A stretch of DNA of 64,000 nucleotides from Escherichia phage 55. Shown one piece after another: positions 1 through 64,000 of the stretch. The DNA is taken from the sequence record OQ599310. One strand, given 5' to 3'. How positions within the stretch are numbered: position 1 is the stretch's first letter; each line of letters opens with the position of its first letter. Under the pieces are notes generated by a model. That model was not told the origin of the DNA and made no database searches. It worked only from the letters and a program-made list of their open reading frames with translations. Both the position numbers and the translations under genes were made by a program.

Positions 1-402
1 AGTATGTACTTGAACACCGGGCATTATTCTCACGGTGATGCAGGATTCATTGCGCCTAATGATGTGTTGATTCATATTAGTCGTTCTGGTAAAACTGAAG
101 AAATGATAGGCGTGGCTAAGCATCTTAAAATGATTCGACCGAACGTCAAACAGATTCTGTTGCATTGTAACCCAGACATTCCACAAGAAAATGAAGCCCT
201 TTTTGATTACTCTTTCTGTACAGGCATCGCGGTAGAGGTTGATGAGAATTCTCTGGCTCCGACCATGTCCACTACATTGTTGTTAGCGCTTATCGATACG
301 TTTGCTATCAACCTTTCGTCTGAACGTGGATTTACCTCTAATGACTTCCTTAAGTTCCATCCAGGCGGTGCACTAGGTGCCATGTTACGAGGCGAGCAAT
401 GA
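1..402 (+). CDS. SIS-domain sugar-phosphate isomerase, KpsF/KdsD-like (arabinose-5-phosphate isomerase family); 5' end lies outside the window
   Basis: Translation aligns to the C-terminal half of the KdsD SIS domain (HGD.G, ISRSG, APT.STT, HPGGALG motifs); no CBS domains follow; the Met at 4 is internal to the alignment so the gene starts upstream. Confidence 0.7.
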   Translation, partial: SMYLNTGHYSHGDAGFIAPNDVLIHISRSGKTEEMIGVAKHLKMIRPNVKQILLHCNPDIPQENEALFDYSFCTGIAVEVDENSLAPTMSTTLLLALIDTFAINLSSERGFTSNDFLKFHPGGALGAMLRGEQ

Positions 403-542
403 AAGCAATAACAATAGGACTTTTACTATTGATGCTTGCCATGACTATCTACTGGAGCTTAACGGCTCCAGTAATGATTCCAACACTTGTAATTGGATGG
501 ATTATGATTGGTCTACAGGCAAAGTATGAATGCTTTAACTAG
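399..542 (+). CDS. small hydrophobic protein (47 aa, two predicted TM helices)
   Basis: ATG overlaps the stop of the upstream gene (ATGA); continuous ORF with strongly hydrophobic translation; below the ORF-track length cutoff. Confidence 0.3.
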   Translation: MKAITIGLLLLMLAMTIYWSLTAPVMIPTLVIGWIMIGLQAKYECFN

Positions 543-555
543 AATAGTGTACAAT
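531..555 (+). promoter_or_regulatory. candidate MotA-dependent middle promoter (MotA box TGCTTTA, then TACAAT -10 about 12 bp downstream)
   Basis: TGCTTTA at 531-537 and TACAAT at 550-555 upstream of the 584 ORF. Confidence 0.3.
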
Positions 556-583
556 ACACCTACTTACCAATGAGGACTTCAAC

Positions 584-2269
584 ATGAAAAAAGCTGTTAT
601 TCTTGGTGCTGGATTAGCAACTCGTTTATATCCAATTACTCACCATATTCCTAAGGTGCTTGTTAACTATAAACAAGACACTATTCTGAGCAATTTGTAT
701 ACAATTTATTCTGACCTTGGCGCAGATGAAATTATTGTAGTAGTTCATTCAAAATTTGCTGAAACTGTTCGAGCTTATTGTGAGCAAGAAGGGTTCAATG
801 TGACTATTCGTACAGTTGATGAAGCGTATGGATCTGCTTATGCTCTTGCTAAATTACACAAAGATTTAGACGGCCATAATGTAATTGTTAACTGGTGTGA
901 TATTATTCCTGATTTTGGTTCATGGTCTTGGAATGTCAACGCAATCTATGTTAAGGGTGATGAATGTCGATATAATTTCGACGGTGAAAATATCACTAAC
1001 GTAGGTTCAACAGGCGGTAATGTTGTAGGAATTTATCAGTTCAAAGACTGGGAATTCTATATGGGTTCTACCGATGAGGAAATTCATGAATACTGCAAAG
1101 GACGTGATTTCGTAGAATTCCTTTACAGCGGCGCATTCAATAAATCAGAGCTTATGAATATAATTGATTTAGGTGATATGCCTAAACTTGAAAAAGCTCA
1201 TGAAGTTCGTGAACTTAATCGTAGTTTTAATGCAGTTGAAATTGGTGAAGAAACTGTAACTAAATTCGCATTAACCGAACAGGGACGAGCTCTTCAGAAA
1301 GATGAGATTTCATGGTATTTGAAAGTGAAATCAGATTCAGTTCCTCAGTTAGTTTCTGTTAATGAAAACAATTTTGAAATGGAACGTATTAAAGGTAAGC
1401 CGGCATTTGAATATATTAAATCCAAATCAAGTCTTGCTCGTCCACAAATTGTTGATGCAATTTTAGATGCACTGAAATTCAGCACAGACACGTATTTTGT
1501 AAGTCCTGAAACTGTTCGTCGTGATTTCACTAAAGAATTCTATACGAAAGTTATTGATCGTTGTGAAAGCATTCAACCATTGATTGATTCATTTGGTAAA
1601 ATCACACATGTGAACTACACTAAGATTGGACGTCTGAAGCCAATGTTGAAACAAGCTTTAGAACATCTTATTCGTTATCATAACCGTTCTCAGGGACAGT
1701 ACTCTGTTATTCATGGTGACCCGAACTTCAGTAATACTATGATTACTGATAACGGCGAAGTCAAGTTTATCGACCCTCGTGGATATTTTGGCGAAACCAA
1801 GATTTACGGGCCAAAATTGTATGACGAAGCTAAAGTGCTTTATGCTGTTTCAGGTTATGATGAATTCAATGCTAATCCGACCTGGGGACAGTTTACTATT
1901 GATGAAACAACTTGTAATGTGACTATTAACATCAATCCATTAATTTACAAATATGGAAAGATGAGTTCGTTTAACGAGTATCATCATTTGGCGGTGGCAA
2001 TTATCTGGATTGCATTAGGTGGTTATTTCAAGAATAATCCACTTAAAGCGGTAGCCGCATATTATAAAGGTATGGAACTTCTGACTAAGCAATTACGTAA
2101 CATGGGCCGTGTACTTCAAGACGGCTCTATTAGTTATGACGTAGCAGAACCTGTAACGGCTACTCTGATTACAAAAAATCCTGGTAAATGGGTACTAACT
2201 GATAAAGAAACTGGTGTTTCCTATCGTCCAATCGGTGGCGATATCACTCACCAATGGGAACGAATCTAA
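584..2269 (+). CDS. bifunctional sugar-1-phosphate nucleotidyltransferase (N-terminal, RmlA/GalU-like) fused to APH/NahK-like anomeric sugar kinase (C-terminal)
   Basis: N-terminus ILGAGLATRLYPIT..PKVLV matches the G-x-G-T-R-L-Y-P-I-T nucleotidyltransferase signature; C-terminal region has HGDPNFSN catalytic loop and FIDPRG typical of aminoglycoside-phosphotransferase-fold kinases; GAGGA RBS upstream. Confidence 0.65.
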   Translation: MKKAVILGAGLATRLYPITHHIPKVLVNYKQDTILSNLYTIYSDLGADEIIVVVHSKFAETVRAYCEQEGFNVTIRTVDEAYGSAYALAKLHKDLDGHNVIVNWCDIIPDFGSWSWNVNAIYVKGDECRYNFDGENITNVGSTGGNVVGIYQFKDWEFYMGSTDEEIHEYCKGRDFVEFLYSGAFNKSELMNIIDLGDMPKLEKAHEVRELNRSFNAVEIGEETVTKFALTEQGRALQKDEISWYLKVKSDSVPQLVSVNENNFEMERIKGKPAFEYIKSKSSLARPQIVDAILDALKFSTDTYFVSPETVRRDFTKEFYTKVIDRCESIQPLIDSFGKITHVNYTKIGRLKPMLKQALEHLIRYHNRSQGQYSVIHGDPNFSNTMITDNGEVKFIDPRGYFGETKIYGPKLYDEAKVLYAVSGYDEFNANPTWGQFTIDETTCNVTININPLIYKYGKMSSFNEYHHLAVAIIWIALGGYFKNNPLKAVAAYYKGMELLTKQLRNMGRVLQDGSISYDVAEPVTATLITKNPGKWVLTDKETGVSYRPIGGDITHQWERI

Positions 2270-2655
2270 TGCACCGTGTAGAAAACATGCTTAATCTTTG
2301 TTTTGATGTCGATGATTGTATAACAGAGTGGAATAACAATCGTGATTACGTGAACTTCAAACCAGACGTCGAAATGGTGTCTGCCATTAATGCCTTGTAT
2401 GATGCAGGGCATACCATAACGCTTTACACTGCTCGCGGTATGAAGTCAGTAGGTCCCGGTCGTATAGCAATTGACATTCTCCCGAGTCTGATTCAGAACT
2501 TGGAAAACATTGGCTTGAAGTACCATAATTTGCTAACACATAAACCAGTATATGATTGGATTATCGACGACAAAGCTATGCGTCCTGACGAATTCAAAGC
2601 TCTTATGAATAAAGGCGAATTCGAAACATTTAAATCATATAAACCGAATCTATAA
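2254..2655 (+). CDS. HAD-superfamily phosphatase (small, resembling the phosphatase domain of polynucleotide kinase)
   Basis: Motifs CFDVDDCIT (motif I), AGHTITLYTARG, YDWIIDDKA parallel the pseT phosphatase-domain motifs [21 protein letters not shown] in the same window; alternative start at 2269 (TAATG overlap). Confidence 0.55.
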   Translation: MGTNLMHRVENMLNLCFDVDDCITEWNNNRDYVNFKPDVEMVSAINALYDAGHTITLYTARGMKSVGPGRIAIDILPSLIQNLENIGLKYHNLLTHKPVYDWIIDDKAMRPDEFKALMNKGEFETFKSYKPNL

Positions 2656-2709
2656 TAATTTAAGTAAGACCTGCAAAAACCATCGCATCAATTAACGCGA
2701 GATGCAAAA

Positions 2710-3870
2710 ATGAACACTTTTAAAATCGGAACGAATTTTGATTTAGCTCTTCTTGATAAAATCGTAGAGCTCAATAAAACCTATCCTAATAGCTTGATAA
2801 ACGAAGTATATGGCTCTACAAGAGAAATGGCTTTTGTAGCAGCCAGACCTGATTTTAGGCTTCCTGACGTTGACAAAAAGATGTTAGAAGACTACGTTAA
2901 ACGTTGTAACGAATTAGGTATTTGCTTTAACTATACACTCAACACGATAAATCCTGGTTCAAAAAGAGAACTAGTTGAGTGGAAGAAGAAAGCTATTCAG
3001 GATTATGTTCAGTATCTTTGGTCAATAGGCGTATGGCGTATTACTATCGCTAACCCTGTTGTTATGGAAATTGTTCGTGAAGTCAATAAAGATATTGAGA
3101 TTGAAGTTTCAACAATTCTACATGTCGATGCTGTAACTCAAATCAAATACTTGCACGACCAATATAACATCAAAAAAGTCTGTTGCGGAATTCATAAGAA
3201 CCGTTCAGTTTCTTTCCTGAAGCGTGCAGCAGAGTTTTGCAATAAGAACAATATAATATTTGAAGTTCTTGTAAATGAGTTCTGTTCTAATGCTGGTAAA
3301 GGGTATACAACACATTGTAGTTATCGTGACTCTTGCTATATTTTCCATAGTACTGATGTTACCGCTGATGATGCTAAATCCTTAAATGGATATCCAATGC
3401 AGCACTGTATTAAAGCTCGTGATACAGATCCATTTAACTGGTTGAGAACTCGTTTTGTTCGTCCTCAAGATTTGAAACTTTATAATGATATTGGTATCAC
3501 TCAATTCAAAGTTTCAGGACGTACAGGTAGCACAGACTACATTTTGAAAGTTCTTGAAGCATACGCTTCTGAAAAGTTTGAAGGTAATTTGTTAGAACTG
3601 TGGAAGCCTTTAGAGACTATTTTCACTCTTGAAAACGAAACTGAGTTTTCACATACAGTAAATATTGAAACCTCTTTGTTAGATGGCTTTTTAGAAAAAA
3701 GGTGGTTCAGACATCCAGATTTTGATTGTGCTAATGAAATCTGTGGGTCAACGTGTACATATTGTGAAAGGTATTATAAACGTCAATTATCTAAAAACGG
3801 GTTAGCAGAAAACTCCATATCTATTATTGATATAACTAGCTCTGATGACGCTTTGAGATACCCGGAATGA
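2710..3870 (+). CDS. Cys-rich protein with divergent peptidase-U32-like motifs (family that includes Fe-S dependent hydroxylases RlhA/TrhP/UbiU-V); function unknown
   Basis: Segments FNYTLNTI, EVLVNEFCSNAGKGYTTHCSYRDSC and FKVSGRTGSTDY resemble the U32 core and GR motifs; assignment is from memory of the family signature and is tentative. Confidence 0.4.
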   Translation: MNTFKIGTNFDLALLDKIVELNKTYPNSLINEVYGSTREMAFVAARPDFRLPDVDKKMLEDYVKRCNELGICFNYTLNTINPGSKRELVEWKKKAIQDYVQYLWSIGVWRITIANPVVMEIVREVNKDIEIEVSTILHVDAVTQIKYLHDQYNIKKVCCGIHKNRSVSFLKRAAEFCNKNNIIFEVLVNEFCSNAGKGYTTHCSYRDSCYIFHSTDVTADDAKSLNGYPMQHCIKARDTDPFNWLRTRFVRPQDLKLYNDIGITQFKVSGRTGSTDYILKVLEAYASEKFEGNLLELWKPLETIFTLENETEFSHTVNIETSLLDGFLEKRWFRHPDFDCANEICGSTCTYCERYYKRQLSKNGLAENSISIIDITSSDDALRYPE

Positions 3871-4106
3871 TTTCTAGAAAAAGTTTTAATTATAAACTTA
3901 ACGAAGAGATTTTGACTATGAAACTGAACACTAACGAACAAATTCTTAAAAAGGCCCTTATGGGCCTGTTTGAAACCAAAGCGGCTAAAGTGATTAAAGA
4001 ACCTGTTCAATTGGAATACTACACTGATGCATTCCTTCATAGTGTTCTTGGAAGTATAGATTCTGAAGCTTTACGTTATATCAACATTGCCAAGAAATTC
4101 AAATAA
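3867..4106 (+). CDS. hypothetical protein (79 aa)
   Basis: ORF with ATGA start overlap to upstream gene. Confidence 0.4.
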   Translation: MISRKSFNYKLNEEILTMKLNTNEQILKKALMGLFETKAAKVIKEPVQLEYYTDAFLHSVLGSIDSEALRYINIAKKFK

Positions 4107-4148
4107 GCTTTATGAATTGAGTATATAATAAATTGTATTGAGGTAAAC

Positions 4149-4865
4149 ATGGGAAAACATAACACAATGAAATATATCAAAGCCGCAGATTTTCAAACCG
4201 CATTTAAAGCAGTCAATCGTGAAATTTTAGAAAACCCGGAATTCGTAACCGATTCTCGTATTGGACGTTGTAATGAAATTGGGTCTATGACAGTAGTTGT
4301 TGACAATCCATCATCATTCAAAATGACCGACCCACGTATTAACCGCATCTCTTATGAATATGCCGAAGACTTCTGGAAGTTTATGATTTCTGGTGGTACT
4401 GATGCAGAAGAAGCGTTTAAGGCATATCCTAATGTCGCTAAATTTATTTCTAAACCTAAATCAGACGCTTTGCCTGCAAACTTCAACACTTTCTACGGTC
4501 CTCGCATTGCGGCCCAATTACCAGCTCTTCTAAAAGAACTTAAAGAGAAACCTAACTCTCGAAGAGTTGTGTTCCAAATTCTAGAAAGTTCTGATCAGGC
4601 TTTGCTTGATTCGGACGAAACACTTGAATATCCATGTACTGACTCAGTAACTTATTATATTCGTGATGGTAAGCTTTATACCCACTGCCATATGCGTTCT
4701 CAGAACTGTGCTGTTGTTATGCAGTTGGATTTTTATCTCCAAGGAAAATTACTTCATTATATCGCTAACGAATGCGGTGTAGAAGTTGGTGATTATACTC
4801 ATACCATGGTAAGTGCCCATGTGTTTGAACGTGATTTTGATTATGTTAAAGGATTCCTTGACTAA
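4149..4865 (+). CDS. 42: dCMP hydroxymethylase (thymidylate-synthase-fold), gene 42
   Basis: TS-family core YPCTD...GKLYTHCHMRSQN with Cys nucleophile; size 238 aa; sits upstream of uvsX as gene 42 does in T4. Confidence 0.7.
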   Translation: MGKHNTMKYIKAADFQTAFKAVNREILENPEFVTDSRIGRCNEIGSMTVVVDNPSSFKMTDPRINRISYEYAEDFWKFMISGGTDAEEAFKAYPNVAKFISKPKSDALPANFNTFYGPRIAAQLPALLKELKEKPNSRRVVFQILESSDQALLDSDETLEYPCTDSVTYYIRDGKLYTHCHMRSQNCAVVMQLDFYLQGKLLHYIANECGVEVGDYTHTMVSAHVFERDFDYVKGFLD

Positions 4866-5764
4866 TGGCTATTTTCCGCGTACCAATCTTGAGTATGCGG
4901 TCTTATGAAACTGGACAGTATGCTATCCTTAAGGATGGCAACTTCCAACTTCATTTGCACCGTGCTAATCCAGGTGATGTGATTACATATCCACGTAATG
5001 CATCTGATATTAAAGAATGCGAACGTCTTTTCCCAGAATTTAAGTTTGTTCCATTATGGTATAAAGATAACGCGTATAACACTCGTAAATATTTCTGGTC
5101 TGAAAATGAATTTGTGGTTGATTCATTAATTGCTTATTATGATTGTGATTTTCTAATCACAGATATCACCGGATATGACGGCGCTTTTGATGTTGAATTC
5201 AATTTCAATATCACTGCAGACCCTAATAAACCACGTTTTTATATTGACGAATTCTTAAAAACCGATATGTTGTCGGTTAATCGTTCACTTCAAACTACTG
5301 TGTTGAATGAACGTCAAAAAGAAGTGCTGGTTAACGCAGGTGCAGATGGTAATAAGATTATCGTAACGCAGAAAGTTATACGTCCTTCCATCATGCAGCG
5401 TCTTGTAGGTGATTTGGCCCCTATTCATCTAGATGGTATTTTTCATCCATTTCGAATTAGTGACCCATGCTATCGTTTTGAACAAGTGGTTGAATGTGCA
5501 ATTCAATTAGGTCAACCGCTTTATATAACCGATCCAAATAATAGTTTCGACAGAAATAAGTATCCTGAAGAAGCGCTGATTCGAATTTTTAAACCAACTA
5601 AAACTGAGTACTATCAAATTCTTAAAGGACGACCGAAGATTCAATATTTCGAAAATCCTGAAGAAGTATTCCATCCAGGTCTTGGCGAGTTCATCTACTT
5701 TAATGCTTTAATTTCTTCGCCGTATAATATACCTAAATACGAAGATGTCGTAATCGAGGAATAA
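4865..5764 (+). CDS. hypothetical protein occupying the locus of T4 beta-glucosyltransferase; candidate DNA-modifying transferase
   Basis: 299-aa ORF, TAATG overlap with gene 42; no similarity I can recognise to T4 beta-gt. Confidence 0.45.
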   Translation: MAIFRVPILSMRSYETGQYAILKDGNFQLHLHRANPGDVITYPRNASDIKECERLFPEFKFVPLWYKDNAYNTRKYFWSENEFVVDSLIAYYDCDFLITDITGYDGAFDVEFNFNITADPNKPRFYIDEFLKTDMLSVNRSLQTTVLNERQKEVLVNAGADGNKIIVTQKVIRPSIMQRLVGDLAPIHLDGIFHPFRISDPCYRFEQVVECAIQLGQPLYITDPNNSFDRNKYPEEALIRIFKPTKTEYYQILKGRPKIQYFENPEEVFHPGLGEFIYFNALISSPYNIPKYEDVVIEE

Positions 5765-5765
5765 A

Positions 5766-6314
5766 ATGGCTAAAATTATTTTAGTAGATGGCCCAGATAA
5801 TGCCGGTAAAACAACTTTCATTAATGACATAATGGAAATTAGTGAAAGATACGTAAAGATTGATTTCCCTAAACGAACAGTTGATGGACGTTTCGATGTT
5901 AAGTCTCGAAATGAAGTTGGTTGTTTCGAAACGATGTTGAATTATTTAGACCCTACTAAGATTTATCTGTTAGACCGTGGATATATTAGTAACTGGGTTT
6001 ATGGACGTATTCGACAAGATGCGGACTCTGTTCTTGATGTTTATGAGCAGGATTATGTTCGTCTTTGCCAAAACCATGATGTGTTCACAATTATTTTAAC
6101 ACGTAACGAAATGACTGAAAGTTTTGAAGACGACCTTATTACTTTGTCTTCATTCGGTTTTAATACAGTCATTTCACATTTTGAAGAGTTTGCAATTCAT
6201 AACAAAATCCAAACGTATCAATTACTTAATCATGATGGTGCTAACAAAGTTATAGGATTTAATGCAAGCGAACGTAATGGTTTGATTATAGAAATCATCA
6301 AATGGGCTCGTTAA
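5766..6314 (+). CDS. thymidylate-kinase-like P-loop nucleotide kinase
   Basis: P-loop VDGPDNAGKTT and LDRGYISNWVYG resembling the TMK DR(Y/H)..S..AYQ motif. Confidence 0.5.
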   Translation: MAKIILVDGPDNAGKTTFINDIMEISERYVKIDFPKRTVDGRFDVKSRNEVGCFETMLNYLDPTKIYLLDRGYISNWVYGRIRQDADSVLDVYEQDYVRLCQNHDVFTIILTRNEMTESFEDDLITLSSFGFNTVISHFEEFAIHNKIQTYQLLNHDGANKVIGFNASERNGLIIEIIKWAR

Positions 6315-6332
6315 GAGCCATTTAAAGTTTTA

Positions 6333-6359
6333 AATGCTGTATAACCCTTAGTATATAAT
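6333..6359 (+). promoter_or_regulatory. candidate middle (MotA-type) promoter upstream of uvsX
   Basis: TGCTGTA (near MotA box) followed about 12 bp later by TATATAAT. Confidence 0.3.
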
Positions 6360-6412
6360 CATCTTATCTTTTAAACATGAGTAAAATATAATGACGCCTA
6401 TGGAAAAATACA

Positions 6413-7585
6413 ATGTCTGATTTAAAATCTCGTCTGATTAAAGCTTCTACTTCTAAAATGACTGCAGACTTGACTAAGTCTAAGCTGTTTAATAATCGTG
6501 ATGAAGTCCCTACTCGTATTCCGATGTTGAATATCGCACTAGGTGGTGCTCTGAATGCAGGATTGCAATCAGGCTTGACTATTTTTGCTGCACCTTCTAA
6601 ACATTTTAAAACATTGTTTGGACTAACTATGGTTGCAGCGTATATGAAGAAATATAAAGATGCAATCTGTTTGTTCTATGACTCAGAATTTGGTGCTTCA
6701 GAATCTTATTTTCGTTCAATGGGTGTTGATTTAGACCGTGTAGTTCATACACCAATTCAGTCCGTCGAACAACTTAAAGTTGATATGACTAATCAGCTTG
6801 ACGCGATTGAACGCGGTGATAAAGTTATTATCTTTATCGATTCAATCGGTAATACTGCATCTAAGAAAGAAACCGAAGATGCATTGAACGAGAAAGTCGT
6901 AGGTGATATGTCTCGTGCTAAGGCACTTAAATCTCTGTTCCGTATTGTGACCCCGTATCTGACTATTAAAGATATTCCATGTGTTGCAATTAACCATACA
7001 GCAATGGAAATCGGCGGACTATATCCTAAAGAGATTATGGGTGGTGGTACAGGTATTCTTTACTCTGCTAACACTGTATTCTTTATCTCTAAACGTCAGG
7101 TTAAAGAAGGTACAGAATTGACCGGTTATGACTTCACGTTGAAAGCAGAAAAATCTCGTACAGTTAAAGAAAAATCTACTTTCCCAATCACAGTTAATTT
7201 TGATGGTGGTATCGACCCATTCAGTGGCTTGTTAGAAATGGCAACTGAAATTGGATTTGTTGTTAAGCCTAAAGCCGGGTGGTACGCTCGCGAATTCCTT
7301 GACGAAGAAACAGGCGAAATGATTCGTGAAGAGAAATCGTGGCGTGCTAAAGCTACTGATTGTGTAGAATTCTGGGGACCTTTGTTTAAACACAAACCTT
7401 TCAGAGATGCAATTGAAACTAAATATAAACTAGGTGCTATCTCTTCTATTAAAGAAGTTGATGACGCTGTTAACGACCTTATTAATTGCAAAGCAACAAC
7501 TAAAGTTCCTGTTAAAGCTTCTGATGCTCCGTCTGCAGCAGATATTGAAAACGACCTTGACGAAATGGAAGATTTCGATGAATAA
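6413..7585 (+). CDS. uvsX: UvsX RecA-like recombinase
   Basis: 390 aa; near-identity over long stretches with T4 UvsX (MSDLKSRLIKASTSK..., FVVKPK.GWYAREFLDEETGEMIREEKSWRAK). Confidence 0.95.
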   Translation: MSDLKSRLIKASTSKMTADLTKSKLFNNRDEVPTRIPMLNIALGGALNAGLQSGLTIFAAPSKHFKTLFGLTMVAAYMKKYKDAICLFYDSEFGASESYFRSMGVDLDRVVHTPIQSVEQLKVDMTNQLDAIERGDKVIIFIDSIGNTASKKETEDALNEKVVGDMSRAKALKSLFRIVTPYLTIKDIPCVAINHTAMEIGGLYPKEIMGGGTGILYSANTVFFISKRQVKEGTELTGYDFTLKAEKSRTVKEKSTFPITVNFDGGIDPFSGLLEMATEIGFVVKPKAGWYAREFLDEETGEMIREEKSWRAKATDCVEFWGPLFKHKPFRDAIETKYKLGAISSIKEVDDAVNDLINCKATTKVPVKASDAPSAADIENDLDEMEDFDE

Positions 7586-7919
7586 TCTCGATGATTTAAA
7601 TCTAGAAATCGTTGATGAATCCCCTTCTTCGGAAGGGGAAGACATTCGCAAAGAACGAGTGTTTAATGAATCTCTTAAAATTATCCGTTCAGCAATGGAA
7701 AATGTCATTCAAGAGATTCTGATTACACTTGAAGATGGTTCTCATCATATAGTCTATATTACAAAACTAGACTGGGTTGATGGTAAAATCGTAATGGACT
7801 TTGCAGTTCTTGACCAGGACAGAAAAGCAGAACTTGCACCGCATGTTGAAAAATGTGTTACAATGCAAGTACAACAAGCTTTTAATGAACGGGCCAAGAA
7901 AAAATTTAAATTCTTTTAA
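7578..7919 (+). CDS. 40: gp40 head vertex assembly chaperone
   Basis: 114-aa ORF starting at ATG overlapping uvsX stop (ATGAATAA); position between uvsX and 41 as in T4. Confidence 0.55.
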   Translation: MNNLDDLNLEIVDESPSSEGEDIRKERVFNESLKIIRSAMENVIQEILITLEDGSHHIVYITKLDWVDGKIVMDFAVLDQDRKAELAPHVEKCVTMQVQQAFNERAKKKFKFF

Positions 7920-7928
7920 GGAGTTATC

Positions 7929-9371
7929 GTGGTAGAAATTATTTTGTCTCATCTAGTATATGACCAGGCTTATTTTTCTAAGGTCTGGCCTTATATGGAT
8001 TCTGATTACTTTGAGCGTGGACCGGCAAAAAACGTCTTTAAAATTATAAAGAGCCACGTTAACGAATATAATGCAATGCCATCTATCAATGCATTAAAGG
8101 TGGCTTTAGATAACAGTTCTTTAACTGAAGCTGAATATAAAGGAACTTCAGACCTAATTGAAAAATTGGCTGATACTCCTGAAGACCATGAATGGCTGGT
8201 TAAAGAAACTGAGAAATATGTCCAGCAAAAAGCGATGTATAATGCTACATCCAAAATCATTGAGATTCAGTCTAATGCTGAACTACCTCCAGAACAACGT
8301 AACAAGAAAATGCCTGACGTAGGAGCTATTCCTGATATTATGCGTCAAGCACTTTCAATTTCGTTCGATAGTTATGTTGGACATGACTGGATGGAAGACT
8401 ACGAAGCACGCTGGCTTTCTTATCTAAATAAAGCACGTAAGGTCCCGTTCAAATTAAACATTTTGAATAAAATCACCAAAGGCGGTGCAGAAACAGGTAC
8501 ACTAAACGTTTTAATGGCTGGTGTTAACGTTGGTAAATCTTTAGGCCTTTGTTCACTTGCTGCAGATTATCTTCAAACAGGACATAATGTTCTTTATATT
8601 TCCATGGAAATGGCTGAAGAAGTTTGTGCTAAGCGTATAGATGCAAATATGCTTGACGTATCGCTCGATGATATCGATGATGGTAACGTATCTTATGCTG
8701 AATATAAAGCCAAGATGGAAAAATGGCGTTCAAAATCCACATTAGGACGTTTAGTAGTTAAACAGTATCCTACCGGCGGAGCTAATGCTAATACATTCCG
8801 TGCATTGCTTAATGAATTGAAACTCAAGAAGAACTTTGTGCCATCTGTAATCATGGTTGATTACTTAGGTATTTGTGGGTCTTGTCGTATCAGAGTTTAC
8901 ACTGAAAATAGCTACACATTAGTTAAAGCTATCGCAGAAGAACTTCGTGCATTAGCAGTAGAATCTGAAACAGTTCTATGGACTGCAGCTCAAGTAGGAC
9001 GTGCAGCATGGGATGCTTCGGACATGAACATGAGTGATATCGCAGAATCAGCAGGTTTACCAGCAACGGCAGATTTCATGTTGGCCGTAATTGAAACCGA
9101 AGAACTTGCACAAGCTGAACAACAACTTATCAAACAAATCAAATCACGATATGGCGATAAGAATAAGTGGAACAAGTTCTTGATGGGTGTACGTAAAGGC
9201 AACCAGAAATGGATTGAGATTGAGCAAGAAGGCGTGAACACCCCTAACACCGTAAATGAAAACGCAGGTGCTCAGATGCGTCAGGCAGAGGTGAATCGTA
9301 CGGAACGCGTAGGTAAAGCCAAAGCAACACGTGCTGACCTAGATAGCTTAGCCAATGAGTTAAAATTTTAA
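7929..9371 (+). CDS. 41: gp41 replicative DnaB-like helicase
   Basis: N-terminus MVEIILSHL..DQAYFSKVWPYMDS matches T4 gp41; Walker A GVNVGKS. Confidence 0.95.
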   Translation: MVEIILSHLVYDQAYFSKVWPYMDSDYFERGPAKNVFKIIKSHVNEYNAMPSINALKVALDNSSLTEAEYKGTSDLIEKLADTPEDHEWLVKETEKYVQQKAMYNATSKIIEIQSNAELPPEQRNKKMPDVGAIPDIMRQALSISFDSYVGHDWMEDYEARWLSYLNKARKVPFKLNILNKITKGGAETGTLNVLMAGVNVGKSLGLCSLAADYLQTGHNVLYISMEMAEEVCAKRIDANMLDVSLDDIDDGNVSYAEYKAKMEKWRSKSTLGRLVVKQYPTGGANANTFRALLNELKLKKNFVPSVIMVDYLGICGSCRIRVYTENSYTLVKAIAEELRALAVESETVLWTAAQVGRAAWDASDMNMSDIAESAGLPATADFMLAVIETEELAQAEQQLIKQIKSRYGDKNKWNKFLMGVRKGNQKWIEIEQEGVNTPNTVNENAGAQMRQAEVNRTERVGKAKATRADLDSLANELKF

Positions 9372-9376
9372 TAAAA

Positions 9377-9396
9377 AGGAGACTTCGGTCTCCTTT
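9377..9396 (+). terminator. stem-loop GGAGACTTCGGTCTCC after gene 41 (weak U-run)
   Basis: perfect hairpin with UUCG loop. Confidence 0.4.
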
Positions 9397-9400
9397 CGGG

Positions 9401-9430
9401 GTTTACATCTTCCTCTAGGCATGATATGAT
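9401..9430 (+). promoter_or_regulatory. T4-type early promoter
   Basis: GTTTAC then TATGAT with about 18 bp spacer. Confidence 0.45.
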
Positions 9431-9458
9431 GAACTTACACAAACCAAGAGGAAACATT

Positions 9459-9833
9459 ATGAATATGTCTCAAGCAATTTTTACTGCAATCACCGAAAAC
9501 ACAACTGTTGAAGTAGTTTCTCCGCTGGCAACCTACGTTATTCTTGCTCCTAAAACTATTGTATCTCGTATGGAAAACATGGGCAAACGTATCGTACAAA
9601 TCGTTGGAGCCGGAAATCAAAAACTTGATTATCTGCGAACCATCAAAGCTTATGAACATTTCCAACTCGAAAAAGGTTCTCCTATCCAGGTAGAACTCGT
9701 AAATGGTGATATCGTTCGAGCAATGTTCCATCATTTCTATGCATTGAATGACCCATCTAAAGCGGTTCGTTTAATTGCATACGACGCAAACCAAAACGAA
9801 ATCAATGCAGATATATCTAAATTACGTTTTTAA
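9459..9833 (+). CDS. hypothetical protein
   Basis: ORF with AGAGGAAA RBS. Confidence 0.5.
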   Translation: MNMSQAIFTAITENTTVEVVSPLATYVILAPKTIVSRMENMGKRIVQIVGAGNQKLDYLRTIKAYEHFQLEKGSPIQVELVNGDIVRAMFHHFYALNDPSKAVRLIAYDANQNEINADISKLRF

Positions 9834-9866
9834 GTTTACTTCTCCAGTAGTTGTGTTATTATAGAC
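9834..9866 (+). promoter_or_regulatory. T4-type early promoter with flanking 10-bp inverted repeat (CCAGTAGTTG / CAACTACTGG)
   Basis: GTTTAC at 9834-9839, TATTAT -10 at 17 bp; inverted repeat 9844-9853 and 9871-9880. Confidence 0.5.
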
Positions 9867-9888
9867 CTATCAACTACTGGAGAACAAA

Positions 9889-10206
9889 ATGAAAACCATC
9901 GATTGTAAAGCAGAATTTAAGATTTTTTATCACGGTTCAAGTAGTTCAGTTAACATCGAAAACATGCTTTGTCCTCCTGAAGAAACAGGAGTTCTGTCTG
10001 AAACTGGACGTAAGAAAAACTTGGATCGTGTATTCTTTACTGAAGATATCGGTTTAGCAAAGATTTATGCAGGACGAGCAGCACGCTCTTATGGAGGTGA
10101 ACCACGTCTCTATCGAGTAATTTCTCCGGTAGACGTAGTTCAAATGAATGATACTAAAGGTGCTACAGTTTATCACGCTGAATGGGCCTTCTGTGAGGAA
10201 ATCTAA
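9889..10206 (+). CDS. hypothetical protein
   Basis: ORF downstream of early promoter. Confidence 0.5.
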   Translation: MKTIDCKAEFKIFYHGSSSSVNIENMLCPPEETGVLSETGRKKNLDRVFFTEDIGLAKIYAGRAARSYGGEPRLYRVISPVDVVQMNDTKGATVYHAEWAFCEEI

Positions 10207-10207
10207 A

Positions 10208-10411
10208 ATGGAAAATATGGCTAAAGTGTTGTTTATTGGTTGGTTTGAAAATGGGAATATGTTTACCAAAGAAGTTACCATGGACGTGTCTGATAAAGAC
10301 CAAATCCTACGGGCCACTTCTCAATTTGCTGAAGTAAATAAAGCTTTAGTTGAAGCATTTGTTGATGATAAGAAAGTTTTTGAATCCGATTGGCGTAAAG
10401 AGGAAATCTAA
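10208..10411 (+). CDS. hypothetical protein
   Basis: ORF; start inside repeated junction GAGGAAATCTAAAATGGAA. Confidence 0.45.
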   Translation: MENMAKVLFIGWFENGNMFTKEVTMDVSDKDQILRATSQFAEVNKALVEAFVDDKKVFESDWRKEEI

Positions 10412-10412
10412 A

Positions 10413-10553
10413 ATGGAAGAAGTAGAATGTGTAGTGTGTGGTTGTAGCGTCTATGAAGACGAAGCTGTTTTCGATGCATATGATAATGCGACTTGTTTAG
10501 ACTGCGACCGTGAATCTGAAGAACATGCTTACGAGCATGAAGACGAGGAATAA
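10413..10553 (+). CDS. small acidic Cys-x-x-Cys protein (putative zinc ribbon)
   Basis: CVVCGC...CLDC motif pair; same repeated junction context as previous gene. Confidence 0.35.
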   Translation: MEEVECVVCGCSVYEDEAVFDAYDNATCLDCDRESEEHAYEHEDEE

Positions 10554-10565
10554 AATAAAATAATT

Positions 10566-10598
10566 GTTTACAGGGGTCTATGGTAGTGATACTATAGA
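10566..10598 (+). promoter_or_regulatory. T4-type early promoter (with GGTCTAT/ATAGACC inverted repeat)
   Basis: GTTTAC at 10566-10571, TACTATAG -10 region. Confidence 0.5.
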
Positions 10599-10623
10599 CC
10601 TATCAACTATAGAGGAAATTGAA

Positions 10624-10992
10624 ATGAAAAAATTAATCGCTTTAGCAATGGTATTTGGATTAACCGGATGTGGTGCTCATGGCTTTATCCCTAATAACGT
10701 TGGCCAATTGATTTATAACCCGAATGTTAAACAGTATAACCAACCTAAAGTTGAAGTGGAAGACCCGGTTACTGTAGGTAATCGAATGATTCAAGCTGAT
10801 GCTCATGCTCAACGTTATCGTGACTCTGATACTGTAGCTATGTCAAAAGAACAACGCGTTAAAGAACATTGTCTACAGGCTACTGAAATCGCATTTATTC
10901 GCTATGTTGAAACAACTGGTAAAGAGCCTACCCAGAAACAAATCGCGAATAACTACGTCCAGTGTATTGAACGTTTAAACAAATTTAATTAA
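10624..10992 (+). CDS. putative lipoprotein
   Basis: N-terminus MKKLIALAMVFGLTGC has signal peptide plus lipobox. Confidence 0.5.
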   Translation: MKKLIALAMVFGLTGCGAHGFIPNNVGQLIYNPNVKQYNQPKVEVEDPVTVGNRMIQADAHAQRYRDSDTVAMSKEQRVKEHCLQATEIAFIRYVETTGKEPTQKQIANNYVQCIERLNKFN

Positions 10993-10995
10993 TTG

Positions 10996-11028
10996 GTTTA
11001 CACCAAAGTTAAACCAAGATACTATAAA
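10996..11028 (+). promoter_or_regulatory. T4-type early promoter
   Basis: GTTTAC then GATACTATAAA. Confidence 0.45.
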
Positions 11029-11053
11029 CATAACAAATCAAGAGGAAATTAAC

Positions 11054-11302
11054 ATGGAATTATTCGTGGCTAGTTCAGTAGCAGTTTTAATCGCAGGTAT
11101 TGGTTCAATCATCATTTACATGTTGCCTTGGGTAATCGCACTTATTCGTGGCACAAAAAGCACAACAGCAATCTTCTTTGTATCTTTACTCTTTAACTGG
11201 ACGATGGTTGGTTGGATTGGAACTTTAATTTGGTCTATCGTTGCCGAAAAGAAATCGGCTCAGCAGCCTCAACAAGTAATTATTATTCGCGAAAAAGAAT
11301 AA
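11054..11302 (+). CDS. small integral membrane protein (two TM helices)
   Basis: strongly hydrophobic 82-aa translation. Confidence 0.5.
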   Translation: MELFVASSVAVLIAGIGSIIIYMLPWVIALIRGTKSTTAIFFVSLLFNWTMVGWIGTLIWSIVAEKKSAQQPQQVIIIREKE

Positions 11303-11306
11303 ACTT

Positions 11307-11340
11307 GTTTACATTATAGATGGACTATAGTATAGTAGTC
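11307..11340 (+). promoter_or_regulatory. T4-type early promoter
   Basis: GTTTAC then TATAGTATAGTAG. Confidence 0.45.
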
Positions 11341-11365
11341 CTATCAAATCAACTAAGGAGTTAAA

Positions 11366-11659
11366 ATGAAAAAGTTATCATTGGCAGCAATCCTACTTGC
11401 AGTATCATGTGCACCGGCTCCAGTTACGGCAGGTTATGATAAAGACCTCTGTGAGTGGTCAATGACTGCAAATCAAGAAGATGTTGAACAACAAATCTTC
11501 TCTGATATCATGAACATCACTAAACGAGACCGTCCTAATATGGTTAATAAAGTTGTTGAACAACTTAAGTCTGGCGGTATCATGCAGTACAACTATGTTT
11601 TGTATTGTGACCCTAATTTCGATAACAAAGATATCGTAACCGAAATCACAGGTGAATAA
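11366..11659 (+). CDS. secreted or lipoprotein-like small protein
   Basis: signal peptide MKKLSLAAILLAVSCAPAP. Confidence 0.5.
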   Translation: MKKLSLAAILLAVSCAPAPVTAGYDKDLCEWSMTANQEDVEQQIFSDIMNITKRDRPNMVNKVVEQLKSGGIMQYNYVLYCDPNFDNKDIVTEITGE

Positions 11660-11660
11660 T

Positions 11661-12311
11661 ATGATTTATTATATGCACAAAAACGCACCATTTAAATATG
11701 GTAAATTTCCTAATGCACAATGTTATAATATAACGCCGAATGAAAATAATAACGGATACCATATTGGTGTAATTTTTGTAATTGTTAAAGATAACGAAAT
11801 TGTTGCCTGGGCAGATTTTAAAGGTACAACATATGATGTTAATCCAGTGCCTTTCACATATTATAATTTAATGGATTTAGCATACGACTATAATTGGTTT
11901 ACTCATGATACTCTAGCACATGTTGAAGGCGTAGGATTTGACATCTCTTATTCTAGTTATTCATTATGTCCTATGAGCCGAGCTCACGGTAAAGATGTAT
12001 CATATCTTTCAATTCGGAAACGTGTAAACTTCAAACGTAGTACAGAGTATGTTGGTGGACTCTTTGTTAAAGATAATAAAATAACTCGTATTAGTTATCC
12101 TTTAAGTGTAGGTCAAAAAGATGTTGATGTTGATTTAGACTTAACTGAAAGTAACATTAATCGTATTGCTTCTGTATATTTTGATATCGATGAAAAAATT
12201 GTAGTGTGTGGATACGAATTACCACCTGAAGAAAAGGTTGAAGCAATTGAAGTCGAATTAGAAATTTCTGTTGATGACCAAATATTTAATGCATTTATGA
12301 ATCGAGGTTAA
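11661..12311 (+). CDS. hypothetical protein
   Basis: ORF; TAATATG junction with AGGTGA RBS. Confidence 0.45.
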   Translation: MIYYMHKNAPFKYGKFPNAQCYNITPNENNNGYHIGVIFVIVKDNEIVAWADFKGTTYDVNPVPFTYYNLMDLAYDYNWFTHDTLAHVEGVGFDISYSSYSLCPMSRAHGKDVSYLSIRKRVNFKRSTEYVGGLFVKDNKITRISYPLSVGQKDVDVDLDLTESNINRIASVYFDIDEKIVVCGYELPPEEKVEAIEVELEISVDDQIFNAFMNRG

Positions 12312-12312
12312 A

Positions 12313-12510
12313 ATGACTACTGCAATTTGCACTGGTTCTAAAATTAGTGTTTTTACAAGTTTTGAAGATTATGAAGTTGTTTCAAAACACCAATACAATA
12401 TTAGCGTAAAAGCTAATGATGGTGTAATTTGGAATATTCCACACTATGAAGACACTACATATGAAGTCACAGATGCGAACGGTGATAAAGCGATCTTTGT
12501 GATTGATTAA
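12313..12510 (+). CDS. hypothetical protein
   Basis: ORF tightly packed after previous gene. Confidence 0.4.
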   Translation: MTTAICTGSKISVFTSFEDYEVVSKHQYNISVKANDGVIWNIPHYEDTTYEVTDANGDKAIFVID

Positions 12511-12529
12511 ATATACTCAGGAGGTACCT

Positions 12530-12997
12530 ATGGGTATTATTAACACTGCAATAGATTCTGTTTACGCATATAAGTTTATTCGACTAATGCAAAAACCTTT
12601 TACCGAATGGAAAGCGTACGAAGCCAAAATAATCGACGAACGTGGAAGTGTTCTTAAACGTCCTTCTACTCCCGAAGAGAAAGCGGCTTATACACCTTTT
12701 CATGCTTCAGTTCGTTCAATGAAGCGAATGATGAGTACTGTTCCAGGTCTTAATGGAATGGCCTCAATGATGTCTGCCTGGAGTGCTGTAGCTTCACGCT
12801 ATAACATTACTGAAGAACAACAGAAAGAAATATTTAAAGAACTCCCTTTATTTGAGGATATGGTTGCTGGTGATTCAGGTGGCAGTCCTCAAGCTATTGC
12901 ATCAGGAACAACTACAGGTGCAGTCGTAAATAAAGGTCCAGAACAAATTCCTTCCAAGAAAAGAAAGCGAATTAAAGTAAATATTAATAAGTTGTGA
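12530..12997 (+). CDS. hypothetical protein
   Basis: ORF with AGGAGG RBS. Confidence 0.5.
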   Translation: MGIINTAIDSVYAYKFIRLMQKPFTEWKAYEAKIIDERGSVLKRPSTPEEKAAYTPFHASVRSMKRMMSTVPGLNGMASMMSAWSAVASRYNITEEQQKEIFKELPLFEDMVAGDSGGSPQAIASGTTTGAVVNKGPEQIPSKKRKRIKVNINKL

Positions 12998-13036
12998 TAA
13001 GATGGCCTTATTAATTTAAGGCCTCTGGAGAATACT

Positions 13037-14059
13037 ATGGCTGAATGGATAGATAATGAATTTGCTTATCGTGCGTTTTCTCACCTACCTCGTTTTAGAC
13101 AAATCAATAATTCAAGCACATTTAAATTAACATTTCGATGCCCAGTTTGTGGCGACTCTCAGACAGATGCAATGAAAGCCCGCGGATGGTATTATGGCGG
13201 TACTCCAGGTAATGTGCATTGCTATAACTGTCAATATCATAATACAATTTCTGGATACTTAAAAGAGTACGATGAAGAGCTTTATCGCGAGTATCTAATG
13301 GAAGTTCGTAAAGAAAAAGCTAGAATGGAACCAAAGATTGAAAAGGTTCCTGAAGCTAAGCCGGAGCCAGAGAAAAAGACTATAAATTCTTTGCCGTCTT
13401 GTTCTCGTCTGGACAAGCTGCCTGAAGAGCATCCTATTGTGAAATATGTTAAGTCTCGGTGTATTCCTAAAGAATCGTGGAACAGATTATGGTTCACATT
13501 AGAATGGCCCAAATTGGTCAACAAGATTCAACCTGGTACGTATAAGAAAGAGATTCCCGAACCACGTTTAGTGATTCCTATTTTTAATAAAGACGGGAAG
13601 GCCGAGTCATTCCAAGGACGTGCACTTCGTAAAGATGCTCCTCAGAAATATATCACTATTAAAGCGTTTGAGTCTGCAACAAAAATTTATGGTGTTGAAC
13701 GTGTTAAGGAAGGGGACGTCTGGGTAATGGAAGGCCCTATTGATAGTTTATTCATACCCAATGCAATCGCTATTACAGGCGGCTCAATAGATTTAGATGT
13801 GGTACCATTTAAAGAACGTCGGGTATGGGTAATGGATAATGAACCTAGGCATCCGGATACTATAGCTCGTATGAAGCGATTAGTTGATGCAGGCGAACGT
13901 GTCATGTTCTGGGACCGAGCTCCATGGAGATCAAAGGATGTGAATGATATGGTAATGAAAGAAAATGCAACACCACAAGAAATTTTAGAATATATGAAAC
14001 AGAATATTTCAAGTGGGTTGCATGCTAAAATGAGATTATCTCGTTATTCGAAGATTTAA
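13037..14059 (+). CDS. 61: gp61 DNA primase
   Basis: 340 aa; N-terminal zinc ribbon CPVCGDS...CYNCQ; TOPRIM-like EGPIDSL and DNEPRHPD motifs; position next to 41. Confidence 0.9.
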   Translation: MAEWIDNEFAYRAFSHLPRFRQINNSSTFKLTFRCPVCGDSQTDAMKARGWYYGGTPGNVHCYNCQYHNTISGYLKEYDEELYREYLMEVRKEKARMEPKIEKVPEAKPEPEKKTINSLPSCSRLDKLPEEHPIVKYVKSRCIPKESWNRLWFTLEWPKLVNKIQPGTYKKEIPEPRLVIPIFNKDGKAESFQGRALRKDAPQKYITIKAFESATKIYGVERVKEGDVWVMEGPIDSLFIPNAIAITGGSIDLDVVPFKERRVWVMDNEPRHPDTIARMKRLVDAGERVMFWDRAPWRSKDVNDMVMKENATPQEILEYMKQNISSGLHAKMRLSRYSKI

Positions 14060-14253
14060 ACAAGCCCTATAATAGCAAAGGCCAAATCAACTACAGTATC
14101 CAATGGAACAGAAGGAACCATAACACCATGGGCAACTAACAATGGTGCAATCCCGAAGTTCCATGAAATAATGCCACCTACAACTATTGCAGCGATAGCA
14201 GTTTTCTTTTTATTGCCTTTAATAGCGTTGATTAACGATGGAAGTTTAAACAT
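14056..14253 (-). CDS. small hydrophobic membrane protein on the opposite strand to the surrounding early genes
   Basis: 65-aa ORF, mostly hydrophobic (AIAAIVVGGIISWNFGIAPLLVAHGV); fills the gap between 61 and 56. Confidence 0.35.
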   Translation of the reverse strand: MFKLPSLINAIKGNKKKTAIAAIVVGGIISWNFGIAPLLVAHGVMVPSVPLDTVVDLAFAIIGLV

Positions 14254-14341
14254 AATATCTCCTTAGTTACCTATTATTTATTACGCTTTATAAAATTAAT
14301 GGTAGAATTAACTTTCTTATACTGAATTGAAAGGAAAAATA

Positions 14342-14863
14342 ATGGCACACTTTAACGAATGTTCACAACTTATTTCTGGTGTTGATAAAGCAGAAGAAGC
14401 TTATTTTAATGCTCTGATTCACGAAGATAAAGACCCACTGCAGGTAATGCTTGATATGCAGAAATCTTTACAGGTTCGTCTGGCAAATGACAAGCCTGAA
14501 CATAACAAACATCCTGATGAATTGGCTACTGCTGGTGATGTTGTTGATTGGCTGCGTAATCAGAAAGATTATATTGATGATGAATTCCGTGAACTGCTGA
14601 CTTCACTTGGTGGTATGAGCAATGGTGAAAAAGCCGCTAGCTCTGTATGGAAGCCATGGAAAGCACAACATGCTGAATATCGTAATCGTCGTATTGATGA
14701 ACTGTCTCCTGAAGACCAACTGGAAATTAAGTTTGAAATGATTGATATTCTCCATTTCGTTCTGAACATGTTCCAAGGTCTTGGTCTTACAGCAGAAGAA
14801 ATCTTTAAACTTTATTACCTGAAAAATGCTGAAAATTTCGCACGTCAAGACCGAGGTTATTAA
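14342..14863 (+). CDS. 56: dCTP pyrophosphatase (dCTPase-dUTPase), gene 56
   Basis: MAHFNEC...PLQVMLDMQ...ETAGDVVDW...EIFKLYYLKN..NFARQDRGY matches T4 gp56. Confidence 0.85.
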   Translation: MAHFNECSQLISGVDKAEEAYFNALIHEDKDPLQVMLDMQKSLQVRLANDKPEHNKHPDELATAGDVVDWLRNQKDYIDDEFRELLTSLGGMSNGEKAASSVWKPWKAQHAEYRNRRIDELSPEDQLEIKFEMIDILHFVLNMFQGLGLTAEEIFKLYYLKNAENFARQDRGY

Positions 14864-15030
14864 TGGCTCGTTTAAATAAACGCCAGCTCAAGAAAGCCCA
14901 TAAGAAACGTATTGACCAGCTATTTAAAGATTATAACAAAGAGCTCGTGTGTGAGCTCTTAACTAATCAACTTCGTATGGTTGAAGTTATAGAAGGTCCT
15001 GACGAAATTTTGTCAGTGAAGAAGCTTTAA
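14863..15030 (+). CDS. small basic hypothetical protein (55 aa)
   Basis: TAATG overlap with gene 56 stop; below ORF-track cutoff. Confidence 0.3.
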   Translation: MARLNKRQLKKAHKKRIDQLFKDYNKELVCELLTNQLRMVEVIEGPDEILSVKKL

Positions 15031-15052
15031 AATTAATTATAGAGCATTCAAA

Positions 15053-15277
15053 ATGAAATTTGATTTCTACGCATGGCAAAAAGCCGGGAGACCGGCTAAT
15101 AAAGCATTCGGCTCTGATGGATATAATACTAGACTCCACTGGAAATTTAATACTCCAGATGATTATTCTCCGGTAATAATTAACGGCGGTGTTGTTATAT
15201 TAGCTAAATTCGGATATTTTATTGTCCCGAAGAAATTCATTATAAATACACCTGTAATTAAACAACAAAGGAGTTAA
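15053..15277 (+). CDS. hypothetical protein
   Basis: ORF. Confidence 0.4.
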   Translation: MKFDFYAWQKAGRPANKAFGSDGYNTRLHWKFNTPDDYSPVIINGGVVILAKFGYFIVPKKFIINTPVIKQQRS

Positions 15278-15279
15278 TT

Positions 15280-15516
15280 ATGGGTGGTTATGTAAACATC
15301 AAAACCTTTACGCATCCTGCTGGTGAAGGTAAAGAAGTTAAAGGTATGGAAGTTTCTGTGCCGTTTGAGATTTATTCAAACGAACATCGGATCGCAGATT
15401 CTCATTACCAAATCTTTCCATCAGAAAAGGCAGCTTATTCTACTGTAGTTTCTGATGCAGCTGACTGGAAAACTAAGAACGCTGCAATGTTTACCCCTAC
15501 ACCAGTAAGTGGTTAA
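15280..15516 (+). CDS. soc: small outer capsid protein Soc
   Basis: GYVNIKTF...HYQ.FPSEKAAYSTV matches T4 Soc; 78 aa. Confidence 0.8.
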   Translation: MGGYVNIKTFTHPAGEGKEVKGMEVSVPFEIYSNEHRIADSHYQIFPSEKAAYSTVVSDAADWKTKNAAMFTPTPVSG

Positions 15517-15523
15517 ATAATTT

Positions 15524-15552
15524 AAGGAATCCTTCGGGATTCCTTTTTTTTG
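15524..15552 (+). terminator. rho-independent terminator after soc
   Basis: AAGGAATCCTTCGGGATTCCTT hairpin then 8 T. Confidence 0.7.
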
Positions 15553-15560
15553 TTTATACA

Positions 15561-15590
15561 GTTTACAACCACTAAAAACTGTGTTAAGAT
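15561..15590 (+). promoter_or_regulatory. T4-type early promoter
   Basis: GTTTAC then TAAGAT at 18 bp. Confidence 0.45.
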
Positions 15591-15618
15591 ATTCTTACTT
15601 ACTCAAGAGGAGAACAAT

Positions 15619-15846
15619 ATGTTAAATCGTTGGATTAAACCTAATAACACATTAGGTGCTTTGATTGCTCAAGAAGTTTCGTTGAAATACGGTCTTGGAT
15701 ATTACGATGATGTAGTCATACACTCATTCATGATGGATGGTGAAGACGTCAAATTTAATGCTGAAATCCGTTGGGATGATGGTGGTGTTCGTTTTGTTCG
15801 AGGAACAATTAATGCTTACGATACTGAAGAAGTTATTTGCTGTTAA
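15619..15846 (+). CDS. hypothetical protein
   Basis: ORF with AGAGGAG RBS. Confidence 0.45.
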   Translation: MLNRWIKPNNTLGALIAQEVSLKYGLGYYDDVVIHSFMMDGEDVKFNAEIRWDDGGVRFVRGTINAYDTEEVICC

Positions 15847-15859
15847 ACCAGGCGAAGGG

Positions 15860-16048
15860 ATGATGCCTATTCCTGATACACACGAAAAAAGTTGGGAATA
15901 CATTGGTGACGGCATGATGGAAGAAGTTATTCGTCCTAAGTCTGCTTCAAGCTCTTCAAGTTATAATCATTCATACGTATCGTCTTGGCCTGGTGATTCC
16001 GGGTCAAGTTATTCTGATTGTGGTTCAAGCTCAGGGAGCTGCGAATGA
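15860..16048 (+). CDS. hypothetical Ser-rich small protein
   Basis: ORF; start chosen at internal Met after GAAGGG. Confidence 0.3.
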   Translation: MMPIPDTHEKSWEYIGDGMMEEVIRPKSASSSSSYNHSYVSSWPGDSGSSYSDCGSSSGSCE

Positions 16049-16224
16049 ACAAGTTAGTTAAATGGTTTAAAAGCTGGGACGATGGTGTCGGTCCAGAAGA
16101 TTGGCTGGATGTTCTTGAAGAGAATATGGCTAAAGAATTCCAGAAACATGAAGAAAAGCTCGTCGAAGATGAAGGCGAACGTATTGTAAAACTTTATATG
16201 GGTGAACCATCGAGGAAATTATAA
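16045..16224 (+). CDS. hypothetical protein
   Basis: ATGA overlap start. Confidence 0.35.
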   Translation: MNKLVKWFKSWDDGVGPEDWLDVLEENMAKEFQKHEEKLVEDEGERIVKLYMGEPSRKL

Positions 16225-16688
16225 TGGATGCTATGCTATTTAAAATGTATTTGCTTGAAGCCAAGTCATTTAAACATATACCAGTAGAAGATAAGACTCC
16301 ACTAGAAATAGCTATTCTCATTAACAAAAGTCTAAATAATCCGCAATATATCGTAGAAGAATTCTGCAAATTGCAGATTCCTAAAGGTTACAAAATTCGT
16401 GTAGAGCGAGTTGGAGCTATTACTCGTTCTAAAAATTCTCCGTTTAGTCTTGAAGAAGGCATAAAGGACTTAGGTTATGAATCCACGGAAAATGCTGTTT
16501 ATGTGAATCCTGAAAAGCGTTTAGACCTGTTTGAAAAGCGGGACCATAAGTATTTTGCCAAAAAATACTTTATTACATCATTAGCAGATTTAGTCCATTT
16601 GCAACGAGCTATTTGGAAATTTTTTAAGACAAAAGGTGTAGCGCTAGAAACATTCTCCGAGCAGCCTAGTTTTTATTTAGGTGAATAA
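16224..16688 (+). CDS. hypothetical protein (in the position of T4 mrh)
   Basis: 154-aa ORF; assignment by position only. Confidence 0.4.
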   Translation: MDAMLFKMYLLEAKSFKHIPVEDKTPLEIAILINKSLNNPQYIVEEFCKLQIPKGYKIRVERVGAITRSKNSPFSLEEGIKDLGYESTENAVYVNPEKRLDLFEKRDHKYFAKKYFITSLADLVHLQRAIWKFFKTKGVALETFSEQPSFYLGE

Positions 16689-16689
16689 T

Positions 16690-16869
16690 ATGGACCTTAT
16701 GAGTATGTTTGACGAGCCTGAAGTTGAGGCTCCTAAAGTGCATCGTAGTGAACTTGTTGATGAACTAGATAGTATTATACAACGACACGGCTTTAGTTTA
16801 CCTGTTGAAGCCCTGAAAGACCTTGCCTCTTATTATGACGACCCTCCGCCATGGAGTCCTTGGAAATGA
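16690..16869 (+). CDS. hypothetical protein
   Basis: TAATATG junction. Confidence 0.4.
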   Translation: MDLMSMFDEPEVEAPKVHRSELVDELDSIIQRHGFSLPVEALKDLASYYDDPPPWSPWK

Positions 16870-17029
16870 AAGAGAAATTTAAAGAGAAATTCTTACTAGA
16901 AATCAAGGAAAAAGACTTTGAGACATGGTATCGAATGGTGAAAGGGTTGACATTGCTTTTTAAAGCATCTTTATTCATGTTAGAACAACCCGGTCCTGAT
17001 GGTCCTTTAGTAGGAAAGCTTAAAAAGTA

Positions 17030-17058
17030 GTTTACATTCCCTCCTCTCGTGTTATGAT
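17030..17058 (+). promoter_or_regulatory. T4-type early promoter
   Basis: GTTTAC then TATGAT at 17 bp. Confidence 0.5.
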
Positions 17059-17085
17059 AGGCTTATCTTTAAATGGAGGTCTATC

Positions 17086-17667
17086 ATGACATGTCAATCT
17101 GAACTTCAAGAACGCGAGTATCTCGCAGCACTAATTAACGATAAATTCACTAAACAAGAACAAAACATTCTCTGGGCTTGCACCGATTCTAAGGAAGACC
17201 CGGATTTCCACTATGAATTAGACCATCTTGTTCGTAAGCATATGACTTCTACAGTACCAGTAGAACTCTACCGTGGTGTAACTCCAGAAGAAGTAGAACA
17301 TCTTTCCCTTCTTTCTGTTGGATGCCATTGGTCTCCTGGACGAGTAACATCGTTCACAACTGATTTCAGTACGGCTCGTCAATTCTCTGGGAGATGGGAA
17401 TATCAGACGTACACTATTCTTAGTCTCAGGAATGCTCCATTCATTTTTGATTACTACCAAAACATGGTTAACATTGTACTCGCCGGAAAGAATCCTAAGC
17501 ATGTTATGGAAGAAACGCGCGTTGACGTCCTAGATATGATTGAATCTGAACAAGAGTACATGGTCTCAGGCATCTCTAGATTTGAGATTGTGGAAATTGA
17601 AGACTTAGAATATGACCCTTTATCTCGATTATACAAAATCATTCATTTGAAAATGTTGAATTTTTAG
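17086..17667 (+). CDS. modB: ADP-ribosyltransferase, ModA/ModB family (first of two paralogs)
   Basis: R-S-E type motifs (YRG, TTDFS, E-x-E); order relative to dda matches T4 modB. Confidence 0.55.
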   Translation: MTCQSELQEREYLAALINDKFTKQEQNILWACTDSKEDPDFHYELDHLVRKHMTSTVPVELYRGVTPEEVEHLSLLSVGCHWSPGRVTSFTTDFSTARQFSGRWEYQTYTILSLRNAPFIFDYYQNMVNIVLAGKNPKHVMEETRVDVLDMIESEQEYMVSGISRFEIVEIEDLEYDPLSRLYKIIHLKMLNF

Positions 17668-17698
17668 TGTACAAACTCTTCCTATGATGATACTATAC
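17667..17698 (+). promoter_or_regulatory. possible early promoter
   Basis: GTGTAC then TATGAT/TACTAT. Confidence 0.35.
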
Positions 17699-17724
17699 CT
17701 TTATCAACAACAGGAGAAACCAAA

Positions 17725-18333
17725 ATGTTTATGCCGTATAACGAGTGTGAAATTGAAGAAATGGTTCGTCGTGCTCAAAACCCCGAATATCAAGATGTAT
17801 TGCAGTACGAAATTGATAGTCAATTCAGCGACATTGAACAAAGTGTACTGTGGCAGTGTATGGAAAACAAGCCAGACTGTATTCAACAGGAGTTAAGTTC
17901 AATCGTTCGTAGAAATTGGACGTCTTCTGTTCCTGAGACAATGTATCGTGGAATCTCTAAGAAAACTATGGCCACACTTGATGATAAAGGCATCGGTAGT
18001 ATTATTAAATTTGACAGAGTAATGAGCTTCAGTCCAGTGTTCGGTGTAGCACGTAACTTTGCTTCGTATAATTTTTACGGAACATTTAATATGTTCTGCA
18101 TCAAAGATGCACCATTTGCTTTCAACTTCCGTGAACATATGCTTAACATGATTCTGGCTGCGCCATCTTGTGAGTTCAATGGAGCTTTCCCTGAAGCGAC
18201 AAGACGGTCTAATGCTAGACTTATATCTGACGAATGTGAATTTATGCTCCCTATAGGGACTACACTGCGTGTAGATTCTATTATTCAAGATGGACGTTAT
18301 ACAATCTGGAATCTGTCTATTGTCGGTTACTGA
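17725..18333 (+). CDS. modA: ADP-ribosyltransferase, ModA/ModB family (second paralog)
   Basis: YRG, S-x-S (MSFSPV), ECEF motifs; paralogous to previous gene. Confidence 0.55.
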   Translation: MFMPYNECEIEEMVRRAQNPEYQDVLQYEIDSQFSDIEQSVLWQCMENKPDCIQQELSSIVRRNWTSSVPETMYRGISKKTMATLDDKGIGSIIKFDRVMSFSPVFGVARNFASYNFYGTFNMFCIKDAPFAFNFREHMLNMILAAPSCEFNGAFPEATRRSNARLISDECEFMLPIGTTLRVDSIIQDGRYTIWNLSIVGY

Positions 18334-18407
18334 CTGGATTGGAATAACCGGATGGAACTCAGAACCATTATAACACATAAAAAATTAAAGCATTTTATGA
18401 AAAAAGA

Positions 18408-18438
18408 GTGTACACTACCTGAGGGCATGATATTATAA
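18408..18438 (+). promoter_or_regulatory. T4-type early promoter
   Basis: GTGTAC then TATTATAA at 17 bp. Confidence 0.45.
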
Positions 18439-18486
18439 GCTTATCAGCTAAATGACCTTAACGTCCGTAAGACAGAGGAAAATATT

Positions 18487-19233
18487 ATGTTATCAAATAA
18501 TAAAATTAACAAAATCAATCGTCGTCTTGACCACACCAGAGCTTCTGCGAAGAGACGCTCTAAGGATTTTAACTTAGACTTTAATTACCTTAAAAACATT
18601 CTTGATCAAAAGGTCTGCGCTTACTCAGGTGAATCTTTTAATAACTCTGTTGAAGGTGAGAAATTATCCTTAGAACGTTTTAATAATGATATAGGCTACA
18701 TTAAAGGTAATGTTATCCCAGTTAAGAAAAAATATAACACGGCTCGTTCTGATTTAACACTAGAAGAACTTATTGAGAAACGTGACGCTGTTGCAAGACG
18801 TATTGCTAATCCTTCTGCCCGTAAAGTAGAGAAACTTAATCTCGACGAGAAGAAATGGGCCCAAATTAAAAAGGTTTATGATACTATTTTAAAAATCCGA
18901 GCAAAACGTGAAAATCGTGTTAAGCATATGGCGAACATGATGAAAAATCAACCTTTATCTAACGAATCTAAACTTAGAATTGTTGCTTTGAAAGCACGCA
19001 TTAATGGCTCACATCAAGCAGAAGGCCATGAACTTACTAAACTCAACGTTCTTCTTAAAGGCTCTGACTGGAAAACTAAAACTAAATTAACTGACGCTGA
19101 ATCGCTTTTCGATACATATGATAAAGTTATCCAAGGTCTGCGACGTTTTGAAAAGATTGGTTTCATTGGTAAATTAAAATTGAAACGTGGCTTACCACTT
19201 AGCGCATCATTATTCCAACTGATTAAAGGTTAA
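18487..19233 (+). CDS. hypothetical basic protein in the position of T4 srd
   Basis: 248-aa ORF between modA and dda; assignment by position only. Confidence 0.4.
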   Translation: MLSNNKINKINRRLDHTRASAKRRSKDFNLDFNYLKNILDQKVCAYSGESFNNSVEGEKLSLERFNNDIGYIKGNVIPVKKKYNTARSDLTLEELIEKRDAVARRIANPSARKVEKLNLDEKKWAQIKKVYDTILKIRAKRENRVKHMANMMKNQPLSNESKLRIVALKARINGSHQAEGHELTKLNVLLKGSDWKTKTKLTDAESLFDTYDKVIQGLRRFEKIGFIGKLKLKRGLPLSASLFQLIKG

Positions 19234-19235
19234 TT

Positions 19236-19547
19236 ATGGTTTATGTATATGCAATAGTTTATCGAGATATGGAAGGATTTACTGTCCCGGTTCCACTTGA
19301 TGAGCATCGTCCTGCAGTATTTTTTAGAAAGGATATTGCAGATAAAGTTTTCGATACTTTGAAAACACAGTATAAAACAGATTTAAAAATGGGAGTTCTA
19401 AGAATGGTCGAAACTCCGCGTAAGTTCTGGTTTAATAAGCTTGAAATGAAACACGTTAAACTAGATGCGGAGACGCAAAGATTGTATCAACGAATTCTGG
19501 ACACAGGCCGTATTGTTAGTATTCCAATTGCAGGGACTTTACGATGA
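19236..19547 (+). CDS. hypothetical protein (dda.1 position)
   Basis: ORF overlapping dda start. Confidence 0.4.
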   Translation: MVYVYAIVYRDMEGFTVPVPLDEHRPAVFFRKDIADKVFDTLKTQYKTDLKMGVLRMVETPRKFWFNKLEMKHVKLDAETQRLYQRILDTGRIVSIPIAGTLR

Positions 19548-20857
19548 CATTTGATGATTTGACTGAAGGCCAGAAAAACGCCTTCAACGTTGTTATGAAC
19601 GCTATTAAAGAAAAGAAACATCACGTAACTATTAATGGGCCTGCTGGTACAGGTAAAACAACCCTTACTAGATTCATCGTTGAAGCTCTTATTTCTGCCG
19701 GAGAATCAGGTATTATTTTAGCAGCCCCTACACATGCTGCTAAAAAGGTTCTAAGCAAACTTGCGGGTCAAGAAGCATCGACTATTCATAGCATTCTTAA
19801 AATCAACCCAACTACATACGAAGAAAACGTATTGTTTGAACAGAAAAAGGTTCCCGACTTAGCCTTGTGTCGTGTACTGTTATTTGATGAAGCGTCAATG
19901 TGTGACCGTTCTCTGTTTAAAATAATGTTAGCTAGTATCCCTAAATGGTGCACAGTAATTGGAATTGGTGACCGATGTCAGATTCGACCGGTAGACCCAG
20001 GCGAATCAACTGCGTATCTAAGTCCTTTCTTCACTCACAAAGACTTTGTGCAATGCGACCTTACAGAAGTTAAACGTAGCAATGCACCAATTATTGATGT
20101 TGCGACTGATATTCGTAATGGCAAATGGATTTATGATAAAGTAGTTGATGGGCATGGTGTTCATGGATATACAGACCTTAAATCGTATATGATGAATTAT
20201 TTTAATGTCGTTAAAACTCCTGAAGACCTTTTCGAAAATCGAATGATGGCATTCACAAATAAGTCAGTAGATAAGTTGAATTCAATTATTCGCCGAAAAC
20301 TTCTTGAAACAGAAAAACCATTTATTAAAGACGAAGTCATTGTTCTACAAGAGCCGTTTACCAAGACATATAAGCTAGATGGCAAAAATATGACCGAAAT
20401 GCTTTTCAATAACGGGCAGTTCGTTCGTATTCGAGACGCTGTAGAAACGTCTACATTCGTTAAAGCACGTGGTGTTTCAGGCGAATATATGATACGATAC
20501 TGGAATCTTACAGTAGAAACATATGGCGATGATGAAGAATACGTCCGCGAGGATATAAAGGTTATTTCTTCTGAAGAAGAGCTTTATAAATTCAATTTGT
20601 TTTTGGCTAAGACCGCAGAAACATATAAATTCTGGAATAAAGGCGGTAAAGCTCCATGGAGCGAATTCTGGGATGCTAAACGTATGTTCACTAAGGTGAA
20701 GGCATTACCAGTATCAACCTTCCATAAGGCCCAGGGTATGTCTGTTGACACGGCCTTTGTTTATACACCGTGTATCCATTATGCCGATTCAGAATTAGCC
20801 AAACAATTACTATATGTCGGCACAACTCGTGGTCGTTTTGACGTCCATTTTATTTGA
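19544..20857 (+). CDS. dda: Dda SF1 DNA helicase
   Basis: 437 aa; Walker A GPAGTGKTT; SF1 motifs; T4 Dda-like length. Confidence 0.9.
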   Translation: MTFDDLTEGQKNAFNVVMNAIKEKKHHVTINGPAGTGKTTLTRFIVEALISAGESGIILAAPTHAAKKVLSKLAGQEASTIHSILKINPTTYEENVLFEQKKVPDLALCRVLLFDEASMCDRSLFKIMLASIPKWCTVIGIGDRCQIRPVDPGESTAYLSPFFTHKDFVQCDLTEVKRSNAPIIDVATDIRNGKWIYDKVVDGHGVHGYTDLKSYMMNYFNVVKTPEDLFENRMMAFTNKSVDKLNSIIRRKLLETEKPFIKDEVIVLQEPFTKTYKLDGKNMTEMLFNNGQFVRIRDAVETSTFVKARGVSGEYMIRYWNLTVETYGDDEEYVREDIKVISSEEELYKFNLFLAKTAETYKFWNKGGKAPWSEFWDAKRMFTKVKALPVSTFHKAQGMSVDTAFVYTPCIHYADSELAKQLLYVGTTRGRFDVHFI

Positions 20858-20866
20858 GAGAAAATT

Positions 20867-21544
20867 ATGAGCACTGATGTTATTATAGATTTTGAAACAT
20901 TCGGCAATACATCAAAAGCGGCTGTTATTGACCTTGCGGTTATTGCATATAATTCGGACCCTGAAGTTGTTGAAACATTTGAAGAACTTGTTCAACGAGG
21001 TAAGCGAATTAAATTTAATTTAGCTTCTCAAAAAGGGAAGCGAGTTTTCGCTAAATCCACTATGAAATGGTGGAAAGAACAATCAGCAGAAGCACGTAAA
21101 AACCTGGCTCCGTCTGAAGACGATGTCACTACGCTTGAAGGCATTAAAATCTTTTTAGACTATTGCCGAGCTAATAAAGTTGACCAATGGAAATCACAGA
21201 TGTGGTGCCGTGGTATGAGCTTTGACTTCCCGATCTTGGTCGATTTGATTCGTGACCTCTATCGTGATGAAGGTGTTCTTGAACCAGATATTGATACTGA
21301 TAAATTAGAACCTGTTAAATTCTGGGCTCAACGTGATATTCGTACGGCAATCGAAGCTTACTCGTTGACACGAGGATTAAGTATGTGTCCATTACCGATG
21401 GGTACGCTAAAAGGATTCGTTGCCCATGATAGTATTCATGATTGTGCTAAAGATATTTTGATGTTAAAATATGCTCAGCGTTATGCGCTTGGCCTTGAAG
21501 ATGTCCCTGAGAATCCTGACCCGTTAAGTGTAAAACAGCGATAA
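20867..21544 (+). CDS. dexA: exonuclease A (DnaQ-like 3'-5' exonuclease)
   Basis: N-terminal IIDFETFG, WCRGMSFDFPILVDLIRD resemble T4 DexA; 225 aa. Confidence 0.75.
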   Translation: MSTDVIIDFETFGNTSKAAVIDLAVIAYNSDPEVVETFEELVQRGKRIKFNLASQKGKRVFAKSTMKWWKEQSAEARKNLAPSEDDVTTLEGIKIFLDYCRANKVDQWKSQMWCRGMSFDFPILVDLIRDLYRDEGVLEPDIDTDKLEPVKFWAQRDIRTAIEAYSLTRGLSMCPLPMGTLKGFVAHDSIHDCAKDILMLKYAQRYALGLEDVPENPDPLSVKQR

Positions 21545-21549
21545 AACCA

Positions 21550-21579
21550 GTTTACAACCAAGGATGGTTGGAGTATAAT
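21550..21579 (+). promoter_or_regulatory. T4-type early promoter with inverted repeat (ACAACCA/TGGTTGG)
   Basis: GTTTAC then TATAAT at 18 bp. Confidence 0.55.
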
Positions 21580-21609
21580 CTTTCTATCTTAACCAAACAG
21601 GAAAACATT

Positions 21610-22104
21610 ATGAATATCAATACTACGGCTACTTACATCCTGAAAGATGAAAAACAAATCAACTGGTATGGTGCTTCAGTGCGAGCTTATGAAAAGTTTT
21701 GTGAAATTTTAGGTGCCACTCAAGGTAATAGTTTCACTATTGTTAACTTCATCAAACAAGTTGAAGGCCCTTGGTTATTCTTAGAAATTAAAAATTCATA
21801 TGGTACAATTTCTACTACCGCCCTTCCAAGCACCGACTTTGAACTGCTGATTGAAGAAGTAGAACCCGTTAAAGATATCTGTATTGATATGGATATCGCT
21901 TGTATGTACGGTACTCTTATTAAGCCTATTGAGCCTACTGATTTGCTGTGTAAATATGTTTCAATTCGACGCCCATTCGCTGGTCCAGTAAATGGATGGG
22001 TAACTGATCAGTGGATTGAAGACGGTGTTGAACTTCTGAACGTTGTTCATGCCGGTGATTTTAGTGTGGTTCCACGTAGTGCAGTAGTTAATATTCTAAA
22101 TTAA
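21610..22104 (+). CDS. hypothetical protein, member of a three-gene tandem paralog family
   Basis: C-terminus TDQWIEDGVELLNVVHAGDFSVV shared with the next two ORFs. Confidence 0.45.
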   Translation: MNINTTATYILKDEKQINWYGASVRAYEKFCEILGATQGNSFTIVNFIKQVEGPWLFLEIKNSYGTISTTALPSTDFELLIEEVEPVKDICIDMDIACMYGTLIKPIEPTDLLCKYVSIRRPFAGPVNGWVTDQWIEDGVELLNVVHAGDFSVVPRSAVVNILN

Positions 22105-22105
22105 T

Positions 22106-22136
22106 GTTGTACATCCAAGGATGGATGGAGTATAGT
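22106..22136 (+). promoter_or_regulatory. early promoter with inverted repeat (CATCCA/TGGATG)
   Basis: TTGTAC then TATAGT. Confidence 0.45.
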
Positions 22137-22168
22137 GAATTCAATTTAAACAAAGAGAGAGAGAAATT

Positions 22169-22624
22169 ATGATTACTATTGGTGAAATTAAGCGTGTATC
22201 GTCTGCATCTCGTTCTAAAGCTGCAGGTCGTCTAGTTGAAGTGGTAGGACTTCGTACTAATGGTACTGGACGTGTTAAAGAAGTTAAAGTTCGAATCATT
22301 CCTAGTTCTGGAAAAACTGAAACTCAGTACGCTTACGTAAGTCCTAAATTCTTGGAAACTCATGTGAGCGCTCATTTTGCTTCTACTGAACCTAATGTAC
22401 AGTTCAAATGGGCCCTTTGCAAAGGCGTTGAATTCCGGACTGATAAAGAATTTGATTTCATCGACGAATATGGTTATCCAAACAAAACTGATATTATGTG
22501 CGGCTTCATCACTGACCAATGGGTTGAAGATGGTGAAAAGTTATACAATATCGTATTCTTAGGTGACTTCCGAGTTGTTAAAGAATCTGAAATCACTCGC
22601 TATGTGTCTCCTCGTAAAGCTTAA
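22169..22624 (+). CDS. hypothetical protein, tandem paralog
   Basis: SASRSKAAGRLVEV... and DQWVEDGEKLYNIVFLGDFRVV shared with neighbours. Confidence 0.5.
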   Translation: MITIGEIKRVSSASRSKAAGRLVEVVGLRTNGTGRVKEVKVRIIPSSGKTETQYAYVSPKFLETHVSAHFASTEPNVQFKWALCKGVEFRTDKEFDFIDEYGYPNKTDIMCGFITDQWVEDGEKLYNIVFLGDFRVVKESEITRYVSPRKA

Positions 22625-22633
22625 GGAATTATT

Positions 22634-23053
22634 ATGAATATTGTAAATCTCTCTACAGGTGATTACGTATATGTATCTGTTGCTTCTCGCTCTAAAGTTG
22701 CCGGGAAGTTGGTTGAAGTTCTTTCTGTGAGTGATCCGGTTTTTGGTCGTAACCAAGTTAAAGTTCGTGATGCTAATGGTAATATTGGCTACGTCTCAAG
22801 CCAGTTCATTGAGCCAGAAGAAAAAGCGTTCAAATGGGGACTATGCAGATCAGTTTCTGTTGAAAAAGACCATGAATTCACTATTGCCGCGGCAACTGAT
22901 GGAACGCCATGGAAAACTAAGCAAATCGCCGGATTTATTAGCGACCGTTGGGTAGAAGATGGTGTTAAGCTTTATAACATCGTTTTCGCTGGTCAGTTCA
23001 TGGTAGTTCCTGAATTCCAAATTAAAAAATATAGCCCAGCTGCTTTCGCATAA
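22634..23053 (+). CDS. hypothetical protein, tandem paralog
   Basis: VASRSKVAGKLVEV... and DRWVEDGVKLYNIVFAGQFMVV. Confidence 0.5.
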   Translation: MNIVNLSTGDYVYVSVASRSKVAGKLVEVLSVSDPVFGRNQVKVRDANGNIGYVSSQFIEPEEKAFKWGLCRSVSVEKDHEFTIAAATDGTPWKTKQIAGFISDRWVEDGVKLYNIVFAGQFMVVPEFQIKKYSPAAFA

Positions 23054-23057
23054 AGTT

Positions 23058-23089
23058 GTTTACTTCTCCTCTGGTTTTGATATTATAAC
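23058..23089 (+). promoter_or_regulatory. T4-type early promoter with 11-bp inverted repeat (CTCCTCTGGTT / AACCAGAGGAG)
   Basis: GTTTAC, TATTAT at 17 bp; repeat arms 23066-23076 and 23096-23106. Confidence 0.5.
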
Positions 23090-23112
23090 CATATCAACCA
23101 GAGGAGAATAAT

Positions 23113-23637
23113 ATGTTAGTTTACCGCGTAGAACGTAGTTTTTGTACTCAACGTGAATCATTACCAGGAATTGTTATCGAAGACGGTAAAGCCGTCAGAA
23201 TTTGGGAAACCTCTTGGAATAAAGAACCTCGCTCACCTTACGGTTGGTCTGGCACTGACAACTCTGAAGAAACATGGGAGTTCCTTGATAAGCATGGAAT
23301 ACTCTCAGGTAACTTCTACCATCACGGCGACAACTATAATGTCCCTAATCGTCCTACTGTAAATGAGGACAAACTTCTTGAACAAAATATCTTAAGATAC
23401 TACAGAATTGAGCACACATTTGAATTGAACGAAGATTGGGCTCAAGGGTTCTATTTTGGATTTGAAAGTGTTGACGCGGTTTATGCATGGTTTGATGACC
23501 AGGTGGATGTTGAACTCTTGAAAGCTAAAGGATACTACATCGCGGTCTATGAAGCACCTGATTTCATCCTCGGAAGTTGTCAATTAATGTTTAGACGTTC
23601 ATTGGCAGAACAAGTTGATTTTATTTTGCTAAAATGA
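23113..23637 (+). CDS. hypothetical protein
   Basis: 174-aa ORF. Confidence 0.5.
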   Translation: MLVYRVERSFCTQRESLPGIVIEDGKAVRIWETSWNKEPRSPYGWSGTDNSEETWEFLDKHGILSGNFYHHGDNYNVPNRPTVNEDKLLEQNILRYYRIEHTFELNEDWAQGFYFGFESVDAVYAWFDDQVDVELLKAKGYYIAVYEAPDFILGSCQLMFRRSLAEQVDFILLK

Positions 23638-23668
23638 TGTACAACAACTATGGTCTATGATACTATAG
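23636..23668 (+). promoter_or_regulatory. possible early promoter with GGTCTAT/ATAGACC inverted repeat
   Basis: ATGTAC then TACTATAG. Confidence 0.4.
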
Positions 23669-23694
23669 ACCTATCAAAACAAGAGGAGAATATT

Positions 23695-23922
23695 ATGAAA
23701 CGTCAAATCATTAAAAACGTAACTACTGATTCAAACATCGATGAGTTTGAAGATGTTCTGTTTAATCCTGATTTAGTTGTTGTACAGAAAAACTGGACCG
23801 AATTTTTATGCTACACTGAAGTGGTTTACGTTTACGAAAAACTCGGCGATGAAATGCCTATCTACGGTATCTTCCGTGAAATCACTGAAAACGGTACAAC
23901 TTATTGGAAGGAAACTTACTAA
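23695..23922 (+). CDS. hypothetical protein
   Basis: ORF with AAGAGGAG RBS. Confidence 0.45.
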
Positions 23923-24332
23923 TGGCTAATAAATTCCGCATTAACTCATGGTACCAATTTAAAGATAAACGTGCCCAAGAAGAGTTTATTAAAGACCATA
24001 CTGATAATGGGATTTATGCACGACGTCTTGGCCTGGAACCATTTAAAGTATTAGATGTTGACCATCTTGGTCGTCCTACTAAAATTGTGACATCTACTGG
24101 CATGGTTGGATACGCAACAGGCGGTGATATCCTTGATGAAAACTTTATCTGGCTCTCCACGAATGAAGCAGAGTTCTTTGACGAAGTTGGAAATCCATAT
24201 CAAGAGTCTGAAGAGCAAGATTCTAGTGAACTTGGTGAATTGTCTGAATTTCCGGTGATGTCGATTACTATCGAAAATAACGACCAGGCATGGTCTTTGT
24301 ATCAAATGTTGAAAGCACATTTTAAGGAATAA
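23922..24332 (+). CDS. hypothetical acidic protein
   Basis: TAATG overlap. Confidence 0.45.
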
Positions 24333-24337
24333 TAATA

Positions 24338-24517
24338 ATGCCGTTATACGACTATAAATGTCAATCTGAAGATTGTGGTCATGAATATGAAAAAATTAAA
24401 AGAATTTCTGAACGAGAAAACGATGTTTGCCCTGAATGTCATCGTCTGTCTACTCGTCGGGTTTCTGCTCCTAAACATGTGAACGGTGGTTTTTACGACT
24501 TACTTAAGAAGGGATAA
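24338..24517 (+). CDS. FmdB-like zinc-ribbon protein (59 aa)
   Basis: MPLYDYKC..CGH...CPEC pattern; below ORF-track cutoff. Confidence 0.45.
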   Translation: MPLYDYKCQSEDCGHEYEKIKRISERENDVCPECHRLSTRRVSAPKHVNGGFYDLLKKG

Positions 24518-24519
24518 TT

Positions 24520-24942
24520 ATGGCTTTTAAAGGTTTTGAAGTTGGTAAGAAATATCGTATTATCAAAGGTCAAGAAGATAATTTCTTGAGAATTCTTAAT
24601 ACAACTGGTAAACGTCTTAACACTACTCTGCATACAGTTTTATTATCAAGAGATTTTATTGTAGAAGAGATGATTGGTTACGGTGTTTCAATGATTGCCG
24701 CTGAAACCGATGGACCTGGACGTACAATCATTAGTATGCAAGGTGATATTCTGCTTTATGGTGCAGAATTTAAATTCTTTGAAGAAGTTAAGGAACCAGA
24801 TACAGCTGTCGATTTCAAAAAAGGCTCTATAGAATTTGTTGATGGTTCGGTTATCGTATCAGGCGATGTGGTCATTACAGTTAAAAGTGAACAAGGGCGT
24901 TTGGCTGCAATTGATGCACTTCAGAAAATTAAATTTAAATAA
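24520..24942 (+). CDS. hypothetical protein
   Basis: 140-aa ORF followed by terminator. Confidence 0.5.
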   Translation: MAFKGFEVGKKYRIIKGQEDNFLRILNTTGKRLNTTLHTVLLSRDFIVEEMIGYGVSMIAAETDGPGRTIISMQGDILLYGAEFKFFEEVKEPDTAVDFKKGSIEFVDGSVIVSGDVVITVKSEQGRLAAIDALQKIKFK

Positions 24943-24960
24943 GGGCTTCGGCCCTTTTTG
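24941..24960 (+). terminator. rho-independent terminator
   Basis: GGGCTTCGGCCC then TTTTT. Confidence 0.7.
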
Positions 24961-25005
24961 CTTTAGATTTCGGATGATAGAATACCTTCATAACGAGGAG
25001 ACAAC

Positions 25006-26823
25006 ATGATTAAAAATGAAATTAAGGTATTGTCAGATGTAGAACATATTAAGAAACGTAGTGGTATGTATATTGGTTCTTCTGCTAAAGAAGCCCACGA
25101 GCGTTTTTTGTTTGGTAAATATCAACAAGTTGAATATGTTCCTGGCCTGGTTAAATTAATCGATGAGATTATTGACAACTCGGTTGATGAAGCTATTCGT
25201 ACATCATTTAAGTTTGCAAATAAAATTGATGTGCAAATTAAAAATAATCAAGTTTCGGTGGAAGATAACGGACGTGGTATTCCTCAAGGTTTAGTTACCG
25301 ACCAAACAGGTGAACAAATTCCTGGGCCTGTAGCAGCCTGGACTATTCCAAAGGCCGGTGGTAACTTTGGTGATGATTCTGAACGCAAGACTGGTGGTAT
25401 GAACGGCGTCGGGAGTAGTTTAACTAATATCTTCTCTACGTTGTTTACAGGCATCACGTCAGATGGCGAAAATGAAATCACTGTTAACTGTTCAAACGGA
25501 ATGGAAAACAAATCATGGTCTTCTAAGAAATCTAAAGGTAAAGGCACTAAAGTAATCTTCACTCCTGATTTCACTTCATTTGAAGAGCATAATTTATCTC
25601 AAATTTATTTAGATATTACTTTAGACCGACTTCAAACATTGGCAGTCGTTTATCCTGATATCAAGTTCACATTTAATGGTAAAAAGGTTGATGGTAATTT
25701 TAAACGATTTGCTAAACAATTTGGTGAAGATAACATCATTCAAGAAAATGATAAAGTCTCTATAGCATTCACAACATCACCAGATGGCTTCCGTCATTTA
25801 ACTTATGTGAATAACATCCATACTAAAAATGGTGGTCATCATGTTGAATGTGTAATGGATGATATCTGCGAACATCTTTTGCCGGGTATTAAAAAGAAAT
25901 ATAAGGGTATTGAAGTCACTAAAGCTCGTGTTAAAGAATGTCTCACAATGTTGATGTTTATTAGAGACATGAGCAACATGCGTTTTGATTCTCAGACTAA
26001 AGAACGTTTAACGTCAACGTATGGTGATATTCGTAATCATATCCAATTAGATACTAAGAAAATTGCTCAGGCACTTCTTAAAAACGAAGCCTTGATTATG
26101 CCTATTGTTGAAGCAGCATTAGCTCGTAAATTGGCGGCAGAAAAGGCTGCAGAAACTAAAGCAGCTAAAAAGGCAACTAAAGCTAAGGTTCATAAGCATA
26201 TTAAAGCTAACCAATGTGGTAAAGATGCAGATACGACATTGTTTTTAACAGAAGGTGATTCGGCAATTGGTTATCTCATTGATGTTCGTGACCGTGAACT
26301 ACACGGTGGATTCCCATTACGTGGTAAGGTGATGAATAGCTGGGGTATGTCATATGCTGATATGATGAAGAACAAAGAGCTCTTTGATATCTGTGCTATC
26401 ACGGGTCTTATTCTTGGTGAAAAGGCAGAGAATACGAACTATCGTAATATTGCAATTATGACTGATGCCGATCATGACGGTCTTGGAAGCATTTATCCGG
26501 CTTTGCTTGCTTTCTTTAGTAATTGGCCTGAATTGTTTGAACAAGGACGTATTCGCTTTGTTAAAACACCTGTAATTATTGCACAAATTGGCAAAACTCA
26601 AAAATGGTTTTATACTGTAGCTGAGTATGAAGAAGTTAAAGATACACTGCCTAAGCATAGTATTCGATACATCAAGGGATTAGGCTCACTTGAAAAGTCA
26701 GAATATCGTGAAATGATTCAGAACCCTGTGTACGACGTAGTTAAACTTCCTGAAAATTGGAAAGAACTCTTTGAAATGTTGATGGGTGATGATTCAGAAC
26801 TTCGTAAAGAATGGATGTCCTAA
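25006..26823 (+). CDS. 39: topoisomerase II large (ATPase, GyrB-like) subunit, uninterrupted gene 39 (covers T4 39+60)
   Basis: 605 aa; GHKL ATPase motifs IDNSVDEA, GRGIP; TOPRIM region; single continuous ORF. Confidence 0.9.
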   Translation: MIKNEIKVLSDVEHIKKRSGMYIGSSAKEAHERFLFGKYQQVEYVPGLVKLIDEIIDNSVDEAIRTSFKFANKIDVQIKNNQVSVEDNGRGIPQGLVTDQTGEQIPGPVAAWTIPKAGGNFGDDSERKTGGMNGVGSSLTNIFSTLFTGITSDGENEITVNCSNGMENKSWSSKKSKGKGTKVIFTPDFTSFEEHNLSQIYLDITLDRLQTLAVVYPDIKFTFNGKKVDGNFKRFAKQFGEDNIIQENDKVSIAFTTSPDGFRHLTYVNNIHTKNGGHHVECVMDDICEHLLPGIKKKYKGIEVTKARVKECLTMLMFIRDMSNMRFDSQTKERLTSTYGDIRNHIQLDTKKIAQALLKNEALIMPIVEAALARKLAAEKAAETKAAKKATKAKVHKHIKANQCGKDADTTLFLTEGDSAIGYLIDVRDRELHGGFPLRGKVMNSWGMSYADMMKNKELFDICAITGLILGEKAENTNYRNIAIMTDADHDGLGSIYPALLAFFSNWPELFEQGRIRFVKTPVIIAQIGKTQKWFYTVAEYEEVKDTLPKHSIRYIKGLGSLEKSEYREMIQNPVYDVVKLPENWKELFEMLMGDDSELRKEWMS

Positions 26824-26846
26824 GCTCCTTCGGGAGCTTCATTTTA
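26823..26846 (+). terminator. stem-loop AGCTCCTTCGGGAGCT after gene 39
   Basis: hairpin with UUCG loop, T-rich tail. Confidence 0.5.
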
Positions 26847-26865
26847 ATTTTAATAAGGCTTAATT

Positions 26866-27966
26866 ATGAAAGTTATGTTTATCCCATCTCGTGCAGTCCC
26901 ATTTAATCCTGACCGTGTACAAGGTGGTCTTGAAGCAGTACATTTAAATGTGTTGAAATATTTAGTTTCTATCGGTGCCGATATTGATTATATTGGTTTT
27001 GATAATGACACATTTGGTGATTGGAAGGTTAATCATCATCCTGTTGGTCATCTGACTAAATTCAGTCTAGGTATGAGTTATACTATGGCTCGTAAGATTG
27101 TTGAACTAGCCGGCATCCATGAATACGATTTTGTTGTTACTATGGAACCGACTAAACTAACCGTTCAGGCAATTAAAGACGCAGGTCTCTCTAAAGTTCA
27201 TAAGAATTTTATGGCAACACCATTTGAACCGGTATCTCGTGGCATTGTTCAAATTTGGGACCAGACTATTCAAATTCATAAGAACGGTGGTAAGAGTTAT
27301 GCTCCTACTAAAGCCTTCCGTGAATTTGAACGTAAATATTGTTATATGACTTCAGGTCTGACTGACAAAATTGATTATGATTATTGGCGAGCAAATCCGT
27401 TGTTTGAAGCCGAAGATTATCCGGTTATTTGTTTGAATGAGAAACCTGAAGTTCTTCCGGCGACTGATCTGATTATTAGTGCACAACGTTATGACACTAA
27501 AATGCGTCGTACTGATGTTGCTCTTGAAGCGATTAAAGCACTAGGCGAAAATGGTGCAGGATACTGTCCTAGTAAATGGGCACCACCAGCTAAATATCCT
27601 GTTATTATTGATGCTCCACACAGTGAAATTATGGAACGTCTTAAAACAGCTAAAGCACTTATTAATACGTGTCCTGACACAGGTACGGTAGAGAATAGTT
27701 CTATTGAAGCCATCTCTAAAGGTGTCCCTGTAATCCAGCTAGTTTTTAAGGATTATCCTCATGCGACATTTGAATACGACCCAGATACTGTGCGTGTAGA
27801 AATTGATTCCTCTACTCCTAAGAAAGAAGTAGTTGCGCTTTACACAAAAGCTGTATTAGAATTCACTGACACATACGAAGCTCGAGTTAAACGTGCTGAA
27901 GCAGTATGGAAGAAGTATAACCGAGATGCGGTTGTTGCGATGTGGGATAAAATCTTCACAGCGTAA
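26866..27966 (+). CDS. candidate GT-B fold glycosyltransferase (possible DNA hmC glycosyltransferase)
   Basis: N-terminus MKVMFIPSRA...GG and C-terminal GTVENSSIEAISKGVPVIQ resemble GT4-type motifs; lies between gene 39 and rIIA. Confidence 0.5.
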   Translation: MKVMFIPSRAVPFNPDRVQGGLEAVHLNVLKYLVSIGADIDYIGFDNDTFGDWKVNHHPVGHLTKFSLGMSYTMARKIVELAGIHEYDFVVTMEPTKLTVQAIKDAGLSKVHKNFMATPFEPVSRGIVQIWDQTIQIHKNGGKSYAPTKAFREFERKYCYMTSGLTDKIDYDYWRANPLFEAEDYPVICLNEKPEVLPATDLIISAQRYDTKMRRTDVALEAIKALGENGAGYCPSKWAPPAKYPVIIDAPHSEIMERLKTAKALINTCPDTGTVENSSIEAISKGVPVIQLVFKDYPHATFEYDPDTVRVEIDSSTPKKEVVALYTKAVLEFTDTYEARVKRAEAVWKKYNRDAVVAMWDKIFTA

Positions 27967-28058
27967 ATCCTGAATCGCCTGAGGCACTATTACACATAAG
28001 ATGATAGATTATATGGTCTTTAGTAATAGTGCCCTAGGAATCTACTGAAGAGAATATT

Positions 28059-28259
28059 ATGAGAACATATAACGTGGACTTGGAACTTTTTGATAAAGCA
28101 GTGCTCCGGGAATTCCGGCTTATCCAAAGATTTTTTGATATCGAGTCAGCAGAGTCCTTTAAAGAACGCTTTAAAGAAATTCGATATAAAATACAAACCG
28201 ATACAGCTACTAAAGAAGAACTTCTTGAAGTAGCAGAAATTTTTAAACGTAACTTGTGA
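28059..28259 (+). CDS. hypothetical small protein
   Basis: 66-aa ORF. Confidence 0.35.
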   Translation: MRTYNVDLELFDKAVLREFRLIQRFFDIESAESFKERFKEIRYKIQTDTATKEELLEVAEIFKRNL

Positions 28260-28271
28260 TGAGAGAAAAAT

Positions 28272-30485
28272 ATGATTATTGAAACGGCTAAAGAAACGAT
28301 TATTGGTTCAGGCGGTAAGAGCACAGCATTCACTATTCAAGGCAATAGCAAAGTTTATAAGATTTTGTCTAATGACCTTTATACAAACAAAGAATTGGCT
28401 TGTGTACGTGAATTAATTACAAACTGTATCGATGGACAAATTCTTAACGGTTGCACTGATAAGTTTATTGTTCAGGCTCCAGGTCGTTTAGACCCACGTT
28501 TTGTAGTTCGTGATTTTGGACCTGGTATGAGCGATTTCACCATTCGAGGTAATGACGAAGAGCCAGGAATTTATAACTCATATTTTGCTTCAACTAAAAC
28601 ATCGAGTAACGATTTCATTGGTGGATTCGGACTCGGCTCTAAAGCTCCATTAGCATATACCGATACGTTTAACCTTACGTCTTATCACAACGGTGAAGTT
28701 CGTGGTTACGTAATCTACCAAGATGACACAGGTCCACAAATTAAGCCGACCTTTGTAGATAAGATGGGTCCTGATGACCGTACGGGTGTAGAAGTAGTTG
28801 TACCGGTTAACCCGGAAGATTTTGAAAAGTTTGCATCCGAAATTGCATATGTTATGCGTCCTCTAGGTGATATTGCAGAAGTTCGTGGTGTTAAAGATAT
28901 TAAATACTTCCCAGAATTTGATGATGTATATTTGGCCAAGGAAGCTCCATGGGGTGAACGTGGTAATATCATGGCTGTTTATGGTGGTATTGTATATCCA
29001 ATCGGAAGTGTTATTAAAGAACAAACATGGATGATGACGCGATGCACTACAGCTTATATTAAATTCCCTATGGGTGAACTAGACGTAGCTCCGTCTCGTG
29101 AAGCATTGTCATTTGATAAACGTACAGTAGCAAATATCCATAAACGCGTTGCAGAAATCGATGCTAAATTGTTCGCTGAAGATTCTAAGAAATGGATTGA
29201 TTGTAAATACCCACGTCATGTGTTCCGTGAAATTGATTCTCTTGGCTATACCGCTCGTAAATACATGGAAAAGGCCGGGTCTAATATTGAATCACTGAAA
29301 TACTCTAAAGAACAACTAACTTATTCTGAGTTGTACAAACGTTTTAAAATGGGGCCTGAGTGGTGTAATCTTGGCGTCGTATATGATATCGTTGAATCCC
29401 CTCGTCTTCGTCGTATTCGTGAAAGTGGTAGCTCAACGGCAACCATTTCAATTAACAGTCTGATTGGCATTAACATTAAAAATGTTGAAATTGTTATTGA
29501 CGACGTTAAGGGACGCGTTCCATTAATGCGAGCTCTTAATTCAATTGAAATGTCTAAAGACGAGGTTAAATTAACTGGTAAAGTTCCACGCGGTTTTGGT
29601 AAAAGTGTACTATTCGTTGACCCTACAGACGAAGATGCAATGAAACTTCTGGAACGCCTTAAAGTTATCTTTGATGGCGACAACATTAACATGTACAAGA
29701 CTTCAGAGCTTTTACAAATCGTTAAGCCATGGATTGAAGTCAGGAAACGAACTAATGAGCCTCGTCCTAAATCCCCAAGTGCTCATCGGTTCTTTAAGAA
29801 TGAAAACGATGTTTGGGTATCAGAAGATCTCTTTATTCCAGCGAGTGAAGCAGATGAAATCCAAGGTTATGCTGTAATTCGTAATCGTTCTAATGCTGAA
29901 TGTCTTGACGCAGATAAAGGTTGGTTGAACTATGACTCCAATTTCTTGACCCGTATTGCTGATTTGTCAGGTATTAAAGAGTTCACTGTAGTTCGTCCAC
30001 AGATTGCTAAGAAAGTTCGTAAACTTGGTGAAGTAGAATGCTTGTTCGAAAAATCAATTAATGACTATATTACGCTAATCGATAAAGTGGATTATGATGA
30101 GTATGTATCACCAAGTCGTAGAGCACAGCCTTATTTGAATCATATTACTCGTAACGAAGAGCTTAACTTCCTTAGTAAGTATTTTAGCTCTAAGAACAAA
30201 GAAATCAGTAAAGACTTTGCAAAACTCTCAACAGTAAATAATCGTTGGGGATGGAATCGATTCGCAGGTGCTACTAATACAGACCTGAATAAGAAGTTAG
30301 AATTGTGTGCTAAAATTTTCGATAAGCTTAAAGATAATGCTTACGATAATGATGATAAAATGGTTATTGAATTCGAAACCAATTATCATATTGTGTCAGA
30401 CTACATGGGACGACGTGGTACTCTTTCTAAAGAACAAGTCGCTCAAATCGTTAAATTCATGAAGGCCGTGGAAGCGGCCAAATAA
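28272..30485 (+). CDS. rIIA: rIIA protein
   Basis: 737 aa; N-terminal GHKL-like ATPase motifs (ELITNCIDG, DFGPGMS, GGFGLGSK); followed by rIIB. Confidence 0.85.
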   Translation: MIIETAKETIIGSGGKSTAFTIQGNSKVYKILSNDLYTNKELACVRELITNCIDGQILNGCTDKFIVQAPGRLDPRFVVRDFGPGMSDFTIRGNDEEPGIYNSYFASTKTSSNDFIGGFGLGSKAPLAYTDTFNLTSYHNGEVRGYVIYQDDTGPQIKPTFVDKMGPDDRTGVEVVVPVNPEDFEKFASEIAYVMRPLGDIAEVRGVKDIKYFPEFDDVYLAKEAPWGERGNIMAVYGGIVYPIGSVIKEQTWMMTRCTTAYIKFPMGELDVAPSREALSFDKRTVANIHKRVAEIDAKLFAEDSKKWIDCKYPRHVFREIDSLGYTARKYMEKAGSNIESLKYSKEQLTYSELYKRFKMGPEWCNLGVVYDIVESPRLRRIRESGSSTATISINSLIGINIKNVEIVIDDVKGRVPLMRALNSIEMSKDEVKLTGKVPRGFGKSVLFVDPTDEDAMKLLERLKVIFDGDNINMYKTSELLQIVKPWIEVRKRTNEPRPKSPSAHRFFKNENDVWVSEDLFIPASEADEIQGYAVIRNRSNAECLDADKGWLNYDSNFLTRIADLSGIKEFTVVRPQIAKKVRKLGEVECLFEKSINDYITLIDKVDYDEYVSPSRRAQPYLNHITRNEELNFLSKYFSSKNKEISKDFAKLSTVNNRWGWNRFAGATNTDLNKKLELCAKIFDKLKDNAYDNDDKMVIEFETNYHIVSDYMGRRGTLSKEQVAQIVKFMKAVEAAK

Positions 30486-30494
30486 GGAAACATT

Positions 30495-31430
30495 ATGTAC
30501 AATATCAAATGCTTGTCCCAAGAAGAACAGTTAGAAGCTTACGGCCTGGTTGAATCAGGCAAATGGACTCGTAAAGAAATTGCCGATTACTTCAATATTT
30601 CTACTGACACTCTTCGTAAGATTGTTAAGAACTTTAAAGCTGAAGAGAAAGCAGCTGAATTTGAAGACGAAGAACAGGTCCAAGAAAATGATGAACCTAT
30701 TATCGGCGGACATCGTCCTGAAATCGTATGGAACGCGTCATCTAAATTTATTTCAATCATTGAAGGACGCGTAGCATACAATGCGACCCCATCAAGTCAT
30801 GCAAATTTTGAAGAAATTAAAGCTAATCTGGTCGCAGGAAACCTTAGTAAAGCTGTCGAACTTATTAACATCAAGAAAGCTATTACTAAGTTTGTTGATG
30901 GTAATGTTACTATTGAAGGTGGTAGTTTATTTTATCAAGGTATAGAGATTCGTTCAGGGCTGGTTAACCGTATTATTGATTCCATGGAAAAAGGCGAAGA
31001 CTTTAAATTCTATCTGCCATTCCTTGAAAACTTGTTAGAAAACCCAAGCGAAAAAGCTGTACAACGTTTATTCGACTTCTTGGTTGCAAACGATATTGAA
31101 ATCACTGAAGATGGGTATTTCTATGCGTGGAAAGTAGTTCGTAAGGACTATTTAGACTGCTATAGTGGTACATTTGATAACTCCCCAGGTAAAGTTGTTT
31201 CAATGCCTCGTACTCGAGTTAACGACGATGATACTCAAACCTGTTCTCGCGGTCTCCACGTTTGTGCTAAATCTTATATTCGCCACTTTGGTTCAAGCTC
31301 AGATAAAGTTGTTAAGGTTAAAGTTCATCCACGTGATGTTGTATCCATCCCGGTTGACTATGGTGATGCTAAGATGCGTACTTGTCGTTATGAAGTAATT
31401 TCAGACGTTACTGAATTATTTGCAGAATAA
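30495..31430 (+). CDS. rIIB: rIIB protein
   Basis: 311 aa, adjacent to rIIA. Confidence 0.8.
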   Translation: MYNIKCLSQEEQLEAYGLVESGKWTRKEIADYFNISTDTLRKIVKNFKAEEKAAEFEDEEQVQENDEPIIGGHRPEIVWNASSKFISIIEGRVAYNATPSSHANFEEIKANLVAGNLSKAVELINIKKAITKFVDGNVTIEGGSLFYQGIEIRSGLVNRIIDSMEKGEDFKFYLPFLENLLENPSEKAVQRLFDFLVANDIEITEDGYFYAWKVVRKDYLDCYSGTFDNSPGKVVSMPRTRVNDDDTQTCSRGLHVCAKSYIRHFGSSSDKVVKVKVHPRDVVSIPVDYGDAKMRTCRYEVISDVTELFAE

Positions 31431-31434
31431 TAAT

Positions 31435-31460
31435 TGGGGACTTCGGTCCCCTTTTTTTCT
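31435..31460 (+). terminator. rho-independent terminator after rIIB
   Basis: GGGGACTTCGGTCCCC then TTTTTTT. Confidence 0.75.
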
Positions 31461-31472
31461 TTAGGGGTAATT

Positions 31473-31760
31473 ATGATTCATCCATTTGACGTATCAGAAT
31501 CCAAAATTGCTAATCTTCGTGGTCATCATAAGTGTAAATCAGTTTATTGTGCTAAATTGGTAAAACATCCTGGTGATGCACACTATGGCTGGTTAGAATG
31601 CGACGAAGTTGTTAATGAAATTCCACCGGTAGATGCTAACTATCTTGAAGAAGGAGACCGCATTTATTTTGGCGAACTACACATCAGAGGTATCTATGGT
31701 AAAGACGAACTTGGGACTGTTGAGACTGAAGAATCTTCCGACATTTATCCTGTCGAATGA
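31473..31760 (+). CDS. hypothetical protein
   Basis: ORF. Confidence 0.4.
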   Translation: MIHPFDVSESKIANLRGHHKCKSVYCAKLVKHPGDAHYGWLECDEVVNEIPPVDANYLEEGDRIYFGELHIRGIYGKDELGTVETEESSDIYPVE

Positions 31761-31776
31761 GTTTTTGACTAGTGAA

Positions 31777-32253
31777 ATGAAAGTGAAGATTGCTAACACC
31801 GCTCGGTATTCCCTGAGCCAAAATCCAGACCAAAACAAAGAAGATGTAGTTCGACGTTGTAAGGTTGCAGTCTTTGCAGAGTATGTAGTAGCAAATTGGC
31901 TAGACGGATATGTTAATAAAGGTATTGAAGATGTAGAAGACCCGTATACGTATGCATGGGACGTGTTAGCTCATCCTAAGTACTGTGGTCTACGCGTAGA
32001 AGTAAAGACCCATCAGATGGGTTCTAAATGGATTTCTGTTACCACAGGATACAGTGGTGATTATCCAGGCGGCAACGGAATCAACATAGGGCCCTTCTTG
32101 AACCATCGAGTCGCAGATTGCATTATTATATTAGATGTCAAAGAAACCTCACCTGACGTCTTCTCTTATTCTATAAAGTTCGTGGGAGACCATGAAGACC
32201 TAAAGAAAATCGTCCGCAAGAGCAACTACAACGGGTGGTATCTTCATCTTTAA
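31777..32253 (+). CDS. hypothetical protein (position of T4 denB; not verifiable from sequence)
   Basis: ORF; start uncertain (in-frame ORF opens at 31633). Confidence 0.35.
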   Translation: MKVKIANTARYSLSQNPDQNKEDVVRRCKVAVFAEYVVANWLDGYVNKGIEDVEDPYTYAWDVLAHPKYCGLRVEVKTHQMGSKWISVTTGYSGDYPGGNGINIGPFLNHRVADCIIILDVKETSPDVFSYSIKFVGDHEDLKKIVRKSNYNGWYLHL

Positions 32254-32265
32254 TTTCACAAAAGT

Positions 32266-32296
32266 GTTTACAACTAAGTAGGACTATGATATAGTA
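32266..32296 (+). promoter_or_regulatory. T4-type early promoter with TAGGACTAT/ATAGTAGTCCTA inverted repeat
   Basis: GTTTAC then TATGATATAGT. Confidence 0.45.
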
Positions 32297-32321
32297 GTCC
32301 TATCTAAAAGAGGATAACATC

Positions 32322-32585
32322 ATGAAATTTAAATTTTTCTACGCAAAACATAAAGTAACAGGCGAATTTGTTTCAATGTACAACACTGCAGATGACGAAG
32401 GGATGATTTATACCCATTTGGGTCTATCTCATTGGGACTCAGACGTGCCTTATATGTCATCTGAAGCCGAAATAACTCGTTTAGTTAATGGACATATGAA
32501 TGACCATTTTGGTGTTATTCTTTCTAAAGACCTTAAAGAGGTTATCAACAAAGGATATATGGAACTCGCGGAAGTTGAGATATGA
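32322..32585 (+). CDS. hypothetical protein
   Basis: 87-aa ORF. Confidence 0.45.
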   Translation: MKFKFFYAKHKVTGEFVSMYNTADDEGMIYTHLGLSHWDSDVPYMSSEAEITRLVNGHMNDHFGVILSKDLKEVINKGYMELAEVEI

Positions 32586-32777
32586 GCTCTAAAATGTGGA
32601 TAGGAATATGGTTGCTTAGTATCCCAATGATTTGTATAATATTTTCAATTGTGTTGAGGTACTTATGAAAAATGCACTTCTTATTGTACTAAGAACAATT
32701 TGTGATACGGGTTTTTACATTGCATGTTCGTTCACTGGAACATGGTTGGCTTTAACATATTTTAATGTAATTTAATT

Positions 32778-32808
32778 GTTTACAACAAGGTAGGATTATG
32801 GTATAGTA
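32778..32808 (+). promoter_or_regulatory. T4-type early promoter with GTAGGA/TCCTAC inverted repeat
   Basis: GTTTAC then TATAGT. Confidence 0.45.
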
Positions 32809-32835
32809 GTCCTACTGAAACATGAGGAACACAAA

Positions 32836-33036
32836 ATGGCTAAGCTTTTTAAAGATGTTGAAATTGGTGAAAAATTTGTTCTGAATAATGGTCAGCAGCT
32901 TATTCGTGTAGCTTCTATCACCGGACAAACTCATAACTGTATCGCCCCAACGTGTTGGACTCGATTCTTTATTGAGGATGACACTGAATGTTTAACTGTT
33001 GAAGAGCTTTTTGAACGTTCTGATATAACCGAATAA
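32836..33036 (+). CDS. hypothetical protein
   Basis: 66-aa ORF. Confidence 0.4.
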   Translation: MAKLFKDVEIGEKFVLNNGQQLIRVASITGQTHNCIAPTCWTRFFIEDDTECLTVEELFERSDITE

Positions 33037-33038
33037 AA

Positions 33039-33068
33039 TTGTACAAACTCTTGAGAGCAGAGTATAAT
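33039..33068 (+). promoter_or_regulatory. early promoter; -10 TATAAT inside GAGAGCA/TGCTCTC inverted repeat
   Basis: TTGTAC at 33039-33044, TATAAT at 33063-33068. Confidence 0.55.
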
Positions 33069-33112
33069 GCTCTCATGGATTACAAAAACATTAATCAATT
33101 GAGGAAATTAGC

Positions 33113-33559
33113 ATGTCCAAATATTTAACTCGTAAAGACCTTCTAGCAGTTGGCGGTGAAGTTGTTGCAGTAGTTCGTAATGGTGAATACGGTTCTGAAG
33201 TTTCTAAAGAGTTTCGTTCTCGTGAAGGTTTTTACTTCTTTGTTAAAGGTTCATCTGATTGGCGACAAGTAGCAGCACGATTCTTTGTAGGACGTCAACG
33301 TTCTAAACAAGGGTTGGATGCAATTCTTTCTCACATTCGTCAAGGCCGTTCGCAACTAGCCCGTACCATGGGCACTAACAATATTGAATATGATGTAATC
33401 TTTGTTGCAGCTAAGAACATGAAACCACTGACTACTGGTTATGGTAAAGGACAATTGGCTCTGGCATTCACTCGCAACCATACATCAGAATATCAAACAC
33501 TCACTGAAATGAACCGTCTTCTGGCTGATAATTTCAAATTCATTCTGCAGAGTTACTAA
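33113..33559 (+). CDS. ndd: nucleoid disruption protein Ndd-like
   Basis: 148 aa; position between rIIB and 52; recalled similarity to T4 Ndd ([37 protein letters not shown]). Confidence 0.5.
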
Positions 33560-33611
33560 TTTATACGGGCCTATTAAGTTGGGCCTTTAATTTATTTTTG
33601 AGGTAATTAAA

Positions 33612-33758
33612 ATGATAGCATGGATTATTGCATTGCTGTGTTGGTCGTTTTTATTCGTTAACACTTTAGTTACAGGCGAAACAACAGTATTTCAACAGGC
33701 TGTATCACAAGGCACCTTAGCGGTCTTAGCTCTTCTTAACGTGTTAAAAGGCGAGTAA
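33612..33758 (+). CDS. small membrane peptide (48 aa)
   Basis: GAGGT RBS; hydrophobic translation. Confidence 0.35.
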   Translation: MIAWIIALLCWSFLFVNTLVTGETTVFQQAVSQGTLAVLALLNVLKGE

Positions 33759-33898
33759 TGATTAAGAAAATCTTAGCAGGAGCCTTAGGGCTCTTGTTGT
33801 TGCTTACGGTTCTGTACTATGGTGTGATGTTTGGACTAATCCAAGTAGTGCTTTTCATTTCAGATGTTATAATGGTTATTCGTTCATTAATATGGTGA
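33758..33898 (+). CDS. small membrane peptide (46 aa)
   Basis: TAATG overlap; hydrophobic translation. Confidence 0.35.
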   Translation: MIKKILAGALGLLLLLTVLYYGVMFGLIQVVLFISDVIMVIRSLIW

Positions 33899-33902
33899 AA
33901 AT

Positions 33903-35228
33903 ATGCAATTGAATTCTCGTAATCTAAAAAGTATTATTGATAACGAAGCCTTAGCATATGCGATGTACACCGTTGAAAACCGTGCAATCCCAAACATGAT
34001 TGATGGATTTAAGCCGGTTCAACGTTTTGTGGTTCATCGTGCGTTAGATTTGGCTCGTGGTAATAAAGAAAAATTTCATAAACTTGCGTCAATTGCAGGC
34101 GGTGTTGCAGATTTAGGTTATCATCATGGCGAATCTTCTGCACAAGATGCAGGTGCATTGATGGCTAATACGTGGAACAACAACTATCCACTGTTAGACG
34201 GCCAAGGTAACTTTGGTTCTCGAACAGTCCAAAAAGCTGCAGCATCTCGTTATATTTTTGCTCGTGTAAGTAAAAATTTCTATAATGTCTATAAAGATAC
34301 TGAATATGCTCCAGTACATGAAGATAAAGAACACGTTCCACCAAAATTCTATCTTCCTATTATTCCGACAGTTCTTTTGAATGGCGTCTCTGGTATTGCA
34401 ACCGGTTACGCAACAAATATTCTGCCTCATAGTTTCAAATCAGTCAAAAAGGCTGTGTTACAAGCTCTTCAAGGTAAAAATGTCACTAAGCCAAAAGTTG
34501 AATTCCCGGAATTCCGCGGTGAAGTGCATGAAGTTGATGGGCGTTATGAGATTCACGGAACATATAAGTTCACATCTCGCACTCAAATGCAGATAACTGA
34601 AATCCCGTATAAATTCGACCGTGAAACATATGTGAGTAAGGTTCTTGACCCGTTGGAAGACAAAGGTCTAATCTCGTGGGAAGATGATTGCGGTGAACAC
34701 GGCTTTGGGTTTAAGGTGAAGTTCCGTAAAGAGTACTCGCTTCCTGATGATGAAGAGCTACGTCATGAAAAAATCATGAAAGATTTTAGTCTCATCGAAC
34801 GTCGTTCACAAAACATCACAGTGATTAATGAAAAGGGTAAATTAGCTGTCTACGATAACGTAGTGGACTTAATCAAAGATTTTGTTGAAGTCCGTAAGAC
34901 TTACGTTCAGAAACGTATTGACAACAAAATCCTTGAATCTGAAAAAGCATTTAAACTTGCTTTTGCTAAGGCACACTTCATCAAAAAAGTTATCAGTGGC
35001 GAAATTGTGATTCAAGGCAAGACTCGTAAAGCTTTGACCGAAGAGCTAGCACAAATCGAAATGTATAAAGAACATGTCGATAAACTGGTAGGTCTTAACA
35101 TCTTCCATATCACTTCCGATGAAGCACGTAAACTAGCAGAAGAAGCTAAAGCTAAGAAAGAAGAAAATGAGTATTGGAAGTCTACTGATGTTGTGACAGA
35201 GTACACTAAAGACTTGGAGGCACTTTGA
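33903..35228 (+). CDS. 52: topoisomerase II medium subunit (GyrA-like cleavage domain), gene 52
   Basis: 441 aa; GFKPVQRFVVH and GyrA-like core. Confidence 0.9.
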   Translation: MQLNSRNLKSIIDNEALAYAMYTVENRAIPNMIDGFKPVQRFVVHRALDLARGNKEKFHKLASIAGGVADLGYHHGESSAQDAGALMANTWNNNYPLLDGQGNFGSRTVQKAAASRYIFARVSKNFYNVYKDTEYAPVHEDKEHVPPKFYLPIIPTVLLNGVSGIATGYATNILPHSFKSVKKAVLQALQGKNVTKPKVEFPEFRGEVHEVDGRYEIHGTYKFTSRTQMQITEIPYKFDRETYVSKVLDPLEDKGLISWEDDCGEHGFGFKVKFRKEYSLPDDEELRHEKIMKDFSLIERRSQNITVINEKGKLAVYDNVVDLIKDFVEVRKTYVQKRIDNKILESEKAFKLAFAKAHFIKKVISGEIVIQGKTRKALTEELAQIEMYKEHVDKLVGLNIFHITSDEARKLAEEAKAKKEENEYWKSTDVVTEYTKDLEAL

Positions 35229-35304
35229 GTGCCCTAGCCTTAGGATTTCTCAGTGCAATAGCTGCACTAGTGATTTGGCTGTATTGGTTGGACAAACATG
35301 ATTA

Positions 35305-35330
35305 GGGAGCCGAAGCTCCCTTTTGTGCAT
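35305..35330 (+). terminator. stem-loop GGGAGCCGAAGCTCCC followed by T-run
   Basis: hairpin then TTTTGTGCATTTTT. Confidence 0.55.
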
Positions 35331-35339
35331 TTTTCCTCA

Positions 35340-35414
35340 CAAAACAGTTTACATGTGCTTCAAACATGATATTATAGACCTATCAAAACAAAACAACCAA
35401 ATTGGAGAAATAAA
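35340..35414 (+). repeat. promoter/5'UTR cassette, copy 1 (GTTTAC..GCTTCAAACATGATATTATAGACCTATCAAAA..TTGGAGAAATAAAATG)
   Basis: near-identical to 35660-35733. Confidence 0.6.
35347..35376 (+). promoter_or_regulatory. T4-type early promoter
   Basis: GTTTAC, TATTAT at 17 bp. Confidence 0.5.
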
Positions 35415-35630
35415 ATGTCTAAAATGAAATTAACCCAAAACACAACTACTCGTTTCGGTAAAGTTAAACCTGGTATGAATGCTCCCCGTAAAGCACTTGT
35501 TGAAGAATTAAATTTCTTAGAAGTTGAAATCAATTCTTTAGTTGTTCGCGGTTCAAACGGGTATCATTTAGAAAAGCTTCGTTCTAAAAAGGCAAAACTT
35601 ATTAGCCTTATTAAAGAAATGAGTTTGTAA
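35415..35630 (+). CDS. hypothetical basic protein
   Basis: 71-aa ORF behind duplicated promoter cassette. Confidence 0.45.
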   Translation: MSKMKLTQNTTTRFGKVKPGMNAPRKALVEELNFLEVEINSLVVRGSNGYHLEKLRSKKAKLISLIKEMSL

Positions 35631-35659
35631 ATTTTACCAGGGCTTTTGAAAAAGAGCCC

Positions 35660-35733
35660 AAAATAAAGTTTACTTTTGCTTCAAACATGATATTATAGAC
35701 CTATCAAAAAAAATACTAATTTGGAGAAATAAA
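35660..35733 (+). repeat. promoter/5'UTR cassette, copy 2
   Basis: near-identical to 35340-35414. Confidence 0.6.
35668..35697 (+). promoter_or_regulatory. T4-type early promoter (motA)
   Basis: GTTTAC, TATTAT at 17 bp. Confidence 0.5.
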
Positions 35734-36366
35734 ATGTCTAAAGTTACTTACATCATCAAAGCTTCTGAAAACACTCTGAATGAAAAAACTGCTGCAATAA
35801 TGGTTTATATCATTAAGAACAACTTCACCACTGCTGCCAATGTCCGTGAAGCTCTGGAAGCAGAATACAGCGCATCAGTTGTTAACTCTAACATTGGTGT
35901 ATTGATTAAGAAAGGTTTAGTCGAAAAATCCGGTGATGGACTTATAGCAACAGGCGAAGCAATGGATATTATCCAAAAAGCTGCAGACCTCTTTGCCCAA
36001 GAAAATGCTCCAGAACTTCTTCAGAAACGTAACACCAGAAAAGCACGTGGAGTTACTCCTGAAATGCATGAATTAGCAAACTTTGTTTTTGAAAATATTA
36101 AAGATAAAGTTGAAGTTAAAGAAATTGGTGAAAACCGTAGTAACTTAGAAGTTCGATTCGCTAAACGAGTTCTAGGCATTCGCCAAATTGAAATTCGACG
36201 AAATGGCGCTCTTAGAATCTTTGCATACAACATGTCAGAAACTGAATCAAAGCTGTTTACTTCTCTTGAAAATGATGTTAAGATTAAGATCGGTGGTAAA
36301 TATACTTACATTGACTTCCCTAATGTGTCCAAAGAAATCATTACCCTTGTAACTAACGTACTGTGA
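35734..36366 (+). CDS. motA: MotA middle-transcription activator
   Basis: MSKVTYIIKAS...LNEKTA, NSNIGVLIKKGLVEKSGDGLI match T4 MotA; 210 aa. Confidence 0.9.
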   Translation: MSKVTYIIKASENTLNEKTAAIMVYIIKNNFTTAANVREALEAEYSASVVNSNIGVLIKKGLVEKSGDGLIATGEAMDIIQKAADLFAQENAPELLQKRNTRKARGVTPEMHELANFVFENIKDKVEVKEIGENRSNLEVRFAKRVLGIRQIEIRRNGALRIFAYNMSETESKLFTSLENDVKIKIGGKYTYIDFPNVSKEIITLVTNVL

Positions 36367-36376
36367 GGAATACATA

Positions 36377-36706
36377 ATGAATAAGCTGAATATTATTAAC
36401 GAACTTCGTAAATGTGCAGAACCTACTCAGGAAGGATGGGATATTTGGTACCACGGGGCTTATTTAGGGACAATTGTAAAGATTAAAGCAGGCCAATATA
36501 TGGTTATTCGTGAAAATAATGACGCGCCATTTGGCCTTCGTAAAAACTACATGGCAGCGATCAGTTCATTTGTTGATGCAGCTTACGAAATCTATAAAGA
36601 AGATTATAAAGAATATCAGCAGTCACAACCGGTTATTCGTTCGATTGGTGTAAATAAACAAGCACAAAAATCTATTTGGCAACGTATTAAGGAATGGTTT
36701 AAATGA
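36377..36706 (+). CDS. hypothetical protein
   Basis: ORF. Confidence 0.45.
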
Positions 36707-37164
36707 AATCATTTAAAGAACGTTTAGAGCTATTAGATTTGGCCTTGTCTCGTGAGACTCCTGAAAGTTTAGCAGAAAAATTCCAGTCCTACGGTTATAA
36801 TTATTCTGCTGATGATATAATGAATGAAGTTCCTGAAATCTGTTGGCAAACGTGCTATTGGAATAATGACCAAAAAGTTCAACGTGTTATAGTATGTGCA
36901 GCTAATAGGTTTAAATTGAAGAGCGGTGGAACTCTGGTTATTCCTGGAGTTCGTCATTACTCTAAAGATATGGCTGAAGTACTTGATATAGTTGGTCCTC
37001 AATTAGTCTCGCAACAAGTTTGTGGCGATGACCAAGGCTTTATCGACCAATACTCTAATTACTGGACTCGTGAAGAAGCAATGATTATTGCAACATATGC
37101 TGGACAGGTACGTATTGAACGTGGCGGAAGTGAGAAAGAACTTTATTCAGAGGACCTTTATTAA
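36703..37164 (+). CDS. hypothetical protein
   Basis: ORF with ATGA overlap. Confidence 0.45.
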
Positions 37165-37445
37165 TGAATATTAAACAACTCCAGAAAGATGCTATTGAAT
37201 CACGTATCCAAGATATCAAACGTCTTAATCATATGATGGAAGAAAACTATGGTATGTATGCTAATCAGCCTGGTTGGGATGCTTTAGACCATCCTTATTT
37301 GGTTAATTTATGTAAAGGTGATACGTTAGCAATTATTCGTGACGGGTTAAAACCTTTCTTGCGCGACATGTATATTAAAATGAACGAAGAAATTATTAGC
37401 TCGTTGCAGTATCAATTAAGGAAATTAGATGATGAGAATAATTGA
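37164..37445 (+). CDS. hypothetical protein
   Basis: ORF. Confidence 0.4.
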   Translation: MNIKQLQKDAIESRIQDIKRLNHMMEENYGMYANQPGWDALDHPYLVNLCKGDTLAIIRDGLKPFLRDMYIKMNEEIISSLQYQLRKLDDENN

Positions 37446-37656
37446 TTCTAAAGCAGATTATTTTAATTCTGTTAATGATAAGAATAAAGCTTTAATTCGT
37501 CACTTTATTACTGAGATGGGTTATACCGACCCTAAAGATTTGAAAGAACACATTATCGAATGTTCTGTGGCTAAAAAGTTTTCTTTCACAGACAAATGTT
37601 TAAACGAGGTTATAAATCATTATGAACAATCTTGTAGCAAAACACGATTTCAATAA
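37429..37656 (+). CDS. hypothetical protein
   Basis: ORF. Confidence 0.35.
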   Translation: MMRIIDSKADYFNSVNDKNKALIRHFITEMGYTDPKDLKEHIIECSVAKKFSFTDKCLNEVINHYEQSCSKTRFQ

Positions 37657-37730
37657 GGCTTCTGTCCATAAGGACAAGAAGAAATCAGAACTTCAATCTA
37701 AACGCAAACAAAAACATAAGGGTAAAGACT

Positions 37731-38030
37731 ATGTTTACTAAAATCAAAGAAAATCCTGCCACTGAACTTGTTATTCGTTGTGAAGAACTTGCAGAGCTTT
37801 ATCAGGTTAACCGAGAAGTGTGTCGTAGTGTTATCGTAGATATGGCAGACGAAGTATGTTCTCGTATTCCTTTTAGTGTCGATTTCAATCATATGAAGCC
37901 CGGTGAAATCACTATCGTCTTTGGTTCTGACTATACTGAAGAACGGGCTCTTAATGTCCTAGAATATGAAATGTCATTCTTCGACATACAGGACTACATT
38001 GATAGTTATAAGGAACAATATGAGTCATAA
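37731..38030 (+). CDS. hypothetical protein
   Basis: ORF. Confidence 0.4.
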   Translation: MFTKIKENPATELVIRCEELAELYQVNREVCRSVIVDMADEVCSRIPFSVDFNHMKPGEITIVFGSDYTEERALNVLEYEMSFFDIQDYIDSYKEQYES

Positions 38031-38181
38031 TCTTCAGAACGTAGTAGAGGCCGAACGTGAGCGTGAGGCTTTAGTCTATAATGAACTATTAGCTCCGTTC
38101 TTAGCCTTACACTCGTACGAACAGGAAGACTACATTGATTATGTTAAAAGCGTAGAAAAAGCCGTTTACAATCAACACTGA
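38020..38181 (+). CDS. hypothetical small protein
   Basis: AAGGA RBS; overlaps previous ORF end. Confidence 0.3.
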   Translation: MSHNLQNVVEAEREREALVYNELLAPFLALHSYEQEDYIDYVKSVEKAVYNQH

Positions 38182-38227
38182 TAATGGTACTATATCCATA
38201 TCAACTAAGTGGAATGAATAAAACGTT

Positions 38228-38500
38228 ATGAATAAAGACATTGAAATCGTACGCGAAATTATTACTATTGCTTCTATTTTGATTAAATTCTCTAGGGAAG
38301 ATATTGTTGAAGACCGAGCAAGTTTTATCGGTTTCTTGAATGAGATTGGAATTAAAAAAGATGGTCGGCAGCTAAATCAGAATTCTTTTAGAAAACTAAT
38401 TACAAATTTAACTGCCGAAGAAAAGAAAACACTGATTAGTGAATTCAATGAAGGTTTTGAAAATATTTATCGTCATTTAGCGATGTATTCTAACAACTAA
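38228..38500 (+). CDS. asiA: AsiA anti-sigma-70 factor
   Basis: 90 aa; VREIIT.ASILIKFSREDIVE..A.FI.FLNEIG...NQNSFRK match T4 AsiA. Confidence 0.9.
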   Translation: MNKDIEIVREIITIASILIKFSREDIVEDRASFIGFLNEIGIKKDGRQLNQNSFRKLITNLTAEEKKTLISEFNEGFENIYRHLAMYSNN

Positions 38501-39160
38501 TTATTTAGCCCTTCCTAGTATTCGGACCGCTTGGTTGCATATAGCTGCTAAGCGATCTTCCTCAAGTATATTACTCCCCTTATACCAATACATCGTCACA
38601 GTTCCAGCGTAGATGTTATCCAAATTAAAGTATGGACAACTATACATATAAGAAAGTTCGGCAGTCTTAGATTTTGTAGGCAAAAATGCAAATTCTGATT
38701 TAGATGAGAAATGACGGCCACTTAAATGAATTATATATTCATTGGCCGTTTTATCCACTGGGAATCCGCCAAGGGACTTTTCAGAAATTGTGCTAGGTAG
38801 TTTGCCTTCATAAGCTATAAGGTCGACAAAATAATTTAAGTTTTTAGGTCTGAAAGAATACACAGCACTAAAATCTGCACCAGATGAGATATGAACTATT
38901 TGCAGTTGTTCTAGAGCCGCAGATTCAAAACGTAAAGCTCGTTCTTTTTGGATTATTTCAGTATAAGTATCATACTTAGCTCTTACATAATAATCCAGCA
39001 AAATACTTCCTTTGTACCATATTAGTGCCATTAGGAACAAAAGAATAATTACCGCTACTCGGGACATTAAAACCTTTCCAGTAGCGTTATCTTTGAAAAT
39101 ACGATCTAGCAACCCAAATAGAATATCACTAAGCGAAAATGATACTTTTGGTGTTGCCAT
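38501..39160 (-). CDS. t: holin T
   Basis: 219 aa; SDILFG.LDR.FKDNATGKVL.SRVAV, YMYSCPYFNLDNIYAGT.TMYWY match T4 holin. Confidence 0.9.
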   Translation of the reverse strand: MATPKVSFSLSDILFGLLDRIFKDNATGKVLMSRVAVIILLFLMALIWYKGSILLDYYVRAKYDTYTEIIQKERALRFESAALEQLQIVHISSGADFSAVYSFRPKNLNYFVDLIAYEGKLPSTISEKSLGGFPVDKTANEYIIHLSGRHFSSKSEFAFLPTKSKTAELSYMYSCPYFNLDNIYAGTVTMYWYKGSNILEEDRLAAICNQAVRILGRAK

Positions 39161-39169
39161 AATACCTCC

Positions 39170-39721
39170 TTACTTAAAGATATTTATAATCGCTTTGATA
39201 ATAGATTTGTTTTCAAGGTCAGGGAATTTAGGGAATTCGCCGCCAAGATGTTCATGTTTTTCTAAAAGGGCAAAGAATTTTTTGAGCTCTTTAAATTTTC
39301 GTTTTTCTTCTCTATTAGCAACCTCTGCGTCAATAAGAGAACTTAAAACACTGAATAATTTATAGAGTTCATGAATTTTCTTATCACGTTGAACTACGCG
39401 TTTATATGCTTCATCTTCCTTCCACCCGTCGTCGGTCCAAAGGTCAAATTCACCAGGTTCTTCTGTAGTAACATTTTGAAGAGCACCTGGAGTGTCAATA
39501 ACAATTTTTTGCTTATCATATGTCCATACTGTTTTTCCTCGATGGTCTTCAACATATACCCATTCTTGCTCGCGTTCGTCAAATATAACAGCATAGCCTT
39601 CTTTAGGGTCTAAAGGTTTTTTTGGTGTCGAATGAGCCGGAAATCCTACGCCTTTTAATGGTTTATAATTTTCTTCTTTGTAAAATTCTTTAGTGTCAAA
39701 ATAATAGTGATAGAGTTTCAT
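39170..39721 (-). CDS. 38: gp38 tail-fibre assembly chaperone / adhesin
   Basis: 183 aa; M..YHYYFDTKEFYKEENYKP...FFALLEKHEHLGGEFP match T4 gp38. Confidence 0.85.
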   Translation of the reverse strand: MKLYHYYFDTKEFYKEENYKPLKGVGFPAHSTPKKPLDPKEGYAVIFDEREQEWVYVEDHRGKTVWTYDKQKIVIDTPGALQNVTTEEPGEFDLWTDDGWKEDEAYKRVVQRDKKIHELYKLFSVLSSLIDAEVANREEKRKFKELKKFFALLEKHEHLGGEFPKFPDLENKSIIKAIINIFK

Positions 39722-39751
39722 ATTATAAAAAGGGACCGAAGCCCCTTCTCC
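39722..39751 (-). promoter_or_regulatory. hairpin between Shine-Dalgarno and start codon of gene 38 (split ribosome-binding site); may also terminate gene 37 transcripts
   Basis: minus strand reads GGAG-AA-GGGGCUUCGGUCCC-UUUUUAUAAU-AUG. Confidence 0.5.
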
Positions 39752-42700
39752 TTATGCTAAACGAACGATATAGTTAAAAGCAACGTTTTTAACTGTGTTT
39801 TCTGTATTTCCTGTGGCATTTACAGTTATTGTATGTCCATGGGAACCAATTGCAACAGTATGAGAATGAGCACCAATACCTACCGAATGGGTATGAGCAC
39901 CAATACCTACCGTATGAGCATGGTTACCCGTAGAGCTAGTAGTTCCTGACCAACTATGGGTGTGGGCACCGTCATTTGATGTTTTACCGACCTTAGTTGC
40001 TAAAGTCGAACCAGTGATACCTGAGTTAATTTTAGCATATGAGTTTGCACCTATCGTAGTAACCCCGTCTCTAAACAAACCGTCTGCCCATGCAGCAATG
40101 ACCTGTGGACCTGAACGCGCGTGTTGGTGAGCTCCTGCGGAACTAGTATTACCACTCACTGTATGGGTATGGTTACCAGTGGTATTACTGGTCTTAGTAC
40201 CATAATCAAATCTTGAAGTCGTTTTGCTACCGTAATCAAAACTAGAAGTGGTCTTAGTACCCAAATCTGTGCTTGATGCACTTGCACTATGGCTATGTGA
40301 CTTAACACCGTCTGCTTCTGTACTTAATACAGCGCGCCCAGATGGTTTACCCTTGATAGTTTGACCACGCATATCAGGCAGAGCGCCAGAAGGATACACC
40401 GCAGCTAACTTAGGATACAAGCCAGTATCAAATGTTTGGCCTTCCATTATGGCATAACCTTCAGGAGGTGTATCAGTAGGCCAAGGAATCGGAGCACCAA
40501 TTGGATAACTTGAGACAATATCAGTTTTAAGTGATTCAATTGTACTATTTAAGTTGGCAAAATTACCAGAACCACCAGTAATGTTACCGTCTGTACCTAA
40601 ATAAACTGAACCCCCAGCAGAAATGCGCTTAGGAGATATAAAATCACCAGAACGTGTAAATTCCCAGCCTAAATCTTTTATAGTTGCGCCTGTTGAACTT
40701 CCGTCTCCACCTTCATGATAATGAACTCTGAAGTTACCGCCATTTATTAAAGTACCTAAAGAATAACAGCTATTTCCTTGAACATAACGTTGTTTTAAAA
40801 TAGGAACGTAAGTACTTGTATCTGTGCGATTAATATTCATATAGAACGGAGCACGAACGTTTTCATTATTTTGTGAAGCAAAAGACCCTGCACCAGCCGG
40901 GCGAACGGTGTCAGTACATTCAGCATCAATATAAGCTGCTTGTCCTACCTGCATACGGTAATTAGGAGAAATACGACTATGACTAGTAACAACAACAAGT
41001 TTGTTATCATTGTCCACAGTAATCATATTACCGCCAGCGCCATCATCGCCTAACGTGACAGAATGGCGCATTTGTACCATACCATTATTAAGACTAATAC
41101 TTAATGGACGGAGATTGCTTATTCCACCTGATTCTCCAGCATCTTTAGGAGTCGGGATAATATGCAATGCCGCCTCTGAACGACGGAAAATAGCACCATA
41201 TTCAGCATTCCAAATTCTTAACGCATCTGCAGTTCCGCCAAACTTAGCCTGGCCATTTACTGTCATGCCATTATTAACACTCAAAGAAGATTCAGTTGTA
41301 ATAGAACCAGAAGCAACAATACTACCTGAAGTTAATAAACCGCCATTAACTCGGAATTGAATAGGTCCGACAGTAGAACCTACACCAGGAGCAACTCGTT
41401 GAGAATAAAAATGGTAACCTTGTCCATCTGATACTTCAAAAACTGTTTCACGGGAATGATCGCCAGATGCGTTAAAGGCATTACCCCATGCTTTAACAGT
41501 TACATAACTCTTATTCTGGCCTGCTCGAGTGCCGCCTTCCCAAAGGATTTGTTTGGTGCCATCAATCGTGGTAGTTGCTGAAAAAGTCAAACCTGCTGTT
41601 GAGTTATTAGCTGCTAAATATACGCCGTTATATATTGAAAGCTGCTTAACAGATGTAATACCGCCATCAGCATAAAACCTTACATTATTAGCGCCTGTTA
41701 CTAGTTTAAGAACACCGGGGTTAATTTCCATACCTTCTTGGGTATTAATATTCATTTGGCCTTTACCGCGGAAATAGTGCGACATTTTTCCACCAGAGTT
41801 ATAGCCAATATGCGTCCGACCGTCCCCTGCGTTATTCACATCCGCTTGAGTTTGGACTGATAAAAATGCAGCATTAGTACCAGGCATAATCCATGTAGTG
41901 CCTTGGTCTTCTGAACGTCCAAATAACGCTTTACGAGTACTACGGAAACTGTCAGGAGTAATAGAAGCAACAGAATAACCACCGCCAACTAAATCATAAA
42001 CTCCTTGTTTAATATATTTCAGACCTGTTACAGTGTCACCGAGAACAAGATACTTATCGCCCATTACACCGACGTTACCATAATCGCTAGACGGGAAATC
42101 TGTAGTGAATGTACCTAATGCAAGGCTATTACGGCCAGCCATTCGACCATCATTACGAATACCATACTGTTTTGACTGTGGAGTATTACCTGTCCACCAA
42201 GACATTTCATCAGCTTGGCCTAATTGAGCAGTACAAAGCTCATGCCACATAGTGCCACCGGATTTGGCACGAACTCTACGAAGATAGTTTACACCATTCG
42301 TTTCACCGGTGCCTGGGTATACATAGTTAACTAATGAATCCGTATCATATACACCAAAGGCTTTTCCACCGTGAATAACTGTATCAACTGCAATGCGTTT
42401 AGTTACTAACGAATCTGATGCTAAAATACGGTTAGCCTGAAATTCGCCTCCATTTATAGAACGGAAATAGAATTCACTATTAGTAGTGCTTCCTGTTCCT
42501 TGTCTAACCCTAAGGCGTATTTCACCATCAGTTGTAGTTTGAGGACGAGCATATATAACGCCTCGTTCAGTGCCATCGGCATTTTCAAACCATAAATGGG
42601 CATTTGCAGTATCGTTTGTTGCTCTTGTATAAAATGAACCCTGTGTAGATCTGAAAACTTTTGCAGTTACGCCATCAGTAGAACCAATTGGTCCGTTTAC

Positions 42701-42943
42701 AGTCATTCCACCTGTTTGTACATAATCGCCATTTAATCTCAAAAGTCCGTTAATAGTAACGTTGCCGTCAACTTGCCCGCCCTTAGCAAAGCCTAGGCTA
42801 ATAATATTACCGAGGTCATCTTTAGTAAAAAGAGTTCGATCCTTTAAGTTTATCGCTAATTCGCCTTCGGCTAATTGTGCTGCAGTAGGATTAACTCCTG
42901 CCACTTTGCTTCTTTTAAATTGTATCTGTTTTAATGTAGCCAT
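39752..42943 (-). CDS. 37: gp37 long tail fibre distal subunit
   Basis: 1063 aa; C-terminal His-x-His repeat region ([24 protein letters not shown]) typical of the gp37 tip. Confidence 0.9.
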
Positions 42944-42951
42944 AAGTCCTC

Positions 42952-43617
42952 TTAATAATAGCCGAAATCTTGAACAGAATCTTTAATTACAATCTGGTCG
43001 AAACGAGGAACATGATTAGCCTCAGACGCCGGATTCTGTGAGAAAAAGTTTGGTGCTGTTAAAGTACCAGTCATGGTATCGCCTTTACGCAATACACGGG
43101 AATTTGCGTTATCCGTAACAATATTTATTCGTCCATCAACATAGTCCTTTCTAGTAAGGTCATTCGCTGCTATAGGAGCAGCTGCATCACTTCTTACTTG
43201 ACCTGCCGCAGACACAACACCTTTTGTATTAATATCACCATTACGTGCATTAATTACAACAGTTCGGGCTGCTGAACCTTGCGATGATTTAAAACCAATA
43301 CCATTCCATGAAACAATATCGATATTTGCTACAGCAAAAGTAGCATTATCACCGTTACCTGGATAAATACCGCACGGGTTTGTGTTGTTTACAGCATACG
43401 GGACTTGAACGCCGCCGTTAAATGTTACCTTTGATGCATACGTACCACCATTAGCTTTAGAAACGAAATCGTTATCAGCCGCTTGTGGTTTATTATATTC
43501 TGAATAGAGTTTAAACGTTTTATACAGGACGTCATCACCTGCTGGCATTAAAGGGAAATTACCTTGATGCCATATAACAGCACCGCCAGTTGTACTACCA
43601 GCTTTTAAATCGGCCAT
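42952..43617 (-). CDS. 36: gp36 long tail fibre hinge connector
   Basis: 221 aa, between 35 and 37. Confidence 0.8.
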
Positions 43618-43641
43618 AGTTGTCTCCTTATATGTATACCA

Positions 43642-43649
43642 TATTTATA
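43642..43649 (-). promoter_or_regulatory. late promoter TATAAATA upstream of gene 36
   Basis: plus strand TATTTATA equals TATAAATA on minus. Confidence 0.5.
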
Positions 43650-43674
43650 CAAAAATGGGAGACCGAAGTCTCCC
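43650..43674 (-). terminator. terminator hairpin after gene 35
   Basis: GGGAGACTTCGGTCTCCC on minus strand followed by T-run. Confidence 0.55.
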
Positions 43675-43679
43675 TAAAT

Positions 43680-44807
43680 TTATTCTGATGCTTCTTTAAA
43701 TTCTTGTCCAAATACCTTACCAGTATTAGTTGAAGATTGAGTAGGTAATGTCATTATGTCTGGAGCACTTAAAGATTCTGAAACATAATTTACACGAATA
43801 CCATTTATACCAAACTCAGCAGGTTTTGAAACGCTTCCATTGCATGATACTTCAGTGAATATAACGTTTCTTAATCCACCTTGCCCGACTGGAGCTGTAC
43901 GATAACAATAAATCGTGAACCCGTCAGCACCAGCAGGAATTTCTATGTAGTCTTCATATATCTTCCATTCACCTGCAGCCCCATCAAAGTTTGTATCCTT
44001 AAATGAAATAGGTGAAGTAGAAGGAGATTTAAAGAAACGAATAGAAAGTCGTGTCGTCCCTTGTGCTAACAAATCGGCATCAGCCATTAGTTGGAATTTC
44101 ATATAAAGGAAATCTCCAGGCTTCAATTTATACCCAGCGAGAGGTGTAATAACGGACGTTGTAGGCATCCTTTTAATTTCGTTATTAGTACCTCCAATGG
44201 CAGATAAAAATGTGTCTGACGATTCATATGTACGTCTAGGGAAGCCGGTCGCACCAATATCATCGATCGTGTCGTACACAACATCAAGTGGTGTACTATA
44301 GTCGGTTGAAGTTTTCTTATTACTATACTTAATATGTTCTAGCGCTATAGCATTCTTACCAGAAATATAAAATGCAGAATAAGAAATGTCCACTATATTT
44401 AAAACTTGTTGAGCTAATGGAATAGCAGAACTCCCAGCTTTAGTAAACCATGCAAGAACTTCTGGTGGAAAGTTTGTTTTAGCGTTAGTAACAAGAGCAA
44501 ATATAAAATTTGAAGCATATGTGTCCATGAAAGTAACAAATGCACTTGACGTGGCGTCGTTTTCAGTAGAGAAATTATATGACTTAGATTCAACTACTGC
44601 ACCTGTTGTAGGATTTATTACACGAACGTTTAATCCAACGGAAAAAACCTGGGACCCAAGTGGATTATCTTGGAACTTAATATAAGTAGGAGATGTTGAT
44701 AGCGGACAAGAGCCCGCTATGCTTAATTTAAATCGTACTGAATTGCTTTCCGATAAAAATGGCGTTTGGACGTATCCTTGTCCAAACTTAGCCATAAATT
44801 TTTCCAT
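43680..44807 (-). CDS. 35: gp35 long tail fibre hinge
   Basis: 375 aa, between 34 and 36. Confidence 0.8.
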   Translation of the reverse strand: MEKFMAKFGQGYVQTPFLSESNSVRFKLSIAGSCPLSTSPTYIKFQDNPLGSQVFSVGLNVRVINPTTGAVVESKSYNFSTENDATSSAFVTFMDTYASNFIFALVTNAKTNFPPEVLAWFTKAGSSAIPLAQQVLNIVDISYSAFYISGKNAIALEHIKYSNKKTSTDYSTPLDVVYDTIDDIGATGFPRRTYESSDTFLSAIGGTNNEIKRMPTTSVITPLAGYKLKPGDFLYMKFQLMADADLLAQGTTRLSIRFFKSPSTSPISFKDTNFDGAAGEWKIYEDYIEIPAGADGFTIYCYRTAPVGQGGLRNVIFTEVSCNGSVSKPAEFGINGIRVNYVSESLSAPDIMTLPTQSSTNTGKVFGQEFKEASE

Positions 44808-44815
44808 AATACCTC

Positions 44816-47800
44816 TTATTCAATCCACTCAAATTTAACAGATTTATTCACAGGGTCTGGAATAATGCGGACATTACCAATCCTTAAGAAATCCCTTATT
44901 GTCAAGTTTCCGATTGTTGCATTATCAGAAGGTAAAGCACCAATATCAGAAGGTTGAGGAGGGTTTCCACCATCAAATACCTGAACAAAACTTGACCAAG
45001 AATTTTTAGTTTTCTGCCATGTACGAGTCCAACGGGTTGTACGTGCTTCCGGTGTCGTTGGATAAGTAATCCAATCTTGGTAAAGAGAATCAAGCGTATT
45101 ACCAAATTGAGTCAAAGTACCAGGAGATTTAACTTCTTCACCACGTTCTAAATATGGAAGCCCAGTCACTTCATTAGTTTTTTCAACCATTTTAAAATAA
45201 CCCGGGAACTGGTTATAAGTGGCTGAATCGTTAATATCGATTGACCAGAATCCTACATTATCAGATGTTGGCGCACGGGTATATAAATCGGATGTTTTAG
45301 TACCCTGAGAACGAATTCTCGAGTTAACAGTCAAACCGCCAGAATTTATAGTAGCACCATTGGCAATGATTAAGCCTTCACCAATTGTAATCTGACCGGA
45401 TTTGTTATTAATTGATAATGGACGTAATCCATTAAATCCACCAGTCTGATCACCAGATGCAGTAAGCATAAAATATGTGCTGCCGCCATCATTGCGAATA
45501 AAGAATCCGTAATCACCACTAATTACTCTGAAAGCATTTGCAGACTTGCTAATGAATTCACCATTGGCTGTAACTGAACGACCAAATGTTGCAACGCCAT
45601 TCGCATTTAACGTGCCTGAAGCGTTAACATTTATTGGCATCACAGTACCATTGATACTAAACGTTATATTCCCAGCTTTATTACGTTGAGAATAAAAGTG
45701 ATTAGATGTTTCATCGCCGACTTCAAATACAGTAGAACGCGTTGTATCTGAACCACCACCAAATTCATTTCCCCAAACTCTGATAGTCATCGTTTGAGCA
45801 GGATTTGTTCCAGTTTGAGGTCCTTTCTCAAAAATCAGACGAGTTGCCGTTCCAGTATTAGAAATAGTTAATGTACTATTTGCCGAAACTGAACCACCAA
45901 ACGTAGCAGTACTAGATGATACAAGAGGGGCACTCAGATTCGTTTGTTGGGTTAAGGTTAGTGAACCATTAACCGTCTGTGCAATGTCCCTACGAATGAA
46001 CTGAGATGAATCTAGACCATCTAATAAATTACTATCTACGGCTTTAGCTTTCAATGGCAAATAGTTAGCAAGTACACGGTTTAATTCATATGGAGATATA
46101 GCATAGCTATTTTTTTCATATGATTCTAAAGGTTGTGTTGAACCAACTGTATCATTACCAACGAATGTAATAGAACCAGATGAAGTTTTAACGAATCCAC
46201 GAATCGCCGTAGTAGCAGCCCATGTTGGTTCAGACTGGACAATCCATTTTAAATTCTTAGGAGATACAGCAGTATTAGCAGAAGTTCCTGTTACAGTTTC
46301 AGCCCGAGTAGCAACCTTAATTACGCCTTCAGACGTTTCAGTGGACTTAGTCCCTAAAAGCTTTTTAGGAGTAATAAGAACATCATCTAAAGTTCCTGCA
46401 TTAGATTCTGCCTGGGTCGCTACGCGAAGCGTACCACGTTGTGTTTCATTTGCTTTAGAAATATCAAGAGTATAATGGTTCCACAAGGTTCCTTCTTCAA
46501 TAAGTCCGGAATCAGAATTAACACTGGTACGGTCAGAAGAATCAAAATGAGTTTTAATTTTCAGTGGAGTTGAGATACGAGTATCGTCAGTTCCAGTATC
46601 AAATTCAACTTGCGTAGCAAGTTCGGCTATGCCGGATAATCCTTCCGTAGCTTTCCTATCATTTAATGTCTTAGGCGTTACTGCACGTGTATAATCAGTC
46701 CCAGCATTAGTTTCTGCTTGCGTAGCAATTTCAATTAAACCAATACGTCCATCAGTAGAAGTTTTCTTATGTAGTGTTTCAGGAGTTACTACAGCGTGAG
46801 AATAACCTGCTTGTGATTGACCAGCAATTACTTCACTATCAACAGCTAAAATTACTGCACCTTGTTGAGCATAAGTTGCTTTATATTGGTCAAGGGCTTT
46901 AGGAGAAATAGTTAACGTGGTTGTGTCTTTATTATAAACATTAGTGCCTGCAGCTCCACGAGTCGCGGCAGGTGTAGCAGAAGTAGTTGATACATATTTA
47001 ACTATACCAGATAGTGTTTCAGAACCCTGACGTGCCTGTAATTTCTTAGGTGTAATAATCGTTGTGTCATCAAGACCAGCATCTGTTTCAACCTGAGTAG
47101 CAATTTCAGCAAGACCGCGACGAGTTTCAGTTGCTGTACGCTCATTTAGTTTTTTAGGCGTAACAATAGTATCATCTACAAATGTTGCTGTGGAATTCTG
47201 GTTAACTTGTGCTGTTGTAGCAATTTTAGCGATACCACGTCGAGCTTCAGTTGCTGTACGATTTGCCAATGTTTCAGGAGTAATAGCCACTTCTTTAGCT
47301 GGAGTATTCTCTAAATCAACATTTGCTTGCGCTTGAGTAGCAAGAGCAATAACACCTAAACGAGCTCGTGTAGCATCAGTTCCAGCATCAACACGTTCTA
47401 CCGTAGGGACATTCTGTTGCACAACCCAATAACGTGTACCAGCAACGGTGTCTTCGATATACGCTAATTCTAATACAGGAACATATGAAGTAGTGCCATT
47501 GAATTCTAGTTCAGTAACAGAGACCCATTGAGCATCAGGTGGATATTCAGAACGTTTAGGGAACTGAAGCAATGCAACAGTGGAAGCAATTGTATCACCT
47601 TCGGCAGCTTTAATTTTTACTGTTTGGCCTTTACGCATGTAGTTCATTGAAATTTTAACAGTGTCACCACTCAAAATTCCGGTAGGCAGCGTAAGATTAA
47701 TAGTTCCGGTTGTAGCGTTATTTGTGCCAAAGATAAGAACTTCTTCATTTGGACGAATATTTGAATCCGCACGGATAATACGAAGACGCGATTTCTGGTC

Positions 47801-48691
47801 GCCTTCCCATATACGCCATAAACTATTTGCAGCATCAAAAACAAAAAACGCGTCAGAGTCATTTCTGCCTTCGGCAATATGAGTCCCGACTTCACCAATA
47901 GACGTTGTATCATCAAATGTTTTAACAATTGTATGATACAGTGGGTTTAATCTATCTAAATCGACTAGGCTGATTATATCACCATTGTTAGCATTACGTG
48001 GAAGTGTAATGTTGATTGGTGCTGCACTAGTAAAACGACGAACGATAAAATCATTTGCTTGTGCTTGATATGGTGTCGCAGGTGTAACAGTGATTGATTC
48101 TTTACCATAATCGGTAATATACATCTGCCACAAACGATTACTAAACACAAACAATAGTTGTGAACGTGGGCGCGTCATTAAAACCGTACGAACTTGTTCA
48201 CCTCTAAAGTTTAAAATACTCTGTACAGACGCGTTAATCTGTACTTTAACTGTCCCGGTTCGTCCACCAATATCAGCCAAAACAACAGTATCACCATCAA
48301 CTGGAGTATTTGGCAATGTAAAAACCATATCATTGCCGGCACCAGTGTTAACCGAAATCGATTCACCTGAAGAAAGTTGACAAGTCCCAGAAGCGACAGT
48401 TATCCATTGTGCATCAGTACGAACTGCACGCCATTGTAAAAGGTTAAATGCCCCGGAAGGAGACACGATATCATTTATTGCTTGATATAAACGGTTGTCA
48501 TAAAGAACAACAAATCCTTTGTTATATCCACGCGTAGAATCATATACTTGAACGGTGTTTTCTTGTACCAGGAAGTCAACGTTTACGCCATCAGTACCTA
48601 CTGTACGGTCGGCTAATGCTACGTTAACAATCTTGTCGCCACCGGCGTCCAGACCGTCTTCGGCTCTGAACTTACGTTTGATGTCGGCCAT
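44816..48691 (-). CDS. 34: gp34 long tail fibre proximal subunit
   Basis: 1291 aa, first gene of the tail fibre block. Confidence 0.9.
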   Translation of the reverse strand: MADIKRKFRAEDGLDAGGDKIVNVALADRTVGTDGVNVDFLVQENTVQVYDSTRGYNKGFVVLYDNRLYQAINDIVSPSGAFNLLQWRAVRTDAQWITVASGTCQLSSGESISVNTGAGNDMVFTLPNTPVDGDTVVLADIGGRTGTVKVQINASVQSILNFRGEQVRTVLMTRPRSQLLFVFSNRLWQMYITDYGKESITVTPATPYQAQANDFIVRRFTSAAPINITLPRNANNGDIISLVDLDRLNPLYHTIVKTFDDTTSIGEVGTHIAEGRNDSDAFFVFDAANSLWRIWEGDQKSRLRIIRADSNIRPNEEVLIFGTNNATTGTINLTLPTGILSGDTVKISMNYMRKGQTVKIKAAEGDTIASTVALLQFPKRSEYPPDAQWVSVTELEFNGTTSYVPVLELAYIEDTVAGTRYWVVQQNVPTVERVDAGTDATRARLGVIALATQAQANVDLENTPAKEVAITPETLANRTATEARRGIAKIATTAQVNQNSTATFVDDTIVTPKKLNERTATETRRGLAEIATQVETDAGLDDTTIITPKKLQARQGSETLSGIVKYVSTTSATPAATRGAAGTNVYNKDTTTLTISPKALDQYKATYAQQGAVILAVDSEVIAGQSQAGYSHAVVTPETLHKKTSTDGRIGLIEIATQAETNAGTDYTRAVTPKTLNDRKATEGLSGIAELATQVEFDTGTDDTRISTPLKIKTHFDSSDRTSVNSDSGLIEEGTLWNHYTLDISKANETQRGTLRVATQAESNAGTLDDVLITPKKLLGTKSTETSEGVIKVATRAETVTGTSANTAVSPKNLKWIVQSEPTWAATTAIRGFVKTSSGSITFVGNDTVGSTQPLESYEKNSYAISPYELNRVLANYLPLKAKAVDSNLLDGLDSSQFIRRDIAQTVNGSLTLTQQTNLSAPLVSSSTATFGGSVSANSTLTISNTGTATRLIFEKGPQTGTNPAQTMTIRVWGNEFGGGSDTTRSTVFEVGDETSNHFYSQRNKAGNITFSINGTVMPINVNASGTLNANGVATFGRSVTANGEFISKSANAFRVISGDYGFFIRNDGGSTYFMLTASGDQTGGFNGLRPLSINNKSGQITIGEGLIIANGATINSGGLTVNSRIRSQGTKTSDLYTRAPTSDNVGFWSIDINDSATYNQFPGYFKMVEKTNEVTGLPYLERGEEVKSPGTLTQFGNTLDSLYQDWITYPTTPEARTTRWTRTWQKTKNSWSSFVQVFDGGNPPQPSDIGALPSDNATIGNLTIRDFLRIGNVRIIPDPVNKSVKFEWIE

Positions 48692-48721
48692 TCGTTTTTC
48701 CTTTATTGTTTCAATAATACT

Positions 48722-48729
48722 TATTTATA
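48722..48729 (-). promoter_or_regulatory. late promoter TATAAATA for gene 34
   Basis: plus strand TATTTATA at 48722-48729. Confidence 0.5.
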
Positions 48730-48733
48730 CCAG

Positions 48734-48762
48734 TTTACGCTTTCAAATGAGTGTGTTACTAT
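48734..48762 (+). promoter_or_regulatory. T4-type early promoter for rnh (divergent from the gene 34 late promoter)
   Basis: GTTTAC then TACTAT at 17 bp. Confidence 0.45.
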
Positions 48763-48794
48763 AGTCAAGTTGACTAACTGAACAAGAGGTTCAT

Positions 48795-49712
48795 ATGGAT
48801 TTAGAAATGATGTTGGATGAAGATTACAAAGAAGGTATTGCACTTGCTGACTTTAGTAACATTGCATTGGCAGCCGCATTAAACAACTTTGAAGACGGCG
48901 ATAAAATTACTGTTCCAATGGTTCGACATGTAATCTTGAACTCAATTCGTAAAAACGTAGTGATGTTCCGTAAGCAAGGCTACACAAAATTTGTATTGTG
49001 TATGGATAATGCTACTTCAGGTTATTGGCGTCGTGACTTTGCTTACTATTACAAGAAAAATCGTAAAACCGATCGTGAAGCTTCAAAGTGGGATTGGGAA
49101 GGATATTTTACTGCACTCCATCAAGTTGTTGATGAGATTAAGAAATACATGCCATACGTTGTAATGGATATTGACAAGTATGAAGCGGATGACCATATTG
49201 GTGTATTAACTAAATATTTGTCATTAGCTGGTCATAAGGTATGTATTGTTGCATCAGATGGTGACTTTACACAATTACACAAATATCCTAACGTTAAACA
49301 GTGGTCGCCACCACAGAAAAAATGGGTTAAAATTAAGAACGGTTCTGCTGAAATTGATTGCATGACTAAAATTCTTAAAGGTGACCGTAAGGATGGTGTT
49401 GCATCTGTTCGAGTTCGTGGCGACTTCCGGTTTACCAGAGTTGATGGTGAACGAACTCCAAGCATGAAAACATCAATTATTGAAGCAATTGCTAATGACC
49501 GTTCTCAAGCTGAAGTATTATTAAGTGCAGAAGAATATAAACGGTATCAAGAAAATTTGGTTCTCATTGATTTTGATTATATCCCTGATAATATTGCTTC
49601 AACCATTATAGAGTATTATAACTCATATAAACAACAACCTAAAGGCAAGATTTATTCATACTTTGTAAAATCTGGTCTTTCTAAATTAACAAGTGTAATT
49701 AATGAATTCTGA
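48795..49712 (+). CDS. rnh: RNase H (FEN-like 5'-3' exonuclease)
   Basis: 305 aa; MDLEMMLDEDYKEGI, SDGDFTQLHKYPNVKQWSP match T4 RNase H. Confidence 0.9.
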   Translation: MDLEMMLDEDYKEGIALADFSNIALAAALNNFEDGDKITVPMVRHVILNSIRKNVVMFRKQGYTKFVLCMDNATSGYWRRDFAYYYKKNRKTDREASKWDWEGYFTALHQVVDEIKKYMPYVVMDIDKYEADDHIGVLTKYLSLAGHKVCIVASDGDFTQLHKYPNVKQWSPPQKKWVKIKNGSAEIDCMTKILKGDRKDGVASVRVRGDFRFTRVDGERTPSMKTSIIEAIANDRSQAEVLLSAEEYKRYQENLVLIDFDYIPDNIASTIIEYYNSYKQQPKGKIYSYFVKSGLSKLTSVINEF

Positions 49713-49719
49713 GGTAAAC

Positions 49720-49989
49720 ATGGCTAAGAAAGAAGCAGTTGAATTTAATCAAGATGTGCATGGTGAAGAACTGGCTAAACTAGTCAAGGAAGCTTCCGAT
49801 AACAAACTTAAAATTTCTGGTTATAATGAACTGATTAAAGACATTCGTACTCGTGCTAAAGAAGAGCTTGGCGTCGATGGAAAAATGTTTAATCGTTTGT
49901 TAGCTCTTTATCATAAAGACGCTCGTGACCAATTTGAAGCTGAAAACGAAGAGGTAGTCGAGCTTTATGACACAGTTTTCACTAAGTGA
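49720..49989 (+). CDS. dsbA: DsbA dsDNA-binding late transcription protein
   Basis: 89 aa from internal ATG with GAGGT RBS; position after rnh. Confidence 0.65.
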   Translation: MAKKEAVEFNQDVHGEELAKLVKEASDNKLKISGYNELIKDIRTRAKEELGVDGKMFNRLLALYHKDARDQFEAENEEVVELYDTVFTK

Positions 49990-50305
49990 TATTAAACCGG
50001 TTGATGAGGCCGGTTTATCTGAACAAGAATTAGCAGTAAAACACGATAAAGATGATATCGCTAAATTGCTTGACCGACAAGAAAACGGATTCATTATCGA
50101 ATCCATGGTTGAACAATTTGGTATGTCTTATTTAGAAGCAACAACTGCTTTCTTGGAAGAAAATTCTATTCCAGAAACACAATTTGCTAAATTTATTCCT
50201 ACAGGAATTGTTGAAAAAATTACAAGCGAAGCAATTGACGAAAACATGCTTCGCCCATCAGTTGCTCGTGGTGAAAAAACTAATACGTTAGATTTCTTAT
50301 TATGA
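49967..50305 (+). CDS. 33: gp33 late-transcription co-activator
   Basis: 112 aa; position between dsbA and 59. Confidence 0.6.
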   Translation: MTQFSLSDIKPVDEAGLSEQELAVKHDKDDIAKLLDRQENGFIIESMVEQFGMSYLEATTAFLEENSIPETQFAKFIPTGIVEKITSEAIDENMLRPSVARGEKTNTLDFLL

Positions 50306-50985
50306 AATACGTTGTGTATAAAACTACCAATAAAATAAATGGTAAAATTTATATAGGCGTACACAAAAAACATAAAGAGAAAGATTGGTATATTGGATCA
50401 GGCCGCGCTATATTAGCGGCCAAAGCTAAATATGGACTAAAAAATTTTTATACCGAAATTCTTTATGAATATGATAATGACAAGGACGCCTATAAAAAAG
50501 AAGCAGAATTGGTTAACGAAGATTTTGTTTTGCGAGATGATACTTATAACTTAGTTCCCGGTGGTAAAGGTGGTCCTGGTAAAAAACAAAGTGATGAAGC
50601 TAAAAGGTCTATTTCACTTTCTAAATTAGGTAAACCTAGATCTGAAGAGACTAAGGCTAAAGTATCTAAAACAAGACTAGAAAGAAAAATACCGTCACCT
50701 AATAAGGGTAAGAAACTATCTGAAGCTCACAAATTGGCCTTGAGTAAAGTCCGAAAAGGGCGAAAAACGAATAAGCCGATGCCTGATTCAACCAAAGAAG
50801 CTCTTAGAATAGCAAATTCAAAGCCGCATTCTAAAGAAAGAACTATTAAAAAACAAAAACCTATAATTATTGATGGTATAAAATACGCCTCGTGTAAAGA
50901 AGTTTCAAATGTTTTTAATATTTCTGCGTCTTTAGTTACATATAGACTTAAATCTTCAAAATGGTCCGGATGGAAATATGATTAA
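50302..50985 (+). CDS. free-standing GIY-YIG homing endonuclease (Seg-like)
   Basis: N-terminal VVYKTTNKINGKIYIGV GIY-YIG motif; basic C-terminal half with NUMOD-like repeats; overlaps both neighbours. Confidence 0.7.
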   Translation: MKYVVYKTTNKINGKIYIGVHKKHKEKDWYIGSGRAILAAKAKYGLKNFYTEILYEYDNDKDAYKKEAELVNEDFVLRDDTYNLVPGGKGGPGKKQSDEAKRSISLSKLGKPRSEETKAKVSKTRLERKIPSPNKGKKLSEAHKLALSKVRKGRKTNKPMPDSTKEALRIANSKPHSKERTIKKQKPIIIDGIKYASCKEVSNVFNISASLVTYRLKSSKWSGWKYD

Positions 50986-51631
50986 AATACGCATGCCTCC
51001 TGATGGAGAACGTTATATTAATGGAAAATCGGTATATAAACTATACTTGATGTGCAAAAACCATTTTGGTGGTCGGTATGACGTAATCAAATATAACTGG
51101 TGCATGCGTGTTTCGGATAATGCGTATCAAAAACGCCGAGATAAATATTTCTTTGAGAAACTAGCAGAGAAATATAAGTTAAAGGAACTCACCTTGATAT
51201 TCATCAGTAACTTAGTTGCTAACCAAGATGCATGGATTGGTGAGATATCAGACGCTGATGCATTAGTTTTCTATAGGGAATATATTGGACGTCTCAAACA
51301 AGCCAAGGAGACGTTTGCCGAAGACATACGTAACATCTACTATTTCAGTAAGAAAGTGGAAGTTAGTGCGCTTCAAGAGATATTTGATTATAATAATAAA
51401 GTTCAGTCGAGCTACATATTTAAATTGCTACAAAGCAATATAATTTCATTTGAAACCTTCTTGTTGTTGGATTCATTCTTGAATATTATAGATAAGCATG
51501 ACGAACTTACTGACAATTTAGTCTGGCAAAATTATTCTACCAAATTAAAGGCATATCGAAAAATACTTCAAATCGATGGAAATGCTGCTAAGAAATTGTT
51601 CATAGAAACAATCAAATCATGTAAGTATTAA
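50978..51631 (+). CDS. 59: gp59 helicase loader
   Basis: 217 aa; strong match to T4 gp59 (YKLYLM.K, DVIKYNWCMRVSD, SYIFKLLQSNIISFETF). Confidence 0.85.
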   Translation: MIKIRMPPDGERYINGKSVYKLYLMCKNHFGGRYDVIKYNWCMRVSDNAYQKRRDKYFFEKLAEKYKLKELTLIFISNLVANQDAWIGEISDADALVFYREYIGRLKQAKETFAEDIRNIYYFSKKVEVSALQEIFDYNNKVQSSYIFKLLQSNIISFETFLLLDSFLNIIDKHDELTDNLVWQNYSTKLKAYRKILQIDGNAAKKLFIETIKSCKY

Positions 51632-51660
51632 GCTTTATTTCTTGTGTGTTAAAATTACTT

Positions 51661-51668
51661 TATAAATA
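51661..51668 (+). promoter_or_regulatory. possible late promoter TATAAATA upstream of gene 32
   Basis: exact TATAAATA about 80 bp upstream of gene 32 start. Confidence 0.35.
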
Positions 51669-51747
51669 AATCATACCAGCTACGAGGTATAAGTGTCGTA
51701 GCAACCAACTGTAAATAAATTAAATAATCTAAATAAAGGTAAATATA

Positions 51748-52695
51748 ATGTTTAAACGTAAATCTACTGCTGACCTCGCTGCTCAAATGGCTAAACTGAA
51801 CGGTAACAAAGGTTTCTCTTCAGAAGATAAAGGCGAATGGAAGCTGAAGCTAGATGCATCCGGTAATGGTCAAGCGGTAATTCGTTTCTTGCCAGCAAAA
51901 ACTGATGATGCACTACCATTTGCAATTCTTGTTAACCATGGTTTCAAGAAAAATGGTAAATGGTATATTGAAAATTGCTCTTCTACACATGGTGATTATG
52001 ACTCTTGTCCTGTATGTCAGTACATTATTAAAAATGACCTGTACAATACCAACAAAACTGAATATTCTCAACTGAAACGTAAAACTTCTTATTGGGCTAA
52101 TATTCTGGTTGTTAAAGACCCTCAAGCTCCAGATAATGAAGGTAAAGTATTTAAATATCGTTTCGGTAAAAAGATTTGGGACAAAATCAATGCAATGATT
52201 GCAGTTGATACCGAAATGGGTGAAACTCCAGTTGATGTTACTTGTCCGTTTGAAGGTGCTAACTTCGTTCTGAAAGCTAAGCAGGTTTCTGGTTTTAGCA
52301 ACTATGACGAATCTAAATTCTTGGGTCAATCTGAAATTCCTCGTATTAATGACGAAGCATTCCAGAAAGAACTATATGACCAGATGGTAGACCTTACTAC
52401 TTTGACGGCTAAAGACCAGTTCAAATCCTTTGAAAAATTAAATGAATCTTTCGCTAAGGTTCTTGGTACTGCCGCTCTTGGTGGTGCAGCAGCTGCAGCA
52501 GCTTCTGTTGCAGCAGCTGCAGCAGCTTCTGTTGCAGCTGCTGCAGCTTCTGTTGCAGATAAAGTTGCTTCTGACCTTGACGATTTTGATAAAGACATGG
52601 AAGCCTTTAGTTCTGCAAAAACTGAAGACGACTTCATGAGCTCTACCTCATCTTCTGATGACGGCGACCTCGATGACCTGTTAGCTGGTCTATAA
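51748..52695 (+). CDS. 32: gp32 single-stranded DNA-binding protein
   Basis: 315 aa; N-terminal [23 protein letters not shown]; zinc site [15 protein letters not shown]. Confidence 0.9.
52486..52560 (+). repeat. in-frame tandem repeat (about 27 bp, roughly three copies) encoding [23 protein letters not shown] inside gene 32
   Basis: GCAGCAGCTGCAGCAGCTTCTGTTGCA repeated. Confidence 0.7.
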
Positions 52696-52701
52696 TAAAT
52701 T

Positions 52702-52724
52702 GGGAGACTTCGGTCTCCCTTTTG
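52702..52724 (+). terminator. rho-independent terminator after gene 32
   Basis: GGGAGACTTCGGTCTCCC then TTTT. Confidence 0.7.
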
Positions 52725-52751
52725 AGTATCTGTAAATTGCCGAAAAAAGTT

Positions 52752-52781
52752 GTTTACTTCTTTCCTAGATGTGTTACTATA
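52752..52781 (+). promoter_or_regulatory. T4-type early promoter
   Basis: GTTTAC then TACTAT at 17 bp. Confidence 0.5.
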
Positions 52782-52810
52782 GACCTATCAAAACAAATGA
52801 GGAAATCATA

Positions 52811-53173
52811 ATGGAAACCGGAAAAACGTACATCATCAACCCTGCATTTAAAGCTACCTTCGCTAACGAATGCCCACAAAATGCTGAAATGCTGTCTTTG
52901 ATTGAGCTTCATGGCCCTAGTTTTGTTGTAAAAGACATGAACACAGAGTACGACGATGATAAATGTGTAACACGTGTAACTATGCGAGACGGCACTGAAT
53001 TGGGTTTTGACGGTAAGCCGGGTTCATATTTTGAGCTTTATGACGATGAGTTCAAATACTTCATCGAGGTATCCCCAGAGTCTATTTCTAAACAGTCACT
53101 CATCTTTGAAGTTACTGAAGATAACGCCCGTGATGTGATTGCAGAAATTAAAGAAATTTTTGGAATAAAATAA
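52811..53173 (+). CDS. hypothetical protein, tandem paralog A
   Basis: METGKTYIINPAFK...LIELHGPSFVV...EFKYFIE shared with next ORF; identical RBS context. Confidence 0.5.
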   Translation: METGKTYIINPAFKATFANECPQNAEMLSLIELHGPSFVVKDMNTEYDDDKCVTRVTMRDGTELGFDGKPGSYFELYDDEFKYFIEVSPESISKQSLIFEVTEDNARDVIAEIKEIFGIK

Positions 53174-53198
53174 GTACAGCACAAATGAGGAAATCAAA

Positions 53199-53603
53199 AT
53201 GGAAATCGGAAAATCTTATATCATTAGCCCTTTATTTAAAGACGACTTTGTTCAAGAAGCACCACATAATAACGCTAAGATGTTAAAACTGATTGAACTC
53301 CATGGGCCTAGTTTTGTTGTAAACGGAATGGAACCTGATTATGATAGCGATACGTCAAACGTAGTAAGTGTAACTATGGAAGATGGTACTGTATGTTCTG
53401 CCGGTGGTGGAATTGAAACTTATTTTGAGATTTATCCTGACGAGTTTAAATACTTTATTGAGTACTTTACTGAGGTAGATTTAGTAAAGCCTCAACCTAC
53501 TAACGAAGGTATAACTTTAGGTGTAACAAAAATCCATTGTATCGTAGATGAAACCAACGTCGACGAAATCATCAAACTTTTGCAAAAAACTTTTAAAAAG
53601 TAG
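53199..53603 (+). CDS. hypothetical protein, tandem paralog B
   Basis: MEIGKSYIISPLFK...LIELHGPSFVV...EFKYFIE. Confidence 0.5.
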   Translation: MEIGKSYIISPLFKDDFVQEAPHNNAKMLKLIELHGPSFVVNGMEPDYDSDTSNVVSVTMEDGTVCSAGGGIETYFEIYPDEFKYFIEYFTEVDLVKPQPTNEGITLGVTKIHCIVDETNVDEIIKLLQKTFKK

Positions 53604-53632
53604 TGTACAATCAGATAGGGCTATGTTATAGT
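53604..53632 (+). promoter_or_regulatory. early promoter with TAGGGCTA/TAGCCCTA inverted repeat
   Basis: GTGTAC then TATAGT at 17 bp. Confidence 0.45.
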
Positions 53633-53665
53633 AGCCCTATCAAATCAAAAGTGAAGGAGAATAAA

Positions 53666-53914
53666 ATGAGATTGCAACGACAGAGCATCAAAGATTCTGA
53701 AGTTAGAGGTAAATGGTACTTCAACGTCATTGGTAAAGATGCTGAACTCCTTGAACAAGCTGAAGAAGCTTTACGTGAAATGGGATGGAATGAAGAATGT
53801 GATGGATGTCCGCTCTACGAAGATGGTGAAAGCGCAGGATTCTGGATTCACCATTCTGATGTTGAATCGTTTAAAGCCGATTGGAAAGTTGTTAAGAAAA
53901 ATCTGAGGAAATAA
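53666..53914 (+). CDS. hypothetical protein
   Basis: AAGGAG RBS. Confidence 0.4.
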   Translation: MRLQRQSIKDSEVRGKWYFNVIGKDAELLEQAEEALREMGWNEECDGCPLYEDGESAGFWIHHSDVESFKADWKVVKKNLRK

Positions 53915-53916
53915 TT

Positions 53917-54109
53917 ATGATTAACTGTCTATTTTTCCGTTATCTTAGAACTTTGCTTTCAGAAATAGAAAAGAAACAATATCATGAACTTGCGTTTGGA
54001 TGTTCAGCTGTACGATTAAATGAATGCCCAAGAAAACAAATTTTTGTTATTGATTCAAGAATGTTTGAATTCCAATACTATATGATCAAAAAATATCTGA
54101 GGAAACAAT

Positions 54110-54126
<17 letters not shown>
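53917..54126 (+). CDS. hypothetical protein (questionable)
   Basis: ORF between two copies of a repeated junction sequence. Confidence 0.25.
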
Positions 54127-55792
<1,666 letters not shown>

Positions 55793-55794
55793 AA

Positions 55795-56048
55795 TGATTT
55801 TACGTTTTATTAATTCATATGGCACCACAATTTTTGAAATGAAAAATCCAAGTGAACTGGATATCCCTTCACCGAATAGTGAAATCACAGTTAAAGGTGA
55901 ACGATTCATTTGCCATTCACATGAACGAATTTATGAATATCGTGAATTCTGTGGTGGATTCGGTATGGAAAAAGAGCCTCTGGTTTATTTCGATATTACA
56001 GTCTTGACTCCTAAAGAATATGAAGAAATTATTGCTGAGGATAATTAA
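55795..56048 (+). CDS. hypothetical protein
   Basis: ORF starting just after td stop. Confidence 0.4.
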
Positions 56049-56135
56049 CGCTTCAGTTTAAAAGTGTATAATAAATTAACGGGATAAATACTATCCCGTT
56101 TGGAGTAATGTCTATCAACCTATACTGAGGAATAT

Positions 56136-58391
56136 ATGCAAGTAACTAAGAGCAGTGGTGTATCCCAAAATTTTGATGCACAGAAAATTATTCAAGTCTT
56201 AACTTGGCAATGTGAAGGAACACAAATTGACCCATATGAATTGTACGAAGAAATTAAGACCCATCTTGTCGACGGGATGAGCACCAAAGATATCCAGAAG
56301 ATTTGTATTAAAGTTGCAGCTAACTTGATTTCTGTCGAAGAACCTGACTATCAATATGTTGCCGCTAAAGGATTAATGTTTGCACTTCGTAAAGATGTGT
56401 ATGGGCAGTTTGAACCGCCTGCTTTTATCGACCATATTTCTTATTGTGTTAATGAAGGCAAATACGACCCTGAGCTGTTGTCTCAATATTCAGCAGAAGA
56501 AATCATTTATCTCGATTCACAGATTAAACATGAACGAGACTTTGACCTGACTTATGCTGGTGCTATGCAGCTTAAAGAAAAATATCTAGTTAAAGATAAA
56601 ACAACTGGGAAGATTTATGAAACTCCACAGTTTGCTATCATGGCTATTGGCATGGCCTTACATCAAGACGAAACTCATGACCGTTTGAAACATATTATTC
56701 GTTTTTATGATGCCGTTTCTACTCATCAAGTTTCATTGCCAACCCCAATTATGGCAGGTGCTCGTACTCCAACTCGCCAGTTCTCTAGTTGTGTAGTTAT
56801 TGAAGCCGGTGATTCGTTAAAATCTATTAACAAAACTTCAGCATCAATTATTGAATATATTTCTAAACGAGCTGGTATTGGTATCAACGTTGGTATGCTT
56901 CGTGCAGAAGGTTCTAAGATTGGTATGGGTGAAGTTCGACATACAGGTGTTATTCCATTCTGGAAACATTTCCAAACTGCAGTAAAATCTTGTTCTCAAG
57001 GTGGTATTCGTGGTGGTGCTGCTACAGCATATTATCCGATGTGGCACTTAGAAGTAGAGAACCTATTAGTTCTGAAAAATAACAAAGGTGTGGATGAAAA
57101 CCGTATTCGACATATGGACTACGGAATTCAGATTAATGACCTTATGATGGAACGCCTTGGTAAAAATGATTATATTACTTTATTTAGCCCTCACGAAATG
57201 TCAGGCGAACTATACTACTCGTTCTTTGAAGATCAAGATAAATTCCGTGAGCTTTATGAGAAAGCTGAAAAAGACCCAACAATCAGAAAGAAAAGAATCA
57301 AAGCACTAGAACTCTTTGAATTGTTCATGACTGAACGCTCTGGTACTGCTCGAATTTATCCACAATTCGTTGATAACACGAACAACTACACTCCATTTAT
57401 TCGTGAAAAAGCTCCAATTCGACAGAGTAACTTATGTTGTGAAATCGCTATTCCAACTAATGATGTGAATGGTCCTGATGCTGAAATTGGTTTATGCACA
57501 TTATCTGCATTCGTGTTAGATAAATTTGATTGGCAAGACCAAGATAAAATTAATGAACTTGCTGAAGTACAAGTACGTGCACTTGATAACCTGTTAGACT
57601 ATCAAGACTATCCGGTTCCAGAAGCTTTAAAAGCTAAAAAGCGTCGTAATCTTGGTATTGGTGTTACGAACTATGCTGCATGGTTAGCTTCTAACTTTGC
57701 TTCATATGAAGACGCTAACGATTTGACTCATGAATTGTTTGAGAGATTGCAATATGGCCTTATCAAAGCATCAATCAAACTCGCCAAAGAAAAAGGACGT
57801 TGCGAGTATTATTCAGACACTAAATGGTCTAGAGGCGAATTACCTATCGACTGGTACAATAAAAAGATTGACCAAATCGCAGCCCCAAACTATGTCTGTG
57901 ACTGGGAAGAACTTCGAGCTGAACTCAAAGAACATGGAATTCGTAACTCAACGTTATCTGCACTCATGCCTTGTGAGTCAAGCAGTCAAGTATCAAACTC
58001 TACAAACGGGATTGAACCGCCGCGTGGTCCAGTAAGTATTAAAGAATCTAAAGAAGGCAACTTCCGACAAGTAGTTCCTAATATTGAACACAACATGGGT
58101 CTTTATGACTATGCGTGGAAACTCGCTAAGAAAGGTAATAAGCCTTATCTGACACAAGTTGTTATCATGTTAAAATGGGTGTGCCAATCTGCTTCTGCTA
58201 ATACATACTACGACCCTTCAGTCTTTGAGAAAGGCAAAGTGCCAATGTCTGTAATGCTTGATGACTTGCTTTACTTCTGGTACTTTGGTGGTAAGAACCT
58301 TTACTATCATAACACTCGAGATGGTTCTGGTACAGATGACTATGAGTTAGAAACGCCTAAAGCTGAAGATTGCTCCGCTTGTAAGCTTTAA
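56136..58391 (+). CDS. nrdA: ribonucleotide reductase class Ia alpha subunit
   Basis: 751 aa; NLCCEIAIP active-site motif; C-terminal CSAC-like tail. Confidence 0.95.
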   Translation: MQVTKSSGVSQNFDAQKIIQVLTWQCEGTQIDPYELYEEIKTHLVDGMSTKDIQKICIKVAANLISVEEPDYQYVAAKGLMFALRKDVYGQFEPPAFIDHISYCVNEGKYDPELLSQYSAEEIIYLDSQIKHERDFDLTYAGAMQLKEKYLVKDKTTGKIYETPQFAIMAIGMALHQDETHDRLKHIIRFYDAVSTHQVSLPTPIMAGARTPTRQFSSCVVIEAGDSLKSINKTSASIIEYISKRAGIGINVGMLRAEGSKIGMGEVRHTGVIPFWKHFQTAVKSCSQGGIRGGAATAYYPMWHLEVENLLVLKNNKGVDENRIRHMDYGIQINDLMMERLGKNDYITLFSPHEMSGELYYSFFEDQDKFRELYEKAEKDPTIRKKRIKALELFELFMTERSGTARIYPQFVDNTNNYTPFIREKAPIRQSNLCCEIAIPTNDVNGPDAEIGLCTLSAFVLDKFDWQDQDKINELAEVQVRALDNLLDYQDYPVPEALKAKKRRNLGIGVTNYAAWLASNFASYEDANDLTHELFERLQYGLIKASIKLAKEKGRCEYYSDTKWSRGELPIDWYNKKIDQIAAPNYVCDWEELRAELKEHGIRNSTLSALMPCESSSQVSNSTNGIEPPRGPVSIKESKEGNFRQVVPNIEHNMGLYDYAWKLAKKGNKPYLTQVVIMLKWVCQSASANTYYDPSVFEKGKVPMSVMLDDLLYFWYFGGKNLYYHNTRDGSGTDDYELETPKAEDCSACKL

Positions 58392-58441
58392 GAATTTTGT
58401 TTATAATTGACTCATGGATGAGTCACTATTGAGAGAATATA

Positions 58442-59620
58442 ATGAGTACAGTTTTTAATACCCAAAAAGTTGATGTTTTGAATGAACCAATGTTCTTTGG
58501 TTCCGGTCTTGGCCTTGCGCGTTACGATATTCAACGCCATAAAGTTTTTGAAGAGCTTATTGAAAAGCAATTGTCGTTTTTTTGGCGCCCTGAAGAGGTA
58601 AACTTGATGTTGGACTCTGCGCAGTTCAATAAGCTTCCACAGTTCCAACAGAACATCTTTACGAACAACCTTAAGTATCAATCATTATTGGATTCTATCC
58701 AAGGCAGGGCACCATCTGCGGTACTTATGGCATTGCTTTCCGACCCTTCATTAGATACATGGGTTGCTACATGGACATTCAGTGAAACCATTCACTCTCG
58801 TTCATATACTCATATCATGCGAAATCTTTATACTGATCCATCGAAGGTATTTGATGAGATTGTATTAGATGAAGCAATTATGAAACGTGCGGAATCAATC
58901 GGCAAATATTATGATGATGTTCTAGTTAAAACACGTGAATGGGAAAATGCTAAAGAAATTTTTAAATGTTTTTCCGAAAATGAATATGATTTGGATGCAT
59001 ATTCAAATAGTCTTATGCATGTGGAAGAATGTAAACGTGCATTAATGAAGTCTCTTTATCTCTGCTTACACGTTATTAACGCCTTAGAAGCTATTCGTTT
59101 TTACGTATCATTTGCATGTACTTTCAACTTCCATAAGAACATGGAAATCATGGAAGGTAATGCAAAGATTATGAAGTTTATCGCTCGTGACGAACAACTC
59201 CACCTTAAAGGCACTCAGTACATTATTCGACAGCTCCAACTTGGTGTTGATGGGGATGAATGGGTTCAAATTGCTAAAGAGTGTGAGCAAGAAGCAGTAG
59301 ATATCTTTATGGAAGTAAATAGTCAAGAGAAGGAATGGGCTGCACACCTCTTTAAAGACGGTACATGTCCAGGTATCAATACGCAGAGTATGTGTGCTTT
59401 TGTTGATTACTTGACTGTGTCTCGTATGAAACAGTGCGGTTTGCCATGCCCAATCACTGATGCTCCGACCAAGCATCCGTATCCTTGGATTCGTGAATAT
59501 CTGAACTCTGATTTAGTTCAAGCAGCTCCTCAGGAAGTTGAAATCAGTTCTTATCTTGTCGCACAAATTGATAATGATGTAGACCAAAATGTAATCAATT
59601 CATACAAAAAATATTTCTAA
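58442..59620 (+). CDS. nrdB: ribonucleotide reductase class Ia beta subunit, uninterrupted
   Basis: 392 aa ferritin-like diiron protein (SETIHSRSYTHI); continuous ORF. Confidence 0.95.
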   Translation: MSTVFNTQKVDVLNEPMFFGSGLGLARYDIQRHKVFEELIEKQLSFFWRPEEVNLMLDSAQFNKLPQFQQNIFTNNLKYQSLLDSIQGRAPSAVLMALLSDPSLDTWVATWTFSETIHSRSYTHIMRNLYTDPSKVFDEIVLDEAIMKRAESIGKYYDDVLVKTREWENAKEIFKCFSENEYDLDAYSNSLMHVEECKRALMKSLYLCLHVINALEAIRFYVSFACTFNFHKNMEIMEGNAKIMKFIARDEQLHLKGTQYIIRQLQLGVDGDEWVQIAKECEQEAVDIFMEVNSQEKEWAAHLFKDGTCPGINTQSMCAFVDYLTVSRMKQCGLPCPITDAPTKHPYPWIREYLNSDLVQAAPQEVEISSYLVAQIDNDVDQNVINSYKKYF

Positions 59621-59624
59621 GGAC

Positions 59625-59646
59625 GGGACTTCGGTCCCACTTTATT
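59625..59646 (+). terminator. stem-loop GGGACTTCGGTCCC after nrdB
   Basis: hairpin with UUCG loop, weak T tail. Confidence 0.45.
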
Positions 59647-60057
59647 ATGAAAGATATTGCCGCCGAATATTCCTTTATTAAATATACAGAATTGGAGCTA
59701 TTAGAAGATGCAACAATTAAAACAGTTGATGTCCCTAATAAGAAAAATGTCATATATGCTATTGCTATAGACGATGAACTTGTGTATATTGGTAAAACCA
59801 AGAATTTAAAGAAACGCATTAACTATTATCGAACAGCCATAAATCGAAAAGACCAGACTTCAGATTCAAGAAAATCACTTATGATTTTGGATGCCTTAAT
59901 GCAAGGCAAAAAGGTTGAATTCTGGGCCCGCCAATGTTTTGACCTTTCAGTCACCAACGAACTTGGTTCAATGACCATCGCAACAATGGACCTTGAAGAA
60001 CCGCTTTTTATCAAAAAGTTCAACCCGCCTTGGAATATCCAACATAAGAAAAAGTAG
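59647..60057 (+). CDS. denA: endonuclease II (GIY-YIG family)
   Basis: 136 aa; position after nrdB; VIYAIAIDDELVYIGKT GIY-YIG-like. Confidence 0.75.
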   Translation: MKDIAAEYSFIKYTELELLEDATIKTVDVPNKKNVIYAIAIDDELVYIGKTKNLKKRINYYRTAINRKDQTSDSRKSLMILDALMQGKKVEFWARQCFDLSVTNELGSMTIATMDLEEPLFIKKFNPPWNIQHKKK

Positions 60058-60086
60058 TTTACACACCACAAGGATTGTGGTACAAT
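60057..60086 (+). promoter_or_regulatory. T4-type early promoter with CCACAA/TTGTGG inverted repeat
   Basis: GTTTAC then TACAAT at 18 bp. Confidence 0.5.
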
Positions 60087-60102
60087 TTAAAAAACTAACT
60101 GA

Positions 60103-61236
<1,134 letters not shown>

Positions 61237-61238
61237 TG

Positions 61239-61268
61239 GTTTACAAACACCAAGGAAGGTGTTACTAT
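61239..61268 (+). promoter_or_regulatory. T4-type early promoter with ACACC/GGTGT inverted repeat
   Basis: GTTTAC then TACTAT at 18 bp. Confidence 0.5.
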
Positions 61269-61298
61269 GGCTTTTATCAATAACACGAGGAGAAAATT

Positions 61299-61799
61299 AT
61301 GAATATGCAATTGATTACTAACGATATGGTCGTAACCGCTTTTGGAGACACAACTGACGGAATCCGGGTCTTTAAGAAAGGACGTCCAGTTGGTTATCTT
61401 ACTGACCTACGTGTTACACTGGCCAAAAATCTTAAAAAGAAAGTAAAACAAAAAGAGTATTCCACCCGATACGTTGAAGAGAAACGTGAAGCAATGCCGG
61501 AAGCAGTTAATGCTATGGTAGAATTTCTTCAAAACAATTTGACTAAATATGACGCTAATGTGTTCATTAATATTAGTCAACCAAACGTACATATCGCAGG
61601 TATAAAATTCTACATTATTTGCGACCCTCTTACTGACAAATTTAATCGTCTTGGAATCTCAAGTCCATATCATACAGCAGAAGAGTTGTGTGTATTGTTT
61701 GAATCATACAAAATCCAGTGTGATGGGCCTAAAACGGTTCTTATCAATGGATTATCCCGAGACGAAATCATTGAGATTATTCAAACATGCTTAAAGTAA
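61299..61799 (+). CDS. alc: Alc-like protein (assignment by position)
   Basis: 166 aa directly after gene 63 as alc is in T4; no motif-level confirmation. Confidence 0.45.
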   Translation: MNMQLITNDMVVTAFGDTTDGIRVFKKGRPVGYLTDLRVTLAKNLKKKVKQKEYSTRYVEEKREAMPEAVNAMVEFLQNNLTKYDANVFINISQPNVHIAGIKFYIICDPLTDKFNRLGISSPYHTAEELCVLFESYKIQCDGPKTVLINGLSRDEIIEIIQTCLK

Positions 61800-62143
61800 A
61801 TGCATCATATATTGTAGTGGCAGCTTTTGCGGTTGTTGCTACTGTAACAATAGCATTTCTGAACCATAAAGTCGATTCGCTGAATACCGAATTGGCTACA
61901 GTAAAAGAGACTGCTAATAACAACGCTAAAGCGTTAGATGACTTCAAAGCTCAATATCAGTCAATCGAAGAAATGACTTATAAGAATCGTGTTTTAGTTG
62001 ACCAACTTAAGGCTGAAAATGAAAAGCTCCGTAAGGATTCGAAGAAGAAGAACGTGGTGGCAAGTAAACCAGGATTGGTCGAAAAACAAATCAACAAGTC
62101 CTTCGATTCCTTTGCAGAAGACCTCAGGAAGCTCTCAGAATGA
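61787..62143 (+). CDS. membrane-anchored coiled-coil protein
   Basis: N-terminal hydrophobic helix then charged helical region. Confidence 0.4.
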   Translation: MLKVNASYIVVAAFAVVATVTIAFLNHKVDSLNTELATVKETANNNAKALDDFKAQYQSIEEMTYKNRVLVDQLKAENEKLRKDSKKKNVVASKPGLVEKQINKSFDSFAEDLRKLSE

Positions 62144-62430
62144 TTAAATTAACCGCAGTTGTATTATCTATTGGTATTTTGGCTGGATGTGCCCAGGCTG
62201 TGCCCTTAAGCCCTAAAGAAACTTTACATCCGCCATGGCCTGAATCTATTGTTGAATATAACCAGAAATGGCAAGTAAAGGTTATTGATGGTAATCCATG
62301 GGTTGGAATGCCATTTGAAGACTCTCAAGAATTTCGTATCTGGTTAAACGACGTAAAAAGATATGTACATGACCAGAAGACTATGTTATGTTATTATCGT
62401 AGTGGTTTAAAAGAGGAAAAATGCCAATGA
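62140..62430 (+). CDS. putative lipoprotein
   Basis: MIKLTAVVLSIGILAGC signal peptide plus lipobox. Confidence 0.5.
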   Translation: MIKLTAVVLSIGILAGCAQAVPLSPKETLHPPWPESIVEYNQKWQVKVIDGNPWVGMPFEDSQEFRIWLNDVKRYVHDQKTMLCYYRSGLKEEKCQ

Positions 62431-62645
62431 CTAAAGAACAGCATGAATACATTAAAGGGCTTATCTATGAATCTGAAATGGCGGCTATGATTTATGGGCG
62501 CCAGATTCAACGATTAGAATCTTTGCCTCCGACTAATGACCGATTGTTAGTTCAGTCTCGTGCTAATCTGAAAAATGAATATCAGAATAAGTGGGCAGTA
62601 GCGACTAAAGCTCTTCACGAGTATATTGAATCTTTAGTAAAATAG
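62421..62645 (+). CDS. hypothetical protein
   Basis: ORF. Confidence 0.4.
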   Translation: MPMTKEQHEYIKGLIYESEMAAMIYGRQIQRLESLPPTNDRLLVQSRANLKNEYQNKWAVATKALHEYIESLVK

Positions 62646-62674
62646 TTTACAAACTCTCAGGAGCAGAGTATAAT
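62645..62674 (+). promoter_or_regulatory. early promoter; -10 TATAAT inside AGGAGCA/TGCTCCT inverted repeat (paralog of the 33039 promoter)
   Basis: GTTTAC at 62645-62650, TATAAT at 62669-62674. Confidence 0.55.
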
Positions 62675-62702
62675 GCTCCTATGGATAATTGAGGAAATCT
62701 AA

Positions 62703-63001
62703 ATGAAAACATTACTAGAGAATTACATCAAACGGTCTGATGAGTATATTGTTATCTGTCGTGGAATGTCACTTGGCAATTATGACAAAGATGCAGCAAA
62801 GGCACTAGATGAAGCAGGTAAAGCTCTTCGTAAAGCTGCTAAAGAAAAAGGGTTGGATTTGCAACAACTCAAAAGTCATATGATTAAATTTATTTCTTCA
62901 AACGTTAGAAGTACGTCAATTAATAAAAACGTTGCTGAAATTAATAAAGACCGGCGCGAGCATAACATTCGTATTCTTGAAATTTTCTTAGGAATAAAAT
63001 A

Positions 63002-63002
<1 letters not shown>
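62703..63002 (+). CDS. hypothetical protein
   Basis: ORF. Confidence 0.4.

Positions 63003-64000
<998 letters not shown>

Follow-up and report, generated by a model that had tools for sequence, protein, structure and literature searches.

A predicted arabinosyl-5-hydroxycytosine DNA hypermodification cluster in Escherichia phage 55 and its U32-family protein, a candidate oxygen-independent hydroxylase

The window considered here is a stretch of 64,000 nucleotides from Escherichia phage 55 (sequence record OQ599310), a Mosigvirus, and shares 97.7% DNA identity with RB69 over the whole region. Its first 6,314 positions hold a tightly packed, co-directional array of ORFs, all on the plus strand, in which gene junctions overlap or lie 1-2 nt apart (for example 2269/2254, 3870/3867, 4865/4865 and 5764/5766). 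A preliminary description, made from the sequence alone, had placed most of these ORFs and assigned them to families, and an ORF check together with profile searches bore out both positions and families; two small ORFs, of 36 aa (432-542) and 79 aa (3867-4106), had been missed. A scan of positions 1-6500 for sigma-70 promoters and terminators returned hits at chance level (24 found, 23.5 expected). The features relevant to our argument are the following.

1..402, plus strand: D-arabinose-5-phosphate isomerase gene, 3' part (SIS domain; TIGR00393, KdsD, phrog_5670, RB69 gp55)
432..542, plus strand: small hydrophobic ORF, 36 aa, homolog of RB69 ORF054c
584..2269, plus strand: bifunctional 561-aa enzyme (PF00483, phrog_4098; RB69 ORF53_52c, HY126 AfhE type)
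2254..2655, plus strand: HAD-type phosphatase, 133 aa (TIGR01689, PDB 9iqw; RB69 gp51, HY126 AfhF type)
2710..3870, plus strand: U32-family TIM-barrel protein, 386 aa (PF01136; RB69 gp50), putative hydroxylase
3867..4106, plus strand: 79-aa ORF (RB69 gp49; phrog_8601, E 2e-50), overlapping the U32 stop by ATGA
4149..4865, plus strand: 5-hydroxy-dCMP synthase of the thymidylate-synthase (TS) superfamily, 238 aa ('gene 42' of the preliminary description)
4865..5764, plus strand: 299-aa GT-B glycosyltransferase (RB69 gp47 and gp46 as one ORF), predicted base-proximal arabinosyltransferase
5766..6314, plus strand: P-loop thymidylate-kinase (TMK)-like nucleotide kinase, 182 aa, with GPDNAGKTT (RB69 gp45)
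14342..14860, plus strand: gp56 dCTPase, 100% identical to RB69 gp56
26866..27966, plus strand: 366-aa GT-B glycosyltransferase (RB69 ORF003c, HY126 GT), predicted second arabinosyltransferase
59647-60054: denA
61305-61796: alc

Protein by protein, the cluster shares 90-100% identity with RB69 gp45-gp55 and is nearly identical to the solved proteins of phage HY126. Gene set and order are those of RB69 gp45-gp55 plus gp3 and of the HY126 Afh cluster, with essentially no difference, and the succession of SIS, 561-aa and HAD genes is the same in RB69, LC53, Entb_45 and Kimel. As is characteristic of Afh-type clusters, a SIS isomerase, a bifunctional nucleotidyltransferase-kinase and a HAD phosphatase are encoded together, along with GT-B enzymes of the DNA arabinosyltransferase type. 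Where the RB69 reference has the pairs ORF53/52 and ORF47/46, phage 55 has one uninterrupted ORF each (561 and 299 aa), which confirms the splits in that reference as sequencing errors. Judged from sequence, the region is very probably an arabinosyl-5-hydroxycytosine DNA hypermodification cluster of an RB69-like Mosigvirus, a prediction as far as the present isolate is concerned. The system as such is already published: RB69-type coliphages have a gene cluster for making UDP-arabinose and joining the sugar to 5-hydroxycytosine, rather than hydroxymethylcytosine, in their DNA. For RB69, the presence of arabinose in the DNA was reported by Thomas et al. 2018 (PMC6024577), who proposed arabinosyl-hmC, so that the similar idea in the preliminary description was not new; the RB69 model was revised and partly reconstituted in 2025-2026 (Mahler 2025; He 2026; Lee et al. 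2026, PMC13326640).

Positions 1-402 encode the C-terminal 133 aa of the isomerase, whose gene starts upstream of the window. This part is 100% identical to RB69 gp55 residues 79-211 and carries the HPGGALG signature by which a SIS isomerase had been recognised, an assignment upheld by matches to TIGR00393 (KpsF/GutQ, E 7e-23), KdsD (E 1e-21) and phrog_5670 (E 3e-77). Against the KdsD model it scores 77 bits, where the cut-off is 505 and the query is a partial ORF at the window edge; full-length RB69 gp55 has 211 aa and no CBS pair. The protein is predicted to be KdsD-like in its working and is not a KdsD equivalog. The 36-aa ORF that follows is identical to RB69 ORF054c at 35 of 36 residues, and its LC53 equivalent is annotated as a transmembrane segment. 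Next comes the 561-aa protein, 98.9% identical to its RB69 counterpart (phrog_4098, E 1e-294). It had been described as a fused nucleotidyltransferase and kinase, which holds for the first component (NTP_transferase PF00483 at residues 3-99, E 8e-10), while for the second, residues 308-409 give weak protein-kinase-like matches below Pfam cut-offs. The HAD phosphatase stands as described: it is 98% identical to RB69 gp51 and matches the capsule biosynthesis phosphatase family TIGR01689 (E 2e-13), PDB 9iqw from HY126 (E 4e-87) and 1xpj (E 1.5e-10).

The chemistry of such enzymes comes from He et al. 2026, as relayed by PMC13326640. There, the C-terminal kinase domain of AfhE-type proteins converts arabinose-5-phosphate (Ara5P) to Ara-1,5-P2, the AfhF-type HAD enzyme removes the 5-phosphate to give Ara-1-P, and the N-terminal nucleotidyltransferase domain of AfhE combines Ara-1-P with UTP into UDP-arabinofuranose (UDP-Araf), AfhE and AfhF being enough to make UDP-Araf from Ara5P. 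In phage 55, the SIS enzyme would, on homology and fold, supply Ara5P from ribulose-5-phosphate. The 561-aa and HAD enzymes would carry Ara5P through Ara-1,5-bisphosphate and Ara-1-P to UDP-arabinofuranose, a conversion demonstrated with proteins identical or nearly identical to these two. The earlier suggestion of a phage-encoded route from ribulose-5-phosphate to nucleotide-activated arabinose is supported, as is the suggestion that this route feeds glycosylation of a modified cytosine. The order of steps had to be changed: the HAD enzyme was thought to release free arabinose for 1-phosphorylation, whereas in the relayed account of He et al. the kinase acts on Ara5P and the HAD enzyme afterwards. 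Since free arabinose is no intermediate, the analogy with AmgK/MurU salvage is architectural only. Kinase and nucleotidyltransferase are combined as in AmgK/MurU and NahK, and a SIS isomerase for Ara5P recalls KdsD/GutQ, but the kinase is reported, in that same relayed account, to use Ara5P rather than a free sugar, and the 561-aa protein scores 24.8 bits with the MurU equivalog model, whose cut-off is 250.

Identification of the ORF at 4149-4865 as gene 42 belongs to a reading, shared by the preliminary description and the 2018 proposal, in which a dCMP hydroxymethylase provides hmC, hmC is arabinosylated, and the HAD enzyme yields free arabinose that an anomeric kinase phosphorylates again. 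The arabinose found in 2018 fits this reading, as do N177D and L143E (E. coli ThyA numbering, from the alignment), which the TS homolog shares with hydroxymethylases. However, its signature also includes D169N. The alignment reads RSQN...QLD here, RSCD...PFN in ThyA and RSND...RND in T4, so that Asn replaces the Asp that a gp42 would keep, and Asn at this position together with N177D is the Afh-type combination. Identity to T4 gp42 is only 25% over 218 aa, and T4-type phages were absent among tblastn matches at E 1e-8. The protein, which matches PDB 9iqc/9ir2 from HY126 (E 2e-161), is instead 100% identical to RB69 gp48; that enzyme binds flavin and makes 5-hydroxy-dCMP with oxygen incorporated from 18O2 (PMC13326640). 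NMR and MS of RB69 DNA identify an ether link to 5-hydroxycytosine, and arabinosyl-5-hydroxy-dC is known from RB69 virions; the kinase substrate relayed from He et al., Ara5P, likewise speaks against re-phosphorylation of free arabinose. With the TS homolog equated to a 5-hydroxy-dCMP maker, hmC falls away as the proposed acceptor, and we regard the hydroxymethylase reading as very improbable. The TS homolog would hydroxylate dCMP at C5 by means of O2 and flavin, as shown elsewhere for the identical protein.

That the 299-aa protein and the product of 26866-27966 are glycosyltransferases, as anticipated, is supported by homology and fold and by Table 1 of PMC13326640. The second of these is 99% identical to RB69 ORF003c and matches PDB 9iqz/9ir0 from HY126 (E 8e-250). 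From homology and fold, the 299-aa enzyme would set the first arabinose on the 5-hydroxyl and the 366-aa enzyme would add the second. In PMC13326640, single GTs were inactive on 5hoC DNA and the first arabinosyl transfer was not reconstituted; phage GTs given UDP-Araf did extend arabinosyl-5hoC DNA in vitro. This use of UDP-Araf on DNA bears on a different account of the sugar genes, in which they help to mimic the host surface or capsule/LPS (for instance by supplying Kdo or capsule precursors) and not to modify DNA. Such a role could be read from the best family matches, KdsD/KpsF and 'capsule biosynthesis phosphatase', and from GenBank annotations as phosphoheptose isomerase or capsule protein. 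Yet the sugar genes are interleaved with those for the 5hodCMP synthase, the nucleotide kinase and the DNA glycosyltransferases, in an arrangement kept across many genera, and with the in vitro result this makes mimicry scarcely credible.

The kinase at 5766-6314, correctly described as TMK-like, matches phrog_761 thymidylate kinase (E 8e-45) and, weakly, TIGR00041; it is 98% identical to RB69 gp45, and in distant phages its gene adjoins a GT or U32 gene. Of the four genes cited earlier as fitting hmC DNA, gp56, denA and alc are present in the window, and '42' is the 5-hydroxy-dCMP synthase. By removing dCTP, gp56 would let the modified cytosine replace C, and gp56, denA and alc, on homology and fold, would between them remove or discriminate against unmodified cytosine.

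The cluster takes the place of T4 beta-gt, as had been noted, between 42 and uvsX, its genes lying in the same slot as in T4, between gene 43 and uvsX. The predicted system resembles T4 hmC glucosylation in having a TS-superfamily enzyme that modifies C5 of dCMP, a dCTPase, denA and alc, and GT-B enzymes acting on the base. It would differ from the T4 system (gp42, gp56, alpha-gt, beta-gt) in that flavin and O2 put a hydroxyl directly on C5, rather than a hydroxymethyl group from methylene-THF, and in that the sugar donor, with arabinofuranose as the sugar, comes from phage enzymes and is not host UDP-glucose. Another related system is the hexosyl-5-hydroxycytosine one of Rhizobium phage RL38J1 and Pootjesviridae, which also has a D169N TS homolog, GT-B transferases and a TMK-like kinase, but employs galactofuranose and glucose and has UDP-galactopyranose mutase instead of SIS, AfhE and AfhF; among phage-database matches, U32 was not seen for RL38J1/Pootjesviridae.

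The U32 protein had been noticed as Cys-rich and U32-like, which its match to Peptidase_U32 supports (PF01136, E 7e-11, 42.2 bits against a gathering cut-off of 22.4), but it had been given no role. Profile and fold agree in placing it in the family: the AlphaFold2 model (pLDDT 90.8) is a TIM barrel with the U32 protein 5d88 as best PDB match (E 1e-7). A sequence search of PDB gave no match, a BFVD search returned only fragments of the same protein, and hhalign of the U32 profile with single E. coli paralogs gave probabilities below 10%. A plain MAFFT alignment of five proteins was unreliable in the cysteine region. In the subfamily alignment ten cysteines are invariant. An HMM alignment sets YRDSC209Y on YSGQC176Y of RlhA, and four of the subfamily-invariant cysteines, C192-x10-C203-x5-C209-x23-C233, occupy the same region as the [4Fe-4S]-binding family motif CX6CX15CX3-4C with other spacing. 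Characterised PF01136 members are RlhA (ho5C, rRNA), TrhP (ho5U, tRNA) and UbiU/V, all of them O2-independent and prephenate-dependent (PMC5727448, PMC6599085, PMC6747719, PMC10990095). Just as with UbiI/H/F and UbiU/V, TrhO and TrhP, and RlhA, the cluster has a flavin/O2 hydroxylase beside a U32 protein of putative Fe-S type. Unlike UbiU/V, TrhP and RlhA, this U32 protein has the divergent cysteine spacing and a second, C-terminal cysteine cluster (CX4CX3CX2C), and its putative substrate is a deoxynucleotide (or DNA) rather than RNA or a quinone. At 386 aa, it lacks the C-terminal extensions of TrhP (453 aa) and RlhA (653 aa).

A CM_2, DAHP synthase or DAHPS::CM fusion gene (Pfam-confirmed) abuts U32 in 25 of 46 U32-bearing viral loci, and in relatives a prephenate-making chorismate mutase lies between the TS homolog and U32, as it does in 51/51 phage-database records having that mutase. 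This repeated adjacency points to prephenate use by U32. The 64-kb window contains neither chorismate mutase nor DAHP synthase, and RB69 likewise lacks both. Two further candidates were rejected. The 79-aa ORF is not a diverged chorismate mutase: it has no CM_2 match even at E 10 and shares 13-18% identity with genuine phage CMs, and in PM2, TG1, fHe-Yen9-01 and one UViG a CM_2 gene stands next to a gp49-like ORF as a gene of its own. Nor are PF00793 neighbours of U32 KDO8P synthases, which would have tied U32 to Ara5P; they score 163-237 bits with DAHP synthase models against 53-63 with KDO8PS, and four of them are fused to CM_2. In all 31 non-Straboviridae U32 loci no TS homolog is encoded within 10 kb, although metagenomic phages could have one at a greater distance; a 299-aa GT homolog is present in 22 of these 31, and AfhE-like, SIS and HAD genes in many. 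U32 is absent from 57/57 Acinetobacter phage records carrying arabinose genes, and JS98-type coliphages have the cluster without it. Across genera, U32 ranks first or second in conservation among the cluster proteins (82-90% identity, against 42-72% for the 561-aa enzyme).

We tentatively propose, at somewhat less than even confidence, that U32 is an Fe-S, prephenate-dependent, O2-independent C5 hydroxylase of a cytosine (or pyrimidine) deoxynucleotide. Its product would be the same 5-hydroxypyrimidine nucleotide as that of the flavin/O2-dependent 5hodCMP synthase encoded two genes downstream, but formed without O2; as the anaerobic counterpart of that enzyme, U32 would render DNA modification possible in anoxic hosts. 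In many other phages (jumbo phages and PolIII-alpha phages) the U32 subfamily may be the sole source of the hydroxyl for DNA sugars; several of these phages have a chorismate mutase and/or a DAHP synthase of their own, through which more of the oxygen donor would become available. The searchable literature, which does not extend to He 2026 and Mahler 2025, assigns the U32 protein no function and holds no statement of a prephenate-dependent U32 hydroxylase in DNA metabolism.

In PMC13326640, gp50 bears the label 'sugar or heterocycle reductase'. If U32 were indeed no base hydroxylase, acting as a reductase on a sugar or another heterocycle, or as a protease, it would make sense that, outside Straboviridae, the genes most regularly found with it are the AfhE-like, SIS and HAD sugar genes, and that its cysteine motif departs from the family pattern and is joined by the extra C-terminal cluster. 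Against this, UDP-Araf synthesis is complete without U32, as the Acinetobacter and JS98-type phages lacking it indicate and as the sufficiency of AfhE and AfhF implies. The recurrent chorismate mutase and DAHP synthase neighbours also count against a sugar reductase, and so do other U32 neighbourhoods, which are those of deoxynucleotide metabolism (dCMP deaminase, dNK, NT5C, TMK). To our knowledge no U32 member is a sugar reductase. We consider this alternative unlikely, if far from negligible.

A further alternative, that U32 resembles TrhP and RlhA in hydroxylating RNA (tRNA or rRNA, of host or phage) and has no relation to DNA modification, seems improbable. The pyrimidine hydroxylations known for the family are on RNA only, and T4-like phages carry tRNA genes; but the missing C-terminal extensions argue against it, as does a gene embedded among, and in unrelated phages co-inherited with, DNA-glycosylation genes.

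In practical terms, the value of the analysis is a correct annotation, the preliminary description having given a published system in its outdated hmC form. Arabinosyl-5-hydroxycytosine is present in the DNA of RB69-like phages, a group with many therapy candidates, and alters how sensitive they are to restriction, CRISPR and type IV systems. As for U32, these phages infect gut bacteria, whereas the known hydroxylase depends on O2. An anaerobic hydroxylation of the deoxynucleotide, if true, would explain why U32 is the most conserved gene of the cluster and would add DNA precursors to RNA and quinones as targets of prephenate-dependent hydroxylation. For the first time, a U32 hydroxylase would be placed in DNA metabolism and prephenate would serve a virus as oxygen donor, and many uncultured phages would then be expected to carry O-glycosylated bases whose synthesis involves no thymidylate-synthase homolog.

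All genes of the cluster at 1-6314 lie on the + strand, with junctions that overlap or are 1-2 nt apart. They are listed here with further genes of the window that are discussed below.

Genes of the cluster and further genes of the window
1-402, +, SIS isomerase, 3' end
432-542, +, 36-aa hydrophobic ORF, homolog of RB69 ORF054c (35/36 residues identical)
584-2269, +, nucleotidyltransferase-kinase fusion, 561 aa
2254-2655, +, HAD-type phosphatase, 133 aa
2710-3870, +, U32-family protein, 386 aa
3867-4106, +, 79-aa ORF, RB69 gp49, phrog_8601
4149-4865, +, thymidylate-synthase (TS) homolog, 238 aa
4865-5764, +, 299-aa protein, glycosyltransferase (GT)
5766-6314, +, P-loop kinase, 182 aa
14342-14860, gp56, present
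26866-27966, GT candidate, 366 aa, 99% identical to RB69 ORF003c
59647-60054, denA, present
61305-61796, alc, present

The cluster DNA is 97.7% identical to RB69 23961-30364, many other Mosigvirus genomes share 98% DNA identity with the region, and its proteins are 90-100% identical to RB69 gp45-gp55. Each of the pairs 53/52 and 47/46, divided in the RB69 reference, forms one continuous ORF here (561 aa and 299 aa), in agreement with the sequencing errors reported for that reference (PMC6024577, PMC13326640); both are also undivided in most relatives (584-2269 and 4865-5764, compared with 3585-5271 and 7868-8768 of locus L001). Structures from phage HY126 include near-identical counterparts of the TS homolog (9iqc, 9ir2, 9iqu; E 2e-161), the HAD enzyme (9iqw; E 4e-87) and the 366-aa GT (9iqz, 9ir0; E 8e-250). 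The very hydrophobic mini-ORF at 432-542 keeps its position, following the SIS gene and preceding the 561-aa gene, and LC53 has a transmembrane mini-ORF at the equivalent place. The cluster of the Dhakavirus JS98 (L007 5000-10200) has a TMK-like gene ahead of the TS homolog and contains no SIS isomerase, U32 or chorismate mutase gene; given the missing isomerase, Ara5P is presumably supplied by host KdsD/GutQ.

The preliminary description, which our analysis partly supports, took the cluster for a self-contained route to nucleotide-activated arabinose. This is correct, but the RB69/HY126 system is already published (PMC6024577, PMC13326640). Thomas et al. (2018) detected arabinose in RB69 DNA and proposed ara-hmC, with UDP-arabinose made by ORF055c and ORF53_52c and transferred by ORF003c (PMC6024577), essentially the same hypothesis. 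Lee et al. (2026) found RB69 cytosines to be mono- and di-arabinosylated 5-hydroxycytosine, linked by an ether bond to C5; their predicted arabinosyltransferases, gp46:47 and gp3, are the 299-aa protein and the GT at 26866-27966, the two transferases that had been singled out here (PMC13326640). The proposed order of phosphatase before kinase does not stand: as far as the HY126 work of He et al. (2026) is relayed in PMC13326640, the 561-aa-type enzyme AfhE first converts Ara5P to Ara-1,5-bisphosphate, the HAD-type AfhF then takes off the 5-phosphate, and AfhE finally forms UDP-arabinose.

The acceptor base, too, very probably differs from the hmC initially assumed. The presumed gene 42 encodes a protein that is 100% identical to RB69 gp48 as opposed to 25% to T4 gp42. 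Expressed in E. coli, gp48 yields 5-hydroxy-dC (5hodC), incorporates 18O from 18O2 and co-purifies with flavin, and the marker of such 5hodC-forming enzymes is Asn at the ThyA D169 position (PMC13326640). This D169N signature is present in our alignment ('RSQN', against 'RSCD' in ThyA and 'RSND' in T4 gp42), accompanied by N177D and L143E. At E 1e-8, tblastn matches to the TS homolog include Acinetobacter, Rhizobium and Agrobacterium phages with 5-hydroxycytosine (5hoC) chemistry, and T4-type phages are not among them. Identity to gp48, the D169N signature and this match profile point to 5-hydroxycytosine as the acceptor. Genes 56, denA and alc are indeed present, but they fit any cytosine-replacing modification and do not single out hmC.

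What, then, does the U32 protein do? The published account lists gp50, the RB69 counterpart of the U32 protein, simply as a "sugar or heterocycle reductase", nowhere mentions gp49, and refers to hydroxylation by RlhA and TrhP solely as pathways unrelated to the TS-type enzyme (PMC13326640). Those pathways employ U32 proteins, RlhA making ho5C2501 in 23S rRNA and TrhP ho5U34 in tRNA, as does the hydroxylation of ubiquinone precursors by UbiU/V; all are O2-independent and prephenate-dependent, E. coli has an O2-dependent alternative to each, and Fe-S clusters are bound by UbiU/V and required by RlhA and TrhP (PMC5727448, PMC6599085, PMC6747719, PMC10990095). The 386-aa protein exceeds the gathering score of PF01136, and its model (pLDDT 90.8) has the U32 protein 5d88 as closest structure. 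Ten cysteines are invariant in a 35-member subfamily alignment: C158, C177, C192, C203, C209 and C233, plus a C-terminal group, C340-x4-C345-x3-C349-x2-C352. In a profile alignment 'YRDSC209Y' falls on RlhA 'YSGQC176Y', with cysteine spacing that differs from the family consensus. Residues 340-352 (window 3727-3767) form an invariant CANEICGSTCTYC (CX4CX3CX2C) containing a radical-SAM-like CX3CX(aromatic)C triad, which hints at a further metal or Fe-S site, one that E. coli UbiU and TrhP lack.

We searched 41 U32-bearing IMG/VR loci and five metagenomic loci with HMMs. In related Straboviridae, chorismate mutase directly follows U32 or a gp49-like ORF (in Entb_45, LC53 and PM2 its CM_2 score exceeds the Pfam cut-off), and among 50,697 phage records all 51 with this chorismate mutase carry it between U32 and the TS homolog. 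A prephenate-pathway enzyme, confirmed by Pfam and NCBIfam, adjoins U32 at 13 of 15 Straboviridae loci and 12 of 31 others, including:

Prephenate-pathway genes beside U32
L043, L046-48, L051-52: monofunctional CM_2
L039, L040, L041, L050: DAHP synthase::CM_2 fusion
L013, L029: DAHP synthase alone

An alternative assignment of the DAHP synthase-type genes, as KDO8P synthase, was rejected; they score as DAHP synthase with Pfam and NCBIfam.

Every one of the 15 Straboviridae loci is matched by the TS-family model; within 10 kb of U32, the other 31 loci have no match to it. Of these 31, 22 carry a match to the 299-aa GT model, frequently right next to U32; AfhE-like, SIS and HAD genes recur there, and L044 has SIS, AfhE, HAD and U32 ordered as in RB69. 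Other neighbours belong to deoxynucleotide metabolism (dCMP deaminase, TMK, dNK, NT5C, nucleoside deoxyribosyltransferase, UDG). Between genera, U32 ranks first or second in conservation among cluster proteins. Phage records with the 561-aa enzyme number 371, 57 of them from Acinetobacter, an obligate aerobe; none of the 221 records with U32 is from Acinetobacter.

In PolIII-alpha phages (L009 7447-9939, L012 6504-8826; one contig is 466 kb) U32 directly follows dCMP deaminase, with UDG, TMK, SSB and a radical SAM/SPASM protein in the vicinity and no sugar-activation genes within 7-8 kb. In these phages a uracil nucleotide may be the target. At L010 8001-14360, U32 sits among nucleoside-salvage genes (NT5C, dNK, nucleoside deoxyribosyltransferase and a member of an NMN-transporter family). 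The same neighbourhood has a radical SAM/SPASM gene and another U32-like gene, which is highly diverged at 22% identity. The metagenomic phage L014 (5495-13179) has, in order, a TMK-like gene, a 299-aa GT homolog, U32, a TET-associated glycosyltransferase (PF20691, 33.9 bits), a dUTPase/DCD-family gene and, farther on, UDP-galactopyranose mutase, sugar genes reminiscent of RL38J1-type galactofuranosyl-5hoC; the flanking 7 kb contain no TS homolog.

The 79-aa ORF shares an ATGA overlap with the U32 stop and matches no family. Shorter homologs occupy the interval between U32 and chorismate mutase in PM2, TG1, fHe-Yen9-01 and one UViG, and the ORF may be a U32 accessory factor. Ahead of the TS homolog, the 5hodCMP synthase gene, 'AAGCTTTA', 10 nt and 'TATAAT' (4104-4130) resemble a T4 MotA-box middle promoter; a generic sigma-70 scan, whose model does not cover MotA-box-type promoters, gave chance-level results.

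That U32 is an anaerobic, prephenate-dependent cytosine hydroxylase of DNA metabolism is, judging from gene content and homology, a real possibility that stops a little short of probable. Against it count the atypical cysteine motif, the JS98-type coliphages without U32, and the lack of chorismate mutase and DAHP synthase genes in the 64-kb window, so that prephenate would have to come from host PheA and TyrA. TS homologs may also lie outside the 10-kb flanks of U32 loci, which counts against U32 as sole hydroxylase. In the literature searched, with He et al. 2026 and Mahler et al. 2025 outside its scope, neither U32, prephenate nor chorismate mutase is linked to phage DNA hydroxylation. A precedent for U32 beside an O2-dependent enzyme exists in T4-like phages, which have an aerobic reductase, NrdAB, as well as an anaerobic one, NrdDG. 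The simplest reading, we infer, is that this U32 subfamily would provide a 5-hydroxypyrimidine deoxynucleotide by prephenate-dependent hydroxylation, working alongside the O2-dependent TS-type enzyme in Straboviridae of facultative anaerobes and, in other phages, as the sole hydroxylase.

Follow-up and report, generated by a model that had tools for sequence, protein, structure and literature searches.

Mosigvirus DNA contains 5-hydroxycytosine, and not hydroxymethylcytosine, as its modified base, and this base carries one or two arabinofuranoses (PMC13326640; PMC13390438). In RB69, the proteins gp51, gp52:53 and gp55 were assigned to the conversion of ribulose-5-phosphate to NDP-arabinofuranose, and gp52:53 was equated with AfhE of HY126 (taxid 3141802; PMC13326640). 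As reported in PMC13326640, He et al. (2026) found in vitro that AfhE is a bifunctional D-arabinose-5-phosphate kinase/UDP-D-arabinose pyrophosphorylase and that AfhF, a phosphatase of the gp51 type, dephosphorylates the 1,5-bisphosphate between the two steps catalyzed by AfhE. The RB69 gene had been renamed ORF53_52c by Thomas et al. (2018), who proposed that its product and the SIS protein ORF055c serve the synthesis of UDP-arabinose (PMC6024577). The family of fusion genes considered here is thus already known, having been recognized in 2018 (Thomas et al.) and characterized biochemically for one homolog in 2026 (He et al., as cited in PMC13326640), and the gene described below adds nothing beyond these two studies and PMC13326640. 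The interest of the enzyme lies in its supply of the sugar donor for arabinosylation of 5-hydroxycytosine, a hypermodification through which RB69-like phages, and many others among the Straboviridae, are better protected from restriction and CRISPR nucleases. It is also relevant for phage therapy and for the enzymatic synthesis of UDP-arabinofuranose.

The logic of this pathway is identical to that of the NDP-heptose pathways represented by HldE with GmhA/GmhB and by HddA/HddC. In NDP-heptose synthesis, the SIS isomerase GmhA delivers an omega-phospho aldose, which is converted to a bisphosphate by a kinase, dephosphorylated by the HAD phosphatase GmhB and activated to the NDP-sugar by a nucleotidyltransferase (NTase). 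HldE combines kinase and NTase in one protein and leaves the phosphatase separate, as is the case for the phage enzymes. The kinase of HldE has a PfkB/ribokinase fold and its NTase a cytidylyltransferase fold, while HddA is a GHMP kinase; no Pfam matches to PfkB, CTP_transf_like or GHMP were found in the phage protein. HldE is a functional analogue and not a homolog, its substrate being a heptose instead of a C5 furanose, and we infer that the arabinose scheme would be a fold-independent copy of the GmhA/HldE/GmhB logic. The same two folds as in the phage protein, an APH-type anomeric sugar kinase and a minimal sugar-1-phosphate uridylyltransferase, are found in AmgK and MurU of the MurNAc salvage pathway in Pseudomonas. 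AmgK and MurU are usually separate proteins and salvage a free sugar without a phosphatase step, whereas the phage enzyme is a fusion in de novo synthesis. LicA (choline kinase) and LicC (CTP:phosphocholine cytidylyltransferase) differ by their choline substrate, their CDP-alcohol product and their genomic context, and the 5-methylthioribose kinase MtnK is a stand-alone enzyme of methionine salvage whose substrate carries a methylthio group and not a phosphate as 5-substituent. FKP from Bacteroides and AFKP80 from Leishmania, which are bifunctional fucose/arabinose kinases and GDP-sugar pyrophosphorylases, resemble the phage protein as NTase-kinase fusions that produce NDP-sugars, including GDP-D-arabinose, but they contain a GHMP-fold kinase, start from a free pyranose, use GDP as the activating group and have no phosphatase step.

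The window analyzed here, a stretch of 64,000 nucleotides of Escherichia phage 55 (OQ599310), is 97.7–98% identical to RB69 and other Mosigvirus genomes over its first 6.4 kb. Close to its start it contains a single unbroken ORF of 561 codons (Table 1), a length that has a chance probability of about 2e-18 given the base composition of the window. The encoded protein is 98.9% identical to the product of the RB69 locus over 561 aa and matches PHROG 4098 from end to end (residues 1–561 against profile positions 1–559, E = 1.5e-294). RB69 gp52:53 and HY126 AfhE belong to the same family and agree with it in the length of 561 aa, the domain order and the gene neighborhood, and nothing substantive differs; the identity value refers to RB69, and AfhE is included by way of its equation with gp52:53 in PMC13326640. 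The RB69 reference annotation divides the gene into the overlapping ORFs ORF053c and ORF052c, and in our alignment this reference has one C more than the window. Thomas et al. (2018) resequenced this region and reported that C-29116 does not exist, and that a single band was expressed, consistent with the predicted 63.9 kDa (PMC6024577). The initial annotation had left room for a frameshift or stop between the two halves of the protein; since resequencing removed C-29116 and a single band was expressed, this point is settled in favor of the fusion. A real or programmed frameshift is ruled out by the unbroken ORF in the window, the single extra C in RB69 and the resequencing (PMC6024577). We regard an antisense ORF of 61 aa at 1345..1530, which sits within the strongly conserved coding region, as spurious. 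A scan for promoters and terminators yielded 24 sites, compared to 23.5 expected from shuffled sequence, and we therefore claim no transcription signal.

Table 1. Coordinates of the fusion gene, its parts and neighboring genes in the window.
Feature	Position	Strand	Evidence or remarks
SIS-domain arabinose-5-phosphate isomerase gene, 3' part, RB69 gp55 ortholog	4..402	+	Pfam SIS; PHROG 5670 'arabinose 5-phosphate isomerase', E = 1e-76; RB69 annotation; cut by window start
Shine-Dalgarno sequence GAGGA	571..575	+	8 nt 5' of the ATG at 584; read from the sequence
Whole gene, 561-aa bifunctional protein, RB69 ORF53_52c (gp52:53) ortholog, AfhE type	584..2269	+	ORF, PHROG 4098, RB69 identity, AlphaFold
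Sugar-1-phosphate nucleotidyltransferase domain, residues 1 to about 208	584..1207	+	Pfam PF00483, Foldseek, invariant residues
APH/choline-kinase-fold kinase domain, residues about 210–505	1211..2098	+	Catalytic set K227, E241, H377-G-D379, N384, D397
HGDPNFSN catalytic loop (HxDxxxxN phosphotransferase motif), residues 377–384	1712..1735	+	
FIDPRG, residues 395–400	1766..1783	+	Contains the metal-binding Asp (D397), which corresponds to the Asp of DFG
C-terminal tail of about 56 aa, short beta strands, residues 506–561	2099..2266	+	Alignment occupancy 0.56, pLDDT 84–93
HAD-type phosphatase gene, RB69 gp51/AfhF type	2269..2655	+	NCBIfam TIGR01689 capsule-biosynthesis phosphatase, E = 2e-13; RB69 annotation; role from PMC13326640
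Thymidylate-synthase homolog, RB69 gp48 ortholog, 5-hydroxy-dCMP synthase (makes the acceptor base)	4149..4865	+	Pfam Thymidylat_synt, E = 2e-15; PMC13326640
Putative first DNA arabinosyltransferase, RB69 gp46:47 ortholog	4865..5764	+	PHROG 3891; role from PMC13326640, Table 1

An AlphaFold model of the 561-aa protein, built on an alignment of 78 homologs with identities down to 27%, reached a pLDDT of 95.0 and a pTM of 0.92. The N-terminal domain matched the Pfam model NTP_transferase (PF00483) with 39.1 bits against a cut-off of 21.2 (E = 8e-10), and the same model was matched by 66 of the 78 family members. This domain contains the motifs GAGLATR (residues 8–14), K24, D106, GGNVVGIY (144–151) and DLGD (195–198), and thereby the G-x-G-x-x-T-R ... 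K signature together with the conserved acidic residues; G10, R14, K24, D106, D195, G197 and D198 were invariant throughout the alignment. When the full model was compared to the PDB with Foldseek, only NTase matches were obtained, including MurU (target TM 0.72), LicC, RmlA, GalU and GDP-mannose pyrophosphorylases, and no two-domain structure of this kind was found. The best solved-structure match of the family profile was HddC, the heptose-1-phosphate guanylyltransferase of the GDP-heptose pathway (E = 8e-14). All sequence motifs named in the initial annotation were present, GAGLATRLYPIT at residues 8–19, HGDPNFSN and FIDPRG, but the glycine-rich signature has the form GxGxxTR, which is also that of LicC, and not GxGTR.

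Because Foldseek with the full model gave only NTase matches, the C-terminal domain was modelled on its own, and its predicted structure has the bilobal fold of a kinase. K227 (beta3 Lys), E241 (alphaC Glu), H377-G-D379, N384 and D397 are invariant or nearly so, and P398, R399 and G400 of the FIDPRG motif are invariant in the family alignment. This conservation of the full catalytic set and the fact that 15 of the 78 homologs reach Pfam APH, with a best E-value of 6e-10, establish the kinase fold of the domain. For the single protein from the window, PF01636 (APH) gave no match at E ≤ 0.01, and the only Pfam matches of the C-terminal domain were sub-threshold hits to Fructosamin_kin, EcKL and RIO1. 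A family profile restricted to this domain found nothing significant among the sequences of solved structures; its best alignment (E = 0.028), to RIO2 and FN3K, covered only the catalytic loop. As Pfam, NCBIfam, the full family profile and the domain-specific profile all returned no significant sequence-level assignment, the C-terminal domain is assigned by its predicted fold and its motifs. HMM-based domain annotation, which had been proposed as a check, thus placed NTP_transferase above its cut-off and APH below it. In structural comparisons, choline kinases scored 15.0, fructosamine-3-kinase 14.6, glucosamine kinase 14.3, maltokinase 14.2, methylthioribose kinase 13.0 and NahK 11.5. Judged from the model, these values form a continuum, with choline kinases marginally highest, and the substrate is not readable from the fold. 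The suggested comparison of an AlphaFold model with AmgK/MurU and NahK agreed in the folds, with MurU among the best matches of the N-terminal domain, but NahK was not the closest match of the C-terminal domain, which is not nearer to anomeric kinases of the NahK/AmgK type than to other APH-fold kinases. The central statement of the initial annotation, that an NTase and an APH-fold kinase are fused in one phage protein, is confirmed by the ORF, Pfam, the model and Foldseek; a real bifunctional enzyme was correctly dissected from sequence alone, which gives the case some worth as a positive control. The tail behind the kinase domain occurs in phage-type proteins of about 550 aa and in some relatives of about 780 aa, but is missing from relatives of about 520–540 aa and from those with four domains. 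In four of the relatives of about 780 aa (P0106, P0107, P0111 and P0116), the tail is followed by a cupin/mannose-6-phosphate-isomerase-like region.

In the window, the genes are arranged in the order SIS isomerase, fusion, HAD phosphatase, U32 homolog, thymidylate synthase (TS)-like gene, glycosyltransferase and dNMP-kinase-like gene, and the arabinose-5-phosphate isomerase, the phosphatase, the TS-like 5-hydroxy-dCMP synthase and the glycosyltransferase are thus all found in the neighborhood of the fusion. The ATG of the HAD gene (2269) overlaps the TAA stop codon of the fusion in the sequence TAATG (2267–2271), and an alternative possible ATG lies at 2254; gp51-type phosphatases resemble GmhB (PMC13326640). 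In IME08, the HAD gene, the TS homolog and a glycosyltransferase come after the fusion, and on a viral-looking contig of 350 kb a homolog with 35% identity lies within an SIS ... GT2, fusion, HAD, TS homolog arrangement. In Tenacibaculum phage PTm5, the phosphatase adjoining the fusion (L006, 7571..8275) is a member of the histidine-phosphatase superfamily (PF00300, E = 9e-23) and not of the HAD type, so that by sequence a non-orthologous enzyme has replaced the one for the middle step. Together with the four-domain proteins described below, these layouts tie the kinase and the NTase, as far as sequences can indicate, to an isomerase-fed and phosphatase-dependent route and not to salvage of a free sugar.

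We estimate a probability of about 0.8 that the gene encodes a bifunctional AfhE-type enzyme, the Mosigvirus ortholog of RB69 gp52:53, in the pathway to UDP-D-arabinofuranose for DNA arabinosylation, with the following mechanism. The upstream SIS isomerase would convert host ribulose-5-phosphate to arabinose-5-phosphate, and the C-terminal APH-fold kinase would use ATP to phosphorylate the anomeric C1-OH, yielding arabinofuranose-1,5-bisphosphate. The downstream, translationally coupled HAD phosphatase would take off the 5-phosphate, after which the N-terminal NTase would form UDP-arabinofuranose from arabinofuranose-1-phosphate and UTP. Phage glycosyltransferases would finally move the arabinofuranose from UDP-arabinofuranose onto 5-hydroxycytosine in DNA, with the gp46:47 ortholog (4865..5764) as a putative consumer of the UDP-arabinose. 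For the gene in the window, the unbroken ORF, the two folds, the preservation of the catalytic residues, the orthology to RB69 and the conserved context were established directly, and by its sequence the protein can be expected to behave like the RB69 and HY126 enzymes, for which the activities and the order of steps come second-hand from the literature.

The order of the kinase and the phosphatase is the point at which a different pathway has to be weighed, as it is not distinguishable from sequence or genomic context. The HAD enzyme could release D-arabinose, or host or gut arabinose could be used, and the free sugar would then be phosphorylated at C1 and activated to NDP-arabinose as by AmgK/MurU or FKP. 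Such a salvage-type conversion of a free sugar, which had also been assumed in the initial annotation, would agree with the two folds, which salvage pairs of the AmgK/MurU type share, and with Table 1 of PMC13326640, in which the phosphatase comes first (gp51 'dephosphorylates Araf5p to Ara') and the kinase domain acts on free arabinose ('phosphorylates Ara to Araf1p'). The text of the same paper, citing the in vitro work on HY126 AfhE and AfhF, instead gives arabinose-5-phosphate as the substrate of the kinase and the 1,5-bisphosphate as the substrate of the phosphatase. This published substrate and the context with isomerase and phosphatase genes speak against salvage; the conserved linkage to an arabinose-5-phosphate isomerase argues for de novo supply. 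Among the invariant basic residues of the family are R213, R326, R399, K417 and K488, and this abundance of invariant Arg and Lys would fit an anionic substrate. Free arabinose is mostly a pyranose. The sugar found in the DNA is arabinofuranose (PMC13326640), which would be better explained by a route starting from a 5-phosphate that locks the sugar in the furanose form. We therefore accept the published order of kinase and then phosphatase, since in vitro work is given as its basis and since the 5-phosphate would maintain the furanose, and regard activation of free arabinose as improbable.

That the protein itself is a DNA glycosyltransferase was first considered for RB69 ORF053c and is still suggested for TH1_060 of Thanatos, on account of the GT-A-like Rossmann fold of the N-terminal domain and the conserved-domain label 'glycosyltransferase family A' (PMC6024577; PMC12838424). 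This is hardly credible in view of the passed NTP_transferase model and the pyrophosphorylase signature GxGxxTR...K, the poor scores against phage glucosyltransferase models (PMC6024577), the failure of TH1_060 to move sugar to DNA in vitro (PMC12838424) and the presence of dedicated GT-B arabinosyltransferases in the cluster (PMC13326640). Purified TH1_060 also had no pyrophosphorylase activity with xylose-1-phosphate and any NTP (PMC12838424), but xylose-1-phosphate may simply be the wrong substrate. A LicC-LicA-type fusion activating choline, ethanolamine or another amino-alcohol as a CDP derivative, as the top structural matches might suggest, is contradicted by the context and the chemistry and can practically be dismissed.

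The arrangement had been described as unusual for a T-even genome, but this claim of rarity is wrong, as the fusion is present in full length in 364 of the 373 matching phage records. Hosts of the phages that carry it include Escherichia, Acinetobacter, Klebsiella, Vibrio, Serratia, Shewanella and Tenacibaculum. A search of a library with 1.84 billion representative proteins detected 1,252 relatives of the kinase domain at E ≤ 1e-3, and most of the best 150 of these have the kinase at about position 200–250 of a protein of about 480–630 aa, which corresponds to the same fusion. Public labels for the fusion gene are 'hypothetical protein', 'bifunctional protein GlmU' or 'capsular polysaccharide biosynthesis protein', and the HAD phosphatase gene is mislabelled as 'phosphoheptose isomerase' in PHROG 1238 and many GenBank records. 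Given the number of GenBank records that mislabel the two genes, their annotation should be corrected.

Several relatives of about 890–955 aa (P0084, P0088, P0089, P0091, P0092, P0096 and P0108) join HAD, SIS, NTase and kinase domains in this order and thereby put the whole pathway from ribulose-5-phosphate to the NDP-sugar into one chain. The gene for P0084 (L002, 6001..8781) is flanked by genes for MutS-HNH, a eukaryote-type RNA polymerase subunit Rpb2 and an Atg3-like protein, which is a giant-virus-like context, and P0091 originates from a eukaryotic transcriptome set. In the searchable papers, we found no description of four-domain fusions from giant viruses. Given that such single polypeptides, of about 890–1010 aa, occur in a eukaryotic transcriptome as well as on contigs bearing hallmarks of giant viruses, it is possible, if still doubtful, that the NTase-kinase unit is the conserved core of a widespread cassette for conversion of omega-phospho-sugars to NDP-sugars and not an invention of phages. 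If this were true, some eukaryotic giant viruses would make NDP-D-arabinofuranose or a close relative from ribulose-5-phosphate with one protein, and this NDP-sugar would serve capsid or fibril glycans or DNA modification.

Three further observations concern the neighboring genes. A U32-family protein is encoded inside the 5-hydroxycytosine/arabinose cluster at 2710..3870 (+), with a Pfam Peptidase_U32 match (E = 7e-11) and a weak match to UbiU, and this gene is absent from the clusters of IME08 and PTm5. The U32 members RlhA (ho5C2501 in rRNA) and TrhP (ho5U34 in tRNA) are required for C5-hydroxylation of cytidine or uridine in RNA, while UbiU/V are hydroxylases that act independently of O2, and prephenate serves as oxygen donor (PMC5727448; PMC6599085; PMC6747719; PMC10990095). 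By analogy, the U32 gene might offer an anaerobic route to 5-hydroxy-(d)cytosine beside the TS-like enzyme, which depends on O2 and flavin. In PMC13326640, the U32 gene appears only as 'sugar or heterocycle reductase', and neither there nor in other searchable papers did we find a link of the phage gene to hydroxylation. The putative arabinosyltransferase is a single ORF of 299 aa in the window, compared to ORF047c and ORF046c in RB69 (L001, 7868..8768). Here, the RB69 reference contains a second single-base error, an extra T in gp46:47 (GTAG[T]GTGA), and PMC13326640 likewise attributes the split of gp46:47 to a sequencing error. Between the isomerase and the fusion genes, a small ORF of 36 codons at 432..542 (+), the equivalent of RB69 ORF054c, specifies the very hydrophobic peptide MLAMTIYWSLTAPVMIPTLVIGWIMIGLQAKYECFN and may encode a small membrane protein.

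Follow-up and report, generated by a model that had tools for sequence, protein, structure and literature searches.

A stand-alone HAD phosphatase of an RB69-like Escherichia phage as a probable ortholog of the arabinofuranose 1,5-bisphosphate phosphatase AfhF

The analyzed DNA (64,000 nucleotides from Escherichia phage 55, record OQ599310; hereafter, the window) shared 97.7–98% DNA identity over its first 6.5 kb with phage RB69 and some 150 further genomes of Mosigvirus, and by sequence similarity the window is assigned to an RB69-like Mosigvirus. The following features were recognized at this end:

1–402, plus strand: arabinose-5-phosphate isomerase gene with SIS domain (RB69 gp55), present with its 3' part only, as the window begins within the gene (PHROG 5670, E=1.4e-76, profile 79–210 of 210; KpsF/KdsD NCBIfam matches)
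399–542: small membrane ORF
584–2269, plus strand: AfhE-like bifunctional enzyme, corresponding to RB69 ORF53_52c (Pfam NTP_transferase, E=8e-10, and weak kinase matches; PHROG 4098, E=1.5e-294; literature)
2269–2655, plus strand: putative afhF ortholog (RB69 gp51/ORF051c), a 128-aa capless HAD phosphatase (9IQW, 127/128; synteny and length of RB69p051; PHROG 1238; TIGR01689 below cutoff)
2710–3870: U32-family protein
3867–4106: small ORF
4149–4865, plus strand: thymidylate-synthase homolog, RB69 gp48 (Pfam Thymidylat_synt, E=2.4e-15)
4865–5764, plus strand: glycosyltransferase, RB69 gp46:47 (PHROG 3891, E=3e-156; RB69 annotation; Table 1 of Lee et al.)
5766–6314, plus strand: dNMP/thymidylate-kinase-like protein, RB69 gp45 (PHROG 761, E=8e-45; Table 1 of Lee et al.)

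The genes for the AfhE-type nucleotidyltransferase/kinase, the arabinose-5-phosphate isomerase, the ThyA-like hydroxylase and the glycosyltransferase were all located on the afhF strand within positions 1–6314. The AfhE-like protein combined an N-terminal sugar-1-phosphate nucleotidyltransferase with a C-terminal APH-like kinase domain. In RB69, the corresponding phosphatase gene (RB69p051/ORF051c) is positioned between ORF53_52c (nucleotidyltransferase/kinase) and ORF050c (U32 'peptidase') in a non-T4 module flanked by gene 43 and uvsX; the glycosyltransferase gene at 4865–5764, intact in the window, is split in the RB69 reference. RB69 gp48 has been described as a dCMP 5-hydroxylase making the acceptor hydroxyl, and gp46:47 is listed in Table 1 of the same work as arabinosyltransferase 1 (Lee et al., 2026, PMC13326640). 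The gene of interest is placed within the published cluster for UDP-arabinofuranose and arabinosyl-5-hydroxycytosine DNA modification, and according to the neighboring annotations in phage records it always accompanies the nucleotidyltransferase/kinase gene. For the U32-like neighbor, a PDB sequence search gave no match and a literature search combining U32, hydroxycytosine and phage found nothing.

In the ORF list of the window, the reading frame at 2254–2655 on the plus strand comprised 133 codons and encoded ...LCFDVDDCITEW..., also quoted as ...NLCFDVDDCITEW.... The FDVDDC motif that the original prediction had read in this ORF was confirmed by the codons at 2302–2319 (TTT GAT GTC GAT GAT TGT, giving F-D-V-D-D-C), albeit the true start is probably the ATG at 2269 and not the one at 2254, which shortens the product to 128 aa. 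The ATG at 2254 is in frame but lies within the preceding gene, whose stop codon at 2267–2269 forms a TAATG stop/start overlap with the ATG at 2269. The downstream start is favored by the length of the RefSeq CDS of RB69p051 (387 nt), by the 9IQW chain, whose native portion begins with MHRV, and by the homolog cluster representatives, which are 128 aa long. With this start, the first 15 nt of 2254–2655 would belong to the upstream gene only. The afhF gene is probably translationally coupled within the sugar-nucleotide cluster. The match to PHROG 1238 (E=3e-43), the presence of homologs in 374 phage records and the identity of 127/128 residues to a crystallized protein all argue for a genuine gene as opposed to a chance ORF.

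That protein is PDB entry 9IQW, released on 2025-07-16 under the title 'phage HY126 encoded D-arabinose 1,5-diphosphate phosphatase AfhF'. In the PDB sequence search (phmmer) it was matched with E=9e-87, and the lone difference, Glu79 in the present protein against Ala, falls outside the motifs. Modeling with AlphaFold2 from 20 homologs (mean pLDDT 80.9) gave a Rossmannoid alpha/beta HAD core fold, and the best Foldseek match of the model was again 9IQW (E=8e-24, TM 0.9). Foldseek ranks 1–45 in the PDB were occupied throughout by HAD enzymes, led by 9IQW and 1xpj, followed by T4 Pnkp and then by GmhB, HisB-N and KdsC, with MDP-1 also among them. KdsC, which the original prediction had put forward as a HAD subfamily for comparison, proved remote: no KdsC model was present among the NCBIfam matches, and the Foldseek match to 1k1e had E=0.038 and TM 0.39. 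PHROG 1238 carries the misleading label 'phosphoheptose isomerase', the Pfam scan gave no family at E<=0.1, and the closest NCBIfam model, TIGR01689 (EcbF-BcbF), was matched over profile positions 1–111 of 126 with E=1.9e-13 and 50.5 bits against a cutoff of 162 bits, so that the protein is a relative of this family and not a member.

Taken together, we regard the gene, with a probability of roughly 0.93, as the ortholog of afhF in a T-even phage of the RB69 type. Its product would be a HAD phosphatase that stands alone, lacks a cap, depends on Mg2+ and converts arabinofuranose 1,5-bisphosphate to arabinofuranose 1-phosphate. The identity, motifs, fold and gene context in this assignment come from the present analysis, while the substrate and the Mg2+ dependence are taken from the title of the PDB entry and from a summary in the secondary literature. 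AfhF itself has been described before: a protein with 99% identity was crystallized and named, and RB69 gp51 has been assigned in print as an analog of AfhF (Lee et al., 2026, PMC13326640).

The original prediction of a minimal HAD phosphatase held for the 128-aa capless protein, in which the HAD motifs are intact:

2305–2319, plus strand: HAD motif I, D13-V-D15-D16-C17 (from the sequence; D13 and D15 invariant in 20 aligned homologs)
2422–2439, plus strand: HAD motif II, L-Y-T54-A-R56-G (T54 and R56 invariant; aligned with TVSGR of pseT by hhalign and with STARN of 1xpj)
2542–2544, plus strand: HAD motif III, Lys92 (invariant; aligned with GKP of 1xpj)
2566–2571, plus strand: HAD motif IV, Asp100-Asp101, putative Mg2+ ligands (both invariant; aligned with IDDR of 1xpj)

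The motif I Asp and Asp+2, the motif II Thr, the motif III Lys and the acidic pair of motif IV are thus all present, and motifs I to IV match DLDGT, STAR, GKP and IDDR of 1xpj. D13, D15, T54, R56, K92, D100 and D101 were invariant in the 20 aligned homologs, the most distant of which had 35% identity, so that the loss of catalytic Asp residues, which would have spoken against the original prediction, was not observed. In motif II, R56 aligns with the arginine of the SGR of pseT and T54 is the phosphate-binding Thr.

Motif I had been called atypical in comparison with DxDG(T/V), which was overstated. The HAD consensus at this place is DxDx(T/V), with no requirement for Gly, and a missing Gly is therefore nothing unusual. 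The D-x-D pair was found in all 48 homolog clusters; the fourth position was mostly Asn (29 clusters) or Asp (14), with Glu in 3 and Gln and Gly in one each, and the fifth (+4) was Thr in 45 of the 48. Cys at +4 was limited to three clusters: the RB69-like one, Pectobacterium phage PM2 and one metagenomic sequence. What remains of the claim is that Cys17 is off-consensus; it is the sole departure in motif I and a clade-specific variant. The crystallized HY126 AfhF, reported as active, carries an identical DVDDC, and the residue at +4 is a consensus preference not needed for catalysis. The Thr to Cys exchange in DVDDC, limited to the RB69/PM2-like clade, might change how the enzyme catalyzes its reaction, how it handles metal or how sensitive it is to redox conditions, as compared with the DxDNT relatives. 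We consider it improbable, on the whole, that the Thr to Cys exchange is non-neutral, that the enzyme takes further sugar bisphosphates, or that the kinase/HAD/nucleotidyltransferase trios found elsewhere represent uncharacterized NDP-sugar pathways.

Arabinose in RB69 DNA was reported by Thomas et al. (2018, PMC6024577), who tentatively assigned the synthesis of UDP-arabinose to ORF055c and ORF53_52c and did not discuss ORF051c; neither the Thanatos paper nor the Durham-collection paper mentions an AfhF-type phosphatase. The modified base has been shown to be arabinosylated 5-hydroxycytosine (Lee et al., 2026, PMC13326640). As He et al. (2026) are summarized by Lee et al. (PMC13326640), AfhE phosphorylates arabinofuranose 5-phosphate to the 1,5-bisphosphate, AfhF is a Mg2+-dependent phosphatase that turns the latter into arabinofuranose 1-phosphate, and the nucleotidyltransferase domain of AfhE then produces UDP-arabinofuranose. 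In the published pathway (Lee et al., citing He et al.), as transferred to the present cluster, the phage SIS isomerase would convert ribulose-5-phosphate to arabinose-5-phosphate, the kinase domain of the AfhE-like protein would phosphorylate C1, AfhF would take D-arabinofuranose 1,5-bisphosphate to arabinofuranose 1-phosphate by releasing the phosphate at C5, and the nucleotidyltransferase domain would complete the synthesis of UDP-arabinofuranose, so that the AfhE-like protein would both supply the substrate of AfhF and use its product. The phage glycosyltransferases would finally move the arabinose onto 5-hydroxycytosine in the phage DNA, protecting it from host nucleases. By inference from general HAD chemistry, Asp13 would attack the phosphate to form an aspartyl-phosphate with Asp15 as general acid/base, Thr54 and Lys92 would hold the phosphoryl group, and Asp100 and Asp101 would bind Mg2+.

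In the ADP-heptose pathway, the GmhA isomerase, the HldE kinase, the bisphosphate phosphatase GmhB and the HldE nucleotidyltransferase act together, and the logic of the arabinofuranose pathway runs parallel to it. The original prediction of a sugar phosphate as substrate, here one of the arabinose pathway, is well in line with the title of 9IQW and with Lee et al. (2026, PMC13326640), and probably correct for the present protein. Its choice of arabinose-5-phosphate was slightly off: in the published account, as far as it is summarized by Lee et al., the substrate is D-arabinofuranose 1,5-bisphosphate, from which the 5-phosphate is removed.

A monophosphate as the substrate does have some printed backing, since Table 1 of Lee et al. 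(PMC13326640) is worded differently from their text: there the phosphatase 'dephosphorylates Araf5p to Ara' and the partner enzyme 'phosphorylates Ara to Araf1p'. AfhF would then produce free arabinose directly from arabinose 5-phosphate before phosphorylation of C1 by the kinase domain, a scheme that resembles the original prediction, and HAD sugar phosphatases are, as a rule, often promiscuous. We consider this route unlikely. In their main text, Lee et al. adopt the biochemistry of the HY126 enzyme, in summarized form, and have the 1,5-bisphosphate converted to the 1-phosphate (PMC13326640), the depositors of the 99%-identical protein call it a D-arabinose 1,5-diphosphate phosphatase, and a GmhB-like bisphosphate logic suits the fused kinase/nucleotidyltransferase partner.

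The origin of the gene suggested in the original prediction involves the opposite end of the window, where a second HAD phosphatase domain is encoded:

63190–64000, plus strand: pseT, polynucleotide kinase/3'-phosphatase, with a GTG start and cut by the window end (translation; Pfam AAA_33, E=2e-23, and HAD_PNKP, E=1.3e-38)

The 270 codons of pseT contained in the window include motif I as FDLDGT and match HAD_PNKP with 132.8 bits over profile positions 1–114 of 143, its motif IV being beyond the window end. The original prediction saw the later motifs of the small phosphatase as parallel to those of pseT and suggested a duplicated and repurposed module. The parallel stood in part: in hhalign, motifs I and II of the AfhF family and of the pseT phosphatase part were in register over 51 columns (74% probability, E=2.9e-5), while motif IV of pseT is out of reach in the window and BLASTP of the small phosphatase against the pseT fragment gave no in-register match, only an out-of-register one of 15 residues (E=0.11). 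The latter result leads us to reject a recent duplication of pseT. The same hhalign comparison with 1xpj extended over 103 columns with 98.7% probability and E=2.8e-16, and the 1xpj/EcbF-BcbF group is far closer to AfhF than pseT is.

It is also hardly credible that such a module persists here and still works on nucleic-acid 3'-phosphate ends. The T4 Pnkp phosphatase domains are indeed the nearest solved folds outside the protein's own family in Foldseek, and besides the pairing of motifs I and II with pseT there is a weak match to PHROG 415, 'polynucleotide kinase' (E=0.0036). However, the Foldseek matches to T4 Pnkp (2ia5, 1ltq, 5uj0) had E of about 2e-3 and weaker, with TM 0.40–0.53 and 10–14% identity; HAD_PNKP (PF25109) was absent from the Pfam matches of the protein, in contrast to the high score of pseT, and was touched by just 2 of the 20 AfhF family members, at E>=0.2. 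The Pnkp-type kinase fusion is missing as well: the protein stands alone with 128 aa, the upstream gene encodes a nucleotidyltransferase/APH-type kinase and not a P-loop kinase, and the whole is embedded in a sugar-nucleotide cluster, with a homologous trio in a bacterial MAG (see below). The idea of a repurposed pseT copy was accordingly abandoned; AfhF and the pseT phosphatase are distant cousins in the capless HAD group and not recent duplicates.

Just as implausible is a nucleotidase of the 5'(3')-deoxyribonucleotidase type that would shift the balance of dNMPs, such as by depleting dCMP: it draws on an AFDB Foldseek match of RB69 gp51 to the putative 5'(3')-deoxyribonucleotidase Q8KD41 (Lee et al., PMC13326640), which is a generic HAD-fold resemblance only, while the PDB title and the published enzymology, in its summarized form, give a sugar bisphosphate, and the gene invariably accompanies that of the nucleotidyltransferase/kinase.

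Scanning genome contigs with the alignment of the AfhF family, using peptide patterns that are clade-specific and hence do not provide a census of cellular relatives, yielded two loci only: a T4-like phage contig of 167 kb that is classed as 'bacterium', and a Saccharibacteria MAG (L003). The latter encodes an APH-like kinase, a HAD protein and a nucleotidyltransferase as consecutive separate genes, adjoined by a GT2 glycosyltransferase gene. Its kinase matched the AfhE-like C-terminal domain with E=2e-9, and its HAD protein (141 aa, DVDGT) was 30% identical to the present one (E=1e-13). This trio suggests that the phage genes derive from a cellular module for sugar activation. A homologous kinase/HAD/nucleotidyltransferase trio is present in cyanophage P-SSM2 too. 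Both trios may belong to uncharacterized NDP-sugar pathways with the same bisphosphate logic.

The main value of these results is in annotation, as many phage records label the gene 'phosphoheptose isomerase' or 'hypothetical protein'; we propose 'D-arabinofuranose 1,5-bisphosphate 5-phosphatase AfhF' instead. Together with an AfhE-like gene, an arabinose-5-phosphate isomerase and a ThyA-like hydroxylase, afhF would predict arabinosyl-5-hydroxycytosine DNA, which bears on restriction sensitivity, sequencing and phage engineering. No new question is raised about the AfhF enzyme itself.

Compared with known systems, the protein is nearest to AfhF of Escherichia phage HY126 (PDB 9IQW), with which it shares 127 of 128 residues, the DVDDC and other HAD motifs, the length, the MHRV start and the presumed pathway role, the single substitution at position 79 (Glu/Ala) being the difference. 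RB69 gp51 (ORF051c, NP_861741.1) is its ortholog by synteny, the RB69 genome being 97.7% identical in this region, but carries the RefSeq name 'phosphoheptose isomerase', a misnomer. The Vibrio cholerae protein APC26283 (PDB 1xpj) and the EcbF-BcbF capsule phosphatases of TIGR01689 share with it the small HAD fold without a cap, and their motifs match along the full length (for 1xpj, 30–32% identity, phmmer E=1.4e-10 and Foldseek TM 0.71, in addition to the hhalign result), while having the canonical DLDGT in place of DVDDC. The T4-type Pnkp 3'-phosphatase domain (PF25109), which among solved folds comes directly behind 9IQW and 1xpj, shares the HAD fold and the aligned DxD and (S/T)xR motifs; in contrast to the stand-alone AfhF with its probable sugar phosphate substrate, it is fused to a P-loop kinase and acts on nucleic-acid 3' ends, and its identity is low, as given above. 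Finally, GmhB, the D,D-heptose 1,7-bisphosphate phosphatase, resembles AfhF in the HAD fold (Foldseek 3l8h, E=8e-3; 4pnh, E=1.6e-2) and in taking off the distal phosphate from a sugar 1,n-bisphosphate after a kinase and before a nucleotidyltransferase step, albeit without a sequence-family match, with a heptose instead of a pentose substrate and with a larger size (155–179 residues in the solved chains).

The afhF ortholog (2269-2655, RB69p051) carries the label 'phosphoheptose isomerase' in both PHROG 1238 and RefSeq, and this label, now carried by many genomes, is a misnomer: its product is a HAD phosphatase without a SIS domain. Other labels attached to afhF orthologs in phage records were 'capsule biosynthesis protein', 'polynucleotide kinase', 'haloacid dehydrogenase' and 'hypothetical protein'. 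The genes of the window considered further are the following.

584-2269, + strand: nucleotidyltransferase/kinase gene, one intact ORF of 561 aa
2710-3870, + strand: equivalent of RB69 gp50, annotated as 'peptidase' and belonging to the U32 family (PF01136 in Pfam, E=7e-11)
4865-5764, + strand: glycosyltransferase gene, one intact ORF of 299 aa
63190-64000, + strand: pseT, running off the end of the window at codon 270

In the RB69 reference record the nucleotidyltransferase/kinase and the glycosyltransferase are each represented by two CDSs (ORF053c/052c and ORF047c/046c, respectively), in contrast to the single ORFs present here. The RB69 splits have been regarded as sequencing errors (PMC6024577, PMC13326640), and the intact ORFs at 584-2269 and 4865-5764 are consistent with this view.

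The start codon of pseT appears to be GTG, which shares a GTGA sequence with the stop codon of the ORF before it (63002-63193) and is preceded by GAGG approximately 11 nt upstream.

The gp50-like gene is located directly downstream of the afhF ortholog. Its product gave a weak match to UbiU and no match in a PDB sequence search, and contained several Cys clusters, including the C-terminal CANEICGSTCTYC. The U32 proteins (RlhA, TrhP, UbiU/UbiV) function in O2-independent hydroxylation, including the formation of 5-hydroxycytidine in rRNA. The known dCMP 5-hydroxylase of the cluster requires O2 and flavin, and gp50 could provide an anaerobic route of 5-hydroxylation. A literature search found no paper connecting U32 with hydroxycytosine in phages, and the gp50 entry in Lee et al. 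(2026; PMC13326640) reads 'sugar or heterocycle reductase' and nothing further.

Homologs of AfhF were also found outside the window. The one with 58% identity is encoded on a contig of 167,038 bp (CAVJPU010000002.1). Listed in a genome collection under 'bacterium isolate ... cleanbin', this contig matches T4-like phage genomes in size and is probably a phage genome that was binned in error as bacterial. Two further loci had the following gene content.

2874-5472, Prochlorococcus phage P-SSM2: nucleotidyltransferase, carbohydrate kinase, HAD, nucleotidyltransferase and nucleotide-sugar epimerase, in this order
880-2985, Saccharibacteria MAG CAYRNS010000001.1: APH-like kinase, HAD phosphatase and nucleotidyltransferase, as three genes in succession

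The HAD protein of P-SSM2 is a distant homolog (38% identity), and the gene order suggests that cyanophages possess a related pathway for sugar activation. Comparable matches were obtained in P-TIM68, S-T4 and Enterococcus phage 9183. The Saccharibacteria phosphatase (141 aa) has a canonical motif I, DVDGT, and the trio is adjoined by genes for a GT2 glycosyltransferase and a large membrane protein. The trio is a cellular equivalent of the phage AfhE/AfhF module in which the enzymes are not fused.

Follow-up and report, generated by a model that had tools for sequence, protein, structure and literature searches.

Several bacterial members of the peptidase U32 family are Fe-S hydroxylases in which four cysteines ligate a [4Fe-4S] cluster, typically with the spacing CX6CX15CX3/4C, although the spacing in UbiU and UbiV differs. 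RlhA, TrhP and UbiU/V all depend on prephenate, which serves UbiU/V as oxygen donor. In RlhA, C169 and C176 are essential for the formation of ho5C, and the C-terminal cysteines are needed too. The DNA of RB69-type phages carries arabinosyl-5-hydroxycytosine (NAR 2026), and in RB69 cytosine alone is replaced, completely. RB69 gp48, a ThyA homolog, has demonstrated activity as an O2/flavin-dependent 5-hydroxy-dCMP synthase whose oxygen comes from O2, and gp48 and a kinase suffice for the aerobic production of 5hodC in a heterologous host (PMC13326640). Three enzymes already complete the route to UDP-Araf without another member of the cluster, gp50, and Acinetobacter phage DLP3, which has no U32 gene, produces 5hoC in mono- to tri-arabinosyl form. 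For gp50 itself, Table 1 of PMC13326640 gives only 'sugar or heterocycle reductase', the NAR 2026 authors also obtained a match to the structure 5d88 (PMC13326640), and the Thanatos paper modelled the ortholog TH1_065 and assigned no role. Our literature search returned nothing relevant on U32 proteins in phage DNA modification, on Straboviridae chorismate mutase (CM), or on the Afh gene names.

The stretch of DNA analysed here, 64,000 nucleotides of Escherichia phage 55 (hereafter the window), carries a gp50 gene within a cluster of this type, and the features are collected in Table 1. The region around 2710-3870 is 97.7-98% identical at the DNA level to RB69 and relatives. The protein belongs to PHROG 5757, is 82-86% identical across genera, and ranks as the most conserved among the cluster's proteins. 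A custom ThyA HMM run over the window matched only at 4149-4865 and 54932-55792, and a scan for promoters and terminators stayed at chance level (24 sites vs. 23.5 expected). The ORF049c-like gene fills the slot held by chorismate mutase in other genera, and in the HY126 record it is frameshifted. A reading of ORF049c as a degenerate chorismate mutase was rejected (no Pfam match, BLASTP E 17, hhalign probability 0.4%).

Table 1. Features of the gp50 locus in the 64,000-nucleotide window.
Feature	Position	Strand	Basis or remark
Arabinose-5-phosphate isomerase gene (RB69 gp55), 3' part	1..402	+	Window start cuts the gene
Bifunctional nucleotidyltransferase/kinase (RB69 gp52:53, AfhE-like)	584..2269	+	Intact in the window, 561 aa
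HAD-type phosphatase (RB69 gp51, AfhF-like)	2254..2655	+	
gp50-like U32 protein gene, 386 aa	2710..3870	+	ORF; ortholog of RB69p050/ORF050c
Pfam Peptidase_U32 domain match, aa 94-286 of gp50	2989..3567	+	Pfam profile
Predicted metal site 1 (predicted [4Fe-4S] ligands), C192-x10-C203-x5-C209-x23-C233	3283..3408	+	Ligand conservation
Predicted metal site 2 (second cluster or Zn site), C340-x4-C345-x3-C349-x2-C352	3727..3765	+	Ligand conservation; codons
ORF049c-like gene, 79 aa	3867..4106	+	ORF; start overlaps gp50 stop (ATGA)
ThyA homolog, RB69 gp48 ortholog	4149..4865	+	Pfam Thymidylat_synt; 98-99.6% identity to RB69 / HY126 orthologs
phrog_3891 glycosyltransferase, RB69 gp46:47 ortholog (putative arabinosyltransferase 1)	4865..5764	+	
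Thymidylate-kinase-like nucleotide kinase (RB69 gp45)	5766..6314	+	

A first-pass annotation of the window had taken gp50 for a U32-like protein, possibly an Fe-S hydroxylase, from three short strings. All three are present in the 386-aa reading frame, namely FNYTLNTI (aa 73-80), EVLVNEFCSNAGKGYTTHCSYRDSC (aa 185-209) and FKVSGRTGSTDY (aa 266-277), and in a profile-profile alignment with E. coli RlhA (hhalign probability 84.5%, E 7e-6, 205 columns, gp50 aa 54-285) each falls on the equivalent U32 motif (VTLNTI; EF...LCVAYSGQCYISH; FKIEGR). The assignment was borne out by the family profile, as gp50 scored 42.2 bits against PF01136 (Peptidase_U32; gathering score 22.4, E 7e-11), a profile score well beyond chance, and the precomputed PF01136 annotation was found on nearly all gp50 homologs listed. 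Structure prediction pointed the same way. The AlphaFold2 model (pLDDT 93.6, pTM 0.92) placed TIM-barrel strands across the U32 region, and its top PDB match was the U32 protein Mk0906 (5d88; Foldseek E 6e-7, target TM-score 0.67), the other matches being generic TIM barrels. On this confident model, gp50 is predicted to be a U32-type TIM barrel. A sequence search of the PDB gave nothing at E <= 1.

Within the family, gp50 stands by itself. Among the NCBIfam equivalogs only UbiU was matched, with a score of 18.5 bits where the cut-off is 440, and the accessory domains DUF3656 and Peptidase_U32_C were absent from the Pfam result. The Pfam search gave no match to an NAD/FMN-binding family, and none to Thymidylat_synt, so gp50 is not one of the ThyA-superfamily 5-hydroxy-dCMP synthases. 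The gp50-family profile reached only 1702 of 1.84 billion representatives. By these profile comparisons, the gp50 family is a U32 subfamily apart from the UbiU, UbiV, TrhP and RlhA equivalogs.

The C-x10-C-x5-C spacing described in the first-pass annotation is correct (C192, C203 and C209); C233 and the C-terminal CX4CX3CX2C motif had been overlooked. C192, C203, C209 and C233 are invariant among 121 close homologs, and in 128 distant members C192 (98%), C203 (100%) and C233 (100%) persist while position 209 is Cys (59%) or His (40%). Both four-ligand sites are kept down to 23% identity. Site 1 thus offers four conserved ligand positions as in the U32 Fe-S hydroxylases, with non-canonical spacing (x10, x5, x23), and could hold a [4Fe-4S] cluster. 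C203 and C209 align with RlhA C169 and C176; what counts against the assignment is that gp50 has no Cys at canonical U32 positions three and four in this alignment, and has C192 and C233 instead. The cysteines of site 2, read directly as TGT codons at 3727, 3742, 3754 and 3763, are invariant in close homologs and 94-95% conserved in distant members. A radical SAM reading of CGSTCTYC (C345-x3-C349-x-Y-C352) was rejected, as Pfam found no Radical_SAM domain at E <= 1, the cysteines lie near the C terminus (aa 340-352 of 386), and a fourth Cys is conserved.

The pathway around gp50 differs from the one first supposed, in which the gene sat between sugar-activation genes and a dCMP hydroxymethylase and could modify a base or sugar further. 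A ThyA homolog does lie downstream, with the 79-aa ORF intervening, but it is a 5-hydroxy-dCMP synthase (PMC13326640), and the cluster makes arabinosyl-5-hydroxycytosine, not hydroxymethylcytosine. The idea of a further modification is probably wrong as well, since the products in RB69 and DLP3 are plain 5hoC arabinosides and DLP3 makes them without a U32 gene. gp50 is probably better read as another way of reaching the same 5-hydroxy base, one that does without O2.

The genes found beside the U32 gene in other phages bear on this reading. Serratia phage LC53 has a chorismate mutase gene between its U32 and ThyA-homolog genes (CM_2, 44.6 bits against a gathering score of 27). Chorismate mutase occurs in 54 cultured-phage records, and all 54 of the listed rows adjoin U32 and/or ThyA-homolog genes. 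Independently, in uncultivated phages, a DAHP synthase (DAHPS)::CM fusion or a free-standing CM abuts the U32 gene in 11 loci, and DAHPS without CM stands beside it in 2 more; in three Firmicutes MAG contigs, CM adjoins the U32 gene or lies within about 2 kb of it. The linkage of CM and DAHPS::CM to the U32 gene is new in this analysis. The product of these enzymes is prephenate, from which U32 hydroxylases take their oxygen; their adjacency is indirect support for prephenate use by gp50, and the Fe-S hydroxylase reading is strengthened because chorismate mutase genes adjoin the U32 family in many phages. We also considered whether the 'DAHPS' neighbours were KDO8P synthases using arabinose-5-P, and rejected this because the NCBIfam scores were far higher for Bacillus-type DAHP synthase and five of these neighbours carry a C-terminal CM_2 domain. 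Two observations weigh against prephenate use. A custom CM HMM found no chorismate mutase in the 64-kb window (E <= 0.01), and the gene is absent from all Mosigviruses, which therefore would depend on host PheA/TyrA. In addition, R51 is lost and D48 changed in the CMs of Straboviridae, so that their activity is putative.

The gp50-type U32 gene is carried by 221 phage records, whose named hosts are all Enterobacterales genera or Shewanella. Homologs of gp48 occur in 57 Acinetobacter and 20 Rhizobium records, and neither genus is among those listed for the U32 gene, where all listed matches are at least 80% identical; direct checks were negative in Morttis and Pseudomonas PspYZU05. The U32 gene was therefore undetected in phages of strict aerobes having the same pathway, and the genome matches of the gp50 family are anaerobes (Lachnospiraceae, Romboutsia, Erysipelotrichales, Phocaeicola and similar), a correlation with host oxygen lifestyle that comes from few independent lineages. 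Against it, the arabinosyl-5hoC cluster of the E. coli Dhakaviruses comes without the U32 gene, which indicates that the gene is dispensable in phages of a facultative anaerobe. Uncultivated phages carry cassettes of the form dUTPase/MazG - Tmk - GT(phrog_3891) - U32 or GT - isomerase - AfhE - U32, in which relatives of the phrog_3891 glycosyltransferase adjoin the U32 gene; other company includes dCMP deaminase, and NT5C/dNK or a guanylate-kinase::MTase fusion. Such company speaks for base modification at the level of nucleotides. A ThyA-family gene was found in 1 of 39 uncultivated loci within +-10 kb of the U32 gene, a span beyond which a ThyA homolog could still sit. The 377-aa gene in locus L003 is a true U32 paralog. 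The 402-aa gene of locus L002 was rejected as a second U32 gene, having only a weak GT-like Pfam match (QTMAN_N) and nothing in PHROGs.

Considering sequence and gene neighbourhoods together, we think it somewhat probable that gp50 hydroxylates cytosine at C5 with prephenate and without O2, probably on dCMP, and is the counterpart of gp48 under anaerobic conditions. If the chemistry resembles that of UbiU/V, RlhA and TrhP, the cytosine substrate would be bound in the TIM-barrel active site, most likely as pool dCMP and less likely as cytosine in DNA. The substrate would undergo a two-electron oxidation, with the electrons leaving via a [4Fe-4S] cluster held by C192/C203/C209/C233 and another near the C terminus, and the hydroxyl would come from prephenate decarboxylation, yielding 5-hydroxy-dCMP and phenylpyruvate. 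The 5hodCMP would then be phosphorylated, incorporated into DNA and arabinosylated by the neighbouring enzymes. As gp48, which gives the same product, needs O2 and flavin, gp50 may serve as its anaerobic isozyme and allow full DNA modification in the oxygen-free gut; the pairing of an aerobic NrdAB with an anaerobic NrdDG reductase in RB69 is consistent with such a role. Weighing against the proposal, the U32 substrates found so far are RNA and a prenylphenol, with no free nucleotides among them, and in vitro hydroxylation by any U32 protein is not yet demonstrated (PMC10990095). We suggest more tentatively, and with some doubt, that gp50 founds a phage U32 subfamily hydroxylating free dCMP with prephenate, which in RB69-type phages would pair with the O2-dependent ThyA-fold synthase as its anaerobic twin and in many uncultivated phages of anaerobes would be the sole hydroxylase and take over the ThyA-homolog step, with CM or DAHPS::CM supplying the donor.

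A prephenate-dependent hydroxylase might instead act on another target, whether tRNA or rRNA of host or phage in the manner of TrhP and RlhA, tuning translation, cytosine in DNA, or a base such as dUMP. We regard this as unlikely. It is true that RNA polymers are the substrates of all characterised nucleic-acid U32 enzymes, that RlhA and TrhP give the best profile alignments, and that dCMP deaminase, which makes dUMP, stands beside the U32 gene in megaphage-like contigs. However, gp50 is without the DUF3656 of RlhA and the C-terminal domain of TrhP, and the genes conserved around its family encode dNTP pyrophosphatase, dNMP kinase, DNA polymerase and glycosyltransferases of a family acting on DNA, with no RNA enzymes. 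Moreover, as RB69 cytosine alone is replaced, and completely, synthesis at the pool level is favoured.

A role on the sugar branch, as a redox or hydroxylating enzyme for arabinose phosphate or NDP-arabinose, appears still more improbable. Such a role would suit the label 'sugar or heterocycle reductase' (PMC13326640, Table 1), the place of gp50, which immediately follows the genes for the isomerase, the AfhE-like protein and the phosphatase, and the several loci in which the U32 gene abuts sugar-activation genes; in about 12 uncultivated loci its neighbour is an AfhE-like gene. These arrangements count against the proposal, but DLP3 arabinosylates 5hoC up to three times with no U32 gene, UDP-Araf is already supplied by its own three enzymes, and some U32 cassettes lack sugar-activation genes (dUTPase-Tmk-GT-U32 in 7 loci; dCMP deaminase-U32). 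A sugar reductase would also give no rationale for the chorismate mutase linkage, and gp50 matches no NAD/FMN-binding family. Finally, it is very improbable that gp50 is a U32 peptidase of collagenase-like type, or a protein outside DNA modification that is a relic or has no enzymatic function, since U32 proteolysis has no known catalytic mechanism, U32 proteins have come to be seen as Fe-S hydroxylases, and eight conserved predicted metal ligands, the high cross-genus identity and a fixed place in the nucleotide-modification cassettes of unrelated phages outweigh the GenBank and PHROG labels ('peptidase' or 'collagenase-like protease'), the 'hypothetical protein' of the HY126 authors, and the sufficiency of gp48 and kinase for aerobic 5hodC in the heterologous host.

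If gp50 is the anaerobic dCMP hydroxylase that we favour, it would explain how the DNA of gut coliphages stays fully arabinosyl-5hoC-modified without O2, where a gp48-type synthase fails, and the protection from restriction and CRISPR given by this modification would be kept under anoxia. Prephenate-dependent hydroxylation would then reach DNA precursors and viruses, beyond RNA and quinones, and chorismate mutase and DAHP synthase would become phage auxiliary genes with a specific purpose. gp50 would be the first U32 enzyme to act on a small soluble molecule, and a hypermodified DNA base would for the first time be reached without O2; as a compact single-chain enzyme with a cheap soluble substrate, it could allow the in vitro U32 reconstitution unachieved so far (PMC10990095). 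Hundreds of uncultivated phages of anaerobes would carry hydroxylated, glycosylated pyrimidines with no thymidylate-synthase homolog, and screens for ThyA-family signatures would overlook them.

Of the known systems, RlhA (YdcP), the E. coli 23S rRNA 5-hydroxycytidine C2501 synthase, is the closest. It shares the U32 domain with gp50 and, of the E. coli paralogs, matches it best by profile; its essential cysteine pair corresponds to C203/C209, both proteins have additional C-terminal cysteines, and its product is 5-hydroxycytosine, made with a requirement for prephenate and Fe-S biogenesis. RlhA differs in being 653 aa long, with DUF3656 and a ribosomal-precursor substrate, whereas gp50 has 386 aa, no RNA-associated domain and, as predicted, a deoxynucleotide substrate; C192 and C233 replace the third and fourth canonical Cys, and the C-terminal Cys spacing differs. 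Mk0906, the best structural match, is 11% identical, has 247 aa and is without the C-terminal Cys-cluster region of gp50. The gp48-type synthases (RB69 gp48, DLP3 gp80 and the HY126 homolog) share the proposed product and pathway, and the RB69 gp48 gene lies in the same cluster, but their fold is unrelated and they use flavin and O2, where gp50 would use Fe-S and prephenate. The logic that we propose for gp48 and gp50 is that of TrhO and TrhP (tRNA ho5U) and of UbiI/H/F and UbiU-UbiV, in which an O2-dependent enzyme is doubled by a prephenate-dependent U32 Fe-S enzyme for anoxia. Each gp50 chain has two predicted metal sites, which mirror the pair of [4Fe-4S] clusters in the UbiU-UbiV heterodimer, although gp50 is a single, phage-encoded chain far below the NCBIfam UbiU cut-off. 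Unlike TrhO and the flavin monooxygenases UbiI/H/F, the O2-dependent partner of gp50 would be a ThyA-fold flavoenzyme.

Over its first 6.4 kb, the window is 97.6–98% identical to RB69-type Mosigviruses. The genes run in the order arabinose-5-P isomerase (truncated at the start of the window), AfhE-like nucleotidyltransferase/kinase, HAD phosphatase, gp50 (the U32-like protein studied here), a 79-aa ORF, the ThyA homolog (gp48 in RB69), a glycosyltransferase (GT) of family phrog_3891, a Tmk-like kinase and uvsX. Two genes split in the RB69 record are single ORFs here, in agreement with published reports that the splits are sequencing errors. The 54-nt gap 5ʹ of gp50 contains a promoter-like element, with the promoter scan overall at chance level, and an imperfect hairpin. 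In the deposited HY126 annotation, the gp50 counterpart is a "hypothetical protein".

The first-pass annotation had tentatively placed gp50 in the peptidase U32 family on the strength of three peptide strings, which we located at aa 73–80, 185–209 and 266–277, and this assignment was borne out. gp50 scored 42.2 bits against Pfam Peptidase_U32 (gathering score 22.4), and a 78-sequence family profile aligned with the E. coli U32 enzyme RlhA over 205 columns (probability 84.5%, E 7e-6), pairing FNYTLNTI with VTLNTI, NEF...HCSYRDSCYIFH with EF...LCVAYSGQCYISH, and FKVSGRTGS with FKIEGRYKD. The AlphaFold2 model was confident (pLDDT 93.6, pTM 0.92); its closest PDB structure was 5d88, the U32 protein Mk0906 (E 6e-7, target TM 0.67), the other matches being generic TIM barrels. 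No named U32 subfamily accommodated gp50 (NCBIfam UbiU gave only 18.5 bits against a cut-off of 440), and Pfam revealed no accessory domains. Judged by sequence, gp50 is a U32 family member outside all named subfamilies. Its own subfamily comprises 486 clusters (50% identity) at E <= 1e-30, which beyond the RB69-like clade come almost all from uncultivated phages.

Nine cysteines were invariant across 121 homologs at 48–100% identity, and eight positions persisted in 128 distant representatives (23–47% identity): C192 (98%), C203 (100%), position 209 (Cys 59%, His 40%), C233 (100%), and C340, C345, C349 and C352 (94–95%). The proposed set of four ligands, C192/C203/C(H)209/C233, was thus kept down to 23% identity, and the Cys/His alternation at position 209 is the pattern expected of a metal ligand. 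C203 and C209 are in register with RlhA C169 and C176. RlhA cannot form ho5C2501 without C169 and C176, nor without two of its C-terminal cysteines. The canonical U32 cysteines 3 and 4 are not Cys in gp50, where C192 and C233 substitute; respaced cysteines have precedents in UbiU (CX6CX16CX38C) and UbiV. From the conserved ligand sets, the RlhA register and this precedent, we predict that C192/C203/C209/C233 bind a [4Fe-4S] cluster and that CX4CX3CX2C forms a second metal site.

The genes beside U32 members point to a partner metabolite. In Serratia phage LC53, a type II chorismate mutase (CM; CM_2, 44.6 bits vs 27) separates the U32 gene from the ThyA homolog. This CM was found by tblastn in 54 phage records, and in all 54 listed rows it adjoins the U32 and/or ThyA-homolog genes; the hosts are Klebsiella, Serratia, Yersinia, Enterobacter, Proteus, Erwinia, Edwardsiella, Providencia, Pectobacterium, Morganella, Kosakonia, Escherichia (EcS1) and Shewanella. 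In non-Straboviridae uncultivated phages, fusions of DAHP synthase and CM (DAHPS::CM), with both domains exceeding Pfam thresholds, adjoin a U32 member at five loci, free-standing CMs at six (L047, L050, L052, L053, L057, L058) and DAHP synthase alone at two (L009, L030). A CM also lies near the U32 gene in three Firmicutes MAG contigs. The synthase part of the fusions was rejected as a KDO8P synthase and scored as DAHP synthase instead. The fusions are shikimate-pathway auxiliary genes of uncultivated phages, and no prior description of them was found in the literature searched. The product of CM is prephenate, which RlhA and TrhP need and which is the oxygen donor of UbiU/V. Because two gene architectures in unrelated phage lineages converge on the U32–CM partnership, the guilt by association is strong. 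No CM was found in Mosigviruses, including the whole 64-kb window; Mosigvirus gp50 would rely on host PheA/TyrA for prephenate.

Compared with residues of the E. coli CM structure, phage CMs kept R11, R28, K39, S84 and Q88 and varied at D48/R51/E52. The short Straboviridae CMs retain E52, carry D48N and R51V/L/I, and have a deletion of ~17 residues after helix 2; either their enzymatic function is altered or they bind prephenate or chorismate as partners of the U32 protein, both being only possibilities. ORF049c was rejected as a CM; its homologs are confined to Mosigviruses plus a few Yersinia, Pectobacterium and Serratia phages, in some of which it lies between the U32 gene and CM. In the HY126 record, two 1-nt insertions shift its reading frame (a real change or homopolymer error). 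LC53 has a putative endonuclease gene inserted at the junction of its phosphatase and U32 genes, which suggests that mobile elements insert there.

Coordinates of features in the window and at related loci
Feature	Sequence	Position	Strand	Remark
Single ORF (RB69 ORF052c/053c)	window	584-2269		561 aa
TTTAAA-16-TATAAT	window	2629-2656		promoter-like
Imperfect hairpin	window	2683-2700		ten bases 5ʹ of gp50 start codon
gp50	window	2710-3870	+	386 aa; RB69p050/ORF050c ortholog, there annotated "peptidase"
ORF049c	window	3867-4106	+	79 aa, no Cys; start overlaps gp50 stop (ATGA)
gp48 ortholog (ThyA homolog)	window	4149-4865	+	dCMP to 5-hydroxy-dCMP by literature on gp48
Single ORF (RB69 ORF046c/047c)	window	4865-5764		299 aa
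Topoisomerase, gp39-like	window	25006-26823
366-aa ORF	window	26866-27966	+	between topoisomerase and rIIA-sized ORF
rIIA-sized ORF	window	28272-30485
Canonical thymidylate synthase	window	54932-55792		324 bits
Aerobic NrdA/NrdB	window	56136-58391, 58442-59620		pairs with RB69 anaerobic NrdD/NrdG
DAHPS::CM fusion	L041	8411-9433		C-terminal CM; directly beside U32
DAHPS::CM fusion	L042	9-971		as L041
DAHPS::CM fusion	L044	7302-8357		as L041
DAHPS::CM fusion	L045	8332-9387		as L041
DAHPS::CM fusion	L055	11079-12197		as L041
Short CM	L005 (LC53)	7158-7502		one of several
Putative endonuclease	L005 (LC53)	5352-5990
Cellular cassette	L073 (Phocaeicola faecalis)	3044-7137
Cellular cassette	L003 / L069 (Bacillota MAG)	7135-17428

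The first-pass annotation had taken the ThyA homolog for a dCMP hydroxymethylase and suggested that gp50 could modify a base or sugar further; neither point was supported. RB69 and DLP3 DNA carries mono- to tri-arabosylated 5-hydroxycytosine (5hoC), not arabinosyl-hmC (Lee et al., NAR 2026, PMC13326640), with which an independent AEM 2026 paper agrees. gp48 binds flavin and converts dCMP to 5-hydroxy-dCMP (5hodCMP), the product being labelled by 18O2, and He et al. reconstituted the O2-dependent reaction (both via PMC13326640). DLP3 makes arabosylated 5hoC with a complete pathway lacking a U32 gene (PMC13326640). That paper lists gp50 solely in Table 1, under the label "sugar or heterocycle reductase", giving 5d88 as its fold match and no experiment or discussion, and mentions tRNA/rRNA pyrimidine hydroxylation pathways without tying them to gp50. 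The 366-aa ORF, which had no Pfam match, lies where RB69 has ORF003c, its proposed second arabinosyltransferase. Overall, the family survived from the earlier interpretation, and the cluster chemistry and "further modification" did not. We favor, with modest confidence, gp50 as a prephenate-dependent, O2-independent cytosine C5-hydroxylase, probably acting on dCMP, the anaerobic counterpart of gp48. The chemistry, as inferred, is known; the substrate class, biological setting and auxiliary-gene partnership would be new.

We labelled genes within ±10 kb at 39 non-Straboviridae loci with a close family member, using seed proteins and HMMs. The order dUTPase/MazG–Tmk–GT–U32 recurred at seven loci and GT–SIS isomerase–AfhE-like–U32 likewise at seven. 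In the former, the GT belongs to phrog_3891, which also includes the first DNA arabinosyltransferase of RB69; these recurrent cassettes also occur in versions with DAHPS::CM. A ThyA-family gene, a canonical ThyA, was present at only one of the 39 loci within this ±10 kb, and in every Straboviridae locus one is adjacent to U32 or at most two small genes away. The replication module of a 44-kb contig (L012) encodes primase, SSB-like protein, dUTPase_2, Tmk, GT, U32, Pol III alpha and RecA, which is the T4 scheme of dNTP pyrophosphatase, base-modifying enzyme, dNMP kinase and glycosyltransferase with U32 replacing gp42. In megaphage-like contigs, the U32 gene is directly 3ʹ of dCMP deaminase. A cellular cassette reads GP88–(guanylate kinase::)SAM methyltransferase–~265-aa protein–U32, the kinase–methyltransferase fusion preceding U32 in Phocaeicola faecalis; the Bacillota contig continues with NT5C, a PnuC-like transporter, dNK, an AlaX-like protein, radical-SAM/SPASM, a second U32 paralog and nucleoside deoxyribosyltransferase. 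Since nucleotide-processing genes and GT, dCMP deaminase and NT5C/dNK are the neighbors, the evidence points to a nucleotide substrate, with U32 supplying the hydroxyl group required by GT. By analogy with ho5U to mo5U, the cellular cassette looks like a nucleotide hydroxylation and O-methylation pathway, possibly a modified-nucleoside or defence system.

That gp50 hydroxylates another target is a lesser possibility. A role in the sugar branch is rather unlikely. A protease, as annotated in RB69, or a relic is highly improbable, gp50 having the highest cross-genus identity in the cluster (82–86%; gp48 76–82%, other proteins 41–84%).

The distribution of the genes backs an anaerobic role for gp50 and is supportive, not decisive, because the independent lineages are few. 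The gp50 gene was present in 221 cultured-phage records, all matches being at least 80% identical and all named hosts Enterobacterales genera or Shewanella, which are facultative anaerobes. Of the 373 records with the gp48 homolog, 57 are from phages of Acinetobacter and 20 from phages of Rhizobium, hosts that, like Pseudomonas, are aerobes. No U32 match fell below 80% identity, and neither Acinetobacter nor Rhizobium was among the listed genera of cultured-phage records; in Acinetobacter Morttis and Pseudomonas PspYZU05, the phosphatase gene abuts the ThyA homolog directly, without U32. Among 100,044 species genomes, seven loci were found, in Erysipelotrichales, Bacillota, Lachnospiraceae, two Romboutsia, Phocaeicola faecalis and a BRC1 MAG, mostly obligate anaerobes. 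The counter-example is E. coli phage WG01 (Dhakavirus), without a U32 gene. Its arabosyl-5hoC cluster is reduced, lacking U32, CM and arabinose-5-P isomerase.

The phage encodes two ThyA-fold enzymes of different chemistry, since a canonical thymidylate synthase shares the window with the gp48 ortholog. RB69 has anaerobic NrdD/NrdG in addition to the aerobic NrdA/NrdB found in this window. An anaerobic twin makes sense because gp48 needs O2 while coliphages replicate in the anoxic gut. The proposed gp48/gp50 pair would resemble TrhO/TrhP and UbiI/H/F–UbiU/V, in which E. coli likewise pairs O2-dependent hydroxylases with U32 enzymes.
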